DNA of 50,400 nucleotides from a virus, in the IMG/VR virus record IMGVR_UViG_3300034651_000168. One strand, written 5' to 3'. This document shows, piece after piece, positions 1-50,400 of the stretch. Position numbers and translations under genes: made by a program. How positions within the stretch are numbered: the first letter of the stretch is position 1; every line of letters starts with the position of its first letter. The notes below the pieces were generated by a model. It was given only the letters and a program-made list of their open reading frames with translations, did no database searches and had not been told where the DNA came from.

Positions 1-263
1 TAGACGAAAGAGAAATGACAAGCGTATGGTACACAGGGGATTACTCGATGATAGACCTTCAACGGATTTTAGGGGAAGAAAATTTGGAACTAGACGAGGA
101 AGAAACATTGCAACTTTATTTAAGCCACGATTGGGTAGAGGATAACCTTTTAACCGTTCAGAACGAAATATCGTTAATGGATACGCCACTCAAAGTTCTA
201 TTGTACAACTATAACATTTACGATATGGTTCATAACTTAGAAATGAAATATCTAAGAGGATAA
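1..263 (+). CDS. 3' part of a small early ORF that wraps the circular junction (5' part at 50306..50400); hypothetical protein
   Basis: Same frame as the ATG at 50306 once the 55-bp terminal overlap is removed. No recognisable domain. Confidence 0.6.
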   Translation, partial: DEREMTSVWYTGDYSMIDLQRILGEENLELDEEETLQLYLSHDWVEDNLLTVQNEISLMDTPLKVLLYNYNIYDMVHNLEMKYLRG

Positions 264-403
264 AACATCACAGAGATTCAAATAATCATACAGGAAGTGG
301 CGTAAAACAAATTTAATAGTTATAATCGTGAAAAGGAAACAAGGCCCCTATGAAGTTATAAAACGTTTATAGGGGCATTAAAAAAGAAGGGAGATAAGAT
401 AAA

Positions 404-715
404 ATGAACAATGAAACACTAGAAACATCAATCCAAGATTTTAACGAATGGGAAGGTTCAGCAAAGATATACTTTAACAAGGAAGAAGGATACTTTTTTA
501 CCGAAGTCTTTCATAACGACATACAAGCTGTTCAAACAGTTCCAGCAGAGAATGTTTATGCGATAATCTCAAAAAAGGAAACACAAGGAAATTTTAGGAT
601 AGGCGAAAAGAGAAAGTCATACATTAAAAAAATGGCAGAGAAATTATTAGATGGATTAGATTATGCACAAGCAACATACGATTTAGCAGAAGAAGCCTAT
701 CGACTTGGAATTTAA
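404..715 (+). CDS. hypothetical early protein
   Basis: ORF preceded by the conserved initiation region GGGAGATAAGATAAAATG. No recognisable domain. Confidence 0.7.
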   Translation: MNNETLETSIQDFNEWEGSAKIYFNKEEGYFFTEVFHNDIQAVQTVPAENVYAIISKKETQGNFRIGEKRKSYIKKMAEKLLDGLDYAQATYDLAEEAYRLGI

Positions 716-735
716 TTATTCACTATTCGAGGAAA

Positions 736-787
736 ATATACCTCCCTATTATCGTTTAGATAGATTTTAGGAAGGTATATTTTTTTC
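736..787 (+). terminator. putative intrinsic terminator
   Basis: Stem ATATACCTCC / GGA-AGGTATAT (one bulge, large loop) followed by a T-run. Confidence 0.4.
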
Positions 788-822
788 ATTCAAAAAGATA
801 GTTTTATAGTTCCAAAGACCCA

Positions 823-969
823 ATTTCCACAAAAAAATTCACTGATTGCGGAACGTGCGGAAAATCGTTTATGTAACCGTTAAATTTCAACGCTTATAGC
901 GGAAAATGGTTTACATAATGCAGAATATCGGTAGTTGTATCTAGGTTATCAACAGTTTTCTGTGGGCAA
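823..969. promoter_or_regulatory. DnaA-box-like cluster upstream of the plasmid-type rep gene (candidate origin accessory region)
   Basis: Three near-matches to TTATCCACA: ATTTCCACA 823-831 (7/9), TTATCAACA 946-954 (8/9), and TGTGGGCAA 961-969 (7/9, inverted). Confidence 0.25.
857..918 (+). repeat. two 20-bp direct repeats (iteron- or centromere-like)
   Basis: GCGGAAAATCGTTTATGTAA (857-876) and GCGGAAAATGGTTTACATAA (899-918) are 17/20 identical, with starts 42 bp apart. Confidence 0.5.
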
Positions 970-1082
970 GTCTTAAAAAAGAGGATTCTAGGAGATTATC
1001 AAACTGACAGTAGAAAAGTTTCGCTTTAAGTGGATTTATCTATTCCTTTTTGTCGGAATCTGATATATTATAGAGTATAAAG

Positions 1083-1190
1083 AAAAATAAAGTCCACGTT
1101 GGTAGCGTGGACGGTGAAAGTTCCTTATTCAAAGTAGGCATTCTTGGCAGGAAGCCTTTGAATTAAGAGGAACTCTTATGCAATAGTTGT
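1083..1190 (-). ncRNA. candidate countertranscript (antisense) RNA of about 105 nt, opposite the rep leader
   Basis: Minus-strand -35 TTGTTT (1225-1220), 17-nt spacer, -10 TATAAT (1202-1197). Long imperfect hairpin 1119-1174. Minus-strand terminator hairpin GTCCACG-N7-CGTGGAC (1092-1112) followed by a U-run (1091-1083). Confidence 0.35.
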
Positions 1191-1277
1191 ACCCATATTA
1201 TACAATGGGCAAACTAAAAAAACAATAGATAATACCTTTAAACTTCCTGCCAATATATATTTGGGAGGATTTTTTTA

Positions 1278-2204
1278 ATGGATAATTCAGAGATAATGAG
1301 ATTTATTTATTGGGAACAATCAAGTCGAGATACGATTGATTTTAAAAAATCGTATGTAGACCTAGCGGATGATTTAGTCGCAGGATTGCTGTTATCTCAA
1401 ATCGTATACTGGCATTTACCTTCAAAAGAAACAGGAAAGACCAAGTTACGAGTAAAGAAAGACGGTCATCTTTGGATAGCAAAAGGCAGAGAAGATTGGT
1501 GGGAAGAAATAAGAATCACAGGAAAGCAGTTTGATAGAGCCAGCAATATTCTAGCTAAAAAAGGATTGATAGAAAAGAAGCGTTTCAAATTCAATAGCAA
1601 TCCAACCGTTCATGTCAGATTAATTTGGGAAAACTTTTTACCTAGATTAGAGGATATTATATTAAATGCAAACGAGGAAGAATCCGAGGGAAAATTTGAG
1701 GAAGATACCGAAGAAACAGGGGTGGAACCGTTGGGAGACATGGTTTTTCCCCAAAGGGTAAAATCGAATTTCCCCAAAGGTAAAAAACGAAATTCCCCAA
1801 AAGGGAAAATGGAAATTGACCAAAGGGGAAAATCTTTAACAGAGAGTACAGCAGAGATTAAGACAGAGAATAATACAGAGATTAACCCTAAAAAAGATGT
1901 TTCAATTGTTAACAAGGACGAACTAAAAAATATTTGTAATAACTACTTTTCAGAACTAAGCGTTGGAAGATGGTCAAAGAAAGAATGGTTTACGCTTATT
2001 GATAAATTTGTTCAAGAATTAATAGATAGTAAGAAACTAGATTCGATTCACGATATAGAATCCTATATCAAAGTATCATTGGAAAATATCGCTTATAAGC
2101 ATGATTTAAAATACGGAAAGCTAGATACCTATAATATTGCGAAACAAGAGGAATCAAATCGAGATACGAGCATTTATTATAATTGGTTACTAGAAGATGA
2201 TTAA
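1278..2204 (+). CDS. plasmid-type replication initiator (RepA_N-like winged-helix N-terminus)
   Basis: N-terminal pattern LLLSQIVYW...DGHLWIAKGREDWWEEIRITGKQFDRASNILAKKGLIEKKR...NPTVHVRL resembles RepA_N initiators of Firmicute theta plasmids. The central part is encoded by iterons. SD GGGAGGA. Confidence 0.5.
   Translation: MDNSEIMRFIYWEQSSRDTIDFKKSYVDLADDLVAGLLLSQIVYWHLPSKETGKTKLRVKKDGHLWIAKGREDWWEEIRITGKQFDRASNILAKKGLIEKKRFKFNSNPTVHVRLIWENFLPRLEDIILNANEEESEGKFEEDTEETGVEPLGDMVFPQRVKSNFPKGKKRNSPKGKMEIDQRGKSLTESTAEIKTENNTEINPKKDVSIVNKDELKNICNNYFSELSVGRWSKKEWFTLIDKFVQELIDSKKLDSIHDIESYIKVSLENIAYKHDLKYGKLDTYNIAKQEESNRDTSIYYNWLLEDD
1747..1838 (+). repeat. four tandem 22-24-bp iterons inside the rep ORF (candidate oriV)
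   Basis: TTCCCCAAAGG-type units start at 1747, 1769 and 1793; a degenerate TTGACCAAAGG unit starts at 1816. Translated as FPQRVKSNFPKGKKRNSPKGKMEIDQRGKS. Confidence 0.55.
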
Positions 2205-2209
2205 AGGAG

Positions 2210-2431
2210 GTGAGGATAATCGAACGACAGGAATCAGTATTAGTCGATTTGGAGCGTTCTATTTCGAGTGGGTACGTTACCTATTGGAAACCTTTCAAAA
2301 GAGGATATACGACAAATTTAGAAGAAGCAGGACGTTACCTAGAAGAAGAAGCGAAAGAGATTGAAGCGAACGACTTTGACAAAAGAACAGTTGCAATTAA
2401 CCAGTCCGTCATAGATAATATCCTTAGATGA
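2210..2431 (+). CDS. hypothetical protein (rep/par operon)
   Basis: GTG-start ORF 6 nt after the rep stop, with SD AAGGAGG. Confidence 0.55.
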   Translation: MRIIERQESVLVDLERSISSGYVTYWKPFKRGYTTNLEEAGRYLEEEAKEIEANDFDKRTVAINQSVIDNILR

Positions 2432-2450
2432 CGGATTGGGGGATTTTTCA

Positions 2451-2810
2451 ATGGAAAAGTTGATTAAGGCAAATAACGATTTAAAAGATTTACCTAGGTT
2501 TATGAACCATCGATCAGCTAGAATGTGGTTTAAGGAACGCATAGGAAATCGCTTTGTTATGGTGGATACGACAGTCATAAACAACGTAAAATTTTACATC
2601 TATCATCTTGTTCACGATAAATTGACTTATGCTATGTCGGTGAACGCAATGAGAGAAGGAATGCCATTCCAACAGAGCGACTTCAAAAACAGCTTTATAG
2701 AACTTGAAATAAGCGAGGAAGGTTACATTTTTATTAATGAGAGGGGAAACGCTTTTGAGTTATCAGACGAAAGAACAAGCAATAGGGTATATCCTAAAAG
2801 CAGTCATTGA
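2451..2810 (+). CDS. hypothetical protein (rep/par operon)
   Basis: ATG at 2451 follows SD GGGGGA. The track ORF begins at a TTG at 2436. Confidence 0.6.
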   Translation: MEKLIKANNDLKDLPRFMNHRSARMWFKERIGNRFVMVDTTVINNVKFYIYHLVHDKLTYAMSVNAMREGMPFQQSDFKNSFIELEISEEGYIFINERGNAFELSDERTSNRVYPKSSH

Positions 2811-3069
2811 TACAGGAAGCAGTAGACAGGAATTAAGAGAAGTCTATCTTGTAGCAAGGCAAGGAATCAAAGAAATGCTAGAAGGCAGAGAAGATAATCG
2901 AATGGATAATATGCTTACAAACATTATATTAATGGATTCCCTAGATACGCTTGAGAAAGATAAGGAATACAGTAAAAAGGCGGAAGCCAATCTTTATGAT
3001 GGGTACGATAGATTCACCGTAGAGGAAGCAGGAGACTTCTTTAAAGCGTTCGCAGTCATTTTAAAATAA
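2737..3069 (+). CDS. hypothetical protein (rep/par operon)
   Basis: ORF overlaps the previous one. The start is more likely the TTG at 2755, behind SD GAGGGGA. Confidence 0.55.
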   Translation: MRGETLLSYQTKEQAIGYILKAVIDTGSSRQELREVYLVARQGIKEMLEGREDNRMDNMLTNIILMDSLDTLEKDKEYSKKAEANLYDGYDRFTVEEAGDFFKAFAVILK

Positions 3070-3082
3070 GGGGGAACAGATT

Positions 3083-3859
3083 GTGACAAGGAAGATTGCG
3101 GTATCCACGAACAAAGGCGGTGTCTTGAAAACATCAATCACCGTCAACCTTGCAGGGATTTTAAGTAAGGAAGGTAAACGAGTTCTAATTGTCGATACAG
3201 ATAATCAAGGGAATACGTTGCTTTCATTTGGTATGAATCCCGATGAATTAGAGCATTCTATTTATGATGTATTAGTTGATGGGTACGACGTGAACCAGGC
3301 AATCATCAAGGACGTTCATAAAAACATTGATATTTTACCGAGCAATGATGAAATGGCGTTTTTCGAGTTTGATGTATTGACCAAGATAAAATTATATCCC
3401 GAACCATTTAAAATGCTGAAAAGCAGTTTAGAAAGAATCGAATCGAAATATGATTATATTTTAATTGATACGCCACCGAATTTAGGATTAACACAAGGAA
3501 ACGCATTGACAGCCACAGACGAGGTTTTAATTCCATTCCAACCGGAAAATTACTCTATGCGTTCATTGGTGAAAATCCTATCATCTATTCAATCGTTTAG
3601 AGATGACCATAATCCAAGATTAAAGGTGTTAGGAATCGTAGCAACGCTTGTAGACCAACGAACAGTATTGCATTCGCAGATACTCCAAGAGTGCCGCAAG
3701 TATTGTTACGAGCATAATATAAAAATGCTTGAAACGGTTATACCTAGAACAATACGTTATGCAAGCAGTGTCGCTTATGAAGGATTACCTGCAACACTAA
3801 CAGAAAAGAATAATAACCTAATTCAAGCGTATATTGATTTAAAAGAAGAAATACAATAA
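3083..3859 (+). CDS. parA: ParA/Soj-family partition ATPase (small, type Ib-like)
   Basis: Deviant Walker A STNKGGVLKTS, ILIDTPP Walker B-like motif, 258 aa with no N-terminal HTH. GTG start behind SD GGGGGAA. Confidence 0.85.
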   Translation: MTRKIAVSTNKGGVLKTSITVNLAGILSKEGKRVLIVDTDNQGNTLLSFGMNPDELEHSIYDVLVDGYDVNQAIIKDVHKNIDILPSNDEMAFFEFDVLTKIKLYPEPFKMLKSSLERIESKYDYILIDTPPNLGLTQGNALTATDEVLIPFQPENYSMRSLVKILSSIQSFRDDHNPRLKVLGIVATLVDQRTVLHSQILQECRKYCYEHNIKMLETVIPRTIRYASSVAYEGLPATLTEKNNNLIQAYIDLKEEIQ

Positions 3860-3878
3860 GAGAAATGGGGAACTTGCA

Positions 3879-4175
3879 ATGAGTAAAAAGAGAACTATAT
3901 CTAGTTTTAATGAGGTTGCCAACGATAGCGATATTAACAAAAATATTAATAGTAATAGTGATAACAAAGACGATATTTTAAAAAGCGTCACCAAAGATAA
4001 GAAACCGAAAGACCAGACGCATACGTTCAAAGGATACTGGTTAGAAAATAAAGTCGCGAATGAGATAGACCGAATGACAGACGGACACCCAAAAGGAACG
4101 AAATCGGAATTTATTAACCAAATCATCAAGAATTACTTGATAAGTGAAGGAAGATTACCAAGAGAGGAAGATTAA
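3879..4175 (+). CDS. ribbon-helix-helix centromere-binding partner of ParA (ParG/omega-like)
   Basis: Immediately downstream of parA. Disordered Lys/Asn-rich N-tail, then a strand-helix-helix pattern HTFKGYWLENKVANEIDRM...KSEFINQIIKNYL. Confidence 0.55.
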   Translation: MSKKRTISSFNEVANDSDINKNINSNSDNKDDILKSVTKDKKPKDQTHTFKGYWLENKVANEIDRMTDGHPKGTKSEFINQIIKNYLISEGRLPREED

Positions 4176-4505
4176 ATGTTTGATGGTGAAATGGTATCGG
4201 AACAGATCGCCAGAGAATACGCAAAAAAAGTCGATGAAGTCATTAAAAGGAAACTCATAGAATTATCCTATAAAGCCTTATACGAACGAGAATATAAGCT
4301 ATATGACATACTTCATGAAATCGAGGAAGGAAATATAAACGAGAAGAAGGTTGAACAATTCAAGGATAAGCTAAACGAGGAAGGATACCTTTTAAGCGTA
4401 GAAATGCCCGAAGCCGATATTTCATTTGATGAAAATAGTTACTATGCAAATATGAATCCGAATGAAATTAAGATAAAAATATATAAAGAAATACTATCAG
4501 ATTAG
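4176..4505 (+). CDS. hypothetical protein (last gene of the rep/par operon)
   Basis: ATG abuts the previous stop. A terminator follows. Confidence 0.65.
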   Translation: MFDGEMVSEQIAREYAKKVDEVIKRKLIELSYKALYEREYKLYDILHEIEEGNINEKKVEQFKDKLNEEGYLLSVEMPEADISFDENSYYANMNPNEIKIKIYKEILSD

Positions 4506-4533
4506 GAAGGGTGCGGAATACCCTTCTTTTTTT
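4506..4533 (+). terminator. intrinsic terminator
   Basis: GAAGGGT-N7-ACCCTTC followed by T7. Confidence 0.8.
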
Positions 4534-4542
4534 ATTAGTTTT

Positions 4543-4595
4543 TTCCACTAAAAGCGTACTTTACTCTTTACAATCGTAAAGGTTATTGATATAAT
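4543..4595 (+). promoter_or_regulatory. early promoter cassette A with palindromic operator
   Basis: -35 TTTACA (4567-4572), 17-nt spacer, -10 TATAAT (4590-4595). Palindrome CTTTACAATCGTAAAG (4566-4581) lies over the -35. TTCCACTAAAAGCG at 4543-4556. Confidence 0.7.
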
Positions 4596-4642
4596 TGAAT
4601 TACAGCAGTTAAGAAATACTTAAAAAAAGGAGATAAGACGAA

Positions 4643-4879
4643 ATGAATAACTTAAAAGGAAAGCAAATCGTTACATTGGAAGACATAGAAAATGGAGAAA
4701 AAATTATCGTATCGAAAATGGATAATAAAATTATCGACATCGTATTAAAAGATGGAGAAGAAACAGGAGGAATCGTTCAGAGTTATTCAGACGATTTAAC
4801 TTCAATCGAAATCGCAGATGGGGAAGGATTTTTCAGCACGATTAGTTTTGAAGATATAGAGAGCGTTCATTACTTATAG
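4643..4879 (+). CDS. hypothetical early protein
   Basis: ORF with conserved initiation region AAAGGAGATAAGACGAAATG. Confidence 0.7.
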   Translation: MNNLKGKQIVTLEDIENGEKIIVSKMDNKIIDIVLKDGEETGGIVQSYSDDLTSIEIADGEGFFSTISFEDIESVHYL

Positions 4880-4884
4880 AAACG

Positions 4885-4902
4885 AGGGGGATTCTTCCCC
4901 CT
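4885..4902 (+). terminator. G5/C5 hairpin (family member 1)
   Basis: AGGGGGA-TTCT-TCCCCCT. Confidence 0.5.
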
Positions 4903-4905
4903 TAG

Positions 4906-4923
4906 AATATCAATATTAATAAA
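4906..4923. repeat. AT hexamer array 1
   Basis: AATATCAATATTAATAAA lies between the hairpin and the next SD. Confidence 0.6.
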
Positions 4924-4935
4924 GGGGATAAAAGA

Positions 4936-5145
4936 ATGTTGAAGGTTATCGAGTATTTAGAAACGCAAACAGATTTAGAAGGATTAGAACTAGCAGACGG
5001 AACAGAATTTGGTTATTTATTCTTTGGATATAGAGTTGAAAACAGTTCAGAGGAATTAGAAATACACGTCACGTTCACGAATCAAGTTTTTATTAATGGA
5101 GAGGAACAGGAAATTTTTCTACCGTTCAGCGTATGTTCGCTGTAA
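4936..5145 (+). CDS. hypothetical early protein, paralog of 48538..48750
   Basis: Shares the pattern I-x-[YF]LET-x-T-[DE]-[LV]EG-[LI]E...GY-x-F-x-G...SEEE-[LI]EI-x-VTFT...LPF-x-V-x-SL with the 70-aa ORF at 48538. Confidence 0.75.
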   Translation: MLKVIEYLETQTDLEGLELADGTEFGYLFFGYRVENSSEELEIHVTFTNQVFINGEEQEIFLPFSVCSL

Positions 5146-5174
5146 ATATCAGTATTAATATTAATATCAATAAA
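5144..5174. repeat. AT hexamer array 2
   Basis: AAATATCAGTATTAATATTAATATCAATAAA. Confidence 0.6.
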
Positions 5175-5187
5175 GGAGAGGGATAAA

Positions 5188-5445
5188 ATGAATTTTCAAG
5201 AAAACGCAAAAGGAATTATTAAGGATACAGAAAAAAGATTTAAGGAAGCTAAACGTATCATTAATTGGGAAGCAAAATTCAAAGAACTATCAAGGTTATC
5301 AACGCAACTTCTTTCACAAAAGATGATACTAACACCATTAACATACGGAAGCCAAAAATCGAGAGAAGGCGTTTATCTTTATGAAATGTTTGATAAACTC
5401 TATCAAGAAGTTAGCAGCGAACGTCAAAGCATGGTAAACAATTAA
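5188..5445 (+). CDS. hypothetical early protein
   Basis: ORF with SD AAAGGAGAGGG. Confidence 0.7.
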   Translation: MNFQENAKGIIKDTEKRFKEAKRIINWEAKFKELSRLSTQLLSQKMILTPLTYGSQKSREGVYLYEMFDKLYQEVSSERQSMVNN

Positions 5446-5463
5446 AACTAGGAGGAAACATTA

Positions 5464-5706
5464 ATGAAATCATTTTACAGACGCATGGCCGAGGAAAAAG
5501 GAATCCTATTAAATTCATTCGAGGTTGAAGTTGATGGAATCGTTCATATGATGAATGTAGACCAGATCGTTCAGCTTATCGAAAATGCACCACATCACGA
5601 ACAAAAGCATATTAAGGATACATTTTCTAAAATCGACTTTGCTAATGGAGACTTAATGCACTACATCAAATTTTTAGCCACAGCATTTATAAAAATGAAT
5701 TACTAG
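5464..5706 (+). CDS. hypothetical early protein
   Basis: ORF with SD TAGGAGGAA. Confidence 0.7.
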   Translation: MKSFYRRMAEEKGILLNSFEVEVDGIVHMMNVDQIVQLIENAPHHEQKHIKDTFSKIDFANGDLMHYIKFLATAFIKMNY

Positions 5707-5717
5707 GAGGAATCGCA

Positions 5718-5888
5718 ATGAAAGTATTTGAAGTAATCATTAAAGAGGAACTTGTTAAAACAAAGGTAGTAGGAGCAGAAAGTGAAGCAGAAGCAATTGA
5801 TAAGGTAAAGCAGATGTATCACAACGAGGAAATAGAGTTCGACTGGTCCGATTTTAGCGATGTAACGTTTGAAGCAAATAAATATTAA
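5718..5888 (+). CDS. small hypothetical protein (56 aa, not in the ORF track)
   Basis: SD TAGGAGGAA, then ATG at 5718: MKVFEVIIKEELVKTKVVGAESEAEAIDKVKQMYHNEEIEFDWSDFSDVTFEANKY. Confidence 0.6.
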   Translation: MKVFEVIIKEELVKTKVVGAESEAEAIDKVKQMYHNEEIEFDWSDFSDVTFEANKY

Positions 5889-5915
5889 TATCAATATCTT
5901 TATTATTATTGATAG
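5880..5915. repeat. AT hexamer array 3
   Basis: AAATATTAATATCAATATCTTTATTATTATTGATAG overlaps the stop codon of the 5718 ORF. Confidence 0.6.
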
Positions 5916-5921
5916 TTTATC

Positions 5922-5951
5922 CTTTACAAGTGTAAAGAGTGATGATATAAT
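5922..5951 (+). promoter_or_regulatory. early promoter cassette B with palindromic operator
   Basis: -35 TTTACA (5923-5928), 17-nt spacer, -10 TATAAT (5946-5951). Perfect palindrome CTTTACAAGTGTAAAG at 5922-5937. Downstream AGACATA motif is shared with cassettes C and D. Confidence 0.7.
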
Positions 5952-6058
5952 AGACATATAGAAAGTTAGAGATAACTAACTTTCAAGCCCATCAAAGGGT
6001 TGGAACGATAGATGGACTAGAAAAATCGTTCAATACAAAAGGAAAGGAGAGAAGAAAA

Positions 6059-6217
6059 ATAGAACTAGATAAGATTTTAGAAGACGCAAACGCAGGGGAT
6101 TTAGAGGAAGTCGTATTAAGCAAAGAGTTCCAGCAGTTCAAATCCAGTCTCATTGAAGTTTGGGAAGTAAACGACAAGGAGATAACAGAGCAAGATATTC
6201 AAGACTACCTTTGGTAA
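6059..6217 (+). CDS. candidate small protein with a non-canonical (ATA) start
   Basis: An 88-codon stop-free frame (5954-6217) has no ATG, GTG or TTG. A strong SD AAAGGAAAGGAGAG lies 9 nt before an in-frame ATA at 6059. Confidence 0.3.
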   Translation: MELDKILEDANAGDLEEVVLSKEFQQFKSSLIEVWEVNDKEITEQDIQDYLW

Positions 6218-6233
6218 AAGGAGGTAAGACAAA

Positions 6234-6332
6234 ATGTTTTTCTATCGACCATGTGAAAAATGTGGAGAATATGTAGACGATGGAAGCTACAAAGACGATA
6301 AGTACCAATGCCACGAATGCTTAGATAAATAA
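6234..6332 (+). CDS. zinc-ribbon mini-protein (32 aa, not in the ORF track)
   Basis: SD AAGGAGGTAAGACAAAATG. MFFYRPCEKCGEYVDDGSYKDDKYQCHECLDK has a CxxC...CxxC pattern. Confidence 0.6.
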   Translation: MFFYRPCEKCGEYVDDGSYKDDKYQCHECLDK

Positions 6333-6336
6333 GCGC

Positions 6337-6354
6337 AGGGGGGATTCCCCCCCT
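6337..6354 (+). terminator. G6/C6 hairpin (family member 2)
   Basis: AGGGGGG-ATTC-CCCCCCT. Confidence 0.5.
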
Positions 6355-6381
6355 AATAAACAAAAAGGAGATAACGACAAA

Positions 6382-6675
6382 ATGAAAAAAGAAATCAAGG
6401 AAATCACACTTAGAACATTAAGAAGAAGGAAAGACGTTCTAACTCATAAGGGAAACTTCAACGTTCAGTTTTTAAGAGAGAACATTCAAAAGTTAAAGCA
6501 AGAATTGGAAACAAGAGAATCACACCACACAGTAGGAAGTGGAATAGGGGTCCAAGTTGAAGTATATCCCGAAACCCATACTAAAATTATCAAACAGCAG
6601 GAAGAAAGGTTGGAAAGAAGCCTTAAAGAAATCGAGGAACTAGAGCAAGCTATCGAGTACATCGAAGGTTTATAG
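6382..6675 (+). CDS. hypothetical early protein (coiled-coil-like)
   Basis: ORF with conserved initiation region AAAGGAGATAACGACAAAATG. Confidence 0.7.
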   Translation: MKKEIKEITLRTLRRRKDVLTHKGNFNVQFLRENIQKLKQELETRESHHTVGSGIGVQVEVYPETHTKIIKQQEERLERSLKEIEELEQAIEYIEGL

Positions 6676-6684
6676 GGTACAGAT

Positions 6685-6716
6685 ATAAAGGCTCTTTATA
6701 CATAGAGAGCCTTTAT
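6685..6716 (+). terminator. hairpin / putative terminator
   Basis: 11-bp stem ATAAAGGCTCT / AGAGCCTTTAT. Confidence 0.5.
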
Positions 6717-6743
6717 CCCCAAGGGGAAGGGAGGTATTCAAAA

Positions 6744-7070
6744 ATGGTTAAGAAGGAATGCTTCACCTATTTAGTCAAAGGTTCAGAGGATATAGGAGAT
6801 TTTTCAAAGGCAATTATGTTGCTTACAACGCTTAAAGCAGAAAAGGAAATCGTCGAGTTCAGAACATTCTATGGGAACGAGAATATACGAATCATATCTA
6901 ACATAGACAATGATTTTTATTTCGAGGATAAGATAGGAGAAATCATGTCAAAAGAGCCATGTACCGTATTCCTTATCGAAAGAGAGGACGTTCACCATTC
7001 AGTAGTAGAAGAAATCGACCGTTCCATCGACAACAAGGAAACACTTCATATATCCCTAGACGTTGACTAA
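6744..7070 (+). CDS. hypothetical early protein
   Basis: ORF with SD GGGAAGGGAGG. Confidence 0.7.
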   Translation: MVKKECFTYLVKGSEDIGDFSKAIMLLTTLKAEKEIVEFRTFYGNENIRIISNIDNDFYFEDKIGEIMSKEPCTVFLIEREDVHHSVVEEIDRSIDNKETLHISLDVD

Positions 7071-7075
7071 GAAAA

Positions 7076-7103
7076 GAAGGCTCTTGCTTAGTCGAGAGCC
7101 TTC
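7076..7103 (+). terminator. hairpin / putative terminator
   Basis: 9-bp stem GAAGGCTCT / AGAGCCTTC. Confidence 0.5.
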
Positions 7104-7126
7104 CCACTTAAAGGGGGGAAAAGAGA

Positions 7127-7363
7127 ATGCAGCTAGACTTATTCAATGAGGATTCCACCGAGGTTATCATACCGAAGGAAGTTATATCACCATTGGAATC
7201 AAATAGAAGGATTACAAGCAAGGCATTCGAAAAAGAGAAGGAAACATTCGCCAGTTACGTTCAGTCGATACAAGATCAATATGAATGCTCTTGGTTTGAA
7301 GCGAGAAAAATGTTTTTCAAGTATAGAGAGAATCAAGAACCAATTTTAATAAAAAGGGGATAA
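7127..7363 (+). CDS. hypothetical early protein
   Basis: ORF with SD AAAGGGGGGAA. Confidence 0.7.
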   Translation: MQLDLFNEDSTEVIIPKEVISPLESNRRITSKAFEKEKETFASYVQSIQDQYECSWFEARKMFFKYRENQEPILIKRG

Positions 7364-7369
7364 GACAAA

Positions 7370-7639
7370 ATGTTTTTCGAGAAAGTAATTCAAGTTACCA
7401 ATGATTTAGAAGTACCGTTCAACGTTAGAATCTTTGAGGAAGATGGAAAAAGGAAAGTCGCATTTTATGACGCACGATACGACCATACAGAATATGGTCA
7501 GTTCATCGCTTCCTATTACGCTGATACGATAGCGAGACATAGTAAATTGCTATTCCTAGATTTAGAAATCGAGAATTGGCAGGTAAGCGCAAGGAACATG
7601 GAAGAGATACATCAAGCGTTAAAGGAAGTGGGAATATGA
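7370..7639 (+). CDS. hypothetical early protein
   Basis: ORF with initiation region AAAGGGGATAAGACAAAATG. Confidence 0.7.
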   Translation: MFFEKVIQVTNDLEVPFNVRIFEEDGKRKVAFYDARYDHTEYGQFIASYYADTIARHSKLLFLDLEIENWQVSARNMEEIHQALKEVGI

Positions 7640-7827
7640 GAGACTTTAAAACGATTCAATGCAGTACGTGTTATCAAAAAGTCGCTCTAACGGACCCAGT
7701 CACAAATACATGCAGTTGCGGAACAGATTACAACGGATTTGGTCAAAAGTTAGCACCTCGAGAACAATGGGGGTGGGAAACAGGAGAGAATCTTATCGAC
7801 ATTTACAACGGAAATGATGATTGGTAG
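7636..7827 (+). CDS. zinc-ribbon small protein (63 aa)
   Basis: ATGA overlap with the previous stop; SD GGAAGTGGGAAT. CSTC...CSCG cysteine pairs. The track ORF start at 7576 is rejected. Confidence 0.65.
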   Translation: MRDFKTIQCSTCYQKVALTDPVTNTCSCGTDYNGFGQKLAPREQWGWETGENLIDIYNGNDDW

Positions 7828-7879
7828 AAACAGAGGGTGGCCGAGCGTCACCCCCAATATAGAAAGGGGATAAGGCAAA

Positions 7880-8260
7880 ATGAAGGAACTAAAAGTAATA
7901 GTTAAAAATACAGGAGAGCCACCGAAGGAACAAGTCATCGAGGATTCACTCGAGGGGTTACAAAAATTAGTAGGTGGATACATCGAGGTTACGATGATAA
8001 CGCCAGAGATATTACTTATATTGAACGAGGAAGGAAAACTAAACGGATTAGAAGAAAACTTTGCTATCGTTACATTCGAGGAAAAAGGGGAAGTATTCCA
8101 AAACCAAGTTCACGATATTATTTGCGGAAATTGTTTTTTCGTAGCAAGTAACGGAGAAGAATTTGCTTCATTAAGCGAGGAACAAGCGTACTTTATTCAA
8201 TCCCAATTTAATTTAGATGGAACGATATTTGCCATCGACAGAAAAGAGGTAGGTATCTAA
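7880..8260 (+). CDS. DUF3846-like protein
   Basis: N-terminal pattern ...EDSLEGLQKLVGGYIEV... resembles DUF3846, which is seen in phage and plasmid early regions. Confidence 0.5.
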   Translation: MKELKVIVKNTGEPPKEQVIEDSLEGLQKLVGGYIEVTMITPEILLILNEEGKLNGLEENFAIVTFEEKGEVFQNQVHDIICGNCFFVASNGEEFASLSEEQAYFIQSQFNLDGTIFAIDRKEVGI

Positions 8261-8376
8261 TGGGAGAAGCGTCAGAACTAATTTTAGATGGAGTTCTTTG
8301 CCAGTCATGCGGAGAATTTATAGATGGTGAAGAAACAGGATACCCAAGAAATTGTGAGGATTGCGAGAACGAATAA
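8260..8376 (+). CDS. zinc-ribbon mini-protein (38 aa, not in the ORF track)
   Basis: TAATG overlap with the upstream stop. MGEASELILDGVLCQSCGEFIDGEETGYPRNCEDCENE. Confidence 0.55.
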   Translation: MGEASELILDGVLCQSCGEFIDGEETGYPRNCEDCENE

Positions 8377-8380
8377 AAAA

Positions 8381-8399
8381 GGGTGGCCGAGAGCCACCC
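8381..8399. terminator. hairpin GGGTGGC-N5-GCCACCC
   Basis: 7-bp GC-rich stem flanked by A-runs. A similar element is at 7835-7853. Confidence 0.45.
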
Positions 8400-8423
8400 A
8401 AATAAAAAAGGAGATAAGATAAA

Positions 8424-8792
8424 ATGAGATTCCCGAAATTTTGTTATAGCACGCACCCAGCAGGAGAGCCGAATATTAAAATAGTCACAGGAGAAAAAGG
8501 TTATTATCCTGCACCCTATGTTGAAGATGTAGAGGAAGAAAATAAGAAGCTAGGCATTGAATCGCAGGAGATAGTAGACGCTATGGTGGAAGGTTCGATG
8601 TTCGGTTGGGAAATACATGGATTTAAAGAATGCCCACGATGTAAAGAAACAAAGCTATTTCCCGAGGAAGCTAGGAACGCACTTTCAAGACGAGATAATA
8701 AAACGTATATTTGCAGTGATTGCGGCACAAGAGAAGCTATCGAGGATTTAAAAGGAGGTATCTCAAATGATTTACAGCGACACGATAAATAA
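8424..8792 (+). CDS. hypothetical protein with C-terminal zinc ribbon
   Basis: CPRC...CSDC pattern. Conserved initiation region AAAGGAGATAAGATAAAATG. Confidence 0.7.
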   Translation: MRFPKFCYSTHPAGEPNIKIVTGEKGYYPAPYVEDVEEENKKLGIESQEIVDAMVEGSMFGWEIHGFKECPRCKETKLFPEEARNALSRRDNKTYICSDCGTREAIEDLKGGISNDLQRHDK

Positions 8793-9096
8793 CGTGGAAT
8801 TTGAAGCGTATTATGACGAGAAAAACCGAGCGTTGCACGTACTAGACGCTATGGGGAGCAAGCCGAGATTATCCGTTACAAACGGTATCGACAACCTTAT
8901 TCCTGCATTGGAGCGATTAATGAAAATCAATAACGATTACAAGATATTCCTATATGGTACAGACGGAATCATTTCACGATATAACGCACTAACGAAGGAA
9001 TTTATATTTGTTCCAAAGGAAAGTCCGTCCGTATTCTATGAGTTCCGAGAGAAAATGGAAATCCTATACGAAACAGATCGTTATAAAGCTTTGTAG
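8767..9096 (+). CDS. hypothetical protein
   Basis: SD AAAGGAGG. Overlaps the upstream gene by 26 nt. Confidence 0.65.
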   Translation: MIYSDTINNVEFEAYYDEKNRALHVLDAMGSKPRLSVTNGIDNLIPALERLMKINNDYKIFLYGTDGIISRYNALTKEFIFVPKESPSVFYEFREKMEILYETDRYKAL

Positions 9097-9126
9097 GAAT
9101 GAGGAACACAAGGGGGGATACACATC

Positions 9127-9327
9127 ATGATTGATACAGCCGAGAAACGAGAAAAGCGCAGAAATCAAATAAGAGAAGAAATCATTTCCAGTAAAGAAGC
9201 AATAGATATTTTAGGATTCAGCCGAACACGATTAAATCAAATCGTTACTGATGGAAGAATCGTTCCAATTAGAAAAGGAATCTATTTAAAAGATGATATT
9301 ATAGCATTTAGAGATAGTCGAGAATAA
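9127..9327 (+). CDS. small helix-turn-helix DNA-binding protein (excisionase/MerR-like fold)
   Basis: SKEAIDILGFSRTRLNQIVTDGRIVPIRKGIYLKDDIIAF resembles Xis/AlpA-type winged HTH proteins. Confidence 0.5.
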   Translation: MIDTAEKREKRRNQIREEIISSKEAIDILGFSRTRLNQIVTDGRIVPIRKGIYLKDDIIAFRDSRE

Positions 9328-9328
9328 A

Positions 9329-9357
9329 AAGAGGGGAAAATTTCCCCTTCTTTTTTA
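9329..9357 (+). terminator. intrinsic terminator (G4/C4 hairpin plus T-run)
   Basis: AGAGGGGAA-AAT-TTCCCCTTCT followed by TTTTTT. Confidence 0.75.
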
Positions 9358-9512
9358 ATGCCTTTTTTCGATATTATACATGAATTAAAGGCGAACATAT
9401 GTTACTATTTTTAGTAGAGCAACCAAGAAGAAAAACCAGTAAGCGTATTCACTTAAAAAATGTTTTTCTACATGCTAAACTAATTGATACTATCATTTAA
9501 CAAGGGGGAAGA

Positions 9513-9695
9513 ATGTTGTTCAATGAGGAGAAGGTTGAATTACTAGCAAGGTTATATTCAAGACATATGGGATTGGTAAATCATAGCAACATAGACCACG
9601 ATGATTTAAATGTTTACATCAACCACGCCCTTGAAAATGGATTAGTGAACAAAGCGGAATTGAACAAACTGAACAAGGAATTGATACGTTCATAA
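9513..9695 (+). CDS. hypothetical protein
   Basis: SD AAGGGGGAA. Possible TG-extended -10 (TGATACTAT) upstream. Confidence 0.55.
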   Translation: MLFNEEKVELLARLYSRHMGLVNHSNIDHDDLNVYINHALENGLVNKAELNKLNKELIRS

Positions 9696-9741
9696 AAGAA
9701 GAAGGGAATCCTCTTTTAAGAGTTCCCTTCTTCTTTTTTTG
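9694..9741. terminator. bidirectional terminator between convergent genes
   Basis: AGAAGAAGGGAA (9697-9708) pairs with TTCCCTTCTTCT (9723-9734), with inner CTCTT/AAGAG pairing. Flanked by an A-run and a T7 run. Confidence 0.8.
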
Positions 9742-10084
9742 ATTTAGGAAGCCTGTCACGTACAATAACCTCCAACAAATCAACGATTGGTCCGAGTTCT
9801 TCTTCTGATAAAGGAACGCCGTTCCAATTCAAATTTTCTTTCTTCAAATACTTTGAAGCGTCATATTCCAACTCTTTTATATCGGGTTCGTCTGTCAGCC
9901 CTAAGATGTAATCTACCGACACGTTGTAAAGCTTGGACAATTTCATTAAGTTTTGAATAGGTGGCTTTCTATCTTCTGTCTCATACCCTGCATAAGTAGA
10001 GCGGCCAACTTCCAACTTGTCTGCGACTTCCTCGATTGTCCAATGCTGTTTCGTGCGTAGTTTCTTTAGTCTAGCACCAAACAT
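9716..10084 (-). CDS. CI-like XRE-family repressor
   Basis: HTH MFGARLKKLRTKQHWTIEEVADKLEVGRSTYAGYE. The start is set at 10084 (SD GGGGGAA), because the upstream ATG at 10141 lies inside the -10 of its own promoter. Confidence 0.8.
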   Translation of the reverse strand: MFGARLKKLRTKQHWTIEEVADKLEVGRSTYAGYETEDRKPPIQNLMKLSKLYNVSVDYILGLTDEPDIKELEYDASKYLKKENLNWNGVPLSEEELGPIVDLLEVIVRDRLPKSKKEEGNS

Positions 10085-10098
10085 TAGCAAGTTCCCCC
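10082..10098 (-). promoter_or_regulatory. repressor translation-initiation region, copy X of the GGGGGAA(A)CTTGCTAATG motif
   Basis: The reverse complement of 10082-10098 is GGGGGAACTTGCTAATG. Confidence 0.8.
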
Positions 10099-10139
10099 AA
10101 TCTAATTTTAATACTTCTTTAATATTATTCCCCCAATCC

Positions 10140-10167
10140 ATTATAGGTTAAAACTGAATATATTCAA
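10140..10167 (-). promoter_or_regulatory. repressor promoter with palindromic operator candidate
   Basis: Minus-strand -35 TTGAAT (10167-10162), 16-nt spacer, -10 TATAAT (10145-10140). The 12-bp palindrome TGAATATATTCA (10155-10166) overlaps the -35. Confidence 0.55.
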
Positions 10168-10238
10168 CAGAAAGCGGATAACAGAAACAAGATTGTAACA
10201 TTGATTCCCGTAAACGAGGAAAAAAATCTCTTTTTGCG

Positions 10239-10267
10239 TTGACTTTTCCACTTAGACGAGTTATACT
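10239..10267 (+). promoter_or_regulatory. Cro-side early promoter
   Basis: -35 TTGACT (10239-10244), 17-nt spacer, -10 TATACT (10262-10267). TTCCACTTAGACGAG lies in the spacer. Confidence 0.65.
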
Positions 10268-10305
10268 ATGTACATACCCAATCGAGAAAGGAGATAAAAT
10301 CCTCT

Positions 10306-10518
10306 ATGAGTAGAAAAAGAATATGGATGGTTAAGCACCGACTAGAAAAAGATTTAACGCAAGTCGAGTTAGCGAAAAAAGTAAACATATCAAACCGTAC
10401 CATTTCAGAGATAGAAAGGGGGAACAGAAACCCATCGGGAAAGTTAGCTAAGAAATTAGCAGACGTACTAGAAGTTGATATGTCGAAGTTTTTCGAGGAA
10501 GAAAATGAAATCGCATAA
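10306..10518 (+). CDS. Cro-like XRE-family HTH regulator
   Basis: LTQVELAKKVNISNRTISEIERGNRNPS motif. Divergent from the repressor gene. Confidence 0.8.
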   Translation: MSRKRIWMVKHRLEKDLTQVELAKKVNISNRTISEIERGNRNPSGKLAKKLADVLEVDMSKFFEEENEIA

Positions 10519-10528
10519 GAAAAATTGA

Positions 10529-10546
10529 GGGGGAAACTTGCTAATG
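10529..10546 (+). promoter_or_regulatory. translation-initiation region of ORF 10544, copy Y of the GGGGGAAACTTGCTAATG motif
   Basis: Identical to the repressor initiation region except for one extra A. Confidence 0.8.
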
Positions 10547-10690
10547 ATTATTAAAGGAAAAGAATGGAACGCATTAACCGCAAAGGAAAAATTCAATCTT
10601 CTATTAGAACATTCCAATTTAAACGTTCTAGGGGAGCAGGTTATAAAAGGGAATAAAAATAAGCCCCACGACCAAGGAAATTTGGCGTAG
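10544..10690 (+). CDS. small hypothetical protein (48 aa, not in the ORF track)
   Basis: MIIKGKEWNALTAKEKFNLLLEHSNLNVLGEQVIKGNKNKPHDQGNLA, behind SD GGGGG. Confidence 0.5.
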   Translation: MIIKGKEWNALTAKEKFNLLLEHSNLNVLGEQVIKGNKNKPHDQGNLA

Positions 10691-10781
10691 GACTTATTTA
10701 AAAGGAAATAAGACAAAATATTTTTCTACCTTCATGGTAGCACGAACGACAAAAAAATTCAAATGGAAAGGAAAGAATACC

Positions 10782-12767
10782 ATGAAATCATTAAAATTAA
10801 TTGAATTAAACATCACTAATTTTAAAGGAATTAAGCAGTTCAGTTTAGTAGCAAACGGAAATGATTTAGTCGTAAAAGGAAGAAACGCCACAGGAAAGAC
10901 AACATTATTTGACGCTTTCACATGGTTACTCTTTGGAAGAGACAGCGCAAATCGCACACAGTTTGAAATTAAGACACTAGACGAGGAAGGAAACGTTAAG
11001 CAACATGGCGTCAATCACGAAGTAGAAGCAAAATTTGAGATAGACAAGAGACAGATCGCTTTCAAAAGAGTTTATAAGGAAGAATGGACAAAGCACCGAG
11101 GTTCAGCAAAGAAAACTTTCACAGGTCATACGACCGATTATTTCATAGATGATGTTCCATTCAAGAAGAAAGATTATGACGCAGAGGTTGGGAAAATCGT
11201 ATCTGATGAAACGTTTAAGATTTTAACGAATCCAACCTACTTCAACGAACAACTAGACCGTAAGCAACGCAGACAAGTTCTTTTAGACATGATAGAGGAT
11301 ATTAGCGACCAAGACGTAGCAGAGCATAGCAAGAATAAGGAACTTATCGGATTAGTCGAAAGGTTACAAGGAAAGAACATCGAGCAACATCAAAAAGGAA
11401 TCAAGAATAAGCAACGAGATATAAACAAAGAACTAGACCGTATTCCCATTCGAATTGATGAAATTGAGTTATCTTTACCCGATACGACAGGATTAAACGA
11501 AAAGAAATTACAGTCCGAAATCGAATCCATCGACAAGGATATAGAAGAAAAACAAACGATTATCAGCAACATTAGAAACGGTGGTCAAGTTAGCGAGTAT
11601 CAAAAGCAGTTAAGCGATATTGATATGGAATTAACGAAAATCAGAAACAATCATGACAGCCAAACGAACGAGGAACTTTACCAATTAAAAGCTAGTCTGC
11701 AGGAGAAGGAATCGAACGTCACGATTTTAAGTTCCAAGAAGGATAACGAAAATCAGATGATTCAGTATAACGAGGAACAAATCGGAAAACTAAACGAGCA
11801 AGTAGAACGATTAAGAAAAGATTGGACCGAAGCAGACGCAGAGAAGTTTGAACATAACGAAGAATGCTCTTGCCCAACATGCGGTCAAGAACTTCCAGAG
11901 GAACAAATCGAGGAAGCACGAGAAAAGGCAGAGAGCCAGTTTAACGAGCGCAAAGCGAACAAGCTAGAACGTATCGTGGAAGATGGAAAAAGTACCAAGG
12001 AGCGCATAGATTCGATTCAGAGCGACATAGAAAAAGCAAACAAGACTATCGAGAAGTACGAGAAAGAAATCGAATCGAATCAAGCAGAAGTTGAGAAACT
12101 TAAAAAATCCATTGAAAGCCTTGAAAACAACAAGACCGACATAACGGAAAATAAGGAATACATCGAGAAGCTACAAGAGAAGGAACGCATAGAGCGTCAA
12201 ATAGCGGAAATAAGAGCGTCCACGCAGGATTCGATAGATTCTATTCGAGAAGAAATAGAAAAGCTAGAAAGCGAGAAAAAAGAGATACAGGACGATTTAA
12301 ACAAGTTTGATATAGCGAAACGTTCAGAAGCTAGATTGAAAGAATTAGAGGAACAGGAAAAGACGCTCACAACCGAGTACGAGCAATTAGAAAAAGAACT
12401 TTTCCTAACAGAAGAATTTACACGTTCCAAAGTATCTTTATTGGAGGAACGAATCAATTCTAAGTTCAAATACGCCACATTCAAGCTATTCGAGGAACAA
12501 GTAGATGGTGGATTAAAAGAAACATGCGAGACGCTATATGAAGGAGTACCGTACAGCCGAGGATTAAATAATGCAGCGAGAATAAATGTTGGATTAGACA
12601 TTATCAATACCCTAAACGAACGTTACGGAATCCAAGTACCAATATTCATTGATAACCGAGAGAGCGTCACCGATTTAATAGAAATCGAATCGCAAACCAT
12701 CAGCCTAGTTGTAGAGCCGAAAGCGTATCAACTAGAAGTTCAAGACCCACAAGAAGTTGCCATATAA
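10782..12767 (+). CDS. Rad50/SbcC-like SMC-type ATPase with zinc hook
   Basis: N-terminal Walker A GRNATGKTTLFDA, a long coiled coil with a central CPTC hook, and a C-terminal PIFIDNRES Walker B/D-loop-like motif. Start taken at M17 of the track ORF. Confidence 0.7.
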   Translation: MKSLKLIELNITNFKGIKQFSLVANGNDLVVKGRNATGKTTLFDAFTWLLFGRDSANRTQFEIKTLDEEGNVKQHGVNHEVEAKFEIDKRQIAFKRVYKEEWTKHRGSAKKTFTGHTTDYFIDDVPFKKKDYDAEVGKIVSDETFKILTNPTYFNEQLDRKQRRQVLLDMIEDISDQDVAEHSKNKELIGLVERLQGKNIEQHQKGIKNKQRDINKELDRIPIRIDEIELSLPDTTGLNEKKLQSEIESIDKDIEEKQTIISNIRNGGQVSEYQKQLSDIDMELTKIRNNHDSQTNEELYQLKASLQEKESNVTILSSKKDNENQMIQYNEEQIGKLNEQVERLRKDWTEADAEKFEHNEECSCPTCGQELPEEQIEEAREKAESQFNERKANKLERIVEDGKSTKERIDSIQSDIEKANKTIEKYEKEIESNQAEVEKLKKSIESLENNKTDITENKEYIEKLQEKERIERQIAEIRASTQDSIDSIREEIEKLESEKKEIQDDLNKFDIAKRSEARLKELEEQEKTLTTEYEQLEKELFLTEEFTRSKVSLLEERINSKFKYATFKLFEEQVDGGLKETCETLYEGVPYSRGLNNAARINVGLDIINTLNERYGIQVPIFIDNRESVTDLIEIESQTISLVVEPKAYQLEVQDPQEVAI

Positions 12768-12770
12768 AAA

Positions 12771-12790
12771 GAGGGGGAGCGTTCCCCCTT
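12771..12790 (+). terminator. G5/C5 hairpin (family member)
   Basis: GAGGGGGA-GCGT-TCCCCCTT. Confidence 0.5.
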
Positions 12791-12821
12791 ATCCTAAAAA
12801 TCATTCAAAGGAGAATAAATA

Positions 12822-13955
12822 ATGAGCGAGAATAAGACAAAGTTTTCAACATCACTAGCAAAAATAAATGACGCATATTTCCCAATGATTGAAAGACAGC
12901 TTACAGGAAACGGAATCCAAATGGACGATTACAGCAAGCAATGCGTATTAAACGCTATTTCTTCTATCAACAACGCATTAGACCAGAAAGGAATCACCTG
13001 GAACGACCCACAACTAGACCAGTCGAACATAACGGAAATCCTATTAAACGTAGCGTCATTAAAACTCAATTCATCAGCAAGCCCGAACGAAGTTTATTTC
13101 CAAGTAAGAAACGTCAAATTTCAAAAGAGAAATGAAAATGGAAAGCTAGTAGACGATTGGCGCAAGCAGATTGAAATGGGAATCGAGGGAGACGGAAACG
13201 ATGCCATCTTATCGAGATTTGGACGAGATGTTGAAACCGTTCATCAGTTTTGGGTAGTTCGAGAAGATGACGACTTTCAATATCCATCGTATGAAGGAAT
13301 CGAAGTCACACCCCCGAAATGGACGCCAAAGGGAACAGGAAAGGCGGTCCGAGTAGTTTACCCTATCGAAAAGAGAAACGGACGCATTGAGTATCATATA
13401 TCCGAGCGTGAGGACGTTATTAAAAACCTTATCGCTCACGTAAAAAATAATATGATGAATGAAACGTTTGGACTTGCCGAAAGCAAATATAAAGCGACAC
13501 CTAAGCAGAAACAACAGATTGAAGATAAGAAAAATGAAGTCATCGACAGTATTAAAGCAAAAGGTTTAGATGGAGCGTTAAATGATAAAGAACTTCAAAA
13601 ATATATCAGCCCAGCTTGGAAAGACGAACAGTCGAAAGAATCCATGATATTACGGAAAATGAGAAATAACGTTGTGAAGCGGATTCCAAAGGATTTTGGC
13701 ATAGCATTACGAGAATTAAGCTATGAAAACAGCACGAACGATTACGAGAATCGAATCCGTAAAGACGTAAGCGAACAAGCCAACGGGGAAGTATTAGACA
13801 TTATCGACCACGAGGAAACAGTCGAGGAAGAAGAACCCGAGCCAGAAAAACCGAAAACAGAGGAAACAGAACGCCAAGAAAAAGAGAAACCAAAGGTGGT
13901 AACAAAAGAGGAACAACAAGAATCGAATCCATCAGAGAGTAAACCACCGTTCTAA
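12822..13955 (+). CDS. putative single-strand annealing protein (RecT-like) with an acidic SSB-like tail
   Basis: Sits between the ATPase and the MBL hydrolase. EVYFQVRN...IEMGIEGDG pattern. Glu/Lys/Pro-rich C-terminus ending ...SKPPF. Confidence 0.4.
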   Translation: MSENKTKFSTSLAKINDAYFPMIERQLTGNGIQMDDYSKQCVLNAISSINNALDQKGITWNDPQLDQSNITEILLNVASLKLNSSASPNEVYFQVRNVKFQKRNENGKLVDDWRKQIEMGIEGDGNDAILSRFGRDVETVHQFWVVREDDDFQYPSYEGIEVTPPKWTPKGTGKAVRVVYPIEKRNGRIEYHISEREDVIKNLIAHVKNNMMNETFGLAESKYKATPKQKQQIEDKKNEVIDSIKAKGLDGALNDKELQKYISPAWKDEQSKESMILRKMRNNVVKRIPKDFGIALRELSYENSTNDYENRIRKDVSEQANGEVLDIIDHEETVEEEEPEPEKPKTEETERQEKEKPKVVTKEEQQESNPSESKPPF

Positions 13956-13961
13956 AAACAC

Positions 13962-13985
13962 AGGGGGATTCAATTTCCCCCTTTT
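13962..13985 (+). terminator. G5/C5 hairpin plus T4
   Basis: AGGGGGA...TCCCCCT followed by TTT. Confidence 0.55.
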
Positions 13986-14006
13986 AGATAAAAAGGAGAT
14001 AAGACA

Positions 14007-14711
14007 ATGACATTAACATTCGAGCCAATTGCAAGTAGTAGCGCAGGAAACGCTTTTATCGTATCCGATGGAGAATCCAAGCTATTACTGGAATGCGGTT
14101 TGAAGTATCGAGATATACAGATCGCTTTAGACTTTCAAACATCACAGCTTGACGGTTGCCTTCTAACACATGAACATGACGACCATTCCCATTCAGTGAA
14201 GGACGTATTAAAAGCAGGAGTTAGCGTATATACGTCACAGGGAACGTCACACGCTTTAGGATTGAAGCACCATAGGTTAAAGTCTATCGAAGCACGAAAA
14301 CAGTTCAGAGTAGGCTCATTTACCGTTCTGCCATTCGAAACAGAACATGACGCAAACGAGCCTTTAGGATTCCTCATAGAAAGCAAAGGCGGAGAACGAT
14401 TGCTATTTGCTACCGACACCTATTTCATTCGATACCGATTTAAAGGAATCAATATTTTAGCGGTAGAGTGCAATTTTAGCGAGGAAATTTTAGAGCAGAA
14501 CATCATTGATGGAATCGTTCCATTGGGTATGAAAAGACGGTTGTTACAGTCTCATTTTAGCTTTGAGAATTATGTCGAGTTCCTTAAAGCAAATGATTTA
14601 AGTCAGCTAAAAGAAATTTGGTTGATTCATATGAGTAATAGAAATGCAGACGCAGAGAAATTCAAATCCGAGATACGAAAGATAACGGGAAAACCAGTCT
14701 ATATTCCATAA
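14007..14711 (+). CDS. MBL-fold metallo-hydrolase (probable nuclease partner)
   Basis: HxHxDH motif (LTHEHDDHSH). Confidence 0.8.
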   Translation: MTLTFEPIASSSAGNAFIVSDGESKLLLECGLKYRDIQIALDFQTSQLDGCLLTHEHDDHSHSVKDVLKAGVSVYTSQGTSHALGLKHHRLKSIEARKQFRVGSFTVLPFETEHDANEPLGFLIESKGGERLLFATDTYFIRYRFKGINILAVECNFSEEILEQNIIDGIVPLGMKRRLLQSHFSFENYVEFLKANDLSQLKEIWLIHMSNRNADAEKFKSEIRKITGKPVYIP

Positions 14712-14723
14712 GGAGGAAACTCT

Positions 14724-14900
14724 ATGAAACCATTAATTGAAAGAATCAAAGAGTGCAAGACGCAGGAGGAACTAGACAGGTTGAGAAGGGAAATCGTCAA
14801 CGAAGGAAGGAAAAACGGAATGGATTCATTCAGACCTTTACAACAAGCTTTCATTACACAAAAAGAAAAGATAGCGAACGGTTGGGTATTCGATGGCTAA
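14724..14900 (+). CDS. small hypothetical protein (58 aa, not in the ORF track)
   Basis: SD AAGGAGGAA. MKPLIERIKECKTQEELDRLRREIVNEG... Confidence 0.55.
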   Translation: MKPLIERIKECKTQEELDRLRREIVNEGRKNGMDSFRPLQQAFITQKEKIANGWVFDG

Positions 14901-15045
14901 AATCCAATGCGCTATGTGTCGAGAGTATAGCTTGAAAATAAAAGAAGGAATCCAAACCTGCAGAATATGCGGTCAAGGGCATGAGATAACATTCGAGGGA
15001 GAGTACATCATCATCAACCCATCTAATGAGCACAGGAAAGCATAG
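14893..15045 (+). CDS. zinc-ribbon mini-protein (50 aa, not in the ORF track)
   Basis: MAKIQCAMCREYSLKIKEGIQTCRICGQGHE... Overlaps the upstream stop. Confidence 0.5.
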   Translation: MAKIQCAMCREYSLKIKEGIQTCRICGQGHEITFEGEYIIINPSNEHRKA

Positions 15046-15058
15046 AGAGGGTGAGGAC

Positions 15059-15952
15059 ATGCGCAAAGACGCTTATTACTTTTCTCATGATACGAACGCA
15101 AGGAGAGACCCGAAGATATTAGCAATGATAAGCGAGTTCGGAGCGGAAGGTTACGGAATATATTGGATGGTTATAGAAATGTTGGCCGAACAGGAAGGAT
15201 ACAAGTTAGAACATAAAAAATGGGTATCGCATGCGATTGCTATGGAAACGCAATGCGAACGCAATACGGTTGTATCCTTCATCGAAAAAGGAATCGAGGA
15301 TTACGAATTATTTAAGTCAGATGGTGAATATTTTTGGAGCGAATCGTTACTAAGGCGAATGGAAATAAAAGATTCTAAACGAAAAAAGAGAAGTGAAGCA
15401 GGGAAGGCAGGAGCCTTGGCACGATGGGGAAAAGAGAAGAAAAAAGAAGATAACAAGGAATGGCAATCGCATGGCAATCGCATGGCAGACGCATACGAAC
15501 GCAATGCGGATTATAGCAAAGGAAAGGAAAGGAAAGAAAAGGAAAGTAAAGAAAAAGAGATACGTTCCAAATATAAATTTGAAACGCACCATATGAAATT
15601 AGCCGAACTACTCTTTAAGAAGATTCAAGAGAATAATCCTAATGCAAAGAAACCTAGCTTGGAATCATGGGCAAACACATTTCGTTTGATGATGGAACGA
15701 GACGAACGAGAAGGAAAAGAAATTCAGCACCTTATCTTATGGACGCAGCAACATCATTTTTGGTACAAGAACATCTTATCTGCAGATAAATTAAGAAAGC
15801 AGTACGACAGATTATTACTAGAAATGAAAGACGATAACAAAGCAAAAGTTATAGGTGGTGAAAGTAATGGAACACATCGGAGAAAGCCTAAAACGAGCTA
15901 TGAAGGAACAGACGTTGCCGAGTTGGACTTTAATAAGAGAAGGATATTGTGA
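15059..15952 (+). CDS. replisome organizer (DUF4373 N-terminal domain plus DnaD-like C-terminal region)
   Basis: AYYFSHDTNARRDPKILAM...GAEGYGIYWMVIEML matches the Lin1244/Lin1753-like N-terminal pattern. Start at 15059, behind SD GAGGGTGAGGA. Confidence 0.7.
   Translation: MRKDAYYFSHDTNARRDPKILAMISEFGAEGYGIYWMVIEMLAEQEGYKLEHKKWVSHAIAMETQCERNTVVSFIEKGIEDYELFKSDGEYFWSESLLRRMEIKDSKRKKRSEAGKAGALARWGKEKKKEDNKEWQSHGNRMADAYERNADYSKGKERKEKESKEKEIRSKYKFETHHMKLAELLFKKIQENNPNAKKPSLESWANTFRLMMERDEREGKEIQHLILWTQQHHFWYKNILSADKLRKQYDRLLLEMKDDNKAKVIGGESNGTHRRKPKTSYEGTDVAELDFNKRRIL
15229..15509 (+). repeat. repeat cluster inside the organizer gene (candidate lytic origin)
   Basis: Tandem 11-mers TGGCAATCGCA x2 and TGGCAGACGCA (15461-15493). 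An inverted copy GCATGCGATTGC is at 15229-15240. AACGCAATGCG-type repeats are at 15247-15269 and 15496-15509. Confidence 0.5.
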
Positions 15953-16703
15953 CGGTTGCGAATATCCTATAAAGGTTTACGAAACGGAAATATTAGGTGG
16001 ACCGAAAAAGGGAGAAAAAACCGAAGTCACATACGGTTGTAAATGCGAGGATATAAAGATTGCGAAACAGGCATTAGCGAACAAGCGAAAAGATGAAATT
16101 AGGAAAGTCAGAAAACATTTCGATTCCTATTCGCTTATCAGTAAAAAGTTGAAAAAAGCGACCTTGGAGAATTACAAGCCACAGAATAAATCGCAAGCTA
16201 TCGCAAAACGAAGCGTGGAAAAGTTTATTGATACGTTCGATTTAGACGAGCCGATGAACATTCTTTTTACAGGCGGTTATGGCGTAGGAAAAAGCCATCT
16301 AGCAAAAGCATTAACCGATGGAATCATGGAAAAAACGAACCCAAACACCGAACAGAAATACAGATCTATTTTTATTAGCGTTCCTAAGTTGTTGAGGAAA
16401 ATACGAGCAACTTATAATCCAGATTCAGATGTCAGTGAGGATGACATTTTCAGCGTTTTAGAAGATGTTGACGTTCTAGTTTTAGATGATATAGGAGCGG
16501 AAAGGCAAAGCGATTGGACAGACGAACGGTTATTTGACCTAATCGACAGCCGACAGGGAATGCATACGATTTACACAAGCAACTATGGAGTAGATGATTT
16601 GATGGAGTTGTTAGAGGAACGGAATTTTAGCCGAGTAGTGAACGAGGATACCTACATTATCAAAGTGGAAGGAAAGAACTACCGATTAAGCGATTTACAG
16701 TAA
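15867..16703 (+). CDS. DnaC/IstB-like AAA+ helicase loader
   Basis: Walker A GGYGVGKSHLA and Walker B VLVLDDIG, with an N-terminal Cys cluster. Overlaps the organizer gene by 86 nt. Confidence 0.8.
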   Translation: MEHIGESLKRAMKEQTLPSWTLIREGYCDGCEYPIKVYETEILGGPKKGEKTEVTYGCKCEDIKIAKQALANKRKDEIRKVRKHFDSYSLISKKLKKATLENYKPQNKSQAIAKRSVEKFIDTFDLDEPMNILFTGGYGVGKSHLAKALTDGIMEKTNPNTEQKYRSIFISVPKLLRKIRATYNPDSDVSEDDIFSVLEDVDVLVLDDIGAERQSDWTDERLFDLIDSRQGMHTIYTSNYGVDDLMELLEERNFSRVVNEDTYIIKVEGKNYRLSDLQ

Positions 16704-16720
16704 AGCGAGGGGGAATCTAT

Positions 16721-16876
16721 ATGCGTTTAGCGTTTCAAATACTCATGATATTTATAATCGTTATCACGTTTATTGGAAGCGTAGGAGAAAGCGACAACAA
16801 GGAATTAAGACAAAATATGATTGCCTTATGTATAGCAAGTATAGCAGGATTTGTCGTCGTTACTTGGCTCTTATAA
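16721..16876 (+). CDS. small membrane protein (51 aa, not in the ORF track)
   Basis: SD GAGGGGGAA. Two hydrophobic segments: MRLAFQILMIFIIVITFIG...IALCIASIAGFVVVTWLL. Confidence 0.5.
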   Translation: MRLAFQILMIFIIVITFIGSVGESDNKELRQNMIALCIASIAGFVVVTWLL

Positions 16877-16892
16877 AAAAGGAGGAAAACAC

Positions 16893-17108
16893 ATGATTGA
16901 TATTTTGAAAGAAGTAATGAGAAATTATGCGAAGGTTGCGCCACACGCCAATAAGATTAAGGAAAACAAGTTACGAATCTATGAATTATCGAAAGAACTT
17001 CCAAACGAACAAGGATTGGAACTCATTCAACTTCACGATAGTTCTGTTGAGGAAATACGGAAAATGCACAAAAAACTTCACGAAAGGAATAACTGGAAGG
17101 AAGAATAA
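16893..17108 (+). CDS. hypothetical protein
   Basis: ATG at 16893 behind SD AAAGGAGGAAAA. Confidence 0.65.
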   Translation: MIDILKEVMRNYAKVAPHANKIKENKLRIYELSKELPNEQGLELIQLHDSSVEEIRKMHKKLHERNNWKEE

Positions 17109-17111
17109 GGA

Positions 17112-17360
17112 ATGGCGTTGCCGAAGCTAGAAGAGACAGAAGGATTTTACGGTGGGGGAATCGTTCAGCTTTTTAACGATTTAAGCATTGAATTTAGCGG
17201 AGATATGATGAAAGAAATCAAGAAGAGGTATAACGAAGGATACTCATTCGAGGAAATAGGAGAGTACACGAAACGAGACCCCGACGAAATATTCCTGGCA
17301 TTATTCCATATTGCAAGACAAGATGGCGATATTCGACCAGTAGGCAGGAGATTCAAATAA
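17112..17360 (+). CDS. hypothetical protein
   Basis: ORF closely following the previous stop. Confidence 0.6.
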   Translation: MALPKLEETEGFYGGGIVQLFNDLSIEFSGDMMKEIKKRYNEGYSFEEIGEYTKRDPDEIFLALFHIARQDGDIRPVGRRFK

Positions 17361-17480
17361 AGCGATTCTAGGCGTTTCAATCTAGTTGAGGATTAAACCT
17401 ACTAGGAATGGAATATAAGAGCAAATTGACAAGGTTATGAAGCGATTTGGACTATATTAGAGAAAGAGAGAGATTATAAA

Positions 17481-17789
17481 ATGGATTTAATTGAATTAGT
17501 GAAGAACGTAGAAAAATGGAGCATCGACAGAGGATTAGATAAAGCGGATAGTAGCAAGCAGTTCCAAAAAGTAGCAGAAGAATTTGGAGAAATTGCAAGA
17601 GCGTTAGCACGAGGGGATAAAGAGGGATTAAAGGACGGAATCGGTGATGAAATTGTAACGTTGATTATCCTAGCACAGCAGAACGGATTCACCTTAGAGG
17701 AATGCCTTCAAACAGCCTATGATGAAATCGCAGACCGAAAAGGCAAAATGATTGATGGGGTGTTCGTAAAGGAGAGCGATATAAAATGA
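17481..17789 (+). CDS. MazG-like nucleotide pyrophosphohydrolase
   Basis: EEFGE...D-x-IGD helix pair typical of the all-alpha NTP-PPase fold. Confidence 0.7.
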   Translation: MDLIELVKNVEKWSIDRGLDKADSSKQFQKVAEEFGEIARALARGDKEGLKDGIGDEIVTLIILAQQNGFTLEECLQTAYDEIADRKGKMIDGVFVKESDIK

Positions 17790-17938
17790 ACGAGGAACAA
17801 CCGTACATTTTCCCTCAAGAGAAGGTTGAAACATTAGACGAAATCAAAGCGAAAATGGAATCAATCAACATCACGACAGACGATTTAAAGGATTATTACG
17901 AAAAGGGATATAAACCATCAAAAATAGGATTCTTATAA
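17786..17938 (+). CDS. small hypothetical protein (50 aa, not in the ORF track)
   Basis: ATGA overlap with the mazG-like stop. Confidence 0.5.
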   Translation: MNEEQPYIFPQEKVETLDEIKAKMESINITTDDLKDYYEKGYKPSKIGFL

Positions 17939-17950
17939 GGAGCGGTATAC

Positions 17951-18214
17951 ATGTTATTTTTCGAAATACACGAGCCATATTACGCTTTAATTAAAGCCGA
18001 GGATAAAGAGACAGCCAAACTAGAATACGAAGCAGCAGTCGCATTTCTTGAAGATGAAGATGGAGCGATAGAGGAAGTTGATAAAGATTACGCATTAGCC
18101 ACGTTTAGCCAATCCAAAGATGAAGAAGGAGAACTATTAGACGTAAGCGAGATACTGCAGGAATTTAAAGACGAAAATCGTTCAGTATTACTTATTGATG
18201 GGACATTAATATAA
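17951..18214 (+). CDS. hypothetical acidic protein
   Basis: ORF with SD AAGGAGCGG. Confidence 0.65.
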   Translation: MLFFEIHEPYYALIKAEDKETAKLEYEAAVAFLEDEDGAIEEVDKDYALATFSQSKDEEGELLDVSEILQEFKDENRSVLLIDGTLI

Positions 18215-18239
18215 TTCAAACTAAAAGGAGATAAAGACA

Positions 18240-18584
18240 ATGAAAAACCTAAACTACTTAAACGAATATCGAGTGCCAATGATGGGAGATTACGGAGACG
18301 CATATAACGGAGCATTCTTTATAACCGTTAAGAAGAAAACCTATTCAGTTATTGCTTCAAACGGGGAAGGTTGGGAGCACGTATCAGTCGCAGGAAAGAA
18401 TCATACACCTTCATGGTTAGTAATGAACGAAATAAAAGATCTGTTCTTCCATGAAGATGAAGCAGTTATGCAGTTACACCCAATAAAAGACGAGTACGTG
18501 AACAACCACAAGAATTGCTTACATTTATGGAGACCGATAAAAGAAAAGATTCCAACACCGCCAAAGTGGATGGTAGGAATATAA
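18240..18584 (+). CDS. hypothetical protein
   Basis: Conserved initiation region AAAGGAGATAAAGACAATG. Confidence 0.7.
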   Translation: MKNLNYLNEYRVPMMGDYGDAYNGAFFITVKKKTYSVIASNGEGWEHVSVAGKNHTPSWLVMNEIKDLFFHEDEAVMQLHPIKDEYVNNHKNCLHLWRPIKEKIPTPPKWMVGI

Positions 18585-18588
18585 AAAA

Positions 18589-18768
18589 ATGGAACAAGTA
18601 GAAAGATGCGAAAGGTGCAATCGACCATTAAGAAATGCAAAGAGTATCGAACGAGGTTTAGGGTACGTTTGCTATCGAAAAGAGACAAGAGAAAAAGCAT
18701 GGAAAGAGTTCCTTAAAATTCAAATGAACATTTACGAATTTATCGAGGAAGGAGATAAGACAGAATGA
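18589..18768 (+). CDS. DUF6011-like zinc-ribbon protein (59 aa, not in the ORF track)
   Basis: CERCNRPLRNAKSIERGLGYVCYRK pattern. Confidence 0.5.
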   Translation: MEQVERCERCNRPLRNAKSIERGLGYVCYRKETREKAWKEFLKIQMNIYEFIEEGDKTE

Positions 18769-18968
18769 ATATTATTTCTGAAACCATAAACCAGTATTAC
18801 TTTGGCGTTACCAAAGTAGTTCAAACAACAGAGGAAGATGAAGAAGGTTATCTTTACTTTACAAAGAAAATCTATTTTGCAGGAATCAAGATATTTCAAT
18901 CATCAGAACGTAGAAGGAGTTCGATAGCAGACGCAATTATGCAAGCGTGGGGAGGGAAAGTAGAATGA
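18765..18968 (+). CDS. hypothetical protein
   Basis: ATGA overlap with the upstream ORF. Confidence 0.65.
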   Translation: MNIISETINQYYFGVTKVVQTTEEDEEGYLYFTKKIYFAGIKIFQSSERRRSSIADAIMQAWGGKVE

Positions 18969-19072
18969 AAAAGATATGGGGAATCTTTGCAGGACTATCA
19001 ATATCACTTTCAATATTAATATTAATGATGATAGGCGAGTTTATCGAAGCTGTTCAAATATTAGGAGCGTAA
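18965..19072 (+). CDS. small membrane peptide (35 aa, not in the ORF track)
   Basis: ATGA overlap. MKKIWGIFAGLSISLSILILMMIGEFIEAVQILGA. Confidence 0.45.
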   Translation: MKKIWGIFAGLSISLSILILMMIGEFIEAVQILGA

Positions 19073-19085
19073 AGGAGAGAAAAAA

Positions 19086-19364
19086 ATGAGTAAAAACCCA
19101 TTAAGCAAAGATATTGACGCAGTATTAAATGACAATATCACAGATAAAGAACTTGAAGATTTAAAACAGGCAGTCAGAAGTTATATGAAATCGAGAGGAT
19201 TAAGCGATAAAAGCACCAAAGACCAAGTGGATTTAGTTCTTCTTCTATTTACGATTTTAGAAGTTCCAGAGAAGCGGTTTATGGACTTTATTAGTCGATT
19301 AAACGTATTGCAATTAAAGCGAATGGGAGCCATTGAATCTATTAAGAGTGGACAAATTCATTAA
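19086..19364 (+). CDS. hypothetical protein
   Basis: SD AAAGGAGAGAAAAAAATG. Confidence 0.7.
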   Translation: MSKNPLSKDIDAVLNDNITDKELEDLKQAVRSYMKSRGLSDKSTKDQVDLVLLLFTILEVPEKRFMDFISRLNVLQLKRMGAIESIKSGQIH

Positions 19365-19412
19365 GCGAAGCGAGGAATTATCCAACGCAATATAAAAGGA
19401 GCGATAAAAAGC

Positions 19413-19592
19413 ATGGGAATCGAATTAGGTTCAGTCATCGTTTGGGATTATAAATACTGGTTATTTGCAGGATACACAACAGACCAAGAGCATAAGCAAC
19501 GATACCGATTGCATGGATTAAACGGAAAAGTGGTTGAGCCATTAGAGGGAGAATGTAGCGTACTTATCGAGCCAAGCGAAATGAGGGAATAA
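19413..19592 (+). CDS. small hypothetical protein (59 aa, not in the ORF track)
   Basis: SD AAAGGAGCG. MGIELGSVIVWDYKYWLFAGYTTDQ... Confidence 0.5.
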   Translation: MGIELGSVIVWDYKYWLFAGYTTDQEHKQRYRLHGLNGKVVEPLEGECSVLIEPSEMRE

Positions 19593-19594
19593 CG

Positions 19595-19807
19595 ATGGGA
19601 AAGAAAAAAAGGAAAAAGCCGAATCCTGTTTACCTAAGAGGATTGGAAGAAGGAAGGAAACAAGGGGAGCAGGAAGCGTTAGACAAAATATATACCTATA
19701 TCAAAGAAAGAGTAATGACGATTGGAGAAATCGAAGGTATAGGAGAAAAGACAGTTTGGAAGATACATCAACATCTACTTGATGGAGTGGAAGGGGAGAA
19801 AGAATGA
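19595..19807 (+). CDS. hypothetical protein
   Basis: ORF tightly packed against its neighbours. Confidence 0.65.
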   Translation: MGKKKRKKPNPVYLRGLEEGRKQGEQEALDKIYTYIKERVMTIGEIEGIGEKTVWKIHQHLLDGVEGEKE

Positions 19808-20358
19808 GTAAAGGCAAACGAGGAATGATTTTAGAAAATATGGTGGAGTATTCCAATCAGACCTATAAAAACAAGGGTATGGCACAAATTGATAAAGTGC
19901 CTACCCCTTGGAACGTTCATTACAACAAACAGACAGGAAAAGTAATTCGAGCGTTCCCACAGAAAAAAGGAACGGTGGATTTTGTAGGAATCAGTCATGG
20001 GAGAGGGATAGCGTTTGACGCAAAGAACACAAAGAATCGAACGAGATTCCCACTAGATAACGTAGAACAGCACCAAGTCGATTATTTAATAAACTTCCAA
20101 GACCAAGGAGGAATAGCGTTCTTTATCATCTTTTTTGAAAAGCATAATGAAGCATACTTCATGCCAATAGACAAGTTTATCGGTTGGTGGGAAGACCAAT
20201 TCGAGGGAGGGAGAAAGAGTATACCTTATGATTGGTTCACGTTCAATGTCGATAGGATTCATTCAAGAAATGGCGTTCTGTTAGATTATTTAACGAATTG
20301 TGAGCCACTTGAAACGGTAAAAGGAAAATCCATAGAAAGAGAGAAAAAGGGTGTGTGA
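19804..20358 (+). CDS. recU: Holliday junction resolvase RecU
   Basis: GMILENMVEYSNQTYKNKGMAQIDKVPTPW...VDFVGISHGRGIAFDAKNTKN...FPLDNVEQHQVDYL matches the RecU pattern. Confidence 0.8.
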   Translation: MSKGKRGMILENMVEYSNQTYKNKGMAQIDKVPTPWNVHYNKQTGKVIRAFPQKKGTVDFVGISHGRGIAFDAKNTKNRTRFPLDNVEQHQVDYLINFQDQGGIAFFIIFFEKHNEAYFMPIDKFIGWWEDQFEGGRKSIPYDWFTFNVDRIHSRNGVLLDYLTNCEPLETVKGKSIEREKKGV

Positions 20359-20359
20359 G

Positions 20360-20827
20360 ATGGTAACAGTCCAAGATAAAGCGTTGAAATCGAAGTATAT
20401 AAAACGAATCGAAAAACATTTGCGGCAATATACAACCTACAAAATAGGAATGATGACGCTACAAAAACAACTAGACCACATCATGCCGAACGTTACAGCA
20501 ACTTATAAATTATCCGAGGGAAGCAACGGAACGTTTGAAATAACGAGCGATACCGAGGATTATGCGGTGGATAGAATCGAGAGTAAGAAAGCCTTAATGC
20601 TTCATGAAGATATAGAACGTTATGGAATCATTATCGAATCCATAGACCAAGCGGTTAGCGATTTAGACGAGATGGAGCGGAAGTTTGTTGAAGTAAGATA
20701 TATCAATCGAAAGACCATTGCACAAACGTCTATCGAGTTAGGATACAGCGAGAAGCACATTTTTAATTTACGTCATCAAGTCATGGATAAGTTGCTTATT
20801 TCGTTACGAGGATTAACACAAGAATAA
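20360..20827 (+). CDS. ArpU-family / sigma-70 region-4-like late transcription regulator
   Basis: C-terminal RYINRKTIAQTSIELGYSEKHIFNLRHQVMDKL HTH. Positioned just before the late genes. Confidence 0.65.
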   Translation: MVTVQDKALKSKYIKRIEKHLRQYTTYKIGMMTLQKQLDHIMPNVTATYKLSEGSNGTFEITSDTEDYAVDRIESKKALMLHEDIERYGIIIESIDQAVSDLDEMERKFVEVRYINRKTIAQTSIELGYSEKHIFNLRHQVMDKLLISLRGLTQE

Positions 20828-20847
20828 GCAAAGCGAGGGAAAGGGAA

Positions 20848-21081
20848 ATGAGAAAAATGTTTTATCTTATAGCAGGATTAATTATCTTATTAACCCTCTA
20901 TCTTTCATATTCAGCATATCAAGACGGACGGACGATTGAACGGTTGGAAAATAAAGTCGAGACACTAGAAGAATCGAACAAGGAATTGAAACAGGACAAG
21001 GAGGAATTAGAGGTTGATTATTCATCAGTAAGAGATAGGTTATGGAGCGTACAGAACTATATTGAAAAACATGAGAACTAG
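20848..21081 (+). CDS. membrane-anchored coiled-coil protein
   Basis: N-terminal transmembrane segment FYLIAGLIILLTLYLSY followed by heptad-rich sequence. Confidence 0.65.
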   Translation: MRKMFYLIAGLIILLTLYLSYSAYQDGRTIERLENKVETLEESNKELKQDKEELEVDYSSVRDRLWSVQNYIEKHEN

Positions 21082-21130
21082 AAGTTTTAGTGCAGTTTTT
21101 CGATACTGTTACGGGGATAACAAACAACTT

Positions 21131-21203
21131 AAAAGGTGATAGTATAAGAATTAGCAAGTTTCCCCCAGTTCAAGCTATCACCTTTTAGGTGGTGGCTTTT
21201 TTT
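21131..21203 (+). ncRNA. structured RNA element at the early/late junction carrying an anti-initiation-region sequence
   Basis: AAAAGGTGATAG (21131-21142) pairs perfectly with CTATCACCTTTT (21175-21186). The loop contains ATTAGCAAGTTTCCCCC (21150-21166). A terminator follows. Confidence 0.5.
21174..21203 (+). terminator. intrinsic terminator 34 nt upstream of the first late gene
   Basis: 10-bp stem GCTATCACCT-TTT-AGGTGGTGGC followed by T7. Confidence 0.8.
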
Positions 21204-21236
21204 GTTTTGTATCATAGAGAGAAAGAGGGAACGCCA

Positions 21237-22403
21237 ATGAAGATTTATAAGAAAAACAACGTATTCGAGGAAGCATTAGAGCGCATACGTTTTCTGTTCG
21301 ATGAATTTGAGGAAGTATGGGTATCTTTTAGCGGTGGGAAAGATAGCACCGTTATTTACAACCTTGCTAAAATCGTAGCAAGAGAAAAGGGGAAATTGCC
21401 CTTAAAGGTTGTTTTCCTAGACCAAGAAGCGGAATACGAGCACACGATTGAATTAGTCAGAGAAATTATGTATGACGAGGACGTAGAGCCATACTGGATT
21501 CAAGTTCCTATTAAGCTATTTAACGCCACATCAACACAAGATGAATGGTTGCTATGTTGGGACGAGGATAACCCCGATAAATGGATACGAGAGAAAGACC
21601 CTATTTCCTATAAAGAAAATCATTGGGGAACAGATCGTTTCGCAGACTTCTTCTTAAAGTTCATGAATGCGGAATCGAAGGCAAGAGACAACATGAAAAT
21701 GTGCTACCTAACAGGAGTACGCACCGAGGAATCACCTTCACGTTACATTGGATTAACTACTTCACCAACTTATAAATGGATTACCTGGGGAAAGAAAAAT
21801 CAGTATAACAAAAATACGTTTTCCTTCCACCCTATTTATGATTGGTCATACACAGACGTATGGAAAGCGATTCATGATAACGGTTGGGATTACAACAAGA
21901 TTTACGATTATCAATATCAGCATGGAGTAAGAACGCAGGATATGCGAGTGTCGAATCTTCACCACGAAACCGCAGTCCATCACTTGTTTTTCTTGCAGGA
22001 AGTCGAGCCAGACACCTACCAAAGATTAACGCAGCGAGTAAAAGGAATGGACACCGCAGGGAAGCTAGGGAGAGATGATTACTTTGTTACTGAACTTCCT
22101 TTTATGTTTAAGGATTGGAAGGAATACCGAGATTACTTGCTAGAAAAATTAATTACGAACGAGGAACACCGAGAGAAAATGCGAAAAGACTTCCACCGAA
22201 CGGAGAAGAAATATATTCCTGCGGTTAAAGCGAATTCTATTTATAAGACGCATATCAGTATTATTCTCACAAATGATTATCATGGTACGAAGCTAGGAAA
22301 CGCAGAAAACAGATGGCGTTTGCAGTTACGAGATTACGAGAGGGAGCGGAAACGAAATGCAATGGCTAAAAGAAAAGCTAAACGAGAGCAACGACAAAAA
22401 TAA
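21237..22403 (+). CDS. IbrA-like PAPS-reductase/PP-loop ATPase with DUF3440-like C-terminal domain
   Basis: PP-loop VSFSGGKDST. C-terminal MRVSNLHHETAVHHLFFLQEVEPDTYQRL pattern. Start at M17 of the track ORF. Confidence 0.65.
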   Translation: MKIYKKNNVFEEALERIRFLFDEFEEVWVSFSGGKDSTVIYNLAKIVAREKGKLPLKVVFLDQEAEYEHTIELVREIMYDEDVEPYWIQVPIKLFNATSTQDEWLLCWDEDNPDKWIREKDPISYKENHWGTDRFADFFLKFMNAESKARDNMKMCYLTGVRTEESPSRYIGLTTSPTYKWITWGKKNQYNKNTFSFHPIYDWSYTDVWKAIHDNGWDYNKIYDYQYQHGVRTQDMRVSNLHHETAVHHLFFLQEVEPDTYQRLTQRVKGMDTAGKLGRDDYFVTELPFMFKDWKEYRDYLLEKLITNEEHREKMRKDFHRTEKKYIPAVKANSIYKTHISIILTNDYHGTKLGNAENRWRLQLRDYERERKRNAMAKRKAKREQRQK

Positions 22404-23019
22404 ATTCCTAAACGAGTTACGAGAGTTTGTTCATGAACATTCACCAGTAAAACATAATCCAGTAGACCTTGTTCGATGGGTACCATACACAAAAGTTCAA
22501 GCGAACGATTATAACCCAAACCAAGTTGCTAAAAATGAAATGAGTTTACTTCACACAAGCATTAAGCATGATGGATACACACAGCCTATCGTTACGGTTT
22601 ATGACGAAAACCTAGATAAATACGTTGTCGTTGACGGATTCCACCGTTACAGCGTTATGCGGCACTATGAGGATATACGAAAAAGGAATAAAGGATTATT
22701 GCCAATCGTGGTTATCGAGAAGGATATTAACGACAGAATGGCGAGTACGATTCGACACAACCGAGCGAGAGGGAAGCATAGCGTTCAAGGAATGTCGAAC
22801 ATCGTATTTAACATGCTAGATAACGGTTGGACGGACGCAGAGATTATTCACGAACTAGGAATGGAGTATGAGGAATTAATTCGATTGAAACATATTACAG
22901 GATTCAGCAAGCTATTCGAGAACGCCGAGTATTCCAAGGCGTGGGAAACCAAAAAGCAATTAAAGCTAAAAAAGGAATATAAAGAAGAACAAAAAGAAAA
23001 GGAGAATGAGAATGGTTAA
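22357..23019 (+). CDS. IbrB-like ParB/Srx N-terminal domain protein
   Basis: VVVDGFHRY and STIRHNRARGKH motifs. Overlaps the IbrA-like gene by 47 nt. Confidence 0.65.
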   Translation: MQWLKEKLNESNDKNKFLNELREFVHEHSPVKHNPVDLVRWVPYTKVQANDYNPNQVAKNEMSLLHTSIKHDGYTQPIVTVYDENLDKYVVVDGFHRYSVMRHYEDIRKRNKGLLPIVVIEKDINDRMASTIRHNRARGKHSVQGMSNIVFNMLDNGWTDAEIIHELGMEYEELIRLKHITGFSKLFENAEYSKAWETKKQLKLKKEYKEEQKEKENENG

Positions 23020-23668
23020 AAAATGGGATTATGGCGGAGCACATGATAGATACCCGATTGAAGAAAATGAGGTATGGAGCGTAGACGATGGGAAAGGGAA
23101 GCTAAAACCGCATGACTTATACGAGCCTTTACCCGATTTTATGAAGGAAGCGGATATGGTTATTGTTGACCCTCCTTGGAACTTATCGAACGTCAATACA
23201 TTCTATACGAAAGCAGATAAGCGAGGGGAACATACGAAAACATTTAACGAGTTCTATCAGCAGTTATTCAAACAGATAGACGTTATCGACCCGAACATTT
23301 TATATACCGAGATTGGGAAGCAGAACGTCAATAAGTTTGTTGAGGAATTTGAGAAAAGATTCCCTTATGTTCAAGTATGGCAAATAACGTACTACAAGAA
23401 GCACCCTTGCTATTTCGTGAGAGGGAGCAAACATTCACCTTTAGAATCGTTCGATTATGAAGGAATGGACGAATGGGATGCCATTCTAAAAGCGTTGGAA
23501 ATCGAGGATTATTCAACCGTAGCAGACCTTTGTATGGGGAGAGGTTTAGTTGCGGTTGGCGCATACGATAACGATAAACGATTTGCAGGAACAGAATTAA
23601 ACAAGAAACGTTTGGCAGTCACCATTGAAAAAATAGCGAAAAAAGGCGGTAAATGGAAAAAAGAATAA
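23006..23668 (+). CDS. DNA methyltransferase (DPPW catalytic motif)
   Basis: VIVDPPWN motif IV precedes a SAM loop DLCMGRGLVAVG (beta-type order). Confidence 0.65.
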   Translation: MRMVKKWDYGGAHDRYPIEENEVWSVDDGKGKLKPHDLYEPLPDFMKEADMVIVDPPWNLSNVNTFYTKADKRGEHTKTFNEFYQQLFKQIDVIDPNILYTEIGKQNVNKFVEEFEKRFPYVQVWQITYYKKHPCYFVRGSKHSPLESFDYEGMDEWDAILKALEIEDYSTVADLCMGRGLVAVGAYDNDKRFAGTELNKKRLAVTIEKIAKKGGKWKKE

Positions 23669-23681
23669 AAGGGGAAGGACA

Positions 23682-23861
23682 ATGAAAAATAAAACCGTTG
23701 TTAAACTTAGAAAAGCGAAAGAAGAAGGAATCCTAACCAATCAACAATTCAATACATTAAAAGGACAAGTTCTAAGCGGTCGTGAACGAGCGGCCGCCAA
23801 AGGATTTATGTCAATCATGAAATCAAATAAAAAAGAAAGAGAAAGGAAAGAAAACAATTGA
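23682..23861 (+). CDS. small basic hypothetical protein (59 aa, not in the ORF track)
   Basis: SD GGGGAAGGA. MKNKTVVKLRKAKEEGILTNQQFNTLKGQVLSG... Confidence 0.45.
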   Translation: MKNKTVVKLRKAKEEGILTNQQFNTLKGQVLSGRERAAAKGFMSIMKSNKKERERKENN

Positions 23862-24619
23862 AAATTGAAAAGAGAAATATCGACCTAATCAAACCGTATT
23901 GGAGAAACCCACGAAAGAATGAAAATGCAGTCGAAGCGGTGAAAGAATCTATTAAGCGTTACGGATACACGCAACCGATTGTCGTTGATAAGGATAACGT
24001 GATTATTGCAGGACACACACGCTATAAAGCGTTGCGTCAATTAGGATATAAAAATATTGCAGTCGTTCTATTGGATATAGACGAGGATAAGGCAAAGCAA
24101 TATCGAATCGCAGATAATAAAACAGCAGAAATGTCCGAGTGGGACGATGACCTTCTCATGTACGAATTAAGGGAAATCGAGGAACTAGAAGATATGACCA
24201 TCTTCTTTGACGATGGCGAACTAGACAGCCTATTAGATATACGAGATGAAGATTATGATTTTGACGATGACTTTGACGAGGAAGAAAGACGGGAAGAATT
24301 AGAAGAAGAAGCAAGAGCGACAGTCGTTGCTAGTCTAGGAACAGACGTAGATAAAGAAGATGAAGAAGTTCAAGAACAGATCGAGGAAAAAGTAGAAGCG
24401 CAAGTCAACGAGGAAATGAAAGAAGATATTCGAGAGAAAATGAAAGAAGAAAACGAGCGCATTAAAGAGCGAGAAAAAGAAATGAAAAACCAATTTAAAG
24501 AACGGACAGAGGACAGAGAGGACGATTACATTGAAATTCAGTGCCCACACTGCGATGAAAAATATATTCTTTCAAGGAGCGAACTACTTAGAGCCAACAA
24601 AGTACGAAGAACAGTATAA
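23858..24619 (+). CDS. second ParB-like N-terminal domain protein with acidic linker and C-terminal zinc knuckle
   Basis: PYWRNPRKN...GYTQPIVVDKDNVIIAGHTRYKAL pattern, as seen in ParB-methylase fusions. TTG start. Confidence 0.65.
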   Translation: MKIEKRNIDLIKPYWRNPRKNENAVEAVKESIKRYGYTQPIVVDKDNVIIAGHTRYKALRQLGYKNIAVVLLDIDEDKAKQYRIADNKTAEMSEWDDDLLMYELREIEELEDMTIFFDDGELDSLLDIRDEDYDFDDDFDEEERREELEEEARATVVASLGTDVDKEDEEVQEQIEEKVEAQVNEEMKEDIREKMKEENERIKEREKEMKNQFKERTEDREDDYIEIQCPHCDEKYILSRSELLRANKVRRTV

Positions 24620-25145
24620 CAACGAGATTTGCGAGCGAGAGAATAAAGAAATCCAGCGAATTATTAATAGCAATATTGATAACGATATTAATTTAATTCT
24701 TACAGACGTTGGTTGCGGAACAGGTTTAGGAAGTGAATTAATAGATAACCGTCATCAATACGTGGGGATTGACCGTTCGAAAAAGTCTATCGAGCATTGT
24801 AGGCAGGAAGATAAAAAAGGGATATTTATTAACGCAAACGCAGAGGAAATAATTCAGTACGTAGATTCGATTAACCCGATATTCCTTTTTTCGATAGATT
24901 ACTTGGATAACAACACGATTCAGAAGTTTATCGAGAAAACTGATAATATTTTTATAGCAGTTCACTATAATATGCCATATTTGAGCCGTACTTCTGTATA
25001 CAGTGGGAGAAAGTCTCTTTATCGACTGTTACACCCTAAAAGAAAAAGAAACGCTATGAGAGCATTATTTGAGCGTTTTAACGCAAGTACATTTAGATTA
25101 TTAGACGAGGATTATTATTACGTGACCATTATTAAAAAGGATTGA
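24531..25145 (+). CDS. class I SAM-dependent methyltransferase
   Basis: Motif I LTDVGCGTGLG. Overlaps the ParB-like ORF by 89 nt in another frame; the start is uncertain. Confidence 0.6.
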   Translation: MKFSAHTAMKNIFFQGANYLEPTKYEEQYNNEICERENKEIQRIINSNIDNDINLILTDVGCGTGLGSELIDNRHQYVGIDRSKKSIEHCRQEDKKGIFINANAEEIIQYVDSINPIFLFSIDYLDNNTIQKFIEKTDNIFIAVHYNMPYLSRTSVYSGRKSLYRLLHPKRKRNAMRALFERFNASTFRLLDEDYYYVTIIKKD

Positions 25146-25429
25146 GCGGAATGAATAGGCAGAAATTTGATGATTACATTCAAAAAGTAAGATGGCAGGA
25201 AGCAAAAACGTATCGAAAAACAGCACCGCATGAGTATACGATTCGATGGTGGAGAAAAGACTTGGAGCAGGAATTTATAGACGTTGTTCTCTTTATCCGA
25301 GAGCATGGCGTAAAAGAGAAGTTTTTCAGCAAGACGTTCATCTATTTTTATCATGGTGATTACAAATATTGGACAATGGGAGACCCTTTAGAAACGACTT
25401 GGGTATTAAACCGAGCATTAGTAAATTGA
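25142..25429 (+). CDS. hypothetical protein
   Basis: ORF overlaps the methyltransferase stop. Start is either TTG 25142 or ATG 25151. Confidence 0.6.
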   Translation: MSGMNRQKFDDYIQKVRWQEAKTYRKTAPHEYTIRWWRKDLEQEFIDVVLFIREHGVKEKFFSKTFIYFYHGDYKYWTMGDPLETTWVLNRALVN

Positions 25430-25442
25430 AGGGGGGATAACA

Positions 25443-25964
25443 TTGGCAAAACGAGGGAGACCCGAGAAATTAACGGACGATATAAGAAAAGATATTATTA
25501 AGGTTATCCGTAGCGGAAACTATATCGAGACAGCCTGCGCTTATGTAGGAATCAACAAGACAACCTTCTATGACTGGTTAAAAAAAGGAGCAAGAGAAAA
25601 GCAACGAGTAGAGGATAATCCAAGAGCCAAAGTCAGAAAGGATTTGCAGAAATATGTCGATTTTTCCGAGGAAGTAGACAAAGCACTTGCACATGCAGAA
25701 ATCCGAGATGTTGCGATTATAGGGAAAGCAGCAGAAAAAGAATGGCAAGCGGCCGCATGGAGATTGGAAAGAAAGTTCCCCGACCGATGGGGAAGAAAGG
25801 ACAAACATGCATTGGAGCATACGGGAAAAGAAGGTGGTCCGATAGAAACAAGTCAAAAACAGGAATTGGACTTGTCCAACTTGACGGACAAGGAGTTGGA
25901 GCAACTTGAAAACATCATTACAAAGTCTACCGACACTCAAACAGATACAACAGGAGAAAGCTAG
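25443..25964 (+). CDS. terS: terminase small subunit
   Basis: N-terminal HTH ...IETACAYVGINKTTFYDWLKKG. Lies directly upstream of terL. TTG start behind SD GGGGGGA. Confidence 0.75.
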   Translation: MAKRGRPEKLTDDIRKDIIKVIRSGNYIETACAYVGINKTTFYDWLKKGAREKQRVEDNPRAKVRKDLQKYVDFSEEVDKALAHAEIRDVAIIGKAAEKEWQAAAWRLERKFPDRWGRKDKHALEHTGKEGGPIETSQKQELDLSNLTDKELEQLENIITKSTDTQTDTTGES

Positions 25965-27357
25965 AAGGAAACTTATTGACTTCACAACTTACACGAAGCC
26001 CGAATATGACGTGAACTGGCACCATCGAAACCTTGGAGACGCATTAGATAAAATGGCAAGACGAGAAATAAAGCGTTTGATGGTTTTTATGCCACCACGT
26101 CATGGGAAATCAGAACTTGTTTCAAGGCGATTCCCTGCCTATATTCTAGGTAGAAATCCGAACGCAAACATCATAGCAACGAGTTATAGCGGTGGTCTTG
26201 CAAGTAGCATGAACAGAGACGTTCAACGTATTATCGACAGCGAGGAATATTACGAGTTATTCCCCGAAACACAATTAAGCGGTTCTAACAAGACGATAGG
26301 GAAAGGAAACTATATCCGAAATTCAGATATGTTTGAAATAGTAGGATATGAAGGCGGTTATGTATCAGCAGGTGTTGGCGGTGGAATCACAGGACGTGGA
26401 GCGGATTTTGCTATTATTGATGACCCAGTTAAGAACAGGAAGGACGCAGAAAGTAAAGCGTATCGAGATTCAACCTATGATTGGTTCACTTCCACGCTAT
26501 ACACACGTTTGGAAAAAGACGCTTGTGTACTCATAACGCTCACACGTTGGCATGAGGACGACCTAGCAGGGAGACTATTAGCGAACGCAAAGAATAATCC
26601 AGAAGCCGATCAATGGCACGTTATAAGCTATCCTGCGATATATAACGAAAACGCTAAAAACCTAGACCCAACCGACCCAAGAGAACACGACCAAGCGTTA
26701 TGGCCTGCGAAATATGACCGTAAAGCATTAGGGGCGATTAAGTCCACCGTAGGAAGTTACGAATGGAGCGCACTCTATGACCAAAATCCTTCACCTCCTA
26801 GCGGTAGTATCGTTCAACGTGATTGGATTAAATATTATAAGTTCCTTCCTAGTAAATTTGATGAAGTCATTCAATCATGGGATTTTGCCTTTGATGGAAA
26901 AGAAAAGTCATCATATGTCGTTGGTCAAGTATGGGGAAGAATCGGAGCAGACAAATATCTCATAGACCAAGTAAGGGATAGAATGAACTTTACGGAATCT
27001 ATACGAGCGTTAAAAAACATGTCAGCAAAACACCCGAGAGCAAAAGCGAAACTAATTGAAAATAAGGCGAACGGTCCAGCGATTATTTCAACCATGAAAA
27101 AAGAAATAAGCGGATTAATACCTGTTCAACCCGATGGAACGAAAGTCGAACGCTTATATGCGGTTACACCACAGTTTGAAGCAGGAAACGTTTATATCCC
27201 CGACCCTAGCACAGCACCATGGGTAGGAGATTACGTTGAGGAACTAACATCATTCCCTAGTTCAGCAAATGATGACCAAGTCGATACAACGACACAAGCC
27301 TTGAATAACCTAGATAAACGCAAGAAAGGTGCGAAAGTTACTGTACGAAGTTATTAA
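25906..27357 (+). CDS. terL: terminase large subunit
   Basis: Walker A-like MPPRHGKSE, Walker B FAIIDDP, and a C-terminal nuclease region ending ...DDQVDTTTQAL. Confidence 0.85.
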   Translation: MKTSLQSLPTLKQIQQEKARRKLIDFTTYTKPEYDVNWHHRNLGDALDKMARREIKRLMVFMPPRHGKSELVSRRFPAYILGRNPNANIIATSYSGGLASSMNRDVQRIIDSEEYYELFPETQLSGSNKTIGKGNYIRNSDMFEIVGYEGGYVSAGVGGGITGRGADFAIIDDPVKNRKDAESKAYRDSTYDWFTSTLYTRLEKDACVLITLTRWHEDDLAGRLLANAKNNPEADQWHVISYPAIYNENAKNLDPTDPREHDQALWPAKYDRKALGAIKSTVGSYEWSALYDQNPSPPSGSIVQRDWIKYYKFLPSKFDEVIQSWDFAFDGKEKSSYVVGQVWGRIGADKYLIDQVRDRMNFTESIRALKNMSAKHPRAKAKLIENKANGPAIISTMKKEISGLIPVQPDGTKVERLYAVTPQFEAGNVYIPDPSTAPWVGDYVEELTSFPSSANDDQVDTTTQALNNLDKRKKGAKVTVRSY

Positions 27358-27377
27358 TATTAATATTGATATTAAAA
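27353..27377. repeat. AT hexamer array 4
   Basis: ATTAATATTAATATTGATATTAAAA overlaps the terL stop. Confidence 0.6.
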
Positions 27378-27402
27378 GCGATAGAAGAAGGAGCGTAAAG
27401 GA

Positions 27403-28842
27403 ATGGCGACCACAAAAGCATATATCTTAGATGATGGGGAAGTTGTATCCAAAAGTTACCTAGATAAATACGCACTAAAAGAGGAATCCAACAAGATTCC
27501 TAGTGATACGTTTGAAAAAGCGTATGGCGGTCACGATTTAGTCGAGCCATTATATAACCTAGAAGCGTTGGCACAACTAATGGAAATCAACACCTATCAT
27601 TATCGAGCAGTAAAGACAAAAGCGAGGGATATTGCAGGTTTAGGGTGGGATTTGATACCTAGAGAAGATGTCGAAAATCCGAATGAAGAACAAAAGAAAA
27701 AAGCGACATACTTCTTAAAGAATTGCAATCCTACATTAACGCTCACAGAGATTAACGACAAGGTAATGGTAGACCACGAAGCCACAGGAAATGGATATTT
27801 TGAAGTTATTCGAGATTCCAACGATGAAGAAGTCGTTGGACTTGAACATCTTCCTTCCCACACGATACGAGTACACAAGGACATGAATCGTTTTGTTCAA
27901 ATAAGGGGGAATAAAAAGGCATGGTTTAAGCGGTTTGGATACGAGAAGGATTTACATGTAAGAACAGGAGAACTTTATGATTTAGGAACATTAGACGAAA
28001 AAGACCGAGCCAACGAGATAATGCAGTTAAAGAACTATACGAGCCGAAGCGATTATTACGGGATTCCCGATGTGATTCCTGCCTTATCCTCTATTCTAGG
28101 AGATAGGGAAAGACAGGAATATAACATTTCTTTCTTTGATAATCATGCGATTCCTGCATACGCTGTAACGGTAACAGGAGCGGAATTAGACGAAGAAACA
28201 GAAGCGCAGATAAAACGATTCTTCCAACAAGACGTAAAGAAGCAGAATCATTCTACCCTAGTTCTAACAGCGAAAAAATCCGATAATGATTATGACGCAG
28301 AGCCAGTCGAATTTAAGTTTGAAGCATTAAGCACAGACGTAAAGGAAGCGAGTTTCACCACGTACAGAAAGGATAACCGAGACGAAATCCTTTCATCACA
28401 TGGCGTTCCACCATATCGAGCAGGAATCACCGTAGAAGGACAAATGGGAGGAAGTTCAGCCGAAGAAACAACCGAGATATATAAGCAGTCTATCGTTAAG
28501 CCGAAACAGGAAGTCTTAGAAAGTCGAATCAACCGTTTTATCCTTCAAGAAGGTTTGGAAATCACAGATTGGAAATTCAAATTTGCGGAGATTGATACAC
28601 GAGACGAAGACAAAGAAGTTGACCGATTGAAAGTTTTATTTGATATGGGAGCGTACAGCCCGAATATGATTCTTGAAAAAATGGGAGAGGAACGCATAAA
28701 CAATCCTAATATGGATAGGCACTTTATTAATGGACAACCGATAGATACAACGAGCGAGGAAACAAGAGCAATCATGAATAGCTTAAAATCGTTGCACGAG
28801 CAATTAATAAGTATTGCTACAAAGGGAAATCAGAATGAATAA
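27403..28842 (+). CDS. portal protein
   Basis: Size and position fit a portal. YYGIPDVIPALSSILGDRERQEYNISFFDNHAIPAYAV is a typical portal core. Confidence 0.85.
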   Translation: MATTKAYILDDGEVVSKSYLDKYALKEESNKIPSDTFEKAYGGHDLVEPLYNLEALAQLMEINTYHYRAVKTKARDIAGLGWDLIPREDVENPNEEQKKKATYFLKNCNPTLTLTEINDKVMVDHEATGNGYFEVIRDSNDEEVVGLEHLPSHTIRVHKDMNRFVQIRGNKKAWFKRFGYEKDLHVRTGELYDLGTLDEKDRANEIMQLKNYTSRSDYYGIPDVIPALSSILGDRERQEYNISFFDNHAIPAYAVTVTGAELDEETEAQIKRFFQQDVKKQNHSTLVLTAKKSDNDYDAEPVEFKFEALSTDVKEASFTTYRKDNRDEILSSHGVPPYRAGITVEGQMGGSSAEETTEIYKQSIVKPKQEVLESRINRFILQEGLEITDWKFKFAEIDTRDEDKEVDRLKVLFDMGAYSPNMILEKMGEERINNPNMDRHFINGQPIDTTSEETRAIMNSLKSLHEQLISIATKGNQNE

Positions 28843-29707
28843 GGAAACAGCAAATAAAATGAATTTGAAGGTTGTCGAGTTCCTATCCAAATACGGAAGC
28901 TATCCTGCAGTTAAAAATGTAGACGAACGTATTTTGTCAGCAGAGAATCGGTTGAACAATAAATTATTACGATTACAGGCAGGAGTAGAAGCCGAGTTTA
29001 TTCAAGCGTTGAGAGAACGAGGTTATTTGTTCGGAACGTATCGAGAGCGGAAAAGATTTGTCAGTCAGATATTAGAAGTTCCTTTTAACGAAATGAAAAC
29101 TGTTATTGCAGATGAAGCGGTTGAAAGTGCGGAATTAGGGAGACAGATCACATTCGAGGAAATCCTTGAACAAGGAATGGAAGTCGTTTTTAACCAGTTC
29201 AGCGAACAAGTTCAACAAAGACTATGGGAAAAGACGTATCAGTTTTCCGAGGATACGTTTATGCGAATACAAGGCGATTTTATTCAAACGTTGACAAATG
29301 GATATGATGAAGGACTAGGGATAGATGAAGTAGCAAGGAATTTAAGAGGGGATTTTAAAGACCTTAGAGATAACCGACTTAAAACGATTGCCCGAACAGA
29401 AATTCAATCCTCACAGAACGAAGGTTCACACCAAACCATGAGAGACTATGGCGTTCGATATAAGCAATGGTTGACGGTAGGAGATAGTAGAGTTCGAGGA
29501 CGTGACCCAGACGATAGATACGACCATATTCATTTACATGGTCAAGTTGTAGAAATGGACGAGCGTTTTAGTAATGGCATGAATTATCCTGGGGAACGAA
29601 GCGGAGATATTGGGGATTGGATTAATTGTAGATGTAGGGAACGCCCTTATATTCCAAGAAAAGGCGAGACTATCCTTGTTACACCGTATTATCCGAGTGC
29701 TTCATGA
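28835..29707 (+). CDS. head morphogenesis protein (SPP1 gp7 / Mu F-like)
   Basis: RTEIQSSQNEGSHQ...WLTVGDSRVRGRDPDDRYDHIHLHGQV pattern. Confidence 0.8.
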   Translation: MNKETANKMNLKVVEFLSKYGSYPAVKNVDERILSAENRLNNKLLRLQAGVEAEFIQALRERGYLFGTYRERKRFVSQILEVPFNEMKTVIADEAVESAELGRQITFEEILEQGMEVVFNQFSEQVQQRLWEKTYQFSEDTFMRIQGDFIQTLTNGYDEGLGIDEVARNLRGDFKDLRDNRLKTIARTEIQSSQNEGSHQTMRDYGVRYKQWLTVGDSRVRGRDPDDRYDHIHLHGQVVEMDERFSNGMNYPGERSGDIGDWINCRCRERPYIPRKGETILVTPYYPSAS

Positions 29708-29743
29708 AAAAGAAAAGAGCATGTTATTCATGCTCTTATTTTT
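29707..29743. terminator. bidirectional terminator
   Basis: 9-bp stem AAGAGCATG-N5-CATGCTCTT flanked by an A-run and a T-run. Confidence 0.75.
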
Positions 29744-30122
29744 CGTATAAATATTCTGTATGAACGGTTCCTAGTTCTTCCAATCCTGTTTGCGTCAATC
29801 CTTTTTCCGTATTAGCGAATCGAGCACGCATAATAGGTTCTTCTAGTTCATCATCACCATCATGGTTCTTATCACCTTTCATAACGATATGCATATAAAC
29901 CGAATCTGCGTCATCGTATTCCCCACTATTATTTATATCTTTAATAATTTCCATTAACGAATCGTTATCCGTTACTTCTGTTTCAACACGTAAATGCTGT
30001 TGGTTCGATTCATCTAACCGTTCATCGAATATCTCATAATCTACCGAAGCGGAATCACCCGAACAAGCGGAAAGAAAGAAAATCATAGCGAACGCACCTA
30101 CCAATATTTTTAAGTATTTCAT
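29736..30122 (-). CDS. lipoprotein encoded by an opposite-strand moron in the head module
   Basis: Signal peptide plus lipobox MKYLKILVGAFAMIFFLSAC. Own SD GGGGGAA and a -10 TATAAT upstream. Confidence 0.8.
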   Translation of the reverse strand: MKYLKILVGAFAMIFFLSACSGDSASVDYEIFDERLDESNQQHLRVETEVTDNDSLMEIIKDINNSGEYDDADSVYMHIVMKGDKNHDGDDELEEPIMRARFANTEKGLTQTGLEELGTVHTEYLYEK

Positions 30123-30279
30123 ATTAAGTTCCCCCTGTTTTATTAACTTATCTAAGGATATTATACGACCTTCTATTTGTCGAATAAAGAGTAAGATAGC
30201 TTTTTTTTAATACTTTAAGTGGGTGGAAAACAATACTAAACAATGAAAAAATGAATTTTAAAGGAGTTGATAAAAGGAT

Positions 30280-31737
30280 ATGGCGGAACTTACAGCACCA
30301 TTCGTATTTAAAAATGACGAAAAGCGCATAGTTTACGGTCCCGTCCTTATACCCGATGAACCCGACACAGACGATGACGTTGTGACAGCAGAACAAATTG
30401 AAACTGTCGCTCACAACTTTGTTGAAGAATACGGAAACATTGATTTAATGCACTCTTTAAATAACGTAGGTAAGATGATTGAATCCTATATTTTGCCTAT
30501 GGATTTAGAGTTGGAGAATGATGTCATCGTTCCCAAAGGAAGTTGGATGTTAGGAGTAAGAGTGACGAATGATGATTCTTGGCAAGCGGTGAAAGATGGG
30601 AAGTTAAGCGGTTTTTCTATCATGGCGATTGAAAGAATGGCTATGAAATCAGCAGATAACACCACCGAGAAAAATCAATCACAGAAACGAACAACACTAG
30701 CAGATTTAGAAGATGGTTGGATAGTAAACGCTGTTAGTCTTGTAGACGAGCCAGCAGTACCGAAAGCCAAGTTTATTGCGATTAAGAGTAAAGCCAAGAA
30801 GAAGGGAGAAGAAATCACAGAGGAAACGGTTCAGAAAGCAATTAATGGCTCAATCGAACATCGAAAGCAGTTAGTCAGAAGCAAAGTTTATCAGACGTTC
30901 GATAGCGATAGAACAGATTCATATGTTCATTCGACCTTAGATGATTCAGTTATTATCCGAATCGATGATTACGTTACGAATCAAAGCAAGATGTATCAAT
31001 TAGGATATTCGATAGACGAACAAGGGAATGTAGAATTTACAAGCGAGCCAGAGGAAGTAAGGATTGAGGAAACCGTTGTCACTGTTCAAGGAAATCAAGG
31101 AATTTCAACGAACAGCAAAGAGGAATCCGAAACCGATACTTCTAAAAAAGAAAAAGAGGAAGAAGGCGTTTTTTCCAAACTGTTCAAGAAATTAGGTTTA
31201 CGTTCTAGCGAAAAAGCAGGACGAACTATATCAGACGCCAATTTCAATAAATTAAAGGCAGCAAAAGAAGTCATTGACGAACTTTTAGCAGTTGGAGAAA
31301 GAGAAAGAAGCAATAAAAGTCAGAAGGGAGCAGAGGAAATGGAAAAAGAACAGGTTCAAGAAATGATTAACGAATCCGTAGAGCCGATTAACAGCAAGCT
31401 AGATGATGTTTTAAAATCCTTGAAAGCCGAAGCAAAAGGAGAAGGCTCAAACGAGGAAGAAACGGAAACATCAAATAAAGAGAAGGACGGCCAAGAAAAT
31501 AAAGGCGACAACCAAGAGAAAGACGAATCCACAAAAGACGATAATTCCACTAAGAACAAAGACGATAACGAGCAAGAAGATTATAAAGAAAAATACGAGC
31601 AAGCCATCAAACAGCTAGAAAAACGTCCATTCTCACATCGTTTAGCAGGACAAGATAACGATGGAGCGGAGAAATCGAAAGATGATGACGAGGAAACGGA
31701 AGAACGCAACGCATTTGGTTTTAAGCGTAAAGCGTAA
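30280..31737 (+). CDS. XkdF-like prohead protease fused to a scaffolding region
   Basis: N-terminus FVFKNDEKRIVYGPVLIPDEPDTDDDVV...GFSIM resembles PBSX XkdF. The C-terminus is a charged coiled coil. Confidence 0.7.
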   Translation: MAELTAPFVFKNDEKRIVYGPVLIPDEPDTDDDVVTAEQIETVAHNFVEEYGNIDLMHSLNNVGKMIESYILPMDLELENDVIVPKGSWMLGVRVTNDDSWQAVKDGKLSGFSIMAIERMAMKSADNTTEKNQSQKRTTLADLEDGWIVNAVSLVDEPAVPKAKFIAIKSKAKKKGEEITEETVQKAINGSIEHRKQLVRSKVYQTFDSDRTDSYVHSTLDDSVIIRIDDYVTNQSKMYQLGYSIDEQGNVEFTSEPEEVRIEETVVTVQGNQGISTNSKEESETDTSKKEKEEEGVFSKLFKKLGLRSSEKAGRTISDANFNKLKAAKEVIDELLAVGERERSNKSQKGAEEMEKEQVQEMINESVEPINSKLDDVLKSLKAEAKGEGSNEEETETSNKEKDGQENKGDNQEKDESTKDDNSTKNKDDNEQEDYKEKYEQAIKQLEKRPFSHRLAGQDNDGAEKSKDDDEETEERNAFGFKRKA

Positions 31738-31743
31738 AAATAA

Positions 31744-31772
31744 CAATATTAATATCAATATTAATTTTAATA
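31744..31772. repeat. AT hexamer array 5
   Basis: CAATATTAATATCAATATTAATTTTAATA lies just upstream of the capsid gene SD. Confidence 0.6.
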
Positions 31773-31785
31773 GGAGTGTTGGATA

Positions 31786-32715
31786 ATGAATAACCAAGAA
31801 ATGTTAGACAAAATTCATGGAGCATTGAAATCTATTATGACGAGCGATTTAGGTTCAAGTCGTTTAGCACGTTCTAAGCAACGACAGTTCGTTCGTACCG
31901 TTTCAAATGCGACACGAATTTTAGACGCAGCACGAAGAATTGATATGACTTCTCATACACACGATATTGACCGAGTAGGATTCGCAAGTCGTATTCTTCA
32001 AGGAGCGAAAGAAGGAACAGCCGAGGGTGTGGAAGAAAGTAAAACAGACTTCCATACGAACACGCTTGAAAGTGTCGAAGTTATGGCGATTGCAGGAATC
32101 ACAGATAGCACATTAGAGGATAACATCGAGCAAGACGGATTCGAGGATACACTTCTTGACCTTATAGCAGATCGTACAGGTATCGACCTTGAAGAACTAT
32201 TCCTTTTAGGCGATAAAGATTCAACTGATAGTTTCCTAAGCCTTACAGACGGTTGGTTGAAGAAATCCGCAAACGAGATTACGGGAACAGACTTTGATTC
32301 AACAGACCCCGAAGATATGTTTGACGCTATGATTAAAGCAGTTCCTAAGAAATATTTGCGTAACAGAGCAGATTGGACGCTTTGGGTACATTGGGATATT
32401 GAGGACGCTTATCGTGATATTTTACGTGAACGTGGAACTGGTTTAGGGGATTCAGCACAAACAACAGCACAACAATTATCCTATAAAGGATTTGCGGTAC
32501 AAGATTCAGCAAACATGCCCGAAGGTACTGCGTTCCTAGCACCTGCGACAAACCTTGTTTACGGTATCTATCGTGACATTTTTATCGAGCCAGACCGTAT
32601 GCCAAAGGCACGTAAGACAGACTTTGTTACAACATTACGTGTAGACGCTCATTTTGAAGATGAAAATGCGTCAGTTGTTGGACGAGGATTTGAAGTAGCA
32701 GGAACAGCACAATAA
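31786..32715 (+). CDS. major capsid protein
   Basis: 309-aa ORF directly after the protease/scaffold gene. Confidence 0.75.
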   Translation: MNNQEMLDKIHGALKSIMTSDLGSSRLARSKQRQFVRTVSNATRILDAARRIDMTSHTHDIDRVGFASRILQGAKEGTAEGVEESKTDFHTNTLESVEVMAIAGITDSTLEDNIEQDGFEDTLLDLIADRTGIDLEELFLLGDKDSTDSFLSLTDGWLKKSANEITGTDFDSTDPEDMFDAMIKAVPKKYLRNRADWTLWVHWDIEDAYRDILRERGTGLGDSAQTTAQQLSYKGFAVQDSANMPEGTAFLAPATNLVYGIYRDIFIEPDRMPKARKTDFVTTLRVDAHFEDENASVVGRGFEVAGTAQ

Positions 32716-32734
32716 GTAAAAGGGGGAACGAATC

Positions 32735-33178
32735 ATGAAAAAGTTAAAAGTTACGAATACAGGAAAGCGAATGCGTGACCGTTTAGGGTTGCGCTTTCTT
32801 CCTAACCAAGAGCAGGAAGTAGAGGTAAACAATCGACAATACTTGACACTAAAAGCGGTGAAAGATTTTGAAGTTGAAATTTTGGACGATACCAATAACA
32901 ATACTGATGATAATAGCGGTAACGATACTGATATTAATAATGAAAACGATATTAATGATAACGACAGCAACGATGAAACTAATAATGATGATGATTTAAA
33001 CGACACAGAAAGCGATTCTGACGAGGAATTGGATTATTACGACTTAAACATTGATGAAGTTTTAAAAGCAGTCAGAGAAGGCAAAATTGACGTAGACGAA
33101 GCTATTGCACGAGAAGTAGCAGGAAAAAATCGAGTAACCCTTCTTGACCAGTTGGAAGATATGAAACAAGGTGAATAA
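32735..33178 (+). CDS. hypothetical head-module protein with an Asp/Asn-rich low-complexity core
   Basis: DTNNNTDDNSGNDTDINNENDINDNDSNDETNNDDDLND tract, with a helical C-terminal domain. Confidence 0.65.
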   Translation: MKKLKVTNTGKRMRDRLGLRFLPNQEQEVEVNNRQYLTLKAVKDFEVEILDDTNNNTDDNSGNDTDINNENDINDNDSNDETNNDDDLNDTESDSDEELDYYDLNIDEVLKAVREGKIDVDEAIAREVAGKNRVTLLDQLEDMKQGE

Positions 33179-33181
33179 AAC

Positions 33182-33634
33182 ATGAGTTTATTCGAGGAAA
33201 AAAAGGTTACAGAGGTTGTCACCGCAAAGGATATTAAAGATTTAACAGGGATAAGCGCAAATGATTTTAACTTTGTGAATGAGGAAGACCAAGAGAAAGC
33301 ATTAACAAGTTTATTAGAAAAATGGATTGAGCGTATAGCGTCACATATCTATGTGAGGATTGATAGAACGGTAAGTGTGGAAGATGGCGAGTTCCTAGCA
33401 ATCCAAGACGTTTTAGTGCGTACTGTTGCGAATCTAGTTGCTATTGCACAGCAACAGCGTTCTAGTCCTGTTATTCAAATTGATAGCTTTGCGGTGAATA
33501 TCCTAAACACGTCAGAAGTGACCAAGAACTTAGACAACGAATTGAAACCTTTTATTCGATACAAGCAAGGCGGAACAAGCGGTTGGGTATCTATTTTTTC
33601 CTCACTTGAAGAATACGAGGGGGAAGAAAAATAA
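33182..33634 (+). CDS. head-tail connector (gp6-like) protein
   Basis: Call rests on position and size in the head-tail joining block. Confidence 0.5.
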   Translation: MSLFEEKKVTEVVTAKDIKDLTGISANDFNFVNEEDQEKALTSLLEKWIERIASHIYVRIDRTVSVEDGEFLAIQDVLVRTVANLVAIAQQQRSSPVIQIDSFAVNILNTSEVTKNLDNELKPFIRYKQGGTSGWVSIFSSLEEYEGEEK

Positions 33635-34047
33635 TGGAGATTACGCAAAACGATTTAAAGAAAATGATTCCACAGTTCAAACGAGCGTTTCAACGTTCCC
33701 ACGAATTAACCGCACTAGACCTTTGGGGAAACTTGCAAGAGTTTTCACCACAAGACCATGGGAAATTAGCAGGTTCATGGCGACTGCAAAAGAAAGGGAA
33801 TTTACATTCAACCGTAGGAACGAACGTCAAATATGCGTTAGTTCAAGATGAAGGTTCTGACCCTTATATGATATATCCACGACAAGCACAGGTATTACGA
33901 TTTGAAATTAGCGGTCAAGTCATCTTTGCGAAAGAAGTAATGCACCCAGGGATTCAAGGTACAAATTATATCGAAGGTTCGATTGCGGCAACCAATAAAC
34001 GAGTAAGTGAATTTGTTGAGATGGCATTAGATGAAGAGGGGCTGTGA
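33634..34047 (+). CDS. HK97 gp10-family head-tail joining protein
   Basis: ...SPQDHGKLAGSW...VGTNVKYALVQDEGS pattern. Confidence 0.6.
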   Translation: MEITQNDLKKMIPQFKRAFQRSHELTALDLWGNLQEFSPQDHGKLAGSWRLQKKGNLHSTVGTNVKYALVQDEGSDPYMIYPRQAQVLRFEISGQVIFAKEVMHPGIQGTNYIEGSIAATNKRVSEFVEMALDEEGL

Positions 34048-34051
34048 ATGA

Positions 34052-34498
34052 ATGTCGGTAAGTAGAAAACCTTTAGTGGAACTATTTAATGAGATACGAG
34101 AAGCCATTATTGAAAAATTAAAGGAACACGAATCCTTAGAAGAAATCAAAGACGTGGTTTATGGAGAGCGACAACGCATAGGAACGCTACAATCTCCTGC
34201 AATATGGATAGTTCCCGAGCCATATCAACCCGAATTACGAGGGGGAAGAACAGCACAGCACGATTTTACGTTTGATTTTGTCGTATTGGTGAAGGGAACG
34301 CAACCGCAGGAATCCTTAAAGGAAGCGGAAAGACTATCTATGACGATTTACGATGTATTCACCGAGGATAGAACATTAGATGGTCTTGTATCCGATGTAA
34401 GACCAATGCAAGTAGACCCAGCGTATGAAGCAGGAAGTAACACGCAATTGTATTGGTCAGCAGTTCAATTTGTCTTTAGGTTGCAAAGGAGGGAATAA
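34052..34498 (+). CDS. tail completion / neck protein (putative)
   Basis: Call rests on its position before the major tail protein. Confidence 0.45.
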   Translation: MSVSRKPLVELFNEIREAIIEKLKEHESLEEIKDVVYGERQRIGTLQSPAIWIVPEPYQPELRGGRTAQHDFTFDFVVLVKGTQPQESLKEAERLSMTIYDVFTEDRTLDGLVSDVRPMQVDPAYEAGSNTQLYWSAVQFVFRLQRRE

Positions 34499-34501
34499 AC
34501 T

Positions 34502-34951
34502 TTGGCGACTTATAAAGAGCGCAGACCGTTAAAGCATTTAAACGTTCCTATTTCATTAGGTATAGGCGAAGGTGGAAAGACACTTCCACAGCTATACGAT
34601 TATTTCCTTCAAATTGATGATTATATAGACGAGTTAAAGAATCAAAGCGGAGGAACTGAAAGCGTAACGTGGGAAAACGTAGAAGGAAAACCTTCAAGCT
34701 ATCCACCAGAAACGCATAATCACGATTCAGAATATGCGCCAATAGAACACACGCATGGAATCGGTGACGTAGAAGGATTACAAGGAGAATTAGATTCCAA
34801 AGCAGGAACAGGACACAATCACGATGGAACGTATGCGCCCGTATCACACGCACACGCAACAGGGATTACACAAATAGCTGACCCTACAACAGCAACAGCA
34901 GAAGATATAGCAAATAAAGTAAATGAATTAATTGCTTCACTTCAAGGTTAA
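34502..34951 (+). CDS. hypothetical virion protein with His-rich HxH repeats
   Basis: ETHNHDSEYAPIEHTHG...GHNHDGTYAPVSHAH. TTG start behind SD AAAGGAGGGAA. Confidence 0.6.
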   Translation: MATYKERRPLKHLNVPISLGIGEGGKTLPQLYDYFLQIDDYIDELKNQSGGTESVTWENVEGKPSSYPPETHNHDSEYAPIEHTHGIGDVEGLQGELDSKAGTGHNHDGTYAPVSHAHATGITQIADPTTATAEDIANKVNELIASLQG

Positions 34952-34964
34952 GGAGGATTGAACC

Positions 34965-35930
34965 ATGTCATCAATTACACGATATTTAATGATTGGGGAA
35001 GAAAGCGAATATGCGGTGGAAGCGAGCGAATACCAAGAAACGCTAGACCCCGAAACAGCTAGTATTGACCCAGCAGGAGACGACAAACTTATTTATGAGG
35101 GAATCGGAGGTTTAGACCGTAGAGCAGGATTAGGCGTTTATTCCACCGCAGGCGATATTACGATTCCTTTAGACGACTTGGCGACAGGTTGGTTTTGGAA
35201 ATGGGCATTAGGCGGTTATGAGGTTACAGGAACAGACGATGGTTCGGGTGTAACAACAGCACCTTACACGCATACCTTTTATCCGCAATTAGGCGGTCTC
35301 TTAGATTCCTTTTCAGCAAAGATTGGAAAGGACATTTTCGAGCAGATCTTTCTAGGAAACGTCATTGAAACAATTGAAATCGAAGTCGAATCCGAATGGG
35401 CGTTGATGACCGTTACAACGCTAGGCGCAAAGGATAAACGTTCGACCTTAGAAACCGAGATTGAATACACCGAGGGAGAACTATTTACCGCACCGATGGC
35501 ATCGCTCACAAAAAACGGTGAGGATAAAAGCGCAAGCATTAATACGTTGACCTTATCCTTAGAAACAGGAGCGAATATCGAGGATTCACAAGGATTTGGC
35601 TCACGATTCCCTACAAAAGCGTTTCGTGGAGCAATGGTTGTCGAATTAGAAGTCGAACTAGGATTTGACAGCGAGGAAGAACTTCTCACGTTTTGGGGAG
35701 ATTCAGACGGGCCTTCCACTAGTAATATTGACGATTTTAGTTACACATTAAGTTTTGGAGATAACTTAGATTTTATCTTCCCTAGATTGATATATACAGC
35801 GAGCGGTCAACCTGCGGAGGGTAGAGAAAATATCACGCAAAGTTTAACCGCAAGAGCGTTATATGATGACGAAACAAAGGAAGGACCGATAATTGTAAGT
35901 TTAACGAACGACAAGGAAAGTTATGAATGA
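34965..35930 (+). CDS. major tail protein
   Basis: 321-aa ORF immediately upstream of the chaperone/tape-measure pair. Confidence 0.7.
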   Translation: MSSITRYLMIGEESEYAVEASEYQETLDPETASIDPAGDDKLIYEGIGGLDRRAGLGVYSTAGDITIPLDDLATGWFWKWALGGYEVTGTDDGSGVTTAPYTHTFYPQLGGLLDSFSAKIGKDIFEQIFLGNVIETIEIEVESEWALMTVTTLGAKDKRSTLETEIEYTEGELFTAPMASLTKNGEDKSASINTLTLSLETGANIEDSQGFGSRFPTKAFRGAMVVELEVELGFDSEEELLTFWGDSDGPSTSNIDDFSYTLSFGDNLDFIFPRLIYTASGQPAEGRENITQSLTARALYDDETKEGPIIVSLTNDKESYE

Positions 35931-35948
35931 TAGCTAAAACATACACAG

Positions 35949-35973
35949 AAATATTGATATTAATATCGGTATC
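35949..35973. repeat. AT hexamer array 6
   Basis: AAATATTGATATTAATATCGGTATC lies in the gap after the major tail gene. Confidence 0.55.
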
Positions 35974-36088
35974 ACTATTTCTGTTGTGGCTTGTCGTGAT
36001 AGGAACGTTACAAGTCGTTTCTTCACCAGTTTTAGATTTAGTCAGATTAACCTTAGTTTTATTATTTTTCATATTAGGAGTGATTGAA

Positions 36089-36526
36089 TTGGCAAAGAAA
36101 TTAACTGCAGGCGTACTACAAGGAAACGCTTATCGAGAAACGATGGAAGTTGAATGGGATGGAGAAACCTATGAGGTTGAAATCAAACCTTTAACGAATA
36201 AAGAAGCGAGTGAAGTCGAAGCACTCATGCAAGAAGGTGTAACCGTAAAAGGGAAGCCAGGCATTAAAGGAAAAATGCAACGGACAATGGATTTTGACAC
36301 AAGAAAGAATACGTTCGGCCGATACGATTCAGATATAAAAGCCGTTGCTTTAGGTACGACAGAAAAATCTATCACAGAAGATGTAGTCGATAAAGAGTTT
36401 CCGCCGAAGCTAGTAAAAGAAATTGCTAAACGAGTAAAGCAGATTACAGGGATTGGAAATCAAGAAGAAGTAGAAGAATTCAATGAGGACGTAGAAAATC
36501 CCAGTGAACAAGACGGAGAGCAGTAA
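36089..36526 (+). CDS. tail assembly chaperone (gpG-like)
   Basis: TTG at 36089 lies 8 nt after AGGAG; the alternative start is ATG 36143. The track ORF start at 35927 would add an implausible hydrophobic leader. Confidence 0.6.
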   Translation: MAKKLTAGVLQGNAYRETMEVEWDGETYEVEIKPLTNKEASEVEALMQEGVTVKGKPGIKGKMQRTMDFDTRKNTFGRYDSDIKAVALGTTEKSITEDVVDKEFPPKLVKEIAKRVKQITGIGNQEEVEEFNEDVENPSEQDGEQ

Positions 36527-36713
36527 CTTTTATTTTTTAGTGAAAGTATGTGGCATTTCCCCCCTAGACATTCCACATATGTCACCGTTCCAAGTGCAAA
36601 CGTTGATTCTTCAACATAACAAGTACGAAAAAGAGAAAGAAGAAAAAGCGGAAAAGTTGAAAAAAGAAGCCGATCGAATTAAAGCGAAAAGACCGAGAGT
36701 GCGAAGAAGGTGA
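36495..36713 (+). CDS. gpT-like extension of the tail chaperone, reached by a frameshift
   Basis: The frame is open from 36495 and overlaps the chaperone 3' end. No SD is present. It lies in the +1 frame relative to the chaperone. Confidence 0.5.
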   Translation, partial: KIPVNKTESSNFYFLVKVCGISPLDIPHMSPFQVQTLILQHNKYEKEKEEKAEKLKKEADRIKAKRPRVRRR

Positions 36714-36720
36714 TTAATAT

Positions 36721-39405
36721 ATGGCGAATGTAGTTGAGGTATCCATTAGGGGGATTGATGAAGCCACAAAGGTTTTTAATAGTATAGAATCCAACGCAGA
36801 CAAGGCATTTTCCGATATAGAATCATCTATCGAAGCTATCCCCGATGTAGATATTAACGCAGAAGTCGATTCTTCCCGAGCGGAAAAAGAAATCAATGAT
36901 ATTGAGGGAGCAGTAAGCGGAGCGGAAAGTGCTATTAAGTCAATTCCCGACCCACAGCTAGACGCAAGCAAGGCAGAAAACGAATTAAAAAGCGTTCAAC
37001 AAGAAGCCGAGAATACGCAAAAATCTATTGATGATATAGATTTTGAAGCGGTCATAGGCGGTCTAGCTGCAGGAGGGGGAATCGCAGGAGCGGTTGATAA
37101 AGCGTTAGACGTATCTAGTTTGAATACGCAAATAGAAATAGGTTTCGATATTCCCCAAGAATCCATAGACGCAGTAAAGAGTTCGATTAAAACCGTTCAA
37201 TCATACGGTGTAGACGCAGAAGGAGCGTTGGAAGGGGTAAGGCGACAATTTGCCTTAAACGCTGACGCAAGCGATGAAACGAATCAAAAAATTATCGAAG
37301 GCGCAGGAGCGATAGCGTCAGCCTATGGTGAGGTTGATTTTACCGAACTTATTCAAGAAGTAAACGAAGTAGGTAGCGAACTGAATATAACCGATGAAGA
37401 AGCACTAGGATTAACAAATAGCTTGCTTCAAGTAGGTTTTCCTCCGGGCGAGATAGATATTATTGCCGAGTACGGAAAACAGCTTACAGACGCAGGATAT
37501 GAAGCAGAAGAAATCCAAGGAATCATGCAAGCAGGGGTAGAAACAGGTTCTTGGAATATTGACATTCTACTCGATGGACTAAAAGAGGGAAGAATCCTTA
37601 TATCCGAGTTTGGAGCAGGCGTAGATGATTCGATGGCAGAAATCCTAGAAGGAACTTCCATATCAGCCGACCAATTAGAGCAATGGGGACAAGCGGTTGC
37701 AGGTGGTGGAGAAGAAGGAAAACAAGCTATGTCCGAAGTAGCGCAAGCATTAGCGGAGGTAGAAGATTCCACGAAACAGAATGAACTTGGAGTTAAATTT
37801 TTTGGAACGATGTGGGAAGAACAAGGAACGAATATCCTAGATACGTTACAAGGAGCGGAAGATGCGACCTTTGACTTGAAAGAAGGAACAGACGCAGTAT
37901 CCGAATCCGTTCAAACCTTAGATTCTTCACCTGCGGTAACGATGAAACAAGCCATGCAGGATATAAATACAGCACTAGCACCGTTATATACAGGAATAGC
38001 GAACGTTGTTTCACAGGTTGCAGGTTGGATTCAAGCCAATCCACAACTAGCGGGAACGATTGCAGCAATCGTAACAGTGATTGGAATTTTAGTAGGAATC
38101 TTCATGGCGTTATCACCGATTATAACGACCATTGTTTCTGCGATGGGTCTGTTAGGAGTTACATTTGGAGCGATTGCAACGCCCATATTAATTGTGATAG
38201 GCGTTATAGGCGCACTCATAGCGATTATCGTATTACTTTGGCAGAATTGGGATACCGTTAGTCAATTCCTAGCAACATCTTGGGAATGGATTAAAGAAAC
38301 AGCGACAACCGTATTCACCGCCATAGGAAACGCTATATCCGTAGCGTGGGAGTGGATTAAGCAAACCACAATAACGGTATGGAACGCCATAAAAACGTTC
38401 TTTTCAACACTATGGCAAGGGATTCAAACCGTATTCACCGTAGCTTTAAATATCATTCAGACAATAATAACAACAGTCTTTAATGTTATTAAAACAGTCA
38501 TTACGACTATATGGAATGGCATAAAAACGTTTTTCAGCAACGTATGGAACGGAATTGTGACTGTTGTAACGACAGCTATTAATATTGTTCAAACCATCAT
38601 CACGACCGTATTTACCACGATTCAGACCATCATCACGACAATATGGAATACGGTTAAAAACGTTACATCGACTGTTTGGAATGCTATCGTTTCTGTCGTT
38701 TCAACGATTATAAACCGATTGATGAACGGAATACAGAATATATTCAGCACCATTAGAAATATCATCACAACGGTTTGGAATGCGGTTAAGAGCATATCGA
38801 CTAGCGTATGGAATGGCATAAAAAGTTCAATTAGTTCTATCATAAGTGGAATTAGTTCGACCATATCGAGAGTATTCAACACAATTAAAAATACGATTAC
38901 GAACGTATGGAACAGCATTAAGAGCGCAACGAGCAGAATATGGGACGGAATCGTGAGCGTGGTTAAAGCACCGATTAACACAATCATTGGATTTATTAAC
39001 GGAATGATTGACGCATTAAACGGAATTAGCATTGATATTCCACAAGTACCCGATTGGGTGCCAGGTATCGGTGGACGTGGTGGAGGTACGATAGGATTTA
39101 GCATACCGAACGTACCATCATTAGCAACAGGTGGTGTTGTATCCGAGCCAACACTTGCGATGGTAGGTGACGCAGGAGCAGGAAACCCAGAGATTGTTGC
39201 ACCACAGAAAATGATTGCTCAAATCGTAGGAGCGGAAATCCGTAAAGCGTTACAAGGATTATTTAGTCAATATCAGCCTACCAATCACACGCCACAACCA
39301 TTACAGATATTCTTGCGTATTGGAAGAAGTCAGTTCGTTACACTTGTTGAGGATATAACGAGAGAGCAAAGACGTTCAGAGGAACAGCTAGAAGAATATA
39401 GGTGA
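36721..39405 (+). CDS. tape measure protein
   Basis: 894 aa, with a central hydrophobic segment and an array of 11-residue W/F repeats. Confidence 0.85.
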   Translation: MANVVEVSIRGIDEATKVFNSIESNADKAFSDIESSIEAIPDVDINAEVDSSRAEKEINDIEGAVSGAESAIKSIPDPQLDASKAENELKSVQQEAENTQKSIDDIDFEAVIGGLAAGGGIAGAVDKALDVSSLNTQIEIGFDIPQESIDAVKSSIKTVQSYGVDAEGALEGVRRQFALNADASDETNQKIIEGAGAIASAYGEVDFTELIQEVNEVGSELNITDEEALGLTNSLLQVGFPPGEIDIIAEYGKQLTDAGYEAEEIQGIMQAGVETGSWNIDILLDGLKEGRILISEFGAGVDDSMAEILEGTSISADQLEQWGQAVAGGGEEGKQAMSEVAQALAEVEDSTKQNELGVKFFGTMWEEQGTNILDTLQGAEDATFDLKEGTDAVSESVQTLDSSPAVTMKQAMQDINTALAPLYTGIANVVSQVAGWIQANPQLAGTIAAIVTVIGILVGIFMALSPIITTIVSAMGLLGVTFGAIATPILIVIGVIGALIAIIVLLWQNWDTVSQFLATSWEWIKETATTVFTAIGNAISVAWEWIKQTTITVWNAIKTFFSTLWQGIQTVFTVALNIIQTIITTVFNVIKTVITTIWNGIKTFFSNVWNGIVTVVTTAINIVQTIITTVFTTIQTIITTIWNTVKNVTSTVWNAIVSVVSTIINRLMNGIQNIFSTIRNIITTVWNAVKSISTSVWNGIKSSISSIISGISSTISRVFNTIKNTITNVWNSIKSATSRIWDGIVSVVKAPINTIIGFINGMIDALNGISIDIPQVPDWVPGIGGRGGGTIGFSIPNVPSLATGGVVSEPTLAMVGDAGAGNPEIVAPQKMIAQIVGAEIRKALQGLFSQYQPTNHTPQPLQIFLRIGRSQFVTLVEDITREQRRSEEQLEEYR
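38281..38955 (+). repeat. 20 tandem 33-bp (11-aa) repeats in the tape measure gene
   Basis: Units [W/F/I/L]-N-x-I-x6-[V/I/L/A] run from WEWIKETATTV to WNSIKSATSRI with exact 33-nt phasing. Confidence 0.85.
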
Positions 39406-39409
39406 TTAG

Positions 39410-40873
39410 ATGACGTATATGACATTCAACAATATAAGCCTAGAAGATAAGTTTACGATTACAGATATTCGTGGCCGAGGAATCTTATCGAATGATATTG
39501 AAACGATTGATGTTGCAGGAAAAGCAGGAGCGTACTTTGTCAGTCGAAAGATTCCTATTAGAAATATTGAAATTGATATTATTATTGCTAGTGATAGTGT
39601 TAAGGATATTAGAAAAGATATTCGAGAACTAAACGCTATTCTATCAGTCGATGAACCGAAGGAAATCATTTTTTCAGATGATGAAGAAATAAGGTATTTT
39701 GGTATCCCTGCCGATTCACAAGAGAATGGGGAAATCGTAGCGACCACCGAAGCGACTATTGTTCTAGTTTGCGCCGACCCATTCGCTTATTCAGACGAAA
39801 AGGAACACCGATTTGAATTAGACGTAACGACATTAACAAATAATGGTTCAGAGGAAGCGGAGCCAATATTCGAGTTTGATGTACTAGCACCTATCACCTT
39901 TGCAATGATACAAAACCAAGAAAACGAATATCAAATGATTGGAACTCCTGTAAATGAAGATGACAACGTAGAAGTAATTGACACGAAGGAATCTATTATG
40001 TACGAAAACGGAAGTACACTTGATCAATGGAACGAAGCGACATTGGATATGGTAGACGAATTTTTCATTGATGGAATAGGCGGAGAAATGGTCTTTGATG
40101 GAGCGGGCATCCGACCTAATGGATTTGGTACAGGGGAAAAAATGCATGGACCGGCTATTATAAGAGAACTTCCAAGAGCAATACAAGACTTTGAAATCGA
40201 AACGACATTCGACATTATTTCTAACAGGGAATCCGAAGCATTTCGAATGGTCTTATATTTTTATGATGAAGCGATGAACAATTTAGGACAGCTAGGGATT
40301 AAGGATAATTCAAGGCATGTTAAGAGAAGAATTGCTTTAGGTAGAGTAGGAGAATATCGAGGTGGAGGGGAATCGAATGGAAACGTTATTGGAGACCACA
40401 GCCACACGATAGAAAATGCCGAAGATACGACCTTATTTTATTTACGTGTTCGTAGAGAAGGACAAAAATATAGCTTTTATATTGGAGAATGGCGTTATAA
40501 GAGACACGATACCGTTTGGGAAGGAACGTTTCATGATACTAATAATCAATGGGACGGTAGGTTAAAATATGTCAGCTTATTCTTTGGTACGCATGCAGAT
40601 TTAGGAGCGCCCGGAAGAGGGAGATTCAACAGCGTTGAGGTTTACGAATTGAAATCAATAACAGAAGACCGTACACCTTATATCGCAGACGCAGGAGACA
40701 TAATTATATTTGACCATCAGAACGGAGATTTGCTTATTAATGGAGAATCACGAAAGGATATTAAAGACTTTGGCGGTCAATATTTCACGCTTAAAAAAGG
40801 AGAAAATCAGTTGGTGTTACTTCCAACCGATAGTTTAAGCGCAACCGTAACATACAGAGAAACGCATAGGTAA
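39410..40873 (+). CDS. distal tail protein (Dit) with a C-terminal extension
   Basis: Lies directly after the tape measure gene, with a siphovirus tail-component N-terminus. The 487-aa length suggests an added domain. Confidence 0.65.
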   Translation: MTYMTFNNISLEDKFTITDIRGRGILSNDIETIDVAGKAGAYFVSRKIPIRNIEIDIIIASDSVKDIRKDIRELNAILSVDEPKEIIFSDDEEIRYFGIPADSQENGEIVATTEATIVLVCADPFAYSDEKEHRFELDVTTLTNNGSEEAEPIFEFDVLAPITFAMIQNQENEYQMIGTPVNEDDNVEVIDTKESIMYENGSTLDQWNEATLDMVDEFFIDGIGGEMVFDGAGIRPNGFGTGEKMHGPAIIRELPRAIQDFEIETTFDIISNRESEAFRMVLYFYDEAMNNLGQLGIKDNSRHVKRRIALGRVGEYRGGGESNGNVIGDHSHTIENAEDTTLFYLRVRREGQKYSFYIGEWRYKRHDTVWEGTFHDTNNQWDGRLKYVSLFFGTHADLGAPGRGRFNSVEVYELKSITEDRTPYIADAGDIIIFDHQNGDLLINGESRKDIKDFGGQYFTLKKGENQLVLLPTDSLSATVTYRETHR

Positions 40874-40889
40874 AGGGGGTGGAAAAGCT

Positions 40890-43800
40890 TTGTCTTTGAT
40901 TCACATTGTAAATAAACAATCTGATACAATCCTAGACGATATTCGAGCAGGAGATGTTTTAAGCAACGAACATTATCGGTCACTGAAGGATACCACAGAA
41001 ACCTTTGAATTTGTTACGTTTGCAGACAAGCGGTATTCCCCGTACCTTGAAAAGCGAAACAGAGTGATTATTCCCGATGAAGATAGAGGATACGCAGAGT
41101 TTATTATTACAAATTCCATCAAGATTCATGAACAGGATAATTTAGTTGAGACCGAAGTTTACGCAGACGCAAGCTATTTAGAATTAAAGAAATCGAAGGT
41201 TATCGAGCCACAAATATTAAACCAGTACACCGTATCTATGCATGCTGGATTCGCTTTAGAAGATACAGCATGGCAATTAGGAATAGTTGAGAGTAATAAC
41301 TATCGAACGATTCAAATTGAAGATTATACGAATCCTTATGCTTATTTAAAACGAATTGCAAACGAGTTTGACCTTGAATTAAATTTTAGAGTGGAAATCG
41401 AAGGAAATCGAATCGTAGGAAGATATGTAGATTTAGTGGAGCGTATTGGTGTATGGCGTGGCGTTGAAGTTGAGTTTGGAAGAAACCTAGACGGAATCAG
41501 AAGAAATGAAAAGACGAAAGATATTGTTACCGCATTAATCGGTCTCGGACCCAAGCCACAAGAAGATGAAAATGGAAACGTTCCACCACGATTAGAGGTT
41601 TATATCGAGGATAACGAAGCCTTAGAGCGTTGGGGATACCGAGATAAAAACGGAAACTTGCAACATTTAGTCGATTATTACGAAGTCGATAGCAACGATG
41701 AAGATATGACGTTTGAAGAATTAGTGCAATATACAAGAACCGAGTTAGATAAGCGGATTAAAGAAATCGTTGAGTATGAAGCAAATATACACGACTTAGA
41801 ACACGTTCCTGGACTACAAAATTACAGATTGCGTTTTGGTGATACGATACGAATTAAGGACACGAAGTTCAATCCACCTTTATACATGGAAGCAAGAATC
41901 CACAGTCAAAAGCGCAATATCAAAAGAAAACAGCATAAACAAGTGACACTAGGGGATTATGTCGAGTTCACCGAGGAAGAAGTTACATCAGTATGGGAGC
42001 AGTTGCAGCAGGAAATCCAAACGAAAATCGGATTATATGAAATGCTTCAACACACTTATGATAAAGAAACGATTGACGAAAAGGATTCTATCGTTTTAGG
42101 AGATGGAAAAGAATATTCTAGGAACGTTGCAAACACAGCAGAAACCAACGCCAAAGACCACGCAGACGATGTAGCGAGTGAAGCAGAACGATTAGCGAAC
42201 AATTATACAGACGTACAAATAGATGCGTCAGAATCGAGTATCTTAGAACAAACCGTTGCACAAGCAGTATTTGATACAACGATAGCCGATATTCTAGGAG
42301 ATTTAGCAGGTAAAGCCGATAATTCAGTTGTTGAGGACTTAGAAAGTCTTATCGCTGGAAAGGTTGACGCAGAGTGGGTAGAAGGACAGCTAGTAGGAAA
42401 AGTTGACCAAGAAGCGTACAACACGAAAATACAAGAACTATCGAATGATATTAGCGATAAAGCAGGGATTGAATATGTCGATGGTCAGCTAGTAGGAAAA
42501 GCGAACGCAAATGAAGTTTATACCATCACAGAGATTGATGGAATGTTTGAAAACGTAGTGAGCGTTACGCAATATAGTACAGATATGGACGGAATCGTGT
42601 CAGATCTTTCAAGTCATGAAACACGTATTACTCAAACCGAGGAAGATATACAAAGTACCGTCACAAAAACCGAGTTTTCTACACTAGAAGATGAAGTGGG
42701 AAATATAGGAACTCAACTAAGCACAGCACAAACAAATATTTCACAGAACGCAGACGCTATCGAATCCAAAGCGGAATCATCAACCGTCAACGCATTAACT
42801 GGTGAAGTAACCGAACTTGAAAGCACTGTTTTACAGCAAGCAGGATTAATTGAGGATAGAGTTACGAAAACCGAATATACAACCGATATGGACGGAGTTA
42901 TCAGCGACCTTTCAAATCACGAATCAAGGATAACGCAAACCGAAAAAGATATTACTTCCAAAGTTGAACAAACGACCTTCAACACCTTAGAAGATGAAGT
43001 GGGGAATATCGGAACTTCCATAGATAATGCTTGGACGCAAATAGACCAGAACGCCACAGATATTACTTCTAAGGCGAGCCAGTCATCAGTAGATACGTTA
43101 AGCGGTGAAGTAACAGACCTTTCTAGTGAGGTATCTCAAAACGCAGGAAAGATAGCGAGTAAAGTCGAGGAAACAACTTTTAACGATGTTACAGGAAGTT
43201 TAGGGAATCGACTTACAACCGTAGAGCAAACTGCAGACGGACTTGTAATAGACGTAGGGAGTATAGAAACAGACGTAAATGATATTGAAGCAGATATAAG
43301 CGATATAGAAGGGACGCTATCGAGCCACAATACCCGAATTTCATCTAATGCGAATGAAATAGCATTAAAAGCGTCATCAAGTGAAGTGGATATCCTTGAA
43401 GGGAGAGTGGATAGCGCAGAAAGCGAAATAACGGCCAACTCTACTGCGATTAATTCTAGGGTAACGCAAAGTACATTTAATTCCTTAGCAGGACGAGTGA
43501 GTACCGCAGAAAGTAATATTTCACAGAACGCAAGTAGTATTTCTTCCAAGGTAGATGATGGAGACGTTCGTTCCATCTTCACGCAGGAAGCAGGTTCTTT
43601 CACGTTTGACGCAGACCAAATAAACTTTAGTGGGCATGTGTTTGGTAGTGATGCGACATTTAAAGGTACTGTAAGTGGTGGAGAAGTTATTCAAGACGGC
43701 GTTGGTGGCTCTATTGAATTAGATAACGAAGGATTTAAAGTCTATGATGGAGGAAAAAACCTTGCACTATCTATGATGATTTCTGATATATCCGGACTTC

Positions 43801-44675
43801 ATGGAGACGACATTTCCATAGCGTTTTGGGATACAACCAGTCATCAAGCGTCTATGGTTATATCTCAATGGTACACCGATTCACAAATATGGACAGATAG
43901 AGCATTACGTTTAATATCTGAAAACCTTGGTGTATATATAGAAACACGCGACCCCGTAGGATACGCACTTAGAATAGGTTCGGGGGGAGTAAGGATAGAA
44001 GCGACAGGACTTTCAAACGGTCTTTCATTTCCAGACGGTCATACGATAACAACAGGTACACAAGGACACTTCACTATTTTTGGAAATCGTTCAGCAGGAT
44101 ACCCATTCCGAGTAAGAAGTAACATCAATGGAAGTAGTAGCCGAGATGAATTTTGGGTAGCAGAAGACGGTATGTTTTATTCGAGAGTTTTATGGGACCA
44201 TACTTCTAGTGGAAATATGAATGCCCGAGTTTCATACGCTCATGGAGATAGCGACCATGGAAGTTTATATCGAGTAGTATCAGCAAGAAAATACAAAACA
44301 GATATACAACCGATAGATATTGACCCGTACCTTATATTGAAAATAGTTCCTCAAAGTTGGATTGATAAAGGAGAACTTGAACAAAATGGTGGAGCGCACG
44401 AAGGATTACAGCGATATTATGGATTGATCGCTGACGATGTTTCTGACATAGGATTAACCCCATACGTGGAATATGCAGAGGGAGAAGTCGAAGGACTTGC
44501 TTATGACAGGTTACTGACGTTACTAATACCAATAACTAGCGACCACGAAGAAAAAATCCAACAGCACGATAGAGATATTGAATATATAAAAAATGATTTA
44601 GATTGGCTTCAAACTGAAAATAAATTGCTTAAGCAACGATTGAGAATAGTAGAAAGGGAGTTGGAAATAGCATGA
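40890..44675 (+). CDS. tail-associated protein / tail fibre with a C-terminal S74-type intramolecular chaperone
   Basis: 1261 aa. Tal-like N-terminus, long repeat-rich shaft, and C-terminus ...YGLIADDVSDIGL...LAYDRLLTLLIPI followed by a coiled coil. Confidence 0.7.
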   Translation: MSLIHIVNKQSDTILDDIRAGDVLSNEHYRSLKDTTETFEFVTFADKRYSPYLEKRNRVIIPDEDRGYAEFIITNSIKIHEQDNLVETEVYADASYLELKKSKVIEPQILNQYTVSMHAGFALEDTAWQLGIVESNNYRTIQIEDYTNPYAYLKRIANEFDLELNFRVEIEGNRIVGRYVDLVERIGVWRGVEVEFGRNLDGIRRNEKTKDIVTALIGLGPKPQEDENGNVPPRLEVYIEDNEALERWGYRDKNGNLQHLVDYYEVDSNDEDMTFEELVQYTRTELDKRIKEIVEYEANIHDLEHVPGLQNYRLRFGDTIRIKDTKFNPPLYMEARIHSQKRNIKRKQHKQVTLGDYVEFTEEEVTSVWEQLQQEIQTKIGLYEMLQHTYDKETIDEKDSIVLGDGKEYSRNVANTAETNAKDHADDVASEAERLANNYTDVQIDASESSILEQTVAQAVFDTTIADILGDLAGKADNSVVEDLESLIAGKVDAEWVEGQLVGKVDQEAYNTKIQELSNDISDKAGIEYVDGQLVGKANANEVYTITEIDGMFENVVSVTQYSTDMDGIVSDLSSHETRITQTEEDIQSTVTKTEFSTLEDEVGNIGTQLSTAQTNISQNADAIESKAESSTVNALTGEVTELESTVLQQAGLIEDRVTKTEYTTDMDGVISDLSNHESRITQTEKDITSKVEQTTFNTLEDEVGNIGTSIDNAWTQIDQNATDITSKASQSSVDTLSGEVTDLSSEVSQNAGKIASKVEETTFNDVTGSLGNRLTTVEQTADGLVIDVGSIETDVNDIEADISDIEGTLSSHNTRISSNANEIALKASSSEVDILEGRVDSAESEITANSTAINSRVTQSTFNSLAGRVSTAESNISQNASSISSKVDDGDVRSIFTQEAGSFTFDADQINFSGHVFGSDATFKGTVSGGEVIQDGVGGSIELDNEGFKVYDGGKNLALSMMISDISGLHGDDISIAFWDTTSHQASMVISQWYTDSQIWTDRALRLISENLGVYIETRDPVGYALRIGSGGVRIEATGLSNGLSFPDGHTITTGTQGHFTIFGNRSAGYPFRVRSNINGSSSRDEFWVAEDGMFYSRVLWDHTSSGNMNARVSYAHGDSDHGSLYRVVSARKYKTDIQPIDIDPYLILKIVPQSWIDKGELEQNGGAHEGLQRYYGLIADDVSDIGLTPYVEYAEGEVEGLAYDRLLTLLIPITSDHEEKIQQHDRDIEYIKNDLDWLQTENKLLKQRLRIVERELEIA
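42570..43175 (+). repeat. tandem 303-bp (101-aa) duplication in the fibre shaft
   Basis: QYSTDMDGIVSDLSSHETRITQTEEDI... repeats as EYTTDMDGVISDLSNHESRITQTEKDI... exactly 303 nt later. Confidence 0.8.
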
Positions 44676-45106
44676 GAATCGAAATAAAAAACATGTATGT
44701 AAAACCTTCAATTGATTTATTATTTGACGAGGAATTGAAGAAAAAACAAAGCCGAATGAGGACGAAATTCATTAAACGTTTGAATGAACATAATAAGCAT
44801 ATCGTAGATAGTAGAAACGAGTTAGCGAAAGAACACGCAGAAAAAGACGGCGAGGGAGAGCCGATTATCATAGATGAAAATGGGAAGAAGCGTTATAAGA
44901 TTTTAGATATGGAATCCTTTGATAAAGATGTTTCTGAACTATACGAGGAATCCATCATATTTGACAGCGAGAATGACGAGGACATGCTTAAAACAGTCGG
45001 GGAAGTGATAATGAAATTAGACAAGGCATATAAAGGAGCGAAAGCAACAGCATACGATTATCTTTATGATGAATTTGAAAAGGAGATGAATAAGAATGAT
45101 GATTAA
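44672..45106 (+). CDS. hypothetical protein
   Basis: ATGA overlap with the fibre gene stop. Confidence 0.65.
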   Translation: MRIEIKNMYVKPSIDLLFDEELKKKQSRMRTKFIKRLNEHNKHIVDSRNELAKEHAEKDGEGEPIIIDENGKKRYKILDMESFDKDVSELYEESIIFDSENDEDMLKTVGEVIMKLDKAYKGAKATAYDYLYDEFEKEMNKNDD

Positions 45107-45509
45107 ACTAGGGAATATCAATATATCCTATCGTGGGGATAATATAGAAAAGGCAAAGATTGACTATCGAGCGACCTATAATGATGAAGGACTTAGAGGG
45201 AACGGAACTTTTACTCTAAACGCAGAAGAATATCATAACAATCTTTCGTCTTTACAAGATGTTTGCAAGGAACATTTCTTGAATAAAATTGACGAACTGG
45301 ATATTGAAATCTTAAACGTAAACAAGACATTTACGAATAATGTAATTGACAATGTCAATATACGGTTCAAAGGAAATTCAGATAACGGGGAATTAAATGT
45401 TAATGGAAAATATAAAGTCGATACAGAAACATACGAGGAAGGAAAAACAGTTCAAGAATACAAAGAAATGGCAGCTCAATATATTCGTGAATTAGCAGAA
45501 CAAGCATAG
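45096..45509 (+). CDS. hypothetical protein
   Basis: ORF overlaps the upstream gene by 11 nt. Confidence 0.65.
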   Translation: MMIKLGNINISYRGDNIEKAKIDYRATYNDEGLRGNGTFTLNAEEYHNNLSSLQDVCKEHFLNKIDELDIEILNVNKTFTNNVIDNVNIRFKGNSDNGELNVNGKYKVDTETYEEGKTVQEYKEMAAQYIRELAEQA

Positions 45510-45531
45510 TACGGAGGAATGGTGGCTAAAC

Positions 45532-45804
45532 GTGAGTGAAAGAGATAATGGGCAATGGTACACAAACAAAGACCTGTTTGAACTCATTAACGCATTGCAA
45601 GCAGAAATGAGAGAGACGAGAGCCATTATCAAAAAGTATAATGGATTATACGAAAAAGTCGATACAGTCCGTCACAAGATAGAGCAGATTGAATACGAGC
45701 AAACAGGAAAAAATAAAACGAAGGAAGCCATCAGACAATGGGGTGGTTGGATATTTGGACTGATTACGCTTATCGTCCTGCTTTATACCACATTCCTAGT
45801 CTAA
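45532..45804 (+). CDS. xhlA: XhlA-like lysis-associated membrane protein
   Basis: About 90 aa, coiled N-terminus plus a C-terminal transmembrane segment WGGWIFGLITLIVLLYTTFLV. Lies directly before the holin. GTG start. Confidence 0.6.
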   Translation: MSERDNGQWYTNKDLFELINALQAEMRETRAIIKKYNGLYEKVDTVRHKIEQIEYEQTGKNKTKEAIRQWGGWIFGLITLIVLLYTTFLV

Positions 45805-45841
45805 AAATATTAATATCATTATTAATATTAATGACAATATA
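45805..45841. repeat. AT hexamer array 7
   Basis: AAATATTAATATCATTATTAATATTAATGACAATATA. Confidence 0.6.
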
Positions 45842-45856
45842 GAAAGGAGGGATACT

Positions 45857-46111
45857 GTGAAGGAAGCATTAAAAAAGATTGATAATAAATGGGTACGATT
45901 GATTGCTTGGATTTTAGTCGCTATCAACACAGGTGCTATGATTCTAGGTTACGAACTTTTGCCATTTGAAAATGAGGAAATCGTAAATGGTATTTCATTA
46001 GTAGCTTTATACGCTGTGGAAGCATGGAACCATTGGAAAAATAACAGCTATACGCAACCTGCAAAAGAAGCAGACGTTTATTTAGATTCACGCAAGAAAA
46101 AATTAAAATAG
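45857..46111 (+). CDS. holin
   Basis: 84 aa, two transmembrane segments, WNHWKNNSYT motif, charged C-terminus. GTG start behind AAAGGAGGG. Confidence 0.75.
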   Translation: MKEALKKIDNKWVRLIAWILVAINTGAMILGYELLPFENEEIVNGISLVALYAVEAWNHWKNNSYTQPAKEADVYLDSRKKKLK

Positions 46112-46121
46112 GAGTGTTAAA

Positions 46122-47456
46122 ATGGCTAAAATCGGATTAGATTATGGTCATGGAAATAATACGTTCCCACCAAATAAAGGTGTTTATGTAAATGGTGTTG
46201 GTTATGCAGAACATGATTTTAACGCCAAACTAGGATTAAAAATCAAAAAGCTATTAGTCGAAAATGGTCATGAAGTTATCGAAGGACAGCCTGCGTATGG
46301 CCGAGAAGTAGGATTAACAACACGCACGAATCTTTATAACCGAGAAAAAGTAGACCTAGTTATCAGTATTCATGCCAACGCAAGCGGTGATAACGGAGCA
46401 GACGGACGTTGTGCATTTTACTGGCATACTTCAAGCAAAGGAAAAAGAGCAGCAGAACTCATTATTGATGAAATCAAAGACGCAGGATATGATACGCATG
46501 GTAACGGATTGCATGCTAGTAAACGTGGAAGTTGGACAGATCTTCATATTACCCGAGAAACGAACGCACCTGCAGTTTTAACCGAGAACGGATTTATGAC
46601 GAATGATGAACCTGGCACAAATGATGACTTTGAGTTGATTTTTGGAAGTAAACAAGAGGAATATACGGACGATATAGCAAGAGCGCACGTAAGAGCGATT
46701 CAGCGTTATTTTGGAGAATCCTTTAAGGATACGAATACGAAAGTTAAAGAGAAGCCTGCAAGTGGTGGAAGCAAACCATCATCAAAAGGTGTCGAATGGG
46801 TAGGAACAGACCTAAAAGGAGAACGAGTAGAATCCATTTATCAAGGTTCAGAAGGATTGAACTTTTACGATGGTCCGAGATGGGATAATCCTAGCGGTAC
46901 ATTTGGATATGGTGAAGGTTGGATTATAGATAACAAGTATCTAGTAGATGGTTCACCTCAATATCGAGTTCAAAACTCAAACGGAGACTTGTACTATATT
47001 ACAGCGTCACCGAAATATGTAAGCGTAGGAGGAACGAGTTCATCAAGTAGCGGTTCGTCAAGCGGAAGTTCTTCAACGTTCACTGTCGGTGGAAAAGCAA
47101 CCATCAAAAATTCAGCGAAAACGTATGCGACAGGAGAAAGTATTCCATCAAGATATAAAGGAAAAACGTATACGATTCAGCAAGTAAAATCGGACAGGGT
47201 ACTCTTAAAAGAGTTATATTCATGGGTACGAAAATCTGATTTAGTTGGTGGAGGTTCAAGCGGTGGTTCATCAAGTAGTAGTTCATATAGCGTAGGCGAT
47301 ACGGTCAAAATTAAGTCGTCTGCGAGGACTTATGCTACTGGCGAGACTATTCCATCGAGATATAAGAATAAAAGCTACACGATACAGCAGGTGAAGTCTG
47401 ATAGAGTTCTGTTAAAGGAACTTTATTCGTGGGTACGGAAATCAGACGTATATTAA
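46122..47456 (+). CDS. endolysin: N-acetylmuramoyl-L-alanine amidase plus two C-terminal wall-binding repeats
   Basis: Amidase_3-like DYGHG...SIHANA...TENGFM motifs. Two repeats of about 57 aa are separated by Gly/Ser linkers. Confidence 0.85.
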   Translation: MAKIGLDYGHGNNTFPPNKGVYVNGVGYAEHDFNAKLGLKIKKLLVENGHEVIEGQPAYGREVGLTTRTNLYNREKVDLVISIHANASGDNGADGRCAFYWHTSSKGKRAAELIIDEIKDAGYDTHGNGLHASKRGSWTDLHITRETNAPAVLTENGFMTNDEPGTNDDFELIFGSKQEEYTDDIARAHVRAIQRYFGESFKDTNTKVKEKPASGGSKPSSKGVEWVGTDLKGERVESIYQGSEGLNFYDGPRWDNPSGTFGYGEGWIIDNKYLVDGSPQYRVQNSNGDLYYITASPKYVSVGGTSSSSSGSSSGSSSTFTVGGKATIKNSAKTYATGESIPSRYKGKTYTIQQVKSDRVLLKELYSWVRKSDLVGGGSSGGSSSSSSYSVGDTVKIKSSARTYATGETIPSRYKNKSYTIQQVKSDRVLLKELYSWVRKSDVY

Positions 47457-47496
47457 TATCAATATTATCATTGACATTTTTATTGATAGTGATAAC
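47451..47496. repeat. AT hexamer array 8
   Basis: TATTAATATCAATATTATCATTGACATTTTTATTGATAGTGATAAC overlaps the endolysin stop. Confidence 0.55.
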
Positions 47497-47547
47497 ATTA
47501 TAATTGTGTAACGTAAAAGGATTCCAGACTTATCCTGCCAAGGAGAA

Positions 47548-47578
47548 AGAGCCAGCCATAGCGGTTGGTTCTTTTTTT
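47548..47578 (+). terminator. late-operon intrinsic terminator
   Basis: 10-bp stem AGAGCCAGCC / GGTTGGTTCT (two G-U pairs) followed by T7. Confidence 0.75.
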
Positions 47579-47587
47579 ATGAAAAAA

Positions 47588-47650
47588 TTCCACTTTAAGC
47601 GAACTTTTTTGTGTTTTACCCTTTACAAGTGTAAAGGGAATTGATATAAT
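47588..47650 (+). promoter_or_regulatory. early promoter cassette C with palindromic operator
   Basis: TTCCACTTTAAGCG at 47588-47601. Palindrome CTTTACAAGTGTAAAG at 47621-47636. -35 TTTACA, 17-nt spacer, -10 TATAAT (47645-47650). Confidence 0.7.
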
Positions 47651-47701
47651 AGACATAGAGAGTTACAGAAGAACTAAAAAACACAAAGGAGATAGGACAA
47701 A

Positions 47702-48133
47702 ATGAAACTAAAACATTACATCGCATACGAAATGGAAAACGGAAATCACGATTGGATTATAGCAATAAGAAGAAAGTATTCAGAGGAAATCTTATTCTTA
47801 GGAAGAATCGCAAGCGTAGAATCCGAACTACACAACGAAGAAGTATTCAGCATAGCAGGATTACGTTCAAATCAACCAATATTCATCTTAGAGGAAAAAG
47901 AGATTACACAAAAGGAAGAAGTCGAAGCACCAAAGGAAATGGTCAATAATACGACAATTAAAGTACCTAAGAAATATCAGCCAATGCTAGAAGTAGTAGA
48001 CCAAGACGGAGACGGATATTGGGCATACGCAAGAGAAGGTTACATTTTCAAGGGAATGGGTTGCGGTACAGCCCACGAATACACACAGAAGGAATTGCTA
48101 GATATGATTAGAACGATACAGGAGGAAGCATAA
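47702..48133 (+). CDS. hypothetical early protein
   Basis: Conserved initiation region AAAGGAGATAGGACAAAATG. Confidence 0.7.
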   Translation: MKLKHYIAYEMENGNHDWIIAIRRKYSEEILFLGRIASVESELHNEEVFSIAGLRSNQPIFILEEKEITQKEEVEAPKEMVNNTTIKVPKKYQPMLEVVDQDGDGYWAYAREGYIFKGMGCGTAHEYTQKELLDMIRTIQEEA

Positions 48134-48137
48134 GAGC

Positions 48138-48158
48138 AGGGGGGAGATTATCCCCCCT
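48138..48158 (+). terminator. G6/C6 hairpin (family member)
   Basis: AGGGGGGA-GATTA-TCCCCCCT. Confidence 0.5.
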
Positions 48159-48208
48159 AACCTTTTAAAAATTATTCCCGTTTTAGCGGAAAAAGTTCTT
48201 AAAAACTA

Positions 48209-48237
48209 TTGACATTCCACTAAAAGTGGATTATAAT
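48209..48237 (+). promoter_or_regulatory. early promoter D with palindrome in the spacer
   Basis: -35 TTGACA (48209-48214), 17-nt spacer, -10 TATAAT (48232-48237). Palindrome TCCACTAAAAGTGGA at 48216-48230. Confidence 0.75.
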
Positions 48238-48288
48238 AGACATAGAGAGTTACAAAAGGAAGAAAAAATACAAAGGAGATAAGACGAA

Positions 48289-48498
48289 ATGGGAAACACA
48301 ATCAAATCAACATTCTACATTCAAGTTTGGAACGAAATCGAGGAAAGAGCGTACAAGGCACACATCGAGAACAATCATGAAGAATTTAACAAAGAATTAA
48401 ATAAACAGATCGATTTAGAAAGAAAAATATCAGAAAGAGATAACTTAGATTTAGAAGCAGTCAAAACGGAATTGAAAGCACAAAGTAAATACGAATAA
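48289..48498 (+). CDS. hypothetical early protein
   Basis: Conserved initiation region AAAGGAGATAAGACGAAATG. Confidence 0.7.
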   Translation: MGNTIKSTFYIQVWNEIEERAYKAHIENNHEEFNKELNKQIDLERKISERDNLDLEAVKTELKAQSKYE

Positions 48499-48537
48499 GA
48501 AAAATTCACCATTACATTTAAAAGGAGATAAGACAAA

Positions 48538-48750
48538 ATGCAGGAAATCATTCAGTTCTTAGAAACGTACACAGAGGTTGAAGGAATCGAGTTCATAGAG
48601 GAAACAGAAAACGGATACTTTTTCATAGGATTTGACGAACTAGACGAATCAGAGGAAGAAATCGAAATTGAAGTTACATTCACCAGTCACGTTTACTTTA
48701 ACCAGGTAGAACAAGATTTATACCTTCCATTCAACGTTTGGTCATTATAA
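48538..48750 (+). CDS. hypothetical early protein, paralog of 4936..5145
   Basis: Collinear similarity to the 69-aa ORF at 4936. Confidence 0.75.
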   Translation: MQEIIQFLETYTEVEGIEFIEETENGYFFIGFDELDESEEEIEIEVTFTSHVYFNQVEQDLYLPFNVWSL

Positions 48751-48774
48751 ATATAAAAAAGGAGATAGGACAAA

Positions 48775-48933
48775 ATGAAACATACAATCGAGTTATTAGA
48801 AACAAAAATATTACAGGCACAAGTAAGAGCAGATGAACTTCAAGCCAAAGGAAAAGAAAAACAAGCAAAGATGCTTCAAGAAAGAATAAAAGAATATAAA
48901 GAAGCAATCGAAATTTTAAAAGCGCACAAGTAA
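48775..48933 (+). CDS. small coiled-coil protein (52 aa, not in the ORF track)
   Basis: Conserved initiation region AAAGGAGATAGGACAAAATG. MKHTIELLETKILQAQVRADELQAKGKEKQ... Confidence 0.6.
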   Translation: MKHTIELLETKILQAQVRADELQAKGKEKQAKMLQERIKEYKEAIEILKAHK

Positions 48934-48937
48934 CACT

Positions 48938-48956
48938 AAGGGGGAACTTCCCCCTT
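48938..48956 (+). terminator. G5/C5 hairpin (family member)
   Basis: AAGGGGGA-ACT-TCCCCCTT. Confidence 0.5.
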
Positions 48957-48960
48957 ATAA

Positions 48961-48984
48961 AAATATTAATATCAATATCAATTA
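48961..48984. repeat. AT hexamer array 9
   Basis: AAATATTAATATCAATATCAATTA. Confidence 0.6.
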
Positions 48985-49000
48985 AAGGAGATAAGACGAA

Positions 49001-49138
49001 ATGAACAAGATAACTAAGTATTATTTAGAGCAACAAAAGAAATCAAATTTACAGGTCGATGACTTCATCAAGACAATTACAAACGAGGAACACAAAATGT
49101 ATATTCAATGGTCACTATTAAGGAGGTACGCAATATGA
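49001..49138 (+). CDS. small hypothetical protein (45 aa, not in the ORF track)
   Basis: Conserved initiation region AAAGGAGATAAGACGAAATG. Confidence 0.55.
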   Translation: MNKITKYYLEQQKKSNLQVDDFIKTITNEEHKMYIQWSLLRRYAI

Positions 49139-49452
49139 AAAAATCAGTTCAAGCATTAAGAAACCTATTGGAGAACGTAGAGAACGCAGGAATCGAAACA
49201 AGGGAATGGCACATTATCGAGGACGAACTAGACCACCCATTCATAACGAACATCGCACTCATTTTCAATAACCAGTTCAAAGTAGCATACGACAGCATTA
49301 AAAAGGAAATCGTATTCGAGACAACCTATTCTAACCAACCAATCACAAATGAGTACATTGATCACTTGCTAGAGATTAAAGAAATGCTTCCATTATTCCA
49401 AGAAGCAATGGACGTTATTTCAGAGGAAAAAGAGAAAGAACAAACCGCATAA
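49135..49452 (+). CDS. hypothetical early protein
   Basis: ATGA overlap. SD AAGGAGG. Start at M10 of the track ORF. Confidence 0.65.
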   Translation: MKKSVQALRNLLENVENAGIETREWHIIEDELDHPFITNIALIFNNQFKVAYDSIKKEIVFETTYSNQPITNEYIDHLLEIKEMLPLFQEAMDVISEEKEKEQTA

Positions 49453-49454
49453 AC

Positions 49455-49472
49455 AAGGGGATTCTTCCCCTT
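49455..49472 (+). terminator. G4/C4 hairpin (family member)
   Basis: AAGGGGA-TTCT-TCCCCTT. Confidence 0.45.
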
Positions 49473-49505
49473 TAAAATAGAAATATTCAAAGGGGGTATC
49501 GACAA

Positions 49506-49667
49506 ATGAAAGACGTATTAGGAACAGTATTAATAAACCATTTCAACAAGAATGGAAAAGTTCTAGTTCATATGAAAAGAGATGAACTAGGAAATATCCT
49601 ATCCTATTTATTCCACCACAGCAGGAATATAGAAGTCAGAGGTGCTTACACGTTATTTGAAAAATAA
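49506..49667 (+). CDS. small hypothetical protein (53 aa, not in the ORF track)
   Basis: SD AAAGGGGG. MKDVLGTVLINHFNKNGKVLVHMKRDELGN... Confidence 0.5.
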   Translation: MKDVLGTVLINHFNKNGKVLVHMKRDELGNILSYLFHHSRNIEVRGAYTLFEK

Positions 49668-49687
49668 AGGGGGAATCACTTCCCCCT
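49668..49687 (+). terminator. G5/C5 hairpin (family member)
   Basis: AGGGGGAA-TCAC-TTCCCCCT. Confidence 0.5.
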
Positions 49688-49720
49688 AGAAATATAAACA
49701 TTAAAAGGGGATAAGACAAA

Positions 49721-49960
49721 ATGGAATTTCTACCAAAGACATTATGGATTGGATTACTAGAACAGAATCAGAAAGAGGAAATCAAGAGCAAGCTATATCA
49801 CGCATTGAAGGAACAAGGGAAATATGACGAACTAGAAATCGACTTCATCATTCAAGATGGAATGGACAGCAGAATTTGCGACTTAGAGAACGTCATCGAC
49901 ATTCGCAGCTTAGAGTTAACAAAGCTTCAAGGGGGGAATGAAGATGTTGAACTTCTTTAA
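49721..49960 (+). CDS. hypothetical early protein
   Basis: Initiation region AAAGGGGATAAGACAAAATG. Confidence 0.7.
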   Translation: MEFLPKTLWIGLLEQNQKEEIKSKLYHALKEQGKYDELEIDFIIQDGMDSRICDLENVIDIRSLELTKLQGGNEDVELL

Positions 49961-50036
49961 GAAATACGAGTATCAACTAATGCCAGTAACAGCTTCACTA
50001 ACTATTGCAACGTTCCTCTATATTATCACCATGTAA
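49944..50036 (+). CDS. small hydrophobic peptide (30 aa, not in the ORF track)
   Basis: SD GGGGGG lies 7 nt upstream. MLNFFKKYEYQLMPVTASLTIATFLYIITM. Confidence 0.4.
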   Translation: MLNFFKKYEYQLMPVTASLTIATFLYIITM

Positions 50037-50063
50037 ATATTAATATTAATACCAATATTGAAA
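50035..50063. repeat. AT hexamer array 10
   Basis: AAATATTAATATTAATACCAATATTGAAA. Confidence 0.6.
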
Positions 50064-50078
50064 GGAGATAAAGACAAA

Positions 50079-50288
50079 ATGATTACAGCAGTCGTTGAGT
50101 GCAATCTATGTAAGAAACCGCAGGAAGTAAAAATGACGCAGGATCAGTTAGAACGTATTGAAAATTTAGGGAACACAGGAGAGCATATTCAGCACATTTT
50201 ACCTTATCATTCAGCAGACGATAGAGAACTTTTTGTAACAGGGATTTGCCCGACATGTTGGACCGAACTATTCGAGGACGAGGAATAA
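50079..50288 (+). CDS. zinc-ribbon small protein
   Basis: CNLC...CPTC pattern. ATG at 50079 behind AAAGGAGATAAAGACAAAATG. Confidence 0.65.
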   Translation: MITAVVECNLCKKPQEVKMTQDQLERIENLGNTGEHIQHILPYHSADDRELFVTGICPTCWTELFEDEE

Positions 50289-50305
50289 GAAAGGGAATAA
50301 ACAAA

Positions 50306-50400
50306 ATGAGACACGAAAAATTATTTGAGATTCGAGCAATGGATTTAGACGAAAGAGAAATGACAAGCGTATGGTACACAGGGGATTACTCGATGATAGA
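50306..50400 (+). CDS. 5' part of the junction-spanning ORF (continues at 56..263)
   Basis: ATG at 50306 behind AAGGGAATAAACAAAATG. In frame with 15..263 after overlap removal. Confidence 0.6.
   Translation, partial: MRHEKLFEIRAMDLDEREMTSVWYTGDYSMI
50346..50400. repeat. 55-bp exact duplicate of positions 1-55 (circular-assembly overlap)
   Basis: The string TAGACGAAAGAGAAATGACAAGCGTATGGTACACAGGGGATTACTCGATGATAGA is identical at both ends. Confidence 0.95.

Follow-up and report, generated by a model that had tools for sequence, protein, structure and literature searches.

How does a temperate phage persist in its host when its genome encodes no enzyme for integration? The question is raised by the operon at 1278-4505 of a viral stretch of 50,400 nucleotides (IMG/VR record IMGVR_UViG_3300034651_000168; hereafter the window), which a preliminary description had read as a plasmid-type replication and partition operon. 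Every element named in that description was found where it had been placed. As a full low-copy plasmid maintenance unit is present and an integration enzyme is not, the phage most likely persists as a plasmid, and we consider it probable that the window is the genome of a temperate siphophage that forms lysogens not by integration but as a circular plasmid of low copy number (i.e. a phage-plasmid).

The window represents a whole circularly closed siphophage genome of 50,345 bp, with an exact 55-bp overlap between its ends. A second, independent assembly (Logan SRR7705359, 50,172 bp) is circularly permuted and spans the junction of the window; the genome is complete and without host flanks. A circular assembly is equally expected from headful-packaged, circularly permuted virion DNA. 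TerL was assigned to Terminase_6N/6C. The morphogenesis and lysis set is intact and unbroken (TerS/TerL, portal, MuF, protease-scaffold, capsid, tail, tape measure, Dit, Tal, holin and amidase), the genes are tightly packed, and no pseudogenes are evident in the genome. Nucleotide similarity to any phage or plasmid was not found in the collections searched.

The CI/Cro-type switch reported previously is borne out by HTH_3 matches of both regulators (Table 1), CI being the sole clear minus-strand gene. The same holds for the separate DnaD-like/DnaC-like replication module at 15.0-16.7 kb. Here the product of 15026-15952 matched Lin1244_N and DnaD-like/replisome-organizer families, with internal repeats at 15429-15555, and the product of 15855-16703 matched IstB and DnaC-like loader families. 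This module is presumably lytic.

Recombinases were searched for by Pfam scans of both strands of the complete genome, covering all 150 ORFs with a length of 60 aa or more. No match to Phage_integrase, Resolvase, Recombinase, rve/DDE or ResT-TelK was found, that is, no integrase, resolvase, transposase or protelomerase, in agreement with the earlier claim that tyrosine and serine recombinases, transposases and protelomerases are absent. Because the window ends overlap and the permuted assembly spans the junction, this absence covers the complete genome. The profile searches proposed with the preliminary description (recombinase, ParA, RHH and RepA_N profiles) were run as well, and no recombinase was detected. 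The recombination genes present are those of homologous recombination only (RecT-like, RecU and SbcC-like). An integrase would usually be placed between 47.7 kb and 9.7 kb (across the origin), and there all ORFs except rep and parA are shorter than 145 aa. Outside the structural genes, the sole ORF of at least 150 aa without a confident assignment is found at 23006-23668 (220 aa) and has a weak methyltransferase match.

Table 1. Positions of the features discussed in the text, numbered from the first nucleotide of the window.
Feature	Position	Strand	Description
Direct repeats GCGGAAAATNGTTTAYRTAA	857-876 and 899-918 (region 846-918)	+	2 matches vs 0.09 expected
GCGGAAC box	~848	+	In the region of direct repeats, 846-918
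Predicted counter-transcribed (antisense) RNA	1083-1190	-	~108 nt; long hairpin, then intrinsic terminator
Leader-hairpin loop TTGGCAGGAAG	1144-1154	+	Complementary to 1243-1253 and to the antisense-RNA loop
Predicted antisense-RNA promoter	1197-1225	-	TTGTTT (1225-1220), 17-nt spacer, TATAAT (1202-1197)
CTTCCTGCCAA	1243-1253	+	10 nt 5' of Shine-Dalgarno GGGAGGA (1263-1269); invariant columns
Replication initiator rep	1278-2204	+	308 aa; PHROG initiator families, AF2 model, Foldseek
Four 23-bp iterons	1747-1838	+	Consensus TTCCCCAAAGGGnAAAAnnGAAA, dyad core CCCAAAGGG; within linker-coding part of rep
About four 12-bp repeats ACAGAGAnTAnn (ACAGAGA)	1839-1885	+	Directly 3' of the iterons
Three small conserved ORFs	2210-2431, 2451-2810, 2755-3069	+	Between rep and parA (2210-3069)
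ParA partition ATPase	3083-3859	+	258 aa; AAA_31, CbiA, phrog_164
Putative centromere-binding partner	3879-4175	+	98 aa; family-level RHH evidence
Last operon ORF	4191-4505	+	104-109 aa
Intrinsic terminator, operon end	4504-4528	+	Terminator scan
Strong promoter-like site	4567-4595		Downstream of the operon terminator
CI-like HTH repressor	9716-10141	-	HTH_3 1.8e-15, phrog_8
Cro-like HTH regulator	10306-10518	+	HTH_3 9e-17; divergent from CI
Second replication module	15026-16703	+	Replisome organizer and helicase loader

The rep product matched four PHROG replication-initiator families, phrog_6493 (3.7e-13), phrog_9773, phrog_428 and phrog_678, the labels of which include 'replication initiation O-like' and 'DnaD-like'. 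It consists of a winged-helix N-terminal domain (residues 1-134), a disordered linker (135-210) and a helical C-terminal domain (~211-281); the AF2 model shows the winged helix with confidence and the linker as disordered. The best Foldseek matches in the PDB were the staphylococcal RepA N-terminal domains 4pql, 4pt7 and 5kbj, all weak (E ~6e-3, TM ~0.5). Membership of RepA_N is unconfirmed because the protein has no Pfam or NCBIfam match; the Pfam RepA_N profile gave none at E <= 0.1, and an hhalign comparison with pSK41 Rep was not significant. The term 'RepA_N-like' used in the preliminary description is still a fair label for the architecture, given the mid-gene 23-bp iterons as in pSK41 and the weak RepA matches, though by Pfam the protein is not a member of the family.

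A total of 318 homologues of the initiator was found, and no experimentally studied member was found among the family. Unlike RepA_N, the family reaches well past Bacillota, into Chloroflexota, Planctomycetota and Deinococcota. On a 10.6-kb MobQ plasmid of Brevibacillus a homologue of 59% identity is the sole initiator-like protein, and on the B. mycoides phage-like plasmid p52 (52 kb) a homologue is located ~1.5 kb upstream of parM. In Brevibacillus brevis a homologue is chromosomal, and its immediate neighbours are an HTH_17 gene and a tyrosine integrase. Some distant loci (L017 and L020) carry the N-terminal domain beside, or fused to, DnaD-like and DnaC-like modules of the lytic type, and therefore the family is not exclusively 'plasmid'. 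The initiator of the window looks plasmid-type.

The leader of rep is predicted to hold a conserved antisense-RNA control element at 1083-1190. The hairpin of the antisense RNA carries UUCCUGCCAA in its apical loop and is followed by a terminator formed by the stem 1112-1092, which was found by the terminator scan, and a U-run. The fold has a z-score of -5.1 (-5.5 and -7.6 in relatives), and in the consensus structure 5 of the 26 pairs have compensatory changes. The complete element, i.e. minus-strand promoter, invariant-loop hairpin and terminator, is kept in five relatives. The putative promoter was read from the sequence and was not listed by a simple promoter scanner; in the relatives that differ here (A7) both hexamers are kept and the spacer has diverged, L028 and L029 being near-identical in this region.

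The leader loop and the segment close to the ribosome-binding site make up the inverted repeat I24 (11 nt, 100% complementary). The loop motif is invariant across all relatives and is duplicated in L026 and L028 within hairpins of different stems. We propose that 1243-1253 is a long-range pairing partner, which would link the structure of the leader to the translation of rep. In the IncI-alpha/IncB plasmids, a loop-to-RBS pseudoknot of repZ is countered by the antisense Inc RNA. The present leader is similar in that its loop has its complement just 5' of the ribosome-binding site and would also be the target of the predicted counter-transcript; hosts and sequences are unrelated, and the window has no leader peptide. 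Further upstream, the boxes at 846-918 are weak candidates for protein-binding sites (centromere or operator), and similar RGYGGA boxes are located upstream of rep in L026 and L028.

The four iterons, for which TRF gives 3.8 copies, are in codon phases 1, 0, 2 and 1, so all three frames are read, and selection at the DNA level is therefore indicated. Within the genome the motif is unique to the array (6 matches vs 0.76 expected). Of the 23 rep genes examined, with that of the window included, 13 have arrays of the same period and position. The four iterons of the window are proposed as the Rep-binding part of its plasmid origin. In 15 of these 23 genes, again with that of the window included, the iteron region is followed by a 12-bp array. 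Twelve of these 15 arrays have the ACAGAGA core, in several phyla including the GC-rich Deinococcus, and the 12-bp repeats of the window may form the part of the origin that serves unwinding or loading.

We compared this layout with the RepA_N theta replicons of Gram-positive plasmids (prototype pSK41; also pCF10 prgW-prgP/prgO). The domain and origin layout of pSK41 Rep and an antisense RNA counter-transcribed in its rep leader have been described (PMC5703833), and when measured here the pSK41 rep gene has, in its middle, a 23 bp x 3.8 array followed by a 15 bp x 3.9 array. The origin anatomy of the window agrees with this prototype, i.e. four 23-bp direct repeats in mid-rep and then shorter ones (12 bp here, 15 bp in pSK41). 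Also shared are a Rep of ~310 aa with winged-helix N-terminal domain, linker and helical C-terminal domain, an antisense RNA in the rep leader (predicted here) and a neighbouring partition cassette. In sequence, however, neither the iterons nor the antisense RNAs are related, and pSK41 uses ParM/ParR for partition whereas the window has ParA/RHH.

Initiators such as lambda O (ori-lambda) and those of the SPP1 G38P type bind dyad-symmetric iterons inside their own gene, in the region of the interdomain linker and by an easily melted segment. The proposed iteron layout in the linker-coding DNA of rep is similar, as is the PHROG label 'O-like'. To our knowledge, initiators of this type drive lytic replication and are accompanied neither by antisense copy control nor by a partition cassette; for that lytic kind of replication the window has its separate module at 15.0-16.7 kb.

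The small ParA ATPase of the preliminary description was recognised by Pfam AAA_31 (4.4e-50), CbiA (1e-20) and phrog_164 (8e-60), and its matches to NCBIfam ParA_partition and PrgP were both below their cut-offs. Its deviant Walker A motif, read from the translation, is KGGVLKTS, and it has no N-terminal DNA-binding extension. In the 98-aa partner, a low-complexity linker joins a conserved basic N-terminus (MSKKRTISSFNEVA) to a C-terminal beta-alpha-alpha domain (RHH-type). A direct family match was not found for this protein. Its 57 remote relatives include matches to RHH_1 (five), Antitox_RHH (five) and RHH_3 (three), the best with E ~2-3e-4, and the profile of its family matches the RHH proteins SvtR (2kel, 6.5e-3), Arc and NikR. 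The partner described previously as ribbon-helix-helix is thus present beside ParA and, from these weak family-level matches, putatively RHH-type. Its AF2 model was too poor for use.

Type Ib partition systems such as TP228 ParF/ParG and pSM19035 delta/omega combine a small ParA that has no N-terminal DNA-binding domain with a downstream partner of at most about 100 aa, in which a flexible basic tail at the N-terminus precedes a C-terminal fold of the RHH type. The small ParA and the basic-tailed, putatively RHH partner of the window are similar. Unlike in these systems, the partner has no direct Pfam match (RHH being seen at the family level), centromere repeats were not found beside the partition genes, and parA lacks its own promoter region and is apparently transcribed together with rep.

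The existence of the operon at 1278-4505 is confirmed, and at least three relatives have kept it. The three small ORFs between rep and parA, without a family match in Pfam, PHROG or NCBIfam, are syntenic with L006 (40-71% identity) and also present in L026 and L028. In these three relatives the rep-par module comes directly after the lysis genes; in the window it is flanked by the lysis genes and the immunity region, as in the Bacillota phage-plasmids. The parA-RHH pair, with the partner always directly after parA, is found in the relatives and in Parageobacillus phage JGon-2020a, which is reported active and whose database entry is a circular replicon of its own within a complete bacterial genome. 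Phage-like 'plasmids' such as p52 and those of 55-56 kb are many in Bacillus databases.

The closest known class is that of the Bacillota phage-plasmids (B. cereus-group plasmid prophages; Pfeifer et al. 2021, PMC7969092; prototype P1), which are frequent in Bacillus and Clostridia (PMC7969092). The window shares with them a complete temperate phage gene set together with genes for plasmid replication and partition, the lack of an integrase and, at ~50 kb, the common size class. It differs in that neither Pfam nor NCBIfam recognises its initiator family and in lacking a dedicated multimer-resolution recombinase, for which P1 has Cre and L006 a small resolvase.

The same operon might instead belong to a lytic or pseudolysogenic (carrier-state) phage, where rep-par would serve lytic or carrier-state replication and positioning and not heritable plasmid lysogeny. 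ParA homologues are indeed many in large virulent Bacillus phages (e.g. FADO, PK-3 and PJN02), and the Rep N-terminal domain stands beside DnaD-like/DnaC-like modules in the distant loci mentioned above. We regard this as unlikely in view of the divergent CI/Cro pair, a second complete initiator/loader module presumably already serving lytic replication, and the location of rep-par at the usual place of integration modules, a position kept in the relatives. The predicted antisense negative control of rep would furthermore suit copy-number limitation, not runaway lytic replication.

Integration through a host recombinase (e.g. Xer at a dif-like site) or through an unrecognised recombinase family would give no reason for the replication-control and partition cassette, and is very unlikely in our judgement. 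The best dif-like sequence of the genome does lie in the intergenic DNA upstream of rep (908-935, minus strand), but it has mismatches at 8 of 28 positions, and no site with three or fewer mismatches was found in the genome. A small ORF has a weak match to HTH_17, an excisionase-type fold (8.8e-4), which would also fit integration; however, no unassigned ORF is big enough for a tyrosine or large serine integrase, and the chromosomal Rep homologue has a canonical integrase plainly alongside. Least probable of all is a plasmid with defective or domesticated phage genes that yields no infectious particles: p52 and the other phage-like Bacillus 'plasmids' offer a precedent, but the full, intact morphogenesis and lysis set, the tight packing and the lack of evident pseudogenes all speak against it.

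For a phage-plasmid, we infer the following sequence of events. After infection the headful-packaged DNA would circularise, CI would repress the lytic genes, and the rep-par operon (~1050-4530), expressed in the lysogen, would keep the prophage as a plasmid. The winged-helix domain of the initiator would bind the iterons in its own gene, the ACAGAGA 12-mers and adjacent A/T-rich DNA would open, and the helical C-terminal domain would recruit host primosome proteins for theta replication. The antisense RNA, running from 1190 to 1083, would pair with the loop of the leader hairpin, which may otherwise interact with the complementary 11-mer by the ribosome-binding site; by occupying this loop, it is proposed to set the copy number. 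ParA and its small RHH-type partner would segregate the copies through a centromere, and upon induction the DnaD-like/DnaC-like module would drive lytic replication. The phage-plasmid lifestyle is a known one; the initiator that would sustain it here belongs to a family spread over several phyla and as yet without a name in Pfam or NCBIfam.

The first and last 55 bases of the window form an exact direct repeat, which is a typical assembler overlap; without it, the genome is an assembled circle of 50,345 bp. An independent assembly of run SRR7705359 holds the same genome as a 50,172-bp contig with another start point, running uninterrupted from the tail and lysis genes across the window ends into rep, the initiator gene. 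Because this contig spans the window junction, the genome lacks host flanks and is complete, and statements on absent genes therefore hold for all of it. One ORF at the junction probably has its start before it.

The G+C content is 33-42% and nearly every gene lies on the plus strand. Packaging and head genes (TerS/TerL with Terminase_6N/6C, portal, MuF, XkdF protease fusion), tail genes (Sipho_tail/SPP1_Dit, Prophage_tail) and lysis genes (SPP1-type holin and Amidase_3) were found, together with recombination and replication genes encoding SbcC-like and RecT-like proteins, an MBL hydrolase, a DnaD-like organizer, a DnaC-like loader and RecU. This is the gene set of a siphophage, complete for morphogenesis, packaging and lysis. 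In Megablast, neither the rep-par module nor the 25-kb structural half had a relative among 50,697 phage and 72,556 plasmid records.

Three regions outside the module deserve mention. Short tandem repeats within the DnaD-like organizer gene may mark a second, lytic origin, likewise embedded in its initiator gene. The cluster immediately upstream of the terminase genes, which includes two ParB_N-domain proteins, looks like a DNA-modification or nuclease cluster outside the partition system. Between the par operon and the repressor, some of the small genes are of families that are common on conjugative plasmids, and the related contig L026 encodes a DarA_C domain; an anti-restriction or establishment module may lie here.

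Features of the genome and of related loci (window positions unless a relative is named)
Feature	Position	Strand	Remarks
End repeat	1-55; 50346-50400		exact, direct, 55 bp
Junction ORF	15-263
GCGGAAAAT boxes	846-918		centromere candidate
dif-like match	908-935	-	intergenic, upstream of rep
Promoter-like site	1067-1096	-	TGGACT-18 nt-TATAAT
Antisense terminator	1112-1092	-	intrinsic; stem, plus T-run
Hairpin loop	1144-1154		UUGGCAGGAA on the mRNA strand
Predicted antisense RNA	1190 to 1083	-	~108 nt
Candidate antisense promoter	1225-1197	-	TTGTTT-17 nt-TATAAT
Loop complement	1243-1253		perfect; 10 nt upstream of the Shine-Dalgarno sequence
rep	1278-2204	+	308 aa
23-bp iterons	1747-1834		3.8 copies (Tandem Repeats Finder); four repeats across 1747-1838
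12-bp repeats	1839-1885		directly past the iterons
parA	3083-3859		258 aa
Partner gene	3879-4175		98 aa
Operon terminator	4504-4528	+	intrinsic
AATATY arrays	4906; 5145-5174; 5881-5904; 19000-19029; 24660-24689; 27350-27373; 31739-31768; 35950-35967; 39563-39586; 45806-45829; 47449-47472; 48962-48979; 50036-50059
Small plasmid-type genes	5718-5888; 7880-8260		DpnD/PcfM-like, DUF3846
CI-like HTH gene	9716-10141	-
Cro-like HTH gene	10306-10518	+	divergent from the CI-like gene
RecT-like gene	12822-13955		377 aa; phrog_2185, 1.5e-130
Second replication module	15026-16703		DnaD-like organizer, DnaC-like loader
Short tandem repeats	15429-15555		ATGGCAATCGC x 2.5; AAAGG or 15-bp units
Cluster upstream of terminase	21189-25145		PAPS_reductase/DUF3440 protein, 220-aa unknown, SAM methyltransferase
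ParB_N-domain genes	22357-23019; 23858-24619		within the cluster
Serine resolvase gene, L006	8188-8784		198 aa; Resolvase + HTH_23
AATATY arrays, L006	9067-9104; 9437-9462
DarA_C domain, L026	6950-7171
12-bp repeat past 23-bp iterons	L004, L006-L008, L012-L016, L018-L021, L023-L025		homologous rep loci, at least five phyla

In temperate Bacillota phages the integrase is kept between the lysis and repressor genes. In this segment of the window, all ORFs are shorter than 145 aa except rep and parA. Pfam was searched with every ORF of 60 aa or longer on either strand, 150 in total, in individual searches and two batch scans with cut-offs of E <= 0.001-0.01. Among the families listed, none of Phage_integrase, Resolvase, Recombinase, rve/DDE or telomere-resolvase was found in these ORFs down to E = 0.0014. 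The only long ORF without a Pfam match encodes the RecT-like annealing protein. One small ORF gave a weak HTH_17 match (8.8e-4); it was not among 10 small candidate ORFs that were scanned again. The best site genome-wide resembling B. subtilis dif has 8 mismatches in 28 positions (5 of 22 within the arms), which is unconvincing as a dif/Xer site; it is probably a chance match, the alternative being an Xer-type multimer-resolution site. The preliminary description had claimed a CI/Cro-type switch, a second and separate replication module, and a genome free of tyrosine or serine recombinase, transposase and protelomerase, and these claims were borne out by the divergent HTH genes, by the organizer and loader genes and by the scan of all ORFs, respectively.

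The initiator, Rep, has no Pfam match at E <= 0.1 and no NCBIfam match. It does match PHROG initiator families, namely a DnaD-like loader (3.7e-13), 'replication initiation O-like' and 'replication initiation protein'. The Rep family profile found nothing among PDB sequences even at E = 10, and an hhalign comparison with Rep of pSK41, the prototype of RepA_N theta plasmids, was not significant (probability 0.5%). In an AlphaFold model built on 24 homologues, residues 1-134 fold confidently into a winged-helix N-terminal domain (pLDDT ~85-95), residues 135-210 make up a disordered linker, and the C-terminal domain is helical. With this model, the top three of 862 Foldseek matches in PDB are staphylococcal RepA N-terminal domains (4pql, 4pt7), closely followed by the Rep-DNA complex 5kbj, and the DnaD N-terminal domain (2v79) has rank 26; the RepA matches are weak (E 6e-3 to 4e-2, TM 0.44-0.51).

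The 23-bp iterons fall exactly in the DNA coding for the disordered linker, and the motif occurs nowhere else in the window genome. The codon phase at which an iteron starts is 1, 0, 2 and 1 in the four copies, so it is the DNA sequence that is maintained and not a repeated peptide. In a survey of 23 rep genes, that of the window included, a 23-bp-period array of ~3-4.7 copies was found at the equivalent position in 13, and a 12-bp array past the iteron region in 15. Bacillota, Chloroflexota, Planctomycetota and Deinococcota are among the phyla represented. Between rep genes the iteron sequence varies along with the Rep protein. An ACAGAGA core is present in 12 of the 15 12-bp arrays, including those of GC-rich Deinococcus, where an ACA codon should be rare. 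This suggests that the 12-mer is a conserved cis element independent of initiator specificity.

Measurement of the pSK41 rep gene gave 3.8 copies of a 23-bp unit between +408 and +494, with 3.9 copies of a 15-bp unit after them. Iteron period and copy number thus equal those of the window, and the position is likewise central in the rep coding sequence. The N-terminal domain of pSK41 Rep binds four Rep boxes placed centrally in rep, the origin DNA encodes the central linker, the C-terminal domain has five helices, and the folds are DnaD-like (PMC5703833). The C-terminal domain of RepA_N initiators recruits host primosome proteins (DnaG); for the window Rep, a helical C-terminal domain is predicted from the model. 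The 'RepA_N-like initiator' of the preliminary description stands as an initiator by its PHROG matches and is RepA_N-like in its origin layout, but membership in Pfam RepA_N was not borne out. We conclude that Rep probably works like a RepA_N initiator, yet it cannot be filed as a member. Rep represents a family that has no name in Pfam or NCBIfam and counts at least 318 homologues in several phyla.

Upstream of rep, 270 nt are conserved in four contigs carrying Rep homologues (L006, L026, L028 and L029). This leader contains, on the minus strand, an intrinsic terminator and a candidate promoter 5' of it, of which both hexamers are conserved and the spacer differs among relatives. The antisense RNA predicted from these signals would consist of a long hairpin and the terminator (fold z = -5.1). 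Its equivalents in relatives have z = -5.5 and -7.6, and longer leaders have two hairpins. Compensatory changes were seen in 5 of 26 stem pairs among four sequences, with an invariant apical loop. On the mRNA strand the loop has a perfect complement just upstream of the Shine-Dalgarno sequence, and we infer a pairing of loop and ribosome-binding site that is countered by the antisense RNA. A counter-transcript control element of the pSK41 RNAI type is therefore predicted in silico; in pSK41 the rep leader carries an antisense RNA of ~83 nt (PMC5703833). Neither an Rfam scan at gathering thresholds nor a tRNA scan gave a hit in the window, so the leader lies outside every known RNA family. No confident plus-strand promoter for rep could be placed, the candidate being TTGTCG at ~1051 (TTGACA in L006). 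A second promoter-like site on the minus strand, conserved in L006, lies just past the antisense terminator and points away from rep; no ORF of at least 40 aa follows it.

The partition genes lie downstream in the same operon. ParA matches AAA_31 (4.4e-50, residues 3-182), CbiA (1e-20) and phrog_164 (8e-60), has a deviant Walker A motif KGGVLKTS at residues 11-18 and lacks an N-terminal DNA-binding domain, in agreement with the small deviant-Walker ATPase of a type Ib-like partition system described before. Its partner has no direct Pfam, PHROG or NCBIfam match. An exhaustive profile search gave 94 remote relatives of similar size, and among 57 aligned relatives some matched RHH_1 (5), Antitox_RHH (5) and RHH_3 (3), with a best E of ~2-3e-4. 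The family profile matches the ribbon-helix-helix (RHH) proteins SvtR (6.5e-3), Arc (0.016) and NikR, in a range of 6.5e-3 to 0.4. In the alignment, a conserved basic N-terminus (MSKKRTISSFNEVA) is joined by a low-complexity linker to a C-terminal strand-helix-helix segment that is conserved too. The top PDB matches of the profile, designed helical repeat proteins, were rejected as compositional, resting on a repeated SELVNE-like helix. An AF2 model from a 4-sequence alignment reached a pLDDT of only 58 and was kept out of the fold search. Thus the proposed RHH partner holds as a conserved small ORF past parA with weak RHH matches at the family level, but not as a direct match.

No clear repeat array was found beside parA or the RHH gene. 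Candidates for the centromere are the GCGGAAAAT boxes and dispersed tandem arrays of the hexamer AATATY, which occur at ~15 sites in the window (44 matches against 0.22 expected by chance) and also in L006. Most of the arrays sit right on a stop codon or where one cistron gives way to the next; examples are the TerL/portal and scaffold/capsid boundaries, the junction preceding the holin gene and the one following the amidase gene. AATATT is its own reverse complement. These arrays could be a binding site of a regulator or of the RHH protein, a translational signal or a structural element.

The syntenic 45-kb contig L006 carries tail and lysis genes, rep, three small ORFs, parA, a 94-aa partner, CI/Cro and SbcC/RecT, with 72% identity in Rep and 91% in ParA. 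Between lysis and rep it encodes a small serine resolvase, which has no counterpart in the window; such resolvases are typical of plasmid multimer resolution. The order lysis, rep, small ORFs, parA, partner is the same in L026 and L028. The relatives suggest a host in Bacillales or akin to Brevibacillus. Other Rep homologues are found on plasmids: a 10.6-kb MobQ plasmid of Brevibacillus composti, which has no other initiator-like protein; the 52-kb phage-like plasmid p52 of B. mycoides (AimR, holin, amidase), where it lies ~1.5 kb upstream of parM; and B. cereus-group plasmids of 50-56 kb. Three Stenotrophomonas phages also encode one, and a 42.9-kb contig of a Marinisporobacter balticus isolate combines Rep with a second phage module (Phage_rep_org_N and DnaB). 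On the Brevibacillus brevis chromosome, by contrast, the homologue adjoins a tyrosine integrase and an HTH_17 gene, which shows what the integrative version looks like. The nearest phage ParA (66% identity) is that of Parageobacillus phage JGon-2020a, in which a homologue of the 98-aa partner follows. This phage entered the databases as one of the replicons of a complete bacterial genome, a separate circle of 55.5 kb, and it has been reported to cause lysis of its strain during growth (PMC12166544).

The best explanation of these features is that the window is a phage-plasmid, a prediction drawn from its sequence. The rep-par operon, with antisense control, internal origin and partition pair, would keep the repressed genome as a low-copy circle, and the DnaD-like/DnaC-like module would serve lytic replication. 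Plasmid-type features are present in the Rep homologues on plasmids, the ParA match of 4e-50 and the conserved parA-RHH pair, and the divergent CI-like and Cro-like genes supply a repressor switch for lysogeny. Rep might instead be a plain second lytic initiator; this is less likely, since rep has a predicted antisense control, is linked to partition genes and has homologues on plasmids. A negative loop on rep suits a copy-controlled plasmid and is not needed by a lytic replicon.

The assembly shows a closed circle without host flanks, and headful-packaged, permuted DNA would be expected to look identical. A carrier state is disfavoured by the divergent CI/Cro pair, the second replication module and the predicted antisense element. 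Integration through a host recombinase is likewise disfavoured; the closest dif-like site is the poor match upstream of rep. Also disfavoured is a defective element; the phage gene set is complete. For the phage-plasmid reading there is ample precedent, as elements of this class are well known and frequently met in Bacillus and Clostridia (PMC7969092), and the window is for this reason a further case of an established type.

What is new is an unnamed initiator family with a fixed origin grammar inside its own gene. A wider reading is tenable but somewhat doubtful. Any kinship of the family with RepA_N and DnaD would be very remote, and the grammar of about four co-varying 23-bp specificity iterons followed by near-universal ACAGAGA 12-mers would always lie in its own linker-coding DNA. 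The 12-mers would give a conserved signal for unwinding or loading that works independently of the host and is common to integrative elements, plasmids and phage-plasmids across a range from Bacillota to Deinococcota and Planctomycetota. The AATATY arrays may be sites of the RHH partner, acting as an omega-like genome-wide regulator and centromere.

The general picture of how phage-plasmids work is unchanged, and the value of the finding lies with plasmid specialists and annotation pipelines. Phage-plasmids in Bacillota are frequent and under-annotated, and the window adds a lineage without nucleotide relatives in the searched collections. As there is no Pfam or NCBIfam model for the Rep family, pipelines that rely on these libraries would miss its elements as replicons, and a profile would improve the detection of plasmids and phage-plasmids. 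About 3.8 kb make up a complete compact replicon (promoter and antisense region, rep with internal origin, parA and partner), and the rep-par module could be a vector backbone for poorly tractable Bacillales.

Follow-up and report, generated by a model that had tools for sequence, protein, structure and literature searches.

A putative small RNA from the early/late junction of a Bacillaceae phage-plasmid is complementary to the start region of the phage repressor gene

In the phage record IMGVR_UViG_3300034651_000168, a 17-nt sequence at the early/late junction was found to be complementary to the translation start regions of the cI-like repressor gene and of the first ORF after cro, and a further match was detected at the gene following parA. 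The whole stretch of DNA analysed, 50,400 nt in length and referred to below as the window, comes from a temperate Bacillus-type phage-plasmid. As judged from sequence comparison, it is fairly probable that a late-leader RNA of ~55 nt blocks these three translation starts in trans. The best reading of the junction is that this predicted RNA would be the early-terminated leader of the late operon, carrying an unpaired seed at its 5' end.

Predicted target start regions within the window

The sequence ATTAGCAAGTTTCCCCC is located at 21150-21166 on the + strand, and the sequence GGGGGAAACTTGCTAAT at 10529-10545 is its exact reverse complement (17/17), as already described in the initial annotation. 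The latter ends with the A and T of the ATG (10544-10546) of a 48-aa ORF (10544-10690) downstream of cro (10306-10518). The first target (10529-10546, + strand) thus covers the SD, the spacer and the ATG of this post-cro ORF, of which the start codon is fixed because the N-terminal sequence (M)xIKxxxW is conserved in relatives. The second target (10082-10103, - strand) covers the SD, the spacer and the ATG of the cI-like gene (9716-10084), the product of which is an HTH_3 repressor. The reverse complement of 10082-10098 is GGGGGAACTTGCTAATG, ending in the cI start codon (ATG, the reverse complement of 10082-10084). The pairing of 16 bp with one bulged U proposed for this region was reproduced, and can be extended to 20 bp with two G.U pairs. 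An in-frame ATG further upstream, at 10141, was rejected as the cI start, since it lies inside the -10 box of PRM and since relatives share the N-terminal sequence M(F/Y)GxRL. The consensus scan recovered PRM, and just past its -10 box (10145-10140), where the cI mRNA is predicted to begin, a second G-run, GATTGGGGGAA, was detected (10126-10136, - strand). It is an 11-nt direct repeat of the motif in the cI start region and gave a duplex of -21.5 kcal/mol (rank 7).

The initial annotation named two targets, and both were retained, but the set was incomplete because at least one more is present in the window. This third target, ATGGGGAACTTGCAATG (3864-3881, + strand), is the start region of a 98-aa gene (3879-4175) located directly 3' of parA, with a duplex of -19.4 kcal/mol. 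In L001, L117, L083 and L131, the equivalent of this gene carries each genome's own variant of the motif.

The duplexes with the post-cro ORF (-33.3 kcal/mol, rank 1) and with cI (-31.0 kcal/mol, rank 2) were the two best in the entire 50.4-kb window when both strands were scanned, against a background of -6.65 +/- 3.04. Exactly three sites of the 17-mer were found in the window at three or fewer mismatches, while shuffled sequences gave a mean of 0.19 sites and never three (0/100), in agreement with the earlier statement that recurrence by chance is very unlikely. For the shorter core GGGGNAACTTGC, six sites were found against 0.24 expected. The predicted duplexes cover the G-run SD sequences and extend into the spacer and the start codon. 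The seed is encoded 10.6-17 kb from its targets.

Organization of the early/late junction

The last conserved early gene before the junction (20360-20827, + strand) encodes a putative late regulator that resembles region 4 of sigma-70 (LtrA-type). Its product matched the Pfam model Sigma70_r4 with E=9e-4, which is under the curated cutoff, and also matched PHROG 36 and 248 (transcriptional regulator/activator families). In its homologues, PF04545, PF08281 and PF05263 are present, with the JGI label of specialized sigma subunits. The assignment as a late activator is therefore weak in the window itself and stronger in the homologues. Between this gene and the junction element, a 77-aa ORF (20848-21081, + strand) is a variable insert, showing weak coiled-coil matches and nothing else. 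L118 lacks this ORF, and its junction element begins directly 3' of the regulator stop codon; in L087 and L119, the regulator match likewise stops just 5' of the junction element.

The junction begins with two 7-nt direct repeats, AAGTTTT and CAGTTTT, with starts 11 nt apart (21082-21099, + strand). Direct repeats were kept in all the relatives; L119 has three copies and phage JGon-2020a five, and in L121 and pSH-B74 the repeats are lineage-specific variants. For Ltr-dependent late (terS) promoters, 7-nt direct repeats just 3' of the ltr genes were shown by experiment to be needed for activation, and Ltr proteins were found by gel-shift assay to bind this region (PMC3753634). The same arrangement, repeats of ~7 nt directly 3' of an activator gene of Sigma70_r4/DUF722 type, was found here, and the repeats are probably the binding site of the late activator.

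Downstream from the repeats, an extended -10 sequence of the form TGnTAnnAT is predicted at 21137-21145 (+ strand), consisting of TG (21137-38), one base, and TAGTAT (21140-45). In an alignment of 10 sequences, T1, A2 and T6 of the hexamer were invariant, and the upstream TG and A5 were conserved at 90% or more. The same box is present in L119, L121, pSH-B74, JGon-2020a and the Peribacillus asahii plasmid. No convincing -35 sequence was found for this predicted promoter, and the site was not reported by the consensus scan. The initial annotation had seen no source promoter within 21082-21130; the conserved box lies just outside that interval, and the direct repeats lie upstream of it. The hexanucleotide GGAAAC was considered as an ECF-sigma -35 sequence and was rejected, as it is without a -10 partner and absent from the seeds of classes B-E (see below).

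The intrinsic terminator at 21172-21208 (+ strand) is composed of a 12-bp stem, a 3-nt loop and a U-tract. The hairpin (21172-21198) with its U-tract is real: in the consensus fold of 10 relatives, compensatory double changes were observed at 7 of 11 pairs of the stem. This terminator closes an early operon of 11 kb in which all genes are co-directional. The first gene of the late operon (21237-22403, + strand), a DNA-modification gene of PAPS-reductase/DUF3440 type, starts ~35 nt 3' of the terminator, and genes are tightly packed from 21237 through terS (25443) and terL (25906). The order of -10 box, terminator and first late gene is the same in relatives, and reading of their sequences revealed no conserved promoter-like box between the terminator and the late start codon. 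The late genes must be transcribed through the same strong terminator, which counts against the RNA model. A gene or RNA on the minus strand of the junction was rejected, since the ORFs there are unconserved and no U-tract or conserved promoter was detected on that strand.

With transcription starting near the predicted promoter, a short RNA of ~51-59 nt (21150-21205, + strand) would be formed, in which the seed is unpaired at the 5' end and the terminator hairpin makes up the remainder. In pSH-B74, the corresponding RNA would be ~125 nt long. The seed (21150-21170, + strand) includes the 17-mer and 4 additional nt, is complementary to the three start regions described above, and occupies some of the best-conserved columns when the junctions are aligned. 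In seven relatives, reading of the sequences indicated that the complementarity begins 5-12 nt past the -10 box and never extends into the box, which would place its start at or just past the expected transcription start. The seed was unpaired in the folds of the short RNAs from the window, L001 and L131. The L085 seed had just its C-rich core exposed, within a small hairpin loop, and that of JGon-2020a was partly base-paired. The terminator hairpin formed in all five short RNAs folded, with z from -3.0 to -4.9. A search of the whole window against Rfam gave no match at the gathering threshold, and around the junction gave only chance-level matches at E up to 10. Pairing in cis between the seed and an upstream GGGGAUA was dropped as it is not conserved in L002 and L083.

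For transcripts entering from upstream, an alternative long hairpin (21127-21190, + strand) was predicted, in which 21127-21143 pairs with 21174-21190. In the initial annotation, the 17-mer was placed in the loop of a stem-loop. This holds for the minimum-energy fold of the read-through transcript (-23.4 kcal/mol) and was unsupported across relatives; because of the predicted promoter at 21137-21145, the 17-mer is placed instead at the free 5' end of the predicted short RNA. The alternative hairpin would compete with the terminator in read-through transcripts. Its helix was 72% paired across relatives with one double change (L001), and was indistinguishable from shuffled sequences, as 165 of 500 shuffles reached the same value. 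The 5' arm of the hairpin is conserved because it is the promoter box. The helix thus lacks covariation support as an antiterminator, and the pair of conserved, covarying and mutually exclusive helices characteristic of an attenuator was not observed. The further suggestion that the target mRNAs bias the choice between terminator and antiterminator was not upheld, since the helix is without covariation signal and the pairing never enters the terminator stem.

Seed and target sequences in related phage-plasmids

No relatives at the DNA level were found among deposited phages by megablast and blastn, and IMG/VR gave no match to the exact 17-mer or to RecT peptides. The common part of 80 RecT-profile genome loci was only the sbcC-recT-MBL module, without the sigma-like gene and the junction element, and exact inverted matches of the early with the late regions of these loci reached no more than 11-15-mers, which is the noise level. 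The relatives compared here form a group of Bacillaceae phage-plasmids that carry RepA_N or DnaD-like replication genes, ParA, cI/cro and the sigma-like late activator. The rearranged B. mycoides plasmid p50 (L136) was left out of the analysis, and L110 stops short of its junction.

Five unrelated seed classes (A-E) were identified in 11 related phage-plasmids. Complementarity between the seed and ribosome-binding sites was observed for the window and 10 relatives, every seed being complementary to the start of the post-cro ORF, that of cI, or both, within its own genome, and these sites were usually within the top three of genome-wide duplex scans. Because of the relatedness of the phages, these represent about five independent events rather than eleven. 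The class A seed is AGCAAGUU(U)CCCC, for which the ranks of the ORF and cI sites were 1/2 in the window, 1/2 in L001, 3/2 in L117, 2/3 in L118 and 1/2 in L131. The duplex of L131 is 20 bp in length with co-changed flanks, one position having changed from A-U to U-A. The class B seed, CAAAUCCCC, is shared by L085 (cI rank 1, ORF remnant rank 2), L002 (ORF rank 2, cI rank 5) and L083 (ORF rank 3). Class C is represented by plasmid pSH-B74, in which AUGGUUUAUCCCCUUUC is matched with GAAAGGGGAAACCAUG (rank 2), and class D by Parageobacillus phage JGon-2020a, in which 15 bp plus a bulge cover the TTG start of cI and 13 nt match also another start region. In class E, the Peribacillus asahii plasmid, the ORF start carries AUCAAACAUG.GGGGU (rank 2) and the cI start region carries AUCAAAC.GGGGGU (rank 5).

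Among 5040 permutations of the pairing, the fraction that equalled the cognate combinations of seed and target was 0.006 (ORF) and 0.002 (cI). The target sites are always on the sense strand of their own gene, which may be either DNA strand, and within the ribosome footprint. In every case, the junction copy is antisense and lies between the conserved -10 box and the terminator. The co-variation of the copies, proposed initially as a check, was thus observed as complementarity within each genome for five seed classes, and the finding that relatives keep the complementarity while the sequence changes supports the proposed pairing in trans with the starts of cI and ORF 10544.

The matching is not uniform among the genomes. 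Classes A and B include a G-run that could be found by any C-rich seed at many ribosome-binding sites, and within class A the cognate pair is sometimes not the best pair. Covariation within this class is inconsistent for the T/TT/TTT run, as the L117 seed contains TTT and its ORF site AA. For cI, the complementarity of the L083 seed is weak (-13.2 kcal/mol) and that of the pSH-B74 seed modest (-18.9 kcal/mol). L085 has lost the post-cro ORF and yet retains its RBS-like motif, which a DNA site or an RNA decoy would explain as readily as a translational target would.

Possible role of the junction RNA

At the junction, a promoter with activator-type repeats and an extended -10 sequence would be separated from a terminator by only ~55 nt, and transcripts halted at this terminator would form a small RNA with the unstructured C-rich 5' end AUUAGCAAGUUUCCCCC. 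This end is predicted to pair in trans with the SD, spacer and start codon of cI, the first post-cro ORF and the post-parA gene. The pairing would block ribosome binding, and the target mRNAs would probably be destabilised. Since the cI-controlled early operon has the activator gene at its end, a double-negative loop is the most likely circuit, in which CI represses the early operon, the early operon provides the activator, the activator induces the late-leader RNA, and this RNA represses cI translation. Such a circuit would lock in lytic development and turn off plasmid-maintenance functions. The biological meaning would differ between an RNA made already in lysogens, as lambda-type PR' transcripts are, and one made only after induction. 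A further possibility, which we regard as rather doubtful, is that the late-leader RNA and the cI mRNA titrate each other, forming an RNA-RNA threshold switch on top of the protein switch. In the lysogen, abundant cI mRNA with two G-run sites in its leader would soak up and destroy stray late-leader transcripts; upon induction, the activator-driven leader RNA would exceed cI mRNA and repressor synthesis would be abolished. If this is the case, the co-evolving pairs of seed and target would be an RNA component of immunity specificity in these Bacillaceae phage-plasmids.

Several other explanations were considered. The same pairing might be carried out by an RNA of other origin, either a processed 3' end of the early transcript or the seed within full-length early or late mRNAs. 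The terminator does close the 11-kb early operon, read-through RNA would display the seed in a stable hairpin loop, and the predicted promoter is without a -35 sequence and was missed by the scan. This origin is nevertheless unlikely, given that TGnTAnnAT is conserved in the manner of a -10 box in more than 10 relatives, even where the hairpin is lost, that activator-type repeats lie upstream of the box, and that the complementarity begins only past the box. Distinctly unlikely is an asymmetric operator for a repressor-type protein, similar to those of P1 C1 and the phi105 repressor, that would block late transcription in the lysogen, with copies at the start of cI, 3' of cro and of parA, and over the initial transcribed nucleotides at the late promoter. 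Phage-plasmid P1 and Bacillus phage phi105 do have scattered asymmetric operators, and the segment from +1 to +17 of a late promoter is a sensible position for a repressor. Identical sites on opposite strands mimic RNA complementarity, so that covariation with the cI type would fit a DNA site too, as would persistence of the motif in L085 after loss of its ORF. A protein operator is argued against because the motif is absent from the PRM-PR region and because several sites carry 1-nt indels. In the PRM-PR region, where both CI and Cro must act, no copy above the random level was detected in 10/10 genomes (best ungapped match versus random windows of equal size). Of 20 sites, about 6 carry an internal 1-nt indel relative to the junction copy (cI of the window, L118, JGon-2020a and P. 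asahii; ORF of L117 and pSH-B74), which an RNA duplex tolerates but which would shift the register of protein-DNA contact. Copies over the controlled promoters, and the fixed length and register, that mark operators of the phi105 and P1 C1 type were not found: the extent and boundaries of the match vary between targets of one genome, and two internal mismatches are compatible with G.U pairing (L118, L131). All the sites are within ribosome footprints and oriented with the gene, for which a DNA site gives no reason, and the junction copy is packaged between the -10 box and the terminator. A search for an operator shared by the cI-cro intergenic region and the junction promoter revealed no motif common across genomes.

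Action in cis only would imply that the junction is an attenuator or antitermination leader of the late operon, its conserved sequence being used for pausing, for loading of an activator or antiterminator, or for a terminator/antiterminator switch, or that cI or early mRNAs modulate termination, the match to ribosome-binding sites being secondary. A promoter followed ~55 nt later by a strong terminator and a long operon does call for some read-through mechanism, and a helix competing with the terminator is present in the window, L001, L087 and L117, with one compensatory change in L001. As this helix is no different from shuffled sequences, as the predicted trans pairing ends before the terminator stem and cannot prevent hairpin formation, and as five unrelated seeds that match start regions ~4-11 kb away in the same genome are left unexplained, we consider this very unlikely. 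It is highly improbable that the junction copy is without function, the remnant of a gene start that was duplicated or recombined, left as a scar at the module boundary and hitch-hiking with the lineage. Phage genomes are mosaic, short boundary sequences recur in them, and the minus strand of the junction copy is RBS-like without a usable start codon; against such a relic, the seed stands among the most conserved columns, five sequence classes keep it together with matching targets, and the minus-strand ORFs from the seed vary in length (91, 21 and 17 codons).

With its action in trans, the predicted late-leader RNA would apparently add a new level of RNA control to the lysis/lysogeny switch. 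Known phage RNAs in this decision repress antirepressors or cII-type functions, and a 2025 review of phage-derived small RNAs includes none that targets the start site of the repressor itself and none from Bacillus or other Gram-positive hosts (PMC12197685). If the RNA acts as proposed, late transcription would feed back on repressor synthesis at the RNA level, RNAs from promoter-proximal late terminators could be dedicated regulators in Gram-positive phages too, and a poorly studied group of Bacillaceae phage-plasmids would possess a conserved, readily testable regulatory module. The prediction is directly testable because members of the family are present in three culturable hosts, Virgibacillus sp. 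CBA3643 (CP097348.1), B. amyloliquefaciens SH-B74 (pSH-B74) and P. thermoglucosidasius 23.6 (JGon-2020a).

In its predicted arrangement, the junction resembles those of StxS (the PR' short transcript) and lambda 6S, in which a late promoter is followed almost immediately by an intrinsic terminator ahead of the late genes; here also the terminator lies between the predicted late promoter and the late genes with no other promoter between. In Stx phages, the transcript of the late promoter stopped at the first terminator is a trans-acting sRNA (PMC7547250). StxS belongs to Gram-negative lambdoid phages, is made from a constitutive promoter read through by the Q antiterminator, and acts on host and toxin mRNAs, the phage repressor not being reported as a target. 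In contrast, the junction described here carries an upstream sigma-r4-like regulator gene, direct repeats and a shorter predicted RNA (~55 nt), which would act on genes of the phage itself (cI, the post-cro ORF and a partition-locus gene).

The predicted mode of action is similar to that of c4 of P1/P7, and also of P22 sar and 24B_1, in that a small phage RNA would act in trans on a ribosome-binding site within the lysis/lysogeny balance. For c4, Citron and Schuster in 1990 are said to have described RBS pairing in trans in a phage-plasmid, with seed and target co-varying between heteroimmune relatives. A seed complementary to ribosome-binding sites was found here as well (17/17 bp; 16 bp plus a bulge). 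The predicted targets are a cI-like HTH repressor, the post-cro ORF and the post-parA gene, not an antirepressor operon, and the RNA has its own predicted -10 box distant from the targets, unlike c4, which is processed from the leader of the operon that it controls. As c4, sar and 24B_1 repress an antirepressor, they favour lysogeny (PMC12197685), whereas the predicted junction RNA, which would come from the late promoter 11 kb away and be directed against the repressor itself, would favour lysis.

Among the sRNAs of Bacillota, RoxS/RsaE, FsrA and CsfG likewise present an unpaired C-run to G-rich SD sequences, end in a terminator and come from the same host group; pairing of C-rich regions with SD sequences has been described for the Bacillus sRNAs RoxS and FsrA (PMC8216469). 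These RNAs are chromosomal, larger and multi-hairpin, with no homology in sequence or structure to the junction RNA, and the likeness is in mode of action, not in descent. In contrast to the C-rich sRNAs, the pairing predicted here reaches well past the SD to include the spacer and start codon, and this extent would make the targeting gene-specific. The location of an activator gene at the end of the early operon, with 7-nt repeats directly 3', is also that of Ltr-dependent late promoters (RinA, ArpU, LtrA-C), and in Ltr-type terS regions the intergenic segment with the repeats, which precedes the late operon, also contains a terminator (PMC3753634). In those regions, the terminator precedes the promoter, terS is the first gene and no trans-acting RNA is described; here, the terminator is 3' of the predicted transcription start, and DNA-modification genes instead of terS come first.

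Complementarity of the junction 17-mer to start regions

The junction between early and late genes carries the 17-mer ATTAGCAAGTTTCCCCC (21150-21166, plus strand), and the initial annotation had proposed it as an antisense copy of two ribosome-binding regions. Reading of both strings confirmed that its exact reverse complement lies at 10529-10545, where the last two bases are the first two of the start codon (ATG) of the 48-aa ORF downstream of cro. The match proposed for the CI-like repressor gene cI also held, as a near-copy with one T fewer at 10083-10099, where the minus strand reads GGGGGAACTTGCTAATG and includes the SD, spacer and start codon. At three or fewer mismatches the window contained three sites in all, while 100 shuffled sequences averaged 0.19 sites and never reached three, in agreement with the earlier view that recurrence by chance is unlikely. 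When the seed was paired with every 30-nt window of both strands, the ORF site came out best, at −33.3 kcal/mol, followed by the cI site at −31.0 kcal/mol, against a background of −6.65 ± 3.04.

The core GGGGNAACTTGC was found six times in the window (0.24 expected), and three of these copies are the junction, ORF and cI sites. Another copy, ATGGGGAACTTGCAATG, is located in the start region of the 98-aa gene immediately 3' of parA, and this gene carries a local variant of the motif in the related loci L001, L117, L083 and L131. One more copy, at 48940, lies within a terminator hairpin. A fourth exact copy, GGGGAAACTTGC (33725-33736), is on the sense strand within a structural gene (33634-47), away from its start codon; its predicted duplex with the seed (−24.1 kcal/mol) ranks third in the window, and it could be either a chance occurrence or an internal target. 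A half-copy, GATTGGGGGAA, was detected at the predicted 5' end of cI mRNA.

Organization of the early/late junction

Relatives (13 for junction anatomy) were collected through homologues of RecT, the sigma-like protein and SbcC, and the junction element was located with a profile made from the first matches. The architecture of the junction is conserved across relatives, as is its complementarity to start regions. Four conserved blocks were observed in the alignment: repeats, a TGnTAnnAT box, the seed and a terminator. The repeats, 2-5 direct copies of about 7 nt in 11-nt phase, directly follow the regulator gene (CAGTTTT at 21082-21099 in the window). Phages of S. aureus and enterococci need 7-nt direct repeats at the same position for their late promoter to be activated by Ltr proteins; these proteins, one family of which is Sigma70_r4-like, bound the cognate promoter region in gel shifts (PMC3753634).

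In the TGnTAnnAT box (21137-21145 in the window), T1, A2 and T6 never vary, and conservation of TG and A5 is 90% or higher. As judged from this alignment, the pattern of conservation is that of an extended −10 promoter, and we read the box as a predicted promoter for the source RNA, which the initial annotation had missed. A good −35 is absent, and the consensus promoter scan of the window did not report the box. The seed starts 5-12 nt past the box and is followed by an intrinsic terminator with compensatory changes in 7 of 11 pairs. The first late gene begins about 35 nt further on, and no conserved promoter-like box was seen in the relatives between the terminator and this gene.

The junction is predicted to yield an RNA of about 51-59 nt. 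Its predicted fold is a free 5' seed plus terminator hairpin for the window, L001 and L131; in L085 RNA the C-rich core is within a small hairpin loop, and in RNA of Parageobacillus phage JGon-2020a the seed is partly paired. The longer stem-loop previously drawn around the 17-mer applies only to transcripts entering from upstream, and the promoter box itself serves as its 5' arm. As a conserved element it is not supported, being 72% paired across relatives, no better than shuffles.

Seed classes and the nature of the repeated sequence

In related phages the copies co-vary: five unrelated seed sequences (classes A-E) were found, each complementary to start regions of its own genome. Class A, AGCAAGUU(U)CCCC, is carried by L001 (ORF, 14 nt, rank 1; cI, 12 nt, rank 2), L117 (ranks 1-3 for the post-parA gene, cI and ORF), L118 (ORF rank 2 with an internal G.U; cI rank 3) and L131 (cI rank 2). 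L131 forms a 20-bp duplex with its ORF, including one G.U pair and, relative to the window, a switch from A-U to U-A at one position; its flanks are co-changed (CCCCUUUUC versus GAAAAGGGG). Class B, CAAAUCCCC, is carried by L085 (cI, 14 nt exact, rank 1; ORF remnant, rank 2), L002 (ORF rank 2; cI rank 5) and L083 (ORF rank 3; cI weak). Class C is represented by B. amyloliquefaciens plasmid pSH-B74, where a longer RNA with AUGGUUUAUCCCCUUUC matches the ORF start GAAAGGGGAAACCAUG over 15 bp plus a bulge (rank 2). Class D is phage JGon-2020a, in which five repeats are followed by TGTTATTAT, the seed and the terminator; one seed half matches both AGGUGUUGCCUAU, at a DnaC-like start, and GAGGUGUUGCC, at a further start, and the remaining half fits GACU(U)GCAUUGAUCGG, spanning the TTG start of cI. 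Class E is a Peribacillus asahii plasmid whose seed, AACCCCCAUGUUUGAU, matches the ORF start AUCAAACAUG(U)GGGGU and the cI start region AUCAAAC(C)GGGGGU, at ranks 2 and 5 of 11,354 windows. Cognate sets of seeds and targets were better than permuted assignments (fractions 0.006 for ORF and 0.002 for cI), a signal mostly from the A-versus-B block, the cognate pair within class A being not always best. On the short metagenome contig L088 (960-985), a seed variant, AGCAAGUUCUCCC, has the C-run altered to fit a GGGAG-type SD, giving a ready-made prediction for targets in its full genome.

Asymmetric repressor operators are known in P1 and phi105, and the repeated sequence might likewise be a DNA site for the repressor. 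Covariation alone cannot separate RNA complementarity from identical DNA sites on opposite strands, and in L085 an orphan RBS-like motif is present although the ORF is deleted, as fits a DNA site. The G-run of classes A and B, which inflates matches to ribosome-binding sites in general, also counts against an RNA seed. However, the PRM-PR promoter region, the necessary site of action of CI and Cro, had copies above random expectation in 0 of 10 genomes. About 6 of 20 sites carry an internal 1-nt insertion or deletion relative to the junction copy, and match boundaries vary between targets of one genome. Every target site lies within the ribosome footprint, oriented with its gene, whereas the junction copy is always antisense and framed as a transcription unit. 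With four points on its side and two against, we favour from sequence comparison the RNA seed; an operator seems to us improbable. The switch region contains two perfect palindromes unrelated in sequence, TGAATATATTCA (10155-10166), overlapping the PRM −35, and TATGTACATA (10267-10276), just past the PR −10, and these are better candidates than the 17-mer for CI/Cro operators.

Predicted role and genome setting

The RNA seed would act as follows. The de-repressed early operon would produce the sigma-like activator and the late promoter would fire; many transcripts would end at the terminator, so that the small RNA builds up. With its 5' seed it would then mask the SD and start codon of three genes (cI, post-cro ORF and post-parA gene), putting an end to repressor resynthesis and to plasmid-maintenance functions. 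The promoter may also be active in lysogens, as PR' is in lambdoid phages (PMC7547250). The junction RNA is similar to StxS and lambda 6S RNA in biogenesis (PMC7547250), to Bacillus C-rich sRNAs in seed chemistry (PMC8216469), and to P1 c4 and P22 sar in role, but with opposite sign and a different target (PMC12197685). It belongs to no Rfam family, and a 2025 review of phage sRNAs includes no Bacillus or Gram-positive case and none against the repressor's own start site (PMC12197685). The evidence for this predicted RNA is entirely comparative and from sequence.

The window, a 50.4-kb JGI contig, encodes a DnaD-like replication-initiator candidate (1278-2204), ParA (3083-3859) and then the 98-aa gene (region 1278-4175). 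The cI gene (9716-10084, minus strand) is divergent from cro (10306-10518), each with a consensus promoter (PRM and PR, respectively). After the 48-aa ORF come genes for an SbcC-like ATPase and for RecT-like and MBL-fold proteins, then a replication module and RecU. The regulator, which is sigma-70 region-4-like (20360-20827), and then a 77-aa ORF precede the 156-nt junction, beyond which a densely packed rightward block begins with a PAPS-reductase/DUF3440 gene and then ParB-like genes. This block includes terS (25443) and terL (25906), and the co-directional ORF list suggests that head and tail genes follow. No integrase was seen among the genes scanned. RepA_N, ParA and MazEF are present in L131 (3220-6421), L085 (CP097348.1) exists in Virgibacillus sp. 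CBA3643 as a replicon of its own (49,973 bp), and further relatives are Bacillaceae plasmids of 35-61 kb; therefore, the family looks like phage-plasmids, not integrating prophages.

The first genes past the junction form a swappable DNA-modification cassette (21237-25145 in the window), in front of which the junction element is unchanged. PAPS-reductase/DUF3440 and ParB-like genes are found in the window, L001 and L118, and an NTP-transferase gene, ParB-like and TAGT (transglycosylase-like) genes, an epimerase gene or a mannose-6-phosphate-isomerase-like gene in other relatives (cassettes at L002 13188-16038, L083 19314-21173, L085 17923-21140 and L111 11293-14539). The P. asahii plasmid carries a tRNA-Gly(UCC) gene (14626-14697) between the junction RNA candidate and the late genes; no tRNA gene is present in the window. 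A hairpin AAATAAGCCCCACGACCAA / TTTGGCGTAGGACTTATTT (10657-10699), with no clear U-tract, separates the 48-aa ORF from the SbcC-like gene. It is kept as AAUAAGUCC...GGACUUAU in all close relatives, including L085 lacking the ORF, and may act in the early leader as a signal for processing, pausing or termination.

What the first reader, a model, noticed from the sequence alone, without database searches (positions are those of the whole stretch)
21237..25429. 4.2-kb block between the late regulator and terminase: IbrA/IbrB-like pair, a second ParB-like protein and two methyltransferases
Seven consecutive, partly overlapping genes make up the block.
- A PP-loop/PAPS-reductase-like ATPase with a DUF3440-like C-terminus (IbrA-like).
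- A ParB/Srx-domain protein with DGFHR and RHNRARGKH motifs (IbrB-like).
- A DPPW-motif DNA methyltransferase.
- A 59-aa basic protein.
- A second ParB-like N-terminal-domain protein with a hyper-acidic linker and a CxxC knuckle.
- A class I SAM methyltransferase.
- A 95-aa unknown protein.

IbrA/IbrB pairs are known from comparative genomics to travel in phages and islands, but their biochemical role is unresolved. The PP-loop enzyme suggests adenylation or thiolation chemistry, and ParB-like domains are NTP-dependent DNA clamps or nucleases. Coupling them to two methylases just upstream of the packaging genes points to a multi-step DNA modification or self-protection (anti-restriction) pathway acting on DNA about to be packaged. 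This is a candidate for new biochemistry.
Basis: partly seen in the sequence, partly recalled or inferred. Interest (0 to 1): 0.7.

Follow-up and report, generated by a model that had tools for sequence, protein, structure and literature searches.

The report
Phage IbrA/IbrB–ParB–methylase cassette before terminase
The block is a real, recurrent phage gene cassette at the head of the packaging operon: a widespread enzyme pair of unknown function (IbrA/IbrB) with a second ParB-like protein, plus optional DNA-methylase add-ons. It is an ordinary member of a known but biochemically unsolved group, not evidence of a new seven-step pathway.

Summary

- **IbrA (g1)** is a PAPS-reductase-fold PP-loop protein with a DUF3440 tail. 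Its nearest solved relatives are adenylyltransferases (CysD, FAD synthase). It has no invariant cysteine, so CysH-like reduction and DndC-like thiolation are unlikely.
- **IbrB (g2)** and **g5** are ParB-fold proteins.
- **g3** is a beta-class DNA amino-methyltransferase.
- **g6** is a generic class I SAM methyltransferase.
It is repeatedly fused to class I methyltransferases, and once to a PD-(D/E)XK nuclease, so g6 and g7 are a split two-domain enzyme.

Across four close relatives and 76 viral loci, IbrA–IbrB is the core. A g5-like ParB joins it in about half the loci. DNA methylases appear in only about 10%. The cassette sits directly upstream of large terminases from at least three families.

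The "seven-gene multi-step pathway" reading is therefore weakened. A modular, late-expressed, DNA-directed accessory cassette fits best. What IbrA/IbrB actually do remains unknown.

The parts
20351..20827 (+). Upstream flank: sigma/ArpU-like late transcriptional regulator
   Evidence: phrog_36 at 5.9e-17 and a weak Sigma70_r4 hit. An orthologue sits in the same position in L108.
21172..21198 (+). Intrinsic-terminator-like hairpin (12-bp stem plus T-run) about 40 nt before the IbrA start. It marks the 5' boundary of the unit.
   Evidence: No other + strand terminator-like site lies between 21200 and 26500.
21237..22403 (+). g1, IbrA-like: PP-loop ATP-pyrophosphatase/adenylyltransferase fold (PAPS_reduct) with a helical DUF3440 C-terminal domain
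   Evidence: - Pfam and PHROG hits.
- AF2 model with pLDDT 89.6.
- Foldseek: FAD synthase, CysH, CysD and FMN adenylyltransferase over about 240 N-terminal residues.
- Profile against PDB: CysD 1.5e-8, FAD synthase 1.3e-7.
- No invariant Cys.
22357..23019 (+). g2, IbrB-like: ParB/Srx-fold NTP-binding domain with DGFHR and RHNRARGKH motifs, plus a helical, HTH-like C-terminus. It overlaps g1 by 47 nt.
   Evidence: phrog_2159 at 3e-76. The profile hits ParB, Noc, SerK and SbnI. 28 columns are invariant across 26 homologues.
23006..23668 (+). g3: small beta-class (motif IV DPPW, then motif I DLCMGRG) N6-adenine/N4-cytosine DNA methyltransferase
   Evidence: Profile against PDB: DpnA-type MTase 5.6e-10, CcrM, MboIIA. 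PADLOC MTase_II 1e-6. Invariant DPP and D..G.G...G.E.N..R.
23682..23861 (+). g4: 59-aa basic ORF with a weak SHOCT-like pattern. It is unique to this window and its gene status is uncertain.
   Evidence: pI 10.6 and a purine-rich (RBS-like) upstream stretch. SHOCT E = 0.055. No homologue in any of the loci labelled with it.
23858..24619 (+). g5, second ParB-fold protein (ParB2): N-terminal ParB domain of the type usually fused to phage methyltransferases, then an acidic linker and a single C-terminal CPHC
   Evidence: ParB_N 5e-10. phrog_620 at 1.4e-47 and phrog_498 (ParB-MTase fusion, N-terminal part) at 1.3e-39. PADLOC MTase_II PDLC03229, residues 8-157 of 436, at 6e-27.
24531..25145 (+). 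g6: class I SAM-dependent methyltransferase with no amino-methyltransferase motif. It overlaps g5 by 89 nt.
   Evidence: Methyltransf_25, _31 and _11. Orthologues in L001, L107 and L108.
25142..25429 (+). g7: small alpha/beta domain of a large family with no Pfam entry (invariant PH.Y ... YWTMG ... T...N). It is the split-off partner domain of g6-type methyltransferases.
   Evidence: - 3512 representative clusters at E <= 1e-3.
- AF2 pLDDT 95.2.
- No PDB fold match.
- Fusions to class I MTases in both orders, and to a PD-(D/E)XK nuclease.
25443..27357 (+). Downstream flank: small terminase (25443-25964) and large terminase (25906-27357), contiguous with the block
   Evidence: phrog_4102 at 4.9e-44. 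TerL orthologue in L108 at 3e-221. 13-nt gap after g7.

Best explanation
The block is a modular accessory cassette transcribed as the first part of the late (packaging) operon. It is not one linear seven-step pathway.

**Core: IbrA + IbrB + ParB2 (g1, g2, g5)**
- IbrB is a ParB-fold NTP-binding protein with an HTH-like tail. It most likely binds DNA and recruits or gates IbrA.
- IbrA is a cysteine-less PP-loop enzyme of the CysD / FMN-adenylyltransferase / DndC branch. It most likely uses ATP to adenylate, or otherwise activate, an oxygen on a nucleic-acid substrate, releasing PPi. The substrate is probably a DNA phosphate.
- The result would be a non-sulfur covalent mark or activated intermediate on replicated phage DNA before packaging.
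- ParB2 is a second NTP-gated DNA-loading or nicking subunit, of the kind normally fused to phage methyltransferases.

**Optional add-ons in this phage**
- g3 is an orphan beta-class N6A/N4C DNA methyltransferase, giving classical methylation-based protection against restriction.
- g6 + g7 is a split two-domain enzyme: a class I SAM methyltransferase plus a novel recognition domain.

**Shown versus inferred**
- Shown: folds, motifs, conservation, gene order, co-occurrence and fusions.
- Inferred: DNA as the substrate, adenylation chemistry, physical complexes, timing, and any anti-restriction benefit.
For: 1. Domain and fold assignments are solid.
2. IbrA keeps an intact SGGKDS PP-loop, D..E, G.R..ES..R and P..DW across homologues down to about 22-31% identity. 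Its nearest solved relatives are adenylyltransferases.
3. IbrA-IbrB adjacency:
   - IbrB lies within 3 genes in 66 of 76 viral loci, and is the next gene in 53 of 72.
   - The two genes overlap by 47 nt here.
   - IbrB is unusually conserved, 50-73% identity in 24 of 25 homologues and 33% in the mycobacteriophage one.
4. A g5-like ParB lies nearby in 40 of 76 loci. It is invariant in the four closest relatives. In one contig variant, a single 417-aa gene replaces the 215- and 197-aa ParB-fold genes that follow IbrA in its sister contig.
5. Position:
   - A terminator-like hairpin precedes g1, and no terminator-like site lies before the terminase.
   - At least 24 of 35 downstream long ORFs are large terminases of the Terminase_3/6, GpA and TerL_ATPase types.
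   - Mycobacteriophage Phlyer has ParB - x - x - IbrA - IbrB - TerL.
6. ParB-fold fusions to N6_N4 and class I SAM methyltransferases are common in phages, and some bind ATP (PMC12704722). A B. cereus ParB-methylase nicks DNA (PMC5512222).
7. g7 is fused to class I methyltransferases in both orders (7 of 10 long family members), and once to a PD-(D/E)XK nuclease. That pattern fits a nucleic-acid-recognition module.
Against: - No experiment or paper shows any substrate for IbrA/IbrB.
- The only functional datum on record is activation of prophage eib genes in E. coli (Sandt et al. 2002, seen only as a reference; the paper is not held).
- IbrA/IbrB also occur away from terminases, after the lysis module in S. 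thermophilus and C. scindens phages, and as chromosomal ybdNM in E. coli. A packaging-time role therefore cannot be general.
- Neighbours in other loci include small-molecule-type enzymes: GNATs, an EctC-like cupin fused to IbrB, arginine and SAM decarboxylases. These would also fit a non-DNA substrate.
- ParB-fold proteins can be kinases of small molecules (SerK and SbnI hits).
- The HTH in IbrB is read from sequence only.
Confidence: 0.4

Rival explanations
1. One reading: all seven genes form one integrated multi-step DNA hypermodification or self-protection pathway. IbrA activates, IbrB and ParB2 load, and the two methylases finish the product.
For: The genes are tightly packed and probably co-transcribed. 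The same order, g1-g2-g3-g5-g6-g7, recurs in L001 and L107 at about 56-69% IbrA identity.
Against: - g3, g6 and g7 are dispensable in close relatives. L109 has only g1-g2-g5, and L108 lacks g7.
- Amino-methyltransferase-motif ORFs lie near IbrA in only about 8-10 of 76 loci.
- g3-like genes are near in 5 of 76 loci and g6-like in 3 of 76.
- g7 and its methyltransferase fusions occur widely without IbrA/IbrB.
Confidence: 0.1
2. IbrA/IbrB are regulators ("co-activators of prophage gene expression") that boost late transcription. IbrB would act as a KorB- or DndB-like NTP-switched DNA-binding regulator, with IbrA as its enzymatic modulator.
For: - The only reported phenotype is activation of prophage eib genes (Sandt et al. 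2002, cited). The SEED subsystem name is carried in phage annotations.
- The cassette lies right after the late regulator and a terminator-like hairpin.
Against: - The genes lie downstream of the terminator, in the same unit as the genes they would activate.
- A conserved, intact PP-loop catalytic core is unexplained by a purely regulatory role.
- The position is upstream of terminases of unrelated families rather than next to regulators.
Confidence: 0.15
3. IbrA/IbrB/ParB2 are packaging accessories. They would take part in pac/cos recognition, or in processing or capping of DNA ends made by terminase (for example 5'-phosphate adenylylation).
For: - Strong positional link to large terminases of several families.
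- In mycobacteriophage Phlyer, IbrB overlaps the TerL start and no TerS is annotated in that stretch.
- CysD and FMN adenylyltransferase relatives adenylate phosphate or sulfate oxygens (established knowledge of these enzymes; similarity shown).
Against: - This window and most loci keep a separate TerS-sized gene.
- The pair also occurs far from terminases and in bacterial chromosomes.
- DNA methylases and HNH genes also gather at this site. From general knowledge, the early/late boundary is a common slot for accessory genes, which was not tested here.
Confidence: 0.1
4. IbrA/IbrB act on a small molecule or nucleotide rather than on DNA. They would make or destroy a nucleotide-derived compound, as an adenylyltransferase plus a ParB/Srx-fold kinase (analogous to CysD plus APS kinase), to manipulate host metabolism or defence signalling.
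For: - Nearest solved relatives of IbrA are small-molecule adenylyltransferases.
- The IbrB profile also hits SerK and SbnI kinases.
- Neighbours in other loci include GNATs, an EctC-like cupin fused to IbrB, and arginine and SAM decarboxylases.
Against: - Association with ParB2 and DNA methyltransferases.
- The DndC/DndB and BrxP precedents act on DNA.
- The HTH-like tail of IbrB (sequence only).
Confidence: 0.15
5. g1 is a sulfur-metabolism auxiliary gene (cysH, PAPS reductase), as it is usually labelled in viromes. Alternatively, the pair is a phage Dnd-like phosphorothioation system.
For: The Pfam name PAPS_reduct and the PHROG label "phosphoadenosine phosphosulfate reductase". Weak DndC and BrxP hits.
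Against: - No invariant cysteine, and none in the C-terminal tail.
- Scores fall far below the NCBIfam cut-offs: cysH 21.2 against 165.1, PAPS_reductase 18.1 against 254.2, DndC 24.9 against 290.4.
- No DndA, DndD or DndE equivalents in the block or its flanks.
- Obligate pairing with a ParB-fold protein.
Confidence: 0.03

Closest known systems
IbrA/IbrB (E. coli ECOR-9) and YbdN/YbdM (E. coli K-12); PHROGs 2302 and 2159
   Same: - PAPS_reduct + DUF3440 protein followed by a ParB-fold protein, adjacent and co-directional.
- The same pair is annotated in Flavobacterium, Mycobacterium, Streptococcus, Microbacterium and Bacillus phages: 223 phage records.
   Different: - Here the pair is joined by a second ParB-fold gene and two methyltransferase modules, and sits in front of the terminase.
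- The E. coli pairs are chromosomal or island genes, and ybdNM is under LysR/H-NS control.
- Function is unknown in all cases.
DndC/DndB of the Dnd phosphorothioation system (also SspD/SspE and BREX type 4 BrxP)
   Same: Same pairing of folds, a PAPS-reductase-like PP-loop ATPase with a ParB-superfamily protein, acting on DNA.
   Different: - IbrA lacks the DndC cysteine dyad and Fe-S ligands (DndC features from PMC10853773).
- There is no cysteine desulfurase and no DndD/DndE.
- Scores are far below the family cut-offs.
- It may work like DndC in the adenylation step but cannot be filed as Dnd.
Phage ParB-methyltransferase fusions (phrog_498; B. cereus Bce_0392; ParB-CTPase-N6_N4_Mtase and -Methyltransf_23 fusions surveyed in PMC12704722)
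   Same: - g5 matches the N-terminal ParB part of these fusions.
- It lies between an N6_N4-type methyltransferase (g3) and a class I SAM methyltransferase (g6), the two methyltransferase-type partner domains reported as enriched in phage fusions.
   Different: The domains are encoded as separate genes. g5 carries its own acidic linker and a CPHC tail.
CysD (ATP sulfurylase small subunit) and eukaryotic-type FMN adenylyltransferase / FAD synthase
   Same: Closest solved structures and sequences to the IbrA catalytic domain. All have an intact PP-loop and cysteine-independent adenylyl transfer.
   Different: IbrA has an extra helical DUF3440 domain and an obligate ParB-fold partner. Its substrate is unknown.

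Membership tests
IbrA/IbrB (YbdN/YbdM) pair | One protein with a PAPS_reduct PP-loop domain followed by DUF3440 | tested here: met
   PF01507 at 62.6 bits (cut-off 22.5) and PF11922 at 34.2 bits (cut-off 25). phrog_2302 at 7e-87.
IbrA/IbrB (YbdN/YbdM) pair | Adjacent co-directional ParB/Srx-fold partner with DGxHR and RHNRARG motifs | tested here: met
   g2 overlaps g1 by 47 nt and both motifs are present. phrog_2159 at 3e-76. The motifs are invariant in 26 homologues.
IbrA/IbrB (YbdN/YbdM) pair | Activates prophage gene expression (the phenotype that named the family) | not testable with these tools
   Known only from Sandt et al. 2002, seen as a reference. The paper is not held.
Dnd phosphorothioation (DndBC) | DndC-type PP-loop protein with conserved cysteines for sulfur transfer or an Fe-S cluster | tested here: not met
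   No invariant Cys in alignment A1. TIGR03183 scores 24.9 bits against a cut-off of 290.4.
Dnd phosphorothioation (DndBC) | Linked DndA cysteine desulfurase and DndD/DndE pair | tested here: not met
   None among the seven block genes or their flanks. None among the window ORFs scanned.
Assimilatory PAPS/APS reductase (CysH) auxiliary metabolic gene | Catalytic C-terminal cysteine and equivalog-level similarity to CysH | tested here: not met
   Cys occurs only at residues 107 and 156, and neither is invariant. TIGR00434 scores 21.2 against 165.1, and TIGR02057 scores 18.1 against 254.2.
Canonical ParABS partition ParB | TIGR00180-level ParB with an HTH_ParB domain and an adjacent parA | tested here: not met
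   TIGR00180 scores 18.8 (g2) and 35.6 (g5) against a cut-off of 58.45. No HTH_ParB hit. The only ParA-like gene is at 3083-3859, about 18-20 kb upstream.
Phage ParB-methyltransferase fusion proteins | ParB N-terminal domain and methyltransferase domain in one polypeptide | tested here: not met
   g5 matches only the ParB part: phrog_498 positions 33-184 of 633, and PDLC03229 positions 8-157 of 436. The methyltransferases are separate genes, so this is a split arrangement.
Beta-class N6-adenine/N4-cytosine DNA methyltransferase (N6_N4_Mtase) | Motif IV (D/S)PP(Y/W) upstream of the SAM-binding motif I, with family-level similarity | tested here: inconclusive
   DPPW at 55 and DLCMGRG near 175 are invariant in homologues. 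Pfam is below its cut-off, 16 bits against 26.7. The profile against PDB gives DpnA-type MTase 5.6e-10, CcrM and MboIIA. Methylation itself is untested.
Class I SAM methyltransferase fused to the g7 domain (family not in Pfam) | A class I methyltransferase domain and a PH.Y...YWTMG domain that act together | tested here: met
   g6 and g7 are adjacent with a 4-nt overlap. Fused forms exist in both orders: L016, L018, P0211, P0213, P0237 and P0240; and P0219, P0225 and P0263.

The most novel reading that the evidence does not exclude
IbrA-IbrB, with the second ParB-fold protein, is a very widespread phage and mobile-element system. It would install a new, sulfur-independent, adenylation-driven covalent mark on DNA (backbone phosphate or DNA ends) just before packaging. 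That would be a DNA-modification chemistry distinct from methylation, phosphorothioation, deazaguanine insertion and base hypermodification. The g7 domain would be a new nucleic-acid-recognition fold shared by methyltransferases and nucleases.
Probability: 0.2. Interest if true: 0.85.

Novelty: new member of a known kind. Interest (0 to 1): 0.45.

Why it matters
- **Scale of the unknown.** IbrA-like genes are very common: 3044 database clusters at E <= 1e-10 and 223 sequenced phages. They are routinely labelled "PAPS reductase", and from general knowledge such hits are often counted as sulfur-metabolism auxiliary genes in viromes. The absence of a catalytic cysteine and the obligate ParB-fold partner argue that this label is wrong for this family.
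- **A cleaner experimental target.** The comparative picture here defines what to test: an IbrA-IbrB core, a frequent second ParB, optional methylases and GNATs, and a strong preference for the slot before the terminase. Cultivable phages already carry the cassette (Phlyer, Hendrix, CHPC1230, PBC5, FCL-2).
- **A side result.** The g7 family is a large, confidently folded domain with no Pfam entry, tied to methyltransferases and a nuclease.
- **The limit.** This particular window is an uncultivated contig with no known host. It adds no unique handle on the problem.

Tried and rejected
- **Near-identical DNA.** Searches of the block and of the first 25 kb against 50,697 phage records found nothing.
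- **Host identification.** The one genome-contig scan with IbrA found no close relative in isolate genomes. The best hits were MAGs at 57% identity or less, so the host stays unknown.
- **Solved structures.** Single-sequence PDB searches for IbrA and IbrB found nothing. Only profiles gave hits.
- **g7 fold.** Foldseek against PDB gave nothing below E = 0.1. Against BFVD it gave one unnamed viral protein.
- **Literature.** No mechanistic study of IbrA/IbrB turned up. Maindola et al. 2014 and Sandt et al. 2002 are not held. The 2025 ParB-fold survey and the 2024 Dnd reappraisal do not mention IbrA/IbrB.
- **Rejected readings.**
  - CysH auxiliary metabolic gene and Dnd membership, because cysteines and partner genes are absent.
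  - ParABS partition role for g2 or g5, because scores are below cut-off, there is no HTH_ParB hit, and the parA-like gene is 18-20 kb away.
  - MT-A70 assignment for g3, which is N6_N4-type.
- **g7 specificity.** I considered that g7 might be specific to IbrA/IbrB. This was rejected because homologues sit alone in cellular islands next to GmrSD, HIRAN, Bro-N and recombinases.
- **Not possible here.** Multimer structure prediction (IbrA:IbrB:ParB2, g6:g7), and per-protein Pfam tables for all neighbours (only family counts were obtainable).

Full report
**1.

Seven co-directional ORFs occupy 21237-25429. Junctions run from a 13-nt gap to an 89-nt overlap, and each start has a purine-rich stretch in front that I read as RBS-like.
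- g1: SGGKDS.
- g2: DGFHR and RHNRARGKH.
- g3: DPPW.
- g4: pI 10.6.
- g5: 43% Asp+Glu linker and a CPHC.
- g6: GCGTG.

Profile searches confirm the domain calls.
- **g1** has PAPS_reduct and DUF3440 above Pfam cut-offs and matches phrog_2302 at 7e-87.
- **g2** scores ParB_N just under the cut-off (26.1 against 26.3 bits), but matches phrog_2159 at 3e-76. A profile of its homologues hits ParB and Noc structures at about 3e-6.
- **g5** is a clear ParB_N protein.
- **g6** is a class I SAM methyltransferase.
- **g3** has no Pfam hit at threshold. A profile of seven homologues hits DpnA-type adenine DNA methyltransferase (5.6e-10), CcrM and MboIIA. Its motif order is IV then I, so it is a beta-class N6A/N4C enzyme, not MT-A70.

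The flanks are as described: RecU, a sigma/ArpU-like regulator, then the block, then TerS, TerL and portal.

**2. Setting**

The window appears to be a complete 50.4-kb metagenomic contig (P0001) of a siphovirus-like phage, with its real genes on the + strand. It has no near DNA relative among sequenced phages and no close relative in isolate genomes.

A 12-bp-stem terminator-like hairpin with a T-run lies at 21172-21198, about 40 nt before the g1 start. No other + strand terminator-like site follows until beyond the terminase. The block therefore reads as the first part of the late packaging operon.

**3. What IbrA is**

The AlphaFold model is confident (pLDDT 89.6). Its first 240 or so residues superpose on FAD synthase, CysH, CysD and FMN adenylyltransferase. 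The helical DUF3440 part has no structural match. A sequence profile hits CysD (1.5e-8) and FAD synthase (1.3e-7) ahead of PAPS reductases (4e-3).

Across homologues down to 22-31% identity, the PP-loop and the nucleotide-binding motifs are invariant, but no cysteine is. The window protein has only C107 and C156. NCBIfam scores for cysH, PAPS reductase and DndC are 10-fold or more below their cut-offs.

IbrA is best described as a cysteine-independent ATP pyrophosphatase/adenylyltransferase. It is not a reductase or a sulfurtransferase.

**4. What IbrB and g5 are**

IbrB is strikingly conserved: 50-73% identity in 24 of 25 aligned homologues, 33% in the mycobacteriophage one, and 28 invariant columns. 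It has derived versions of the ParB boxes. The correspondence NDYNPN / DGFHR / RHNRARG to boxes I-III is my reading from sequence. Its C-terminal segment has a helix-turn-helix-like pattern, which was not tested structurally. Its profile also touches the ParB-fold kinases SerK and SbnI.

g5 matches the N-terminal ParB part of phage ParB-methyltransferase fusions: phrog_498 at 1.3e-39 and PADLOC MTase_II PDLC03229 at 6e-27.

A 2025 survey reports that ParB-CTPase folds in phages are frequently fused to N6_N4 and Methyltransf_23 domains, that these fusions are enriched in prophages, and that the fold can bind ATP, CTP or GTP (PMC12704722). A B. cereus ParB-methylase nicks DNA (PMC5512222). In this window, g5 sits between exactly these two kinds of methyltransferase, as separate genes.

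**5. g7 is not a bystander**

g7 has no Pfam, PHROG, NCBIfam or PADLOC hit. It nonetheless belongs to a large family: 3512 representative clusters at E <= 1e-3. The family has invariant PH.Y, R..G, YWTMG and T...N positions. The predicted fold is very confident (pLDDT 95.2) and has no PDB match. Only one unnamed viral match exists in BFVD.

Of ten long family members scanned, seven are fusions to class I SAM methyltransferases. Four have g7 at the N-terminus. Three have it at the C-terminus, the same order as g6 then g7 here. One is a fusion to a PD-(D/E)XK nuclease (also L016 and L018).

g6 + g7 is therefore a split two-domain enzyme. Sharing one domain between methyltransferases and a nuclease suggests a nucleic-acid-recognition role, which is an inference. 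g7 homologues also occur alone in cellular islands next to GmrSD, HIRAN, Bro-N and recombinases.

**6. Comparative genomics of the cassette**

The four closest relatives are:

| Locus | Gene order |
|---|---|
| L001 | ParB-g1-g2-g3-g5-g6-g7-TerS-TerL |
| L107 | g1-g2-g3-g5-g6-g7, then a different TerS, a Terminase_3-type TerL and an SPP1-type portal |
| L108 | RecU-regulator-...-g1-g2-g3-g5-g6-TerS-TerL |
| L109 | RecU-g1-g2-g5-...-TerS |

So g1-g2-g5 is invariant, g3, g6 and g7 are facultative, and g4 is unique to this window.

In 76 IMG/VR loci with an IbrA gene:

| Feature near IbrA | Loci |
|---|---|
| IbrB within 3 genes | 66 of 76 |
| IbrB as the next gene | 53 of 72 |
| g5-like ParB | 40 of 76 |
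| g7-like gene | 23 of 76 |
| g3-like methyltransferase | 5 of 76 |
| g6-like methyltransferase | 3 of 76 |

- An amino-methyltransferase motif occurs in a neighbouring ORF in only about 8-10 loci.
- Other recurrent neighbours are GNAT acetyltransferases and a second, shorter PAPS_reduct paralogue.
- In two loci, IbrB is fused to an EctC-like cupin.
- In one contig variant, a single 417-aa gene replaces the 215- and 197-aa ParB-fold genes that follow IbrA in its sister contig.

**7. Position**

Of 35 loci with a long ORF within seven genes downstream, at least 24 have a large terminase there. The Pfam counts are Terminase_6N 18, Terminase_3 17 (these two overlap), GpA 5 and TerL_ATPase 1. My rough estimate is that a randomly placed gene would fall this close to TerL in only about one locus in ten; I ran no permutation control.

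Mycobacteriophage Phlyer shows ParB-x-x-IbrA-IbrB-TerL at its left end. In Microbacterium and Bacillus phages the gene sits at the extreme right end of the genome.

The link is not universal. In S. thermophilus CHPC1230 and C. scindens phiCs5676-1, the pair follows the lysis module. E. coli K-12 carries it as chromosomal ybdNM under a LysR repressor (PMC9068703).

**8. Interpretation**

The data fit a modular, late-expressed, DNA-directed accessory cassette. The core is IbrA-IbrB with a second ParB-fold protein. Interchangeable add-ons join it; here these are an orphan DNA methyltransferase and a split methyltransferase + g7 enzyme.

The most likely chemistry for the core is IbrB-guided, ATP-dependent adenylation or activation of a nucleic-acid oxygen by IbrA. 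This rests on analogy with CysD, FMN adenylyltransferase and DndC. It would be without sulfur, because the cysteines and the desulfurase are missing. This step is inferred, not shown. I give the overall reading 0.4.

Rivals that remain open:
- a regulatory role, the only published phenotype (0.15);
- a small-molecule or nucleotide role (0.15);
- a packaging or DNA-end role (0.10);

The cysH auxiliary-gene and Dnd readings are essentially excluded (0.03).

**9. Novelty and score**

IbrA/IbrB pairs in phages and ParB-methyltransferase combinations are both known kinds, and this window is a further member. Several points are absent from the literature I could search: the three-gene core, the preference for the slot before the terminase across terminase families, the cysteine-less catalytic domain, and the g7 family with its methyltransferase and nuclease fusions. 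They sharpen an old open question, since the function of IbrA/IbrB has been unknown since 2002. They do not answer it, and the window itself is an uncultivated phage with no known host. Interest: 0.45.

Noticed in passing
window 21172-21198 (+): A strong terminator-like hairpin (12-bp stem, T-run) lies only about 40 nt upstream of the IbrA start, after the late regulator and a 77-aa ORF (20848-21081). It may be the early-operon terminator, or a read-through or antitermination point controlling the late operon.
   Followed up: partly
window 25142-25429; P0192-P0339; L016:1235-2029; L018:5672-6469: g7 defines a large domain family with no Pfam entry (3512 representative clusters). It has a confident novel fold and is fused to class I SAM methyltransferases in both orders, and once to a PD-(D/E)XK nuclease.
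   Followed up: yes
window 3083-3859 (+), with 1278-2204 and 15026-16703: A ParA-like partition ATPase (phrog_164, 7.8e-60) lies in the early region, near DnaD-like replication-initiator genes and a DnaC-like helicase loader. No integrase was seen among the ORFs scanned. The phage might be maintained as a plasmid prophage. The ORFs just downstream of parA (3879-4505) have no family hit.
   Followed up: partly
window 10734-14711 and 17481-17789 (+): A recombination module is present: an SbcC-like ATPase (677 aa), a RecT-like annealase and a metallo-hydrolase. A MazG-like nucleotide pyrophosphatase lies at 17481-17789.
   Followed up: no
L074:3049-4071, L077:8314-9255; contigs of P0077; several IMG/VR loci: IbrB is fused to an EctC-like cupin in two loci. 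GNAT acetyltransferases recur directly upstream of IbrA. There are single cases of pyruvoyl arginine decarboxylase, SAM decarboxylase and aldehyde dehydrogenase inside IbrA neighbourhoods. These enzymes hint at amine or acyl chemistry around IbrA/IbrB.
   Followed up: partly
contigs of P0077 (no DNA held): In one contig, a single 417-aa ParB_N gene replaces the 215-aa and 197-aa ParB-fold genes (IbrB-like and ParB2-like by position) that follow IbrA in its sister contig. This may be a natural fusion or a frameshift difference.
   Followed up: no
L004 (Mycobacterium phage Phlyer) 1-5236: Phlyer, a cluster B1-type mycobacteriophage (cluster assignment from memory), has ParB-gp2-gp3-IbrA-IbrB directly abutting an intein-containing TerL. 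No small terminase is annotated in that stretch.
   Followed up: no
window 23682-23861 (+): g4 (59 aa, pI 10.6) has a SHOCT-like pattern (E = 0.055). It is absent between the g3 and g5 orthologues in L001, L107 and L108, so it is an insertion specific to this phage.
   Followed up: partly
L045:656-3591; L058, L059, L067, L071, L073: Some loci carry two PAPS_reduct-type genes around IbrB. They have either two IbrA paralogues or a shorter 260-280-aa ORF upstream of IbrA. Four PAPS_reduct hits occurred among the neighbour ORFs, but which ORFs hit could not be checked individually.
   Followed up: no
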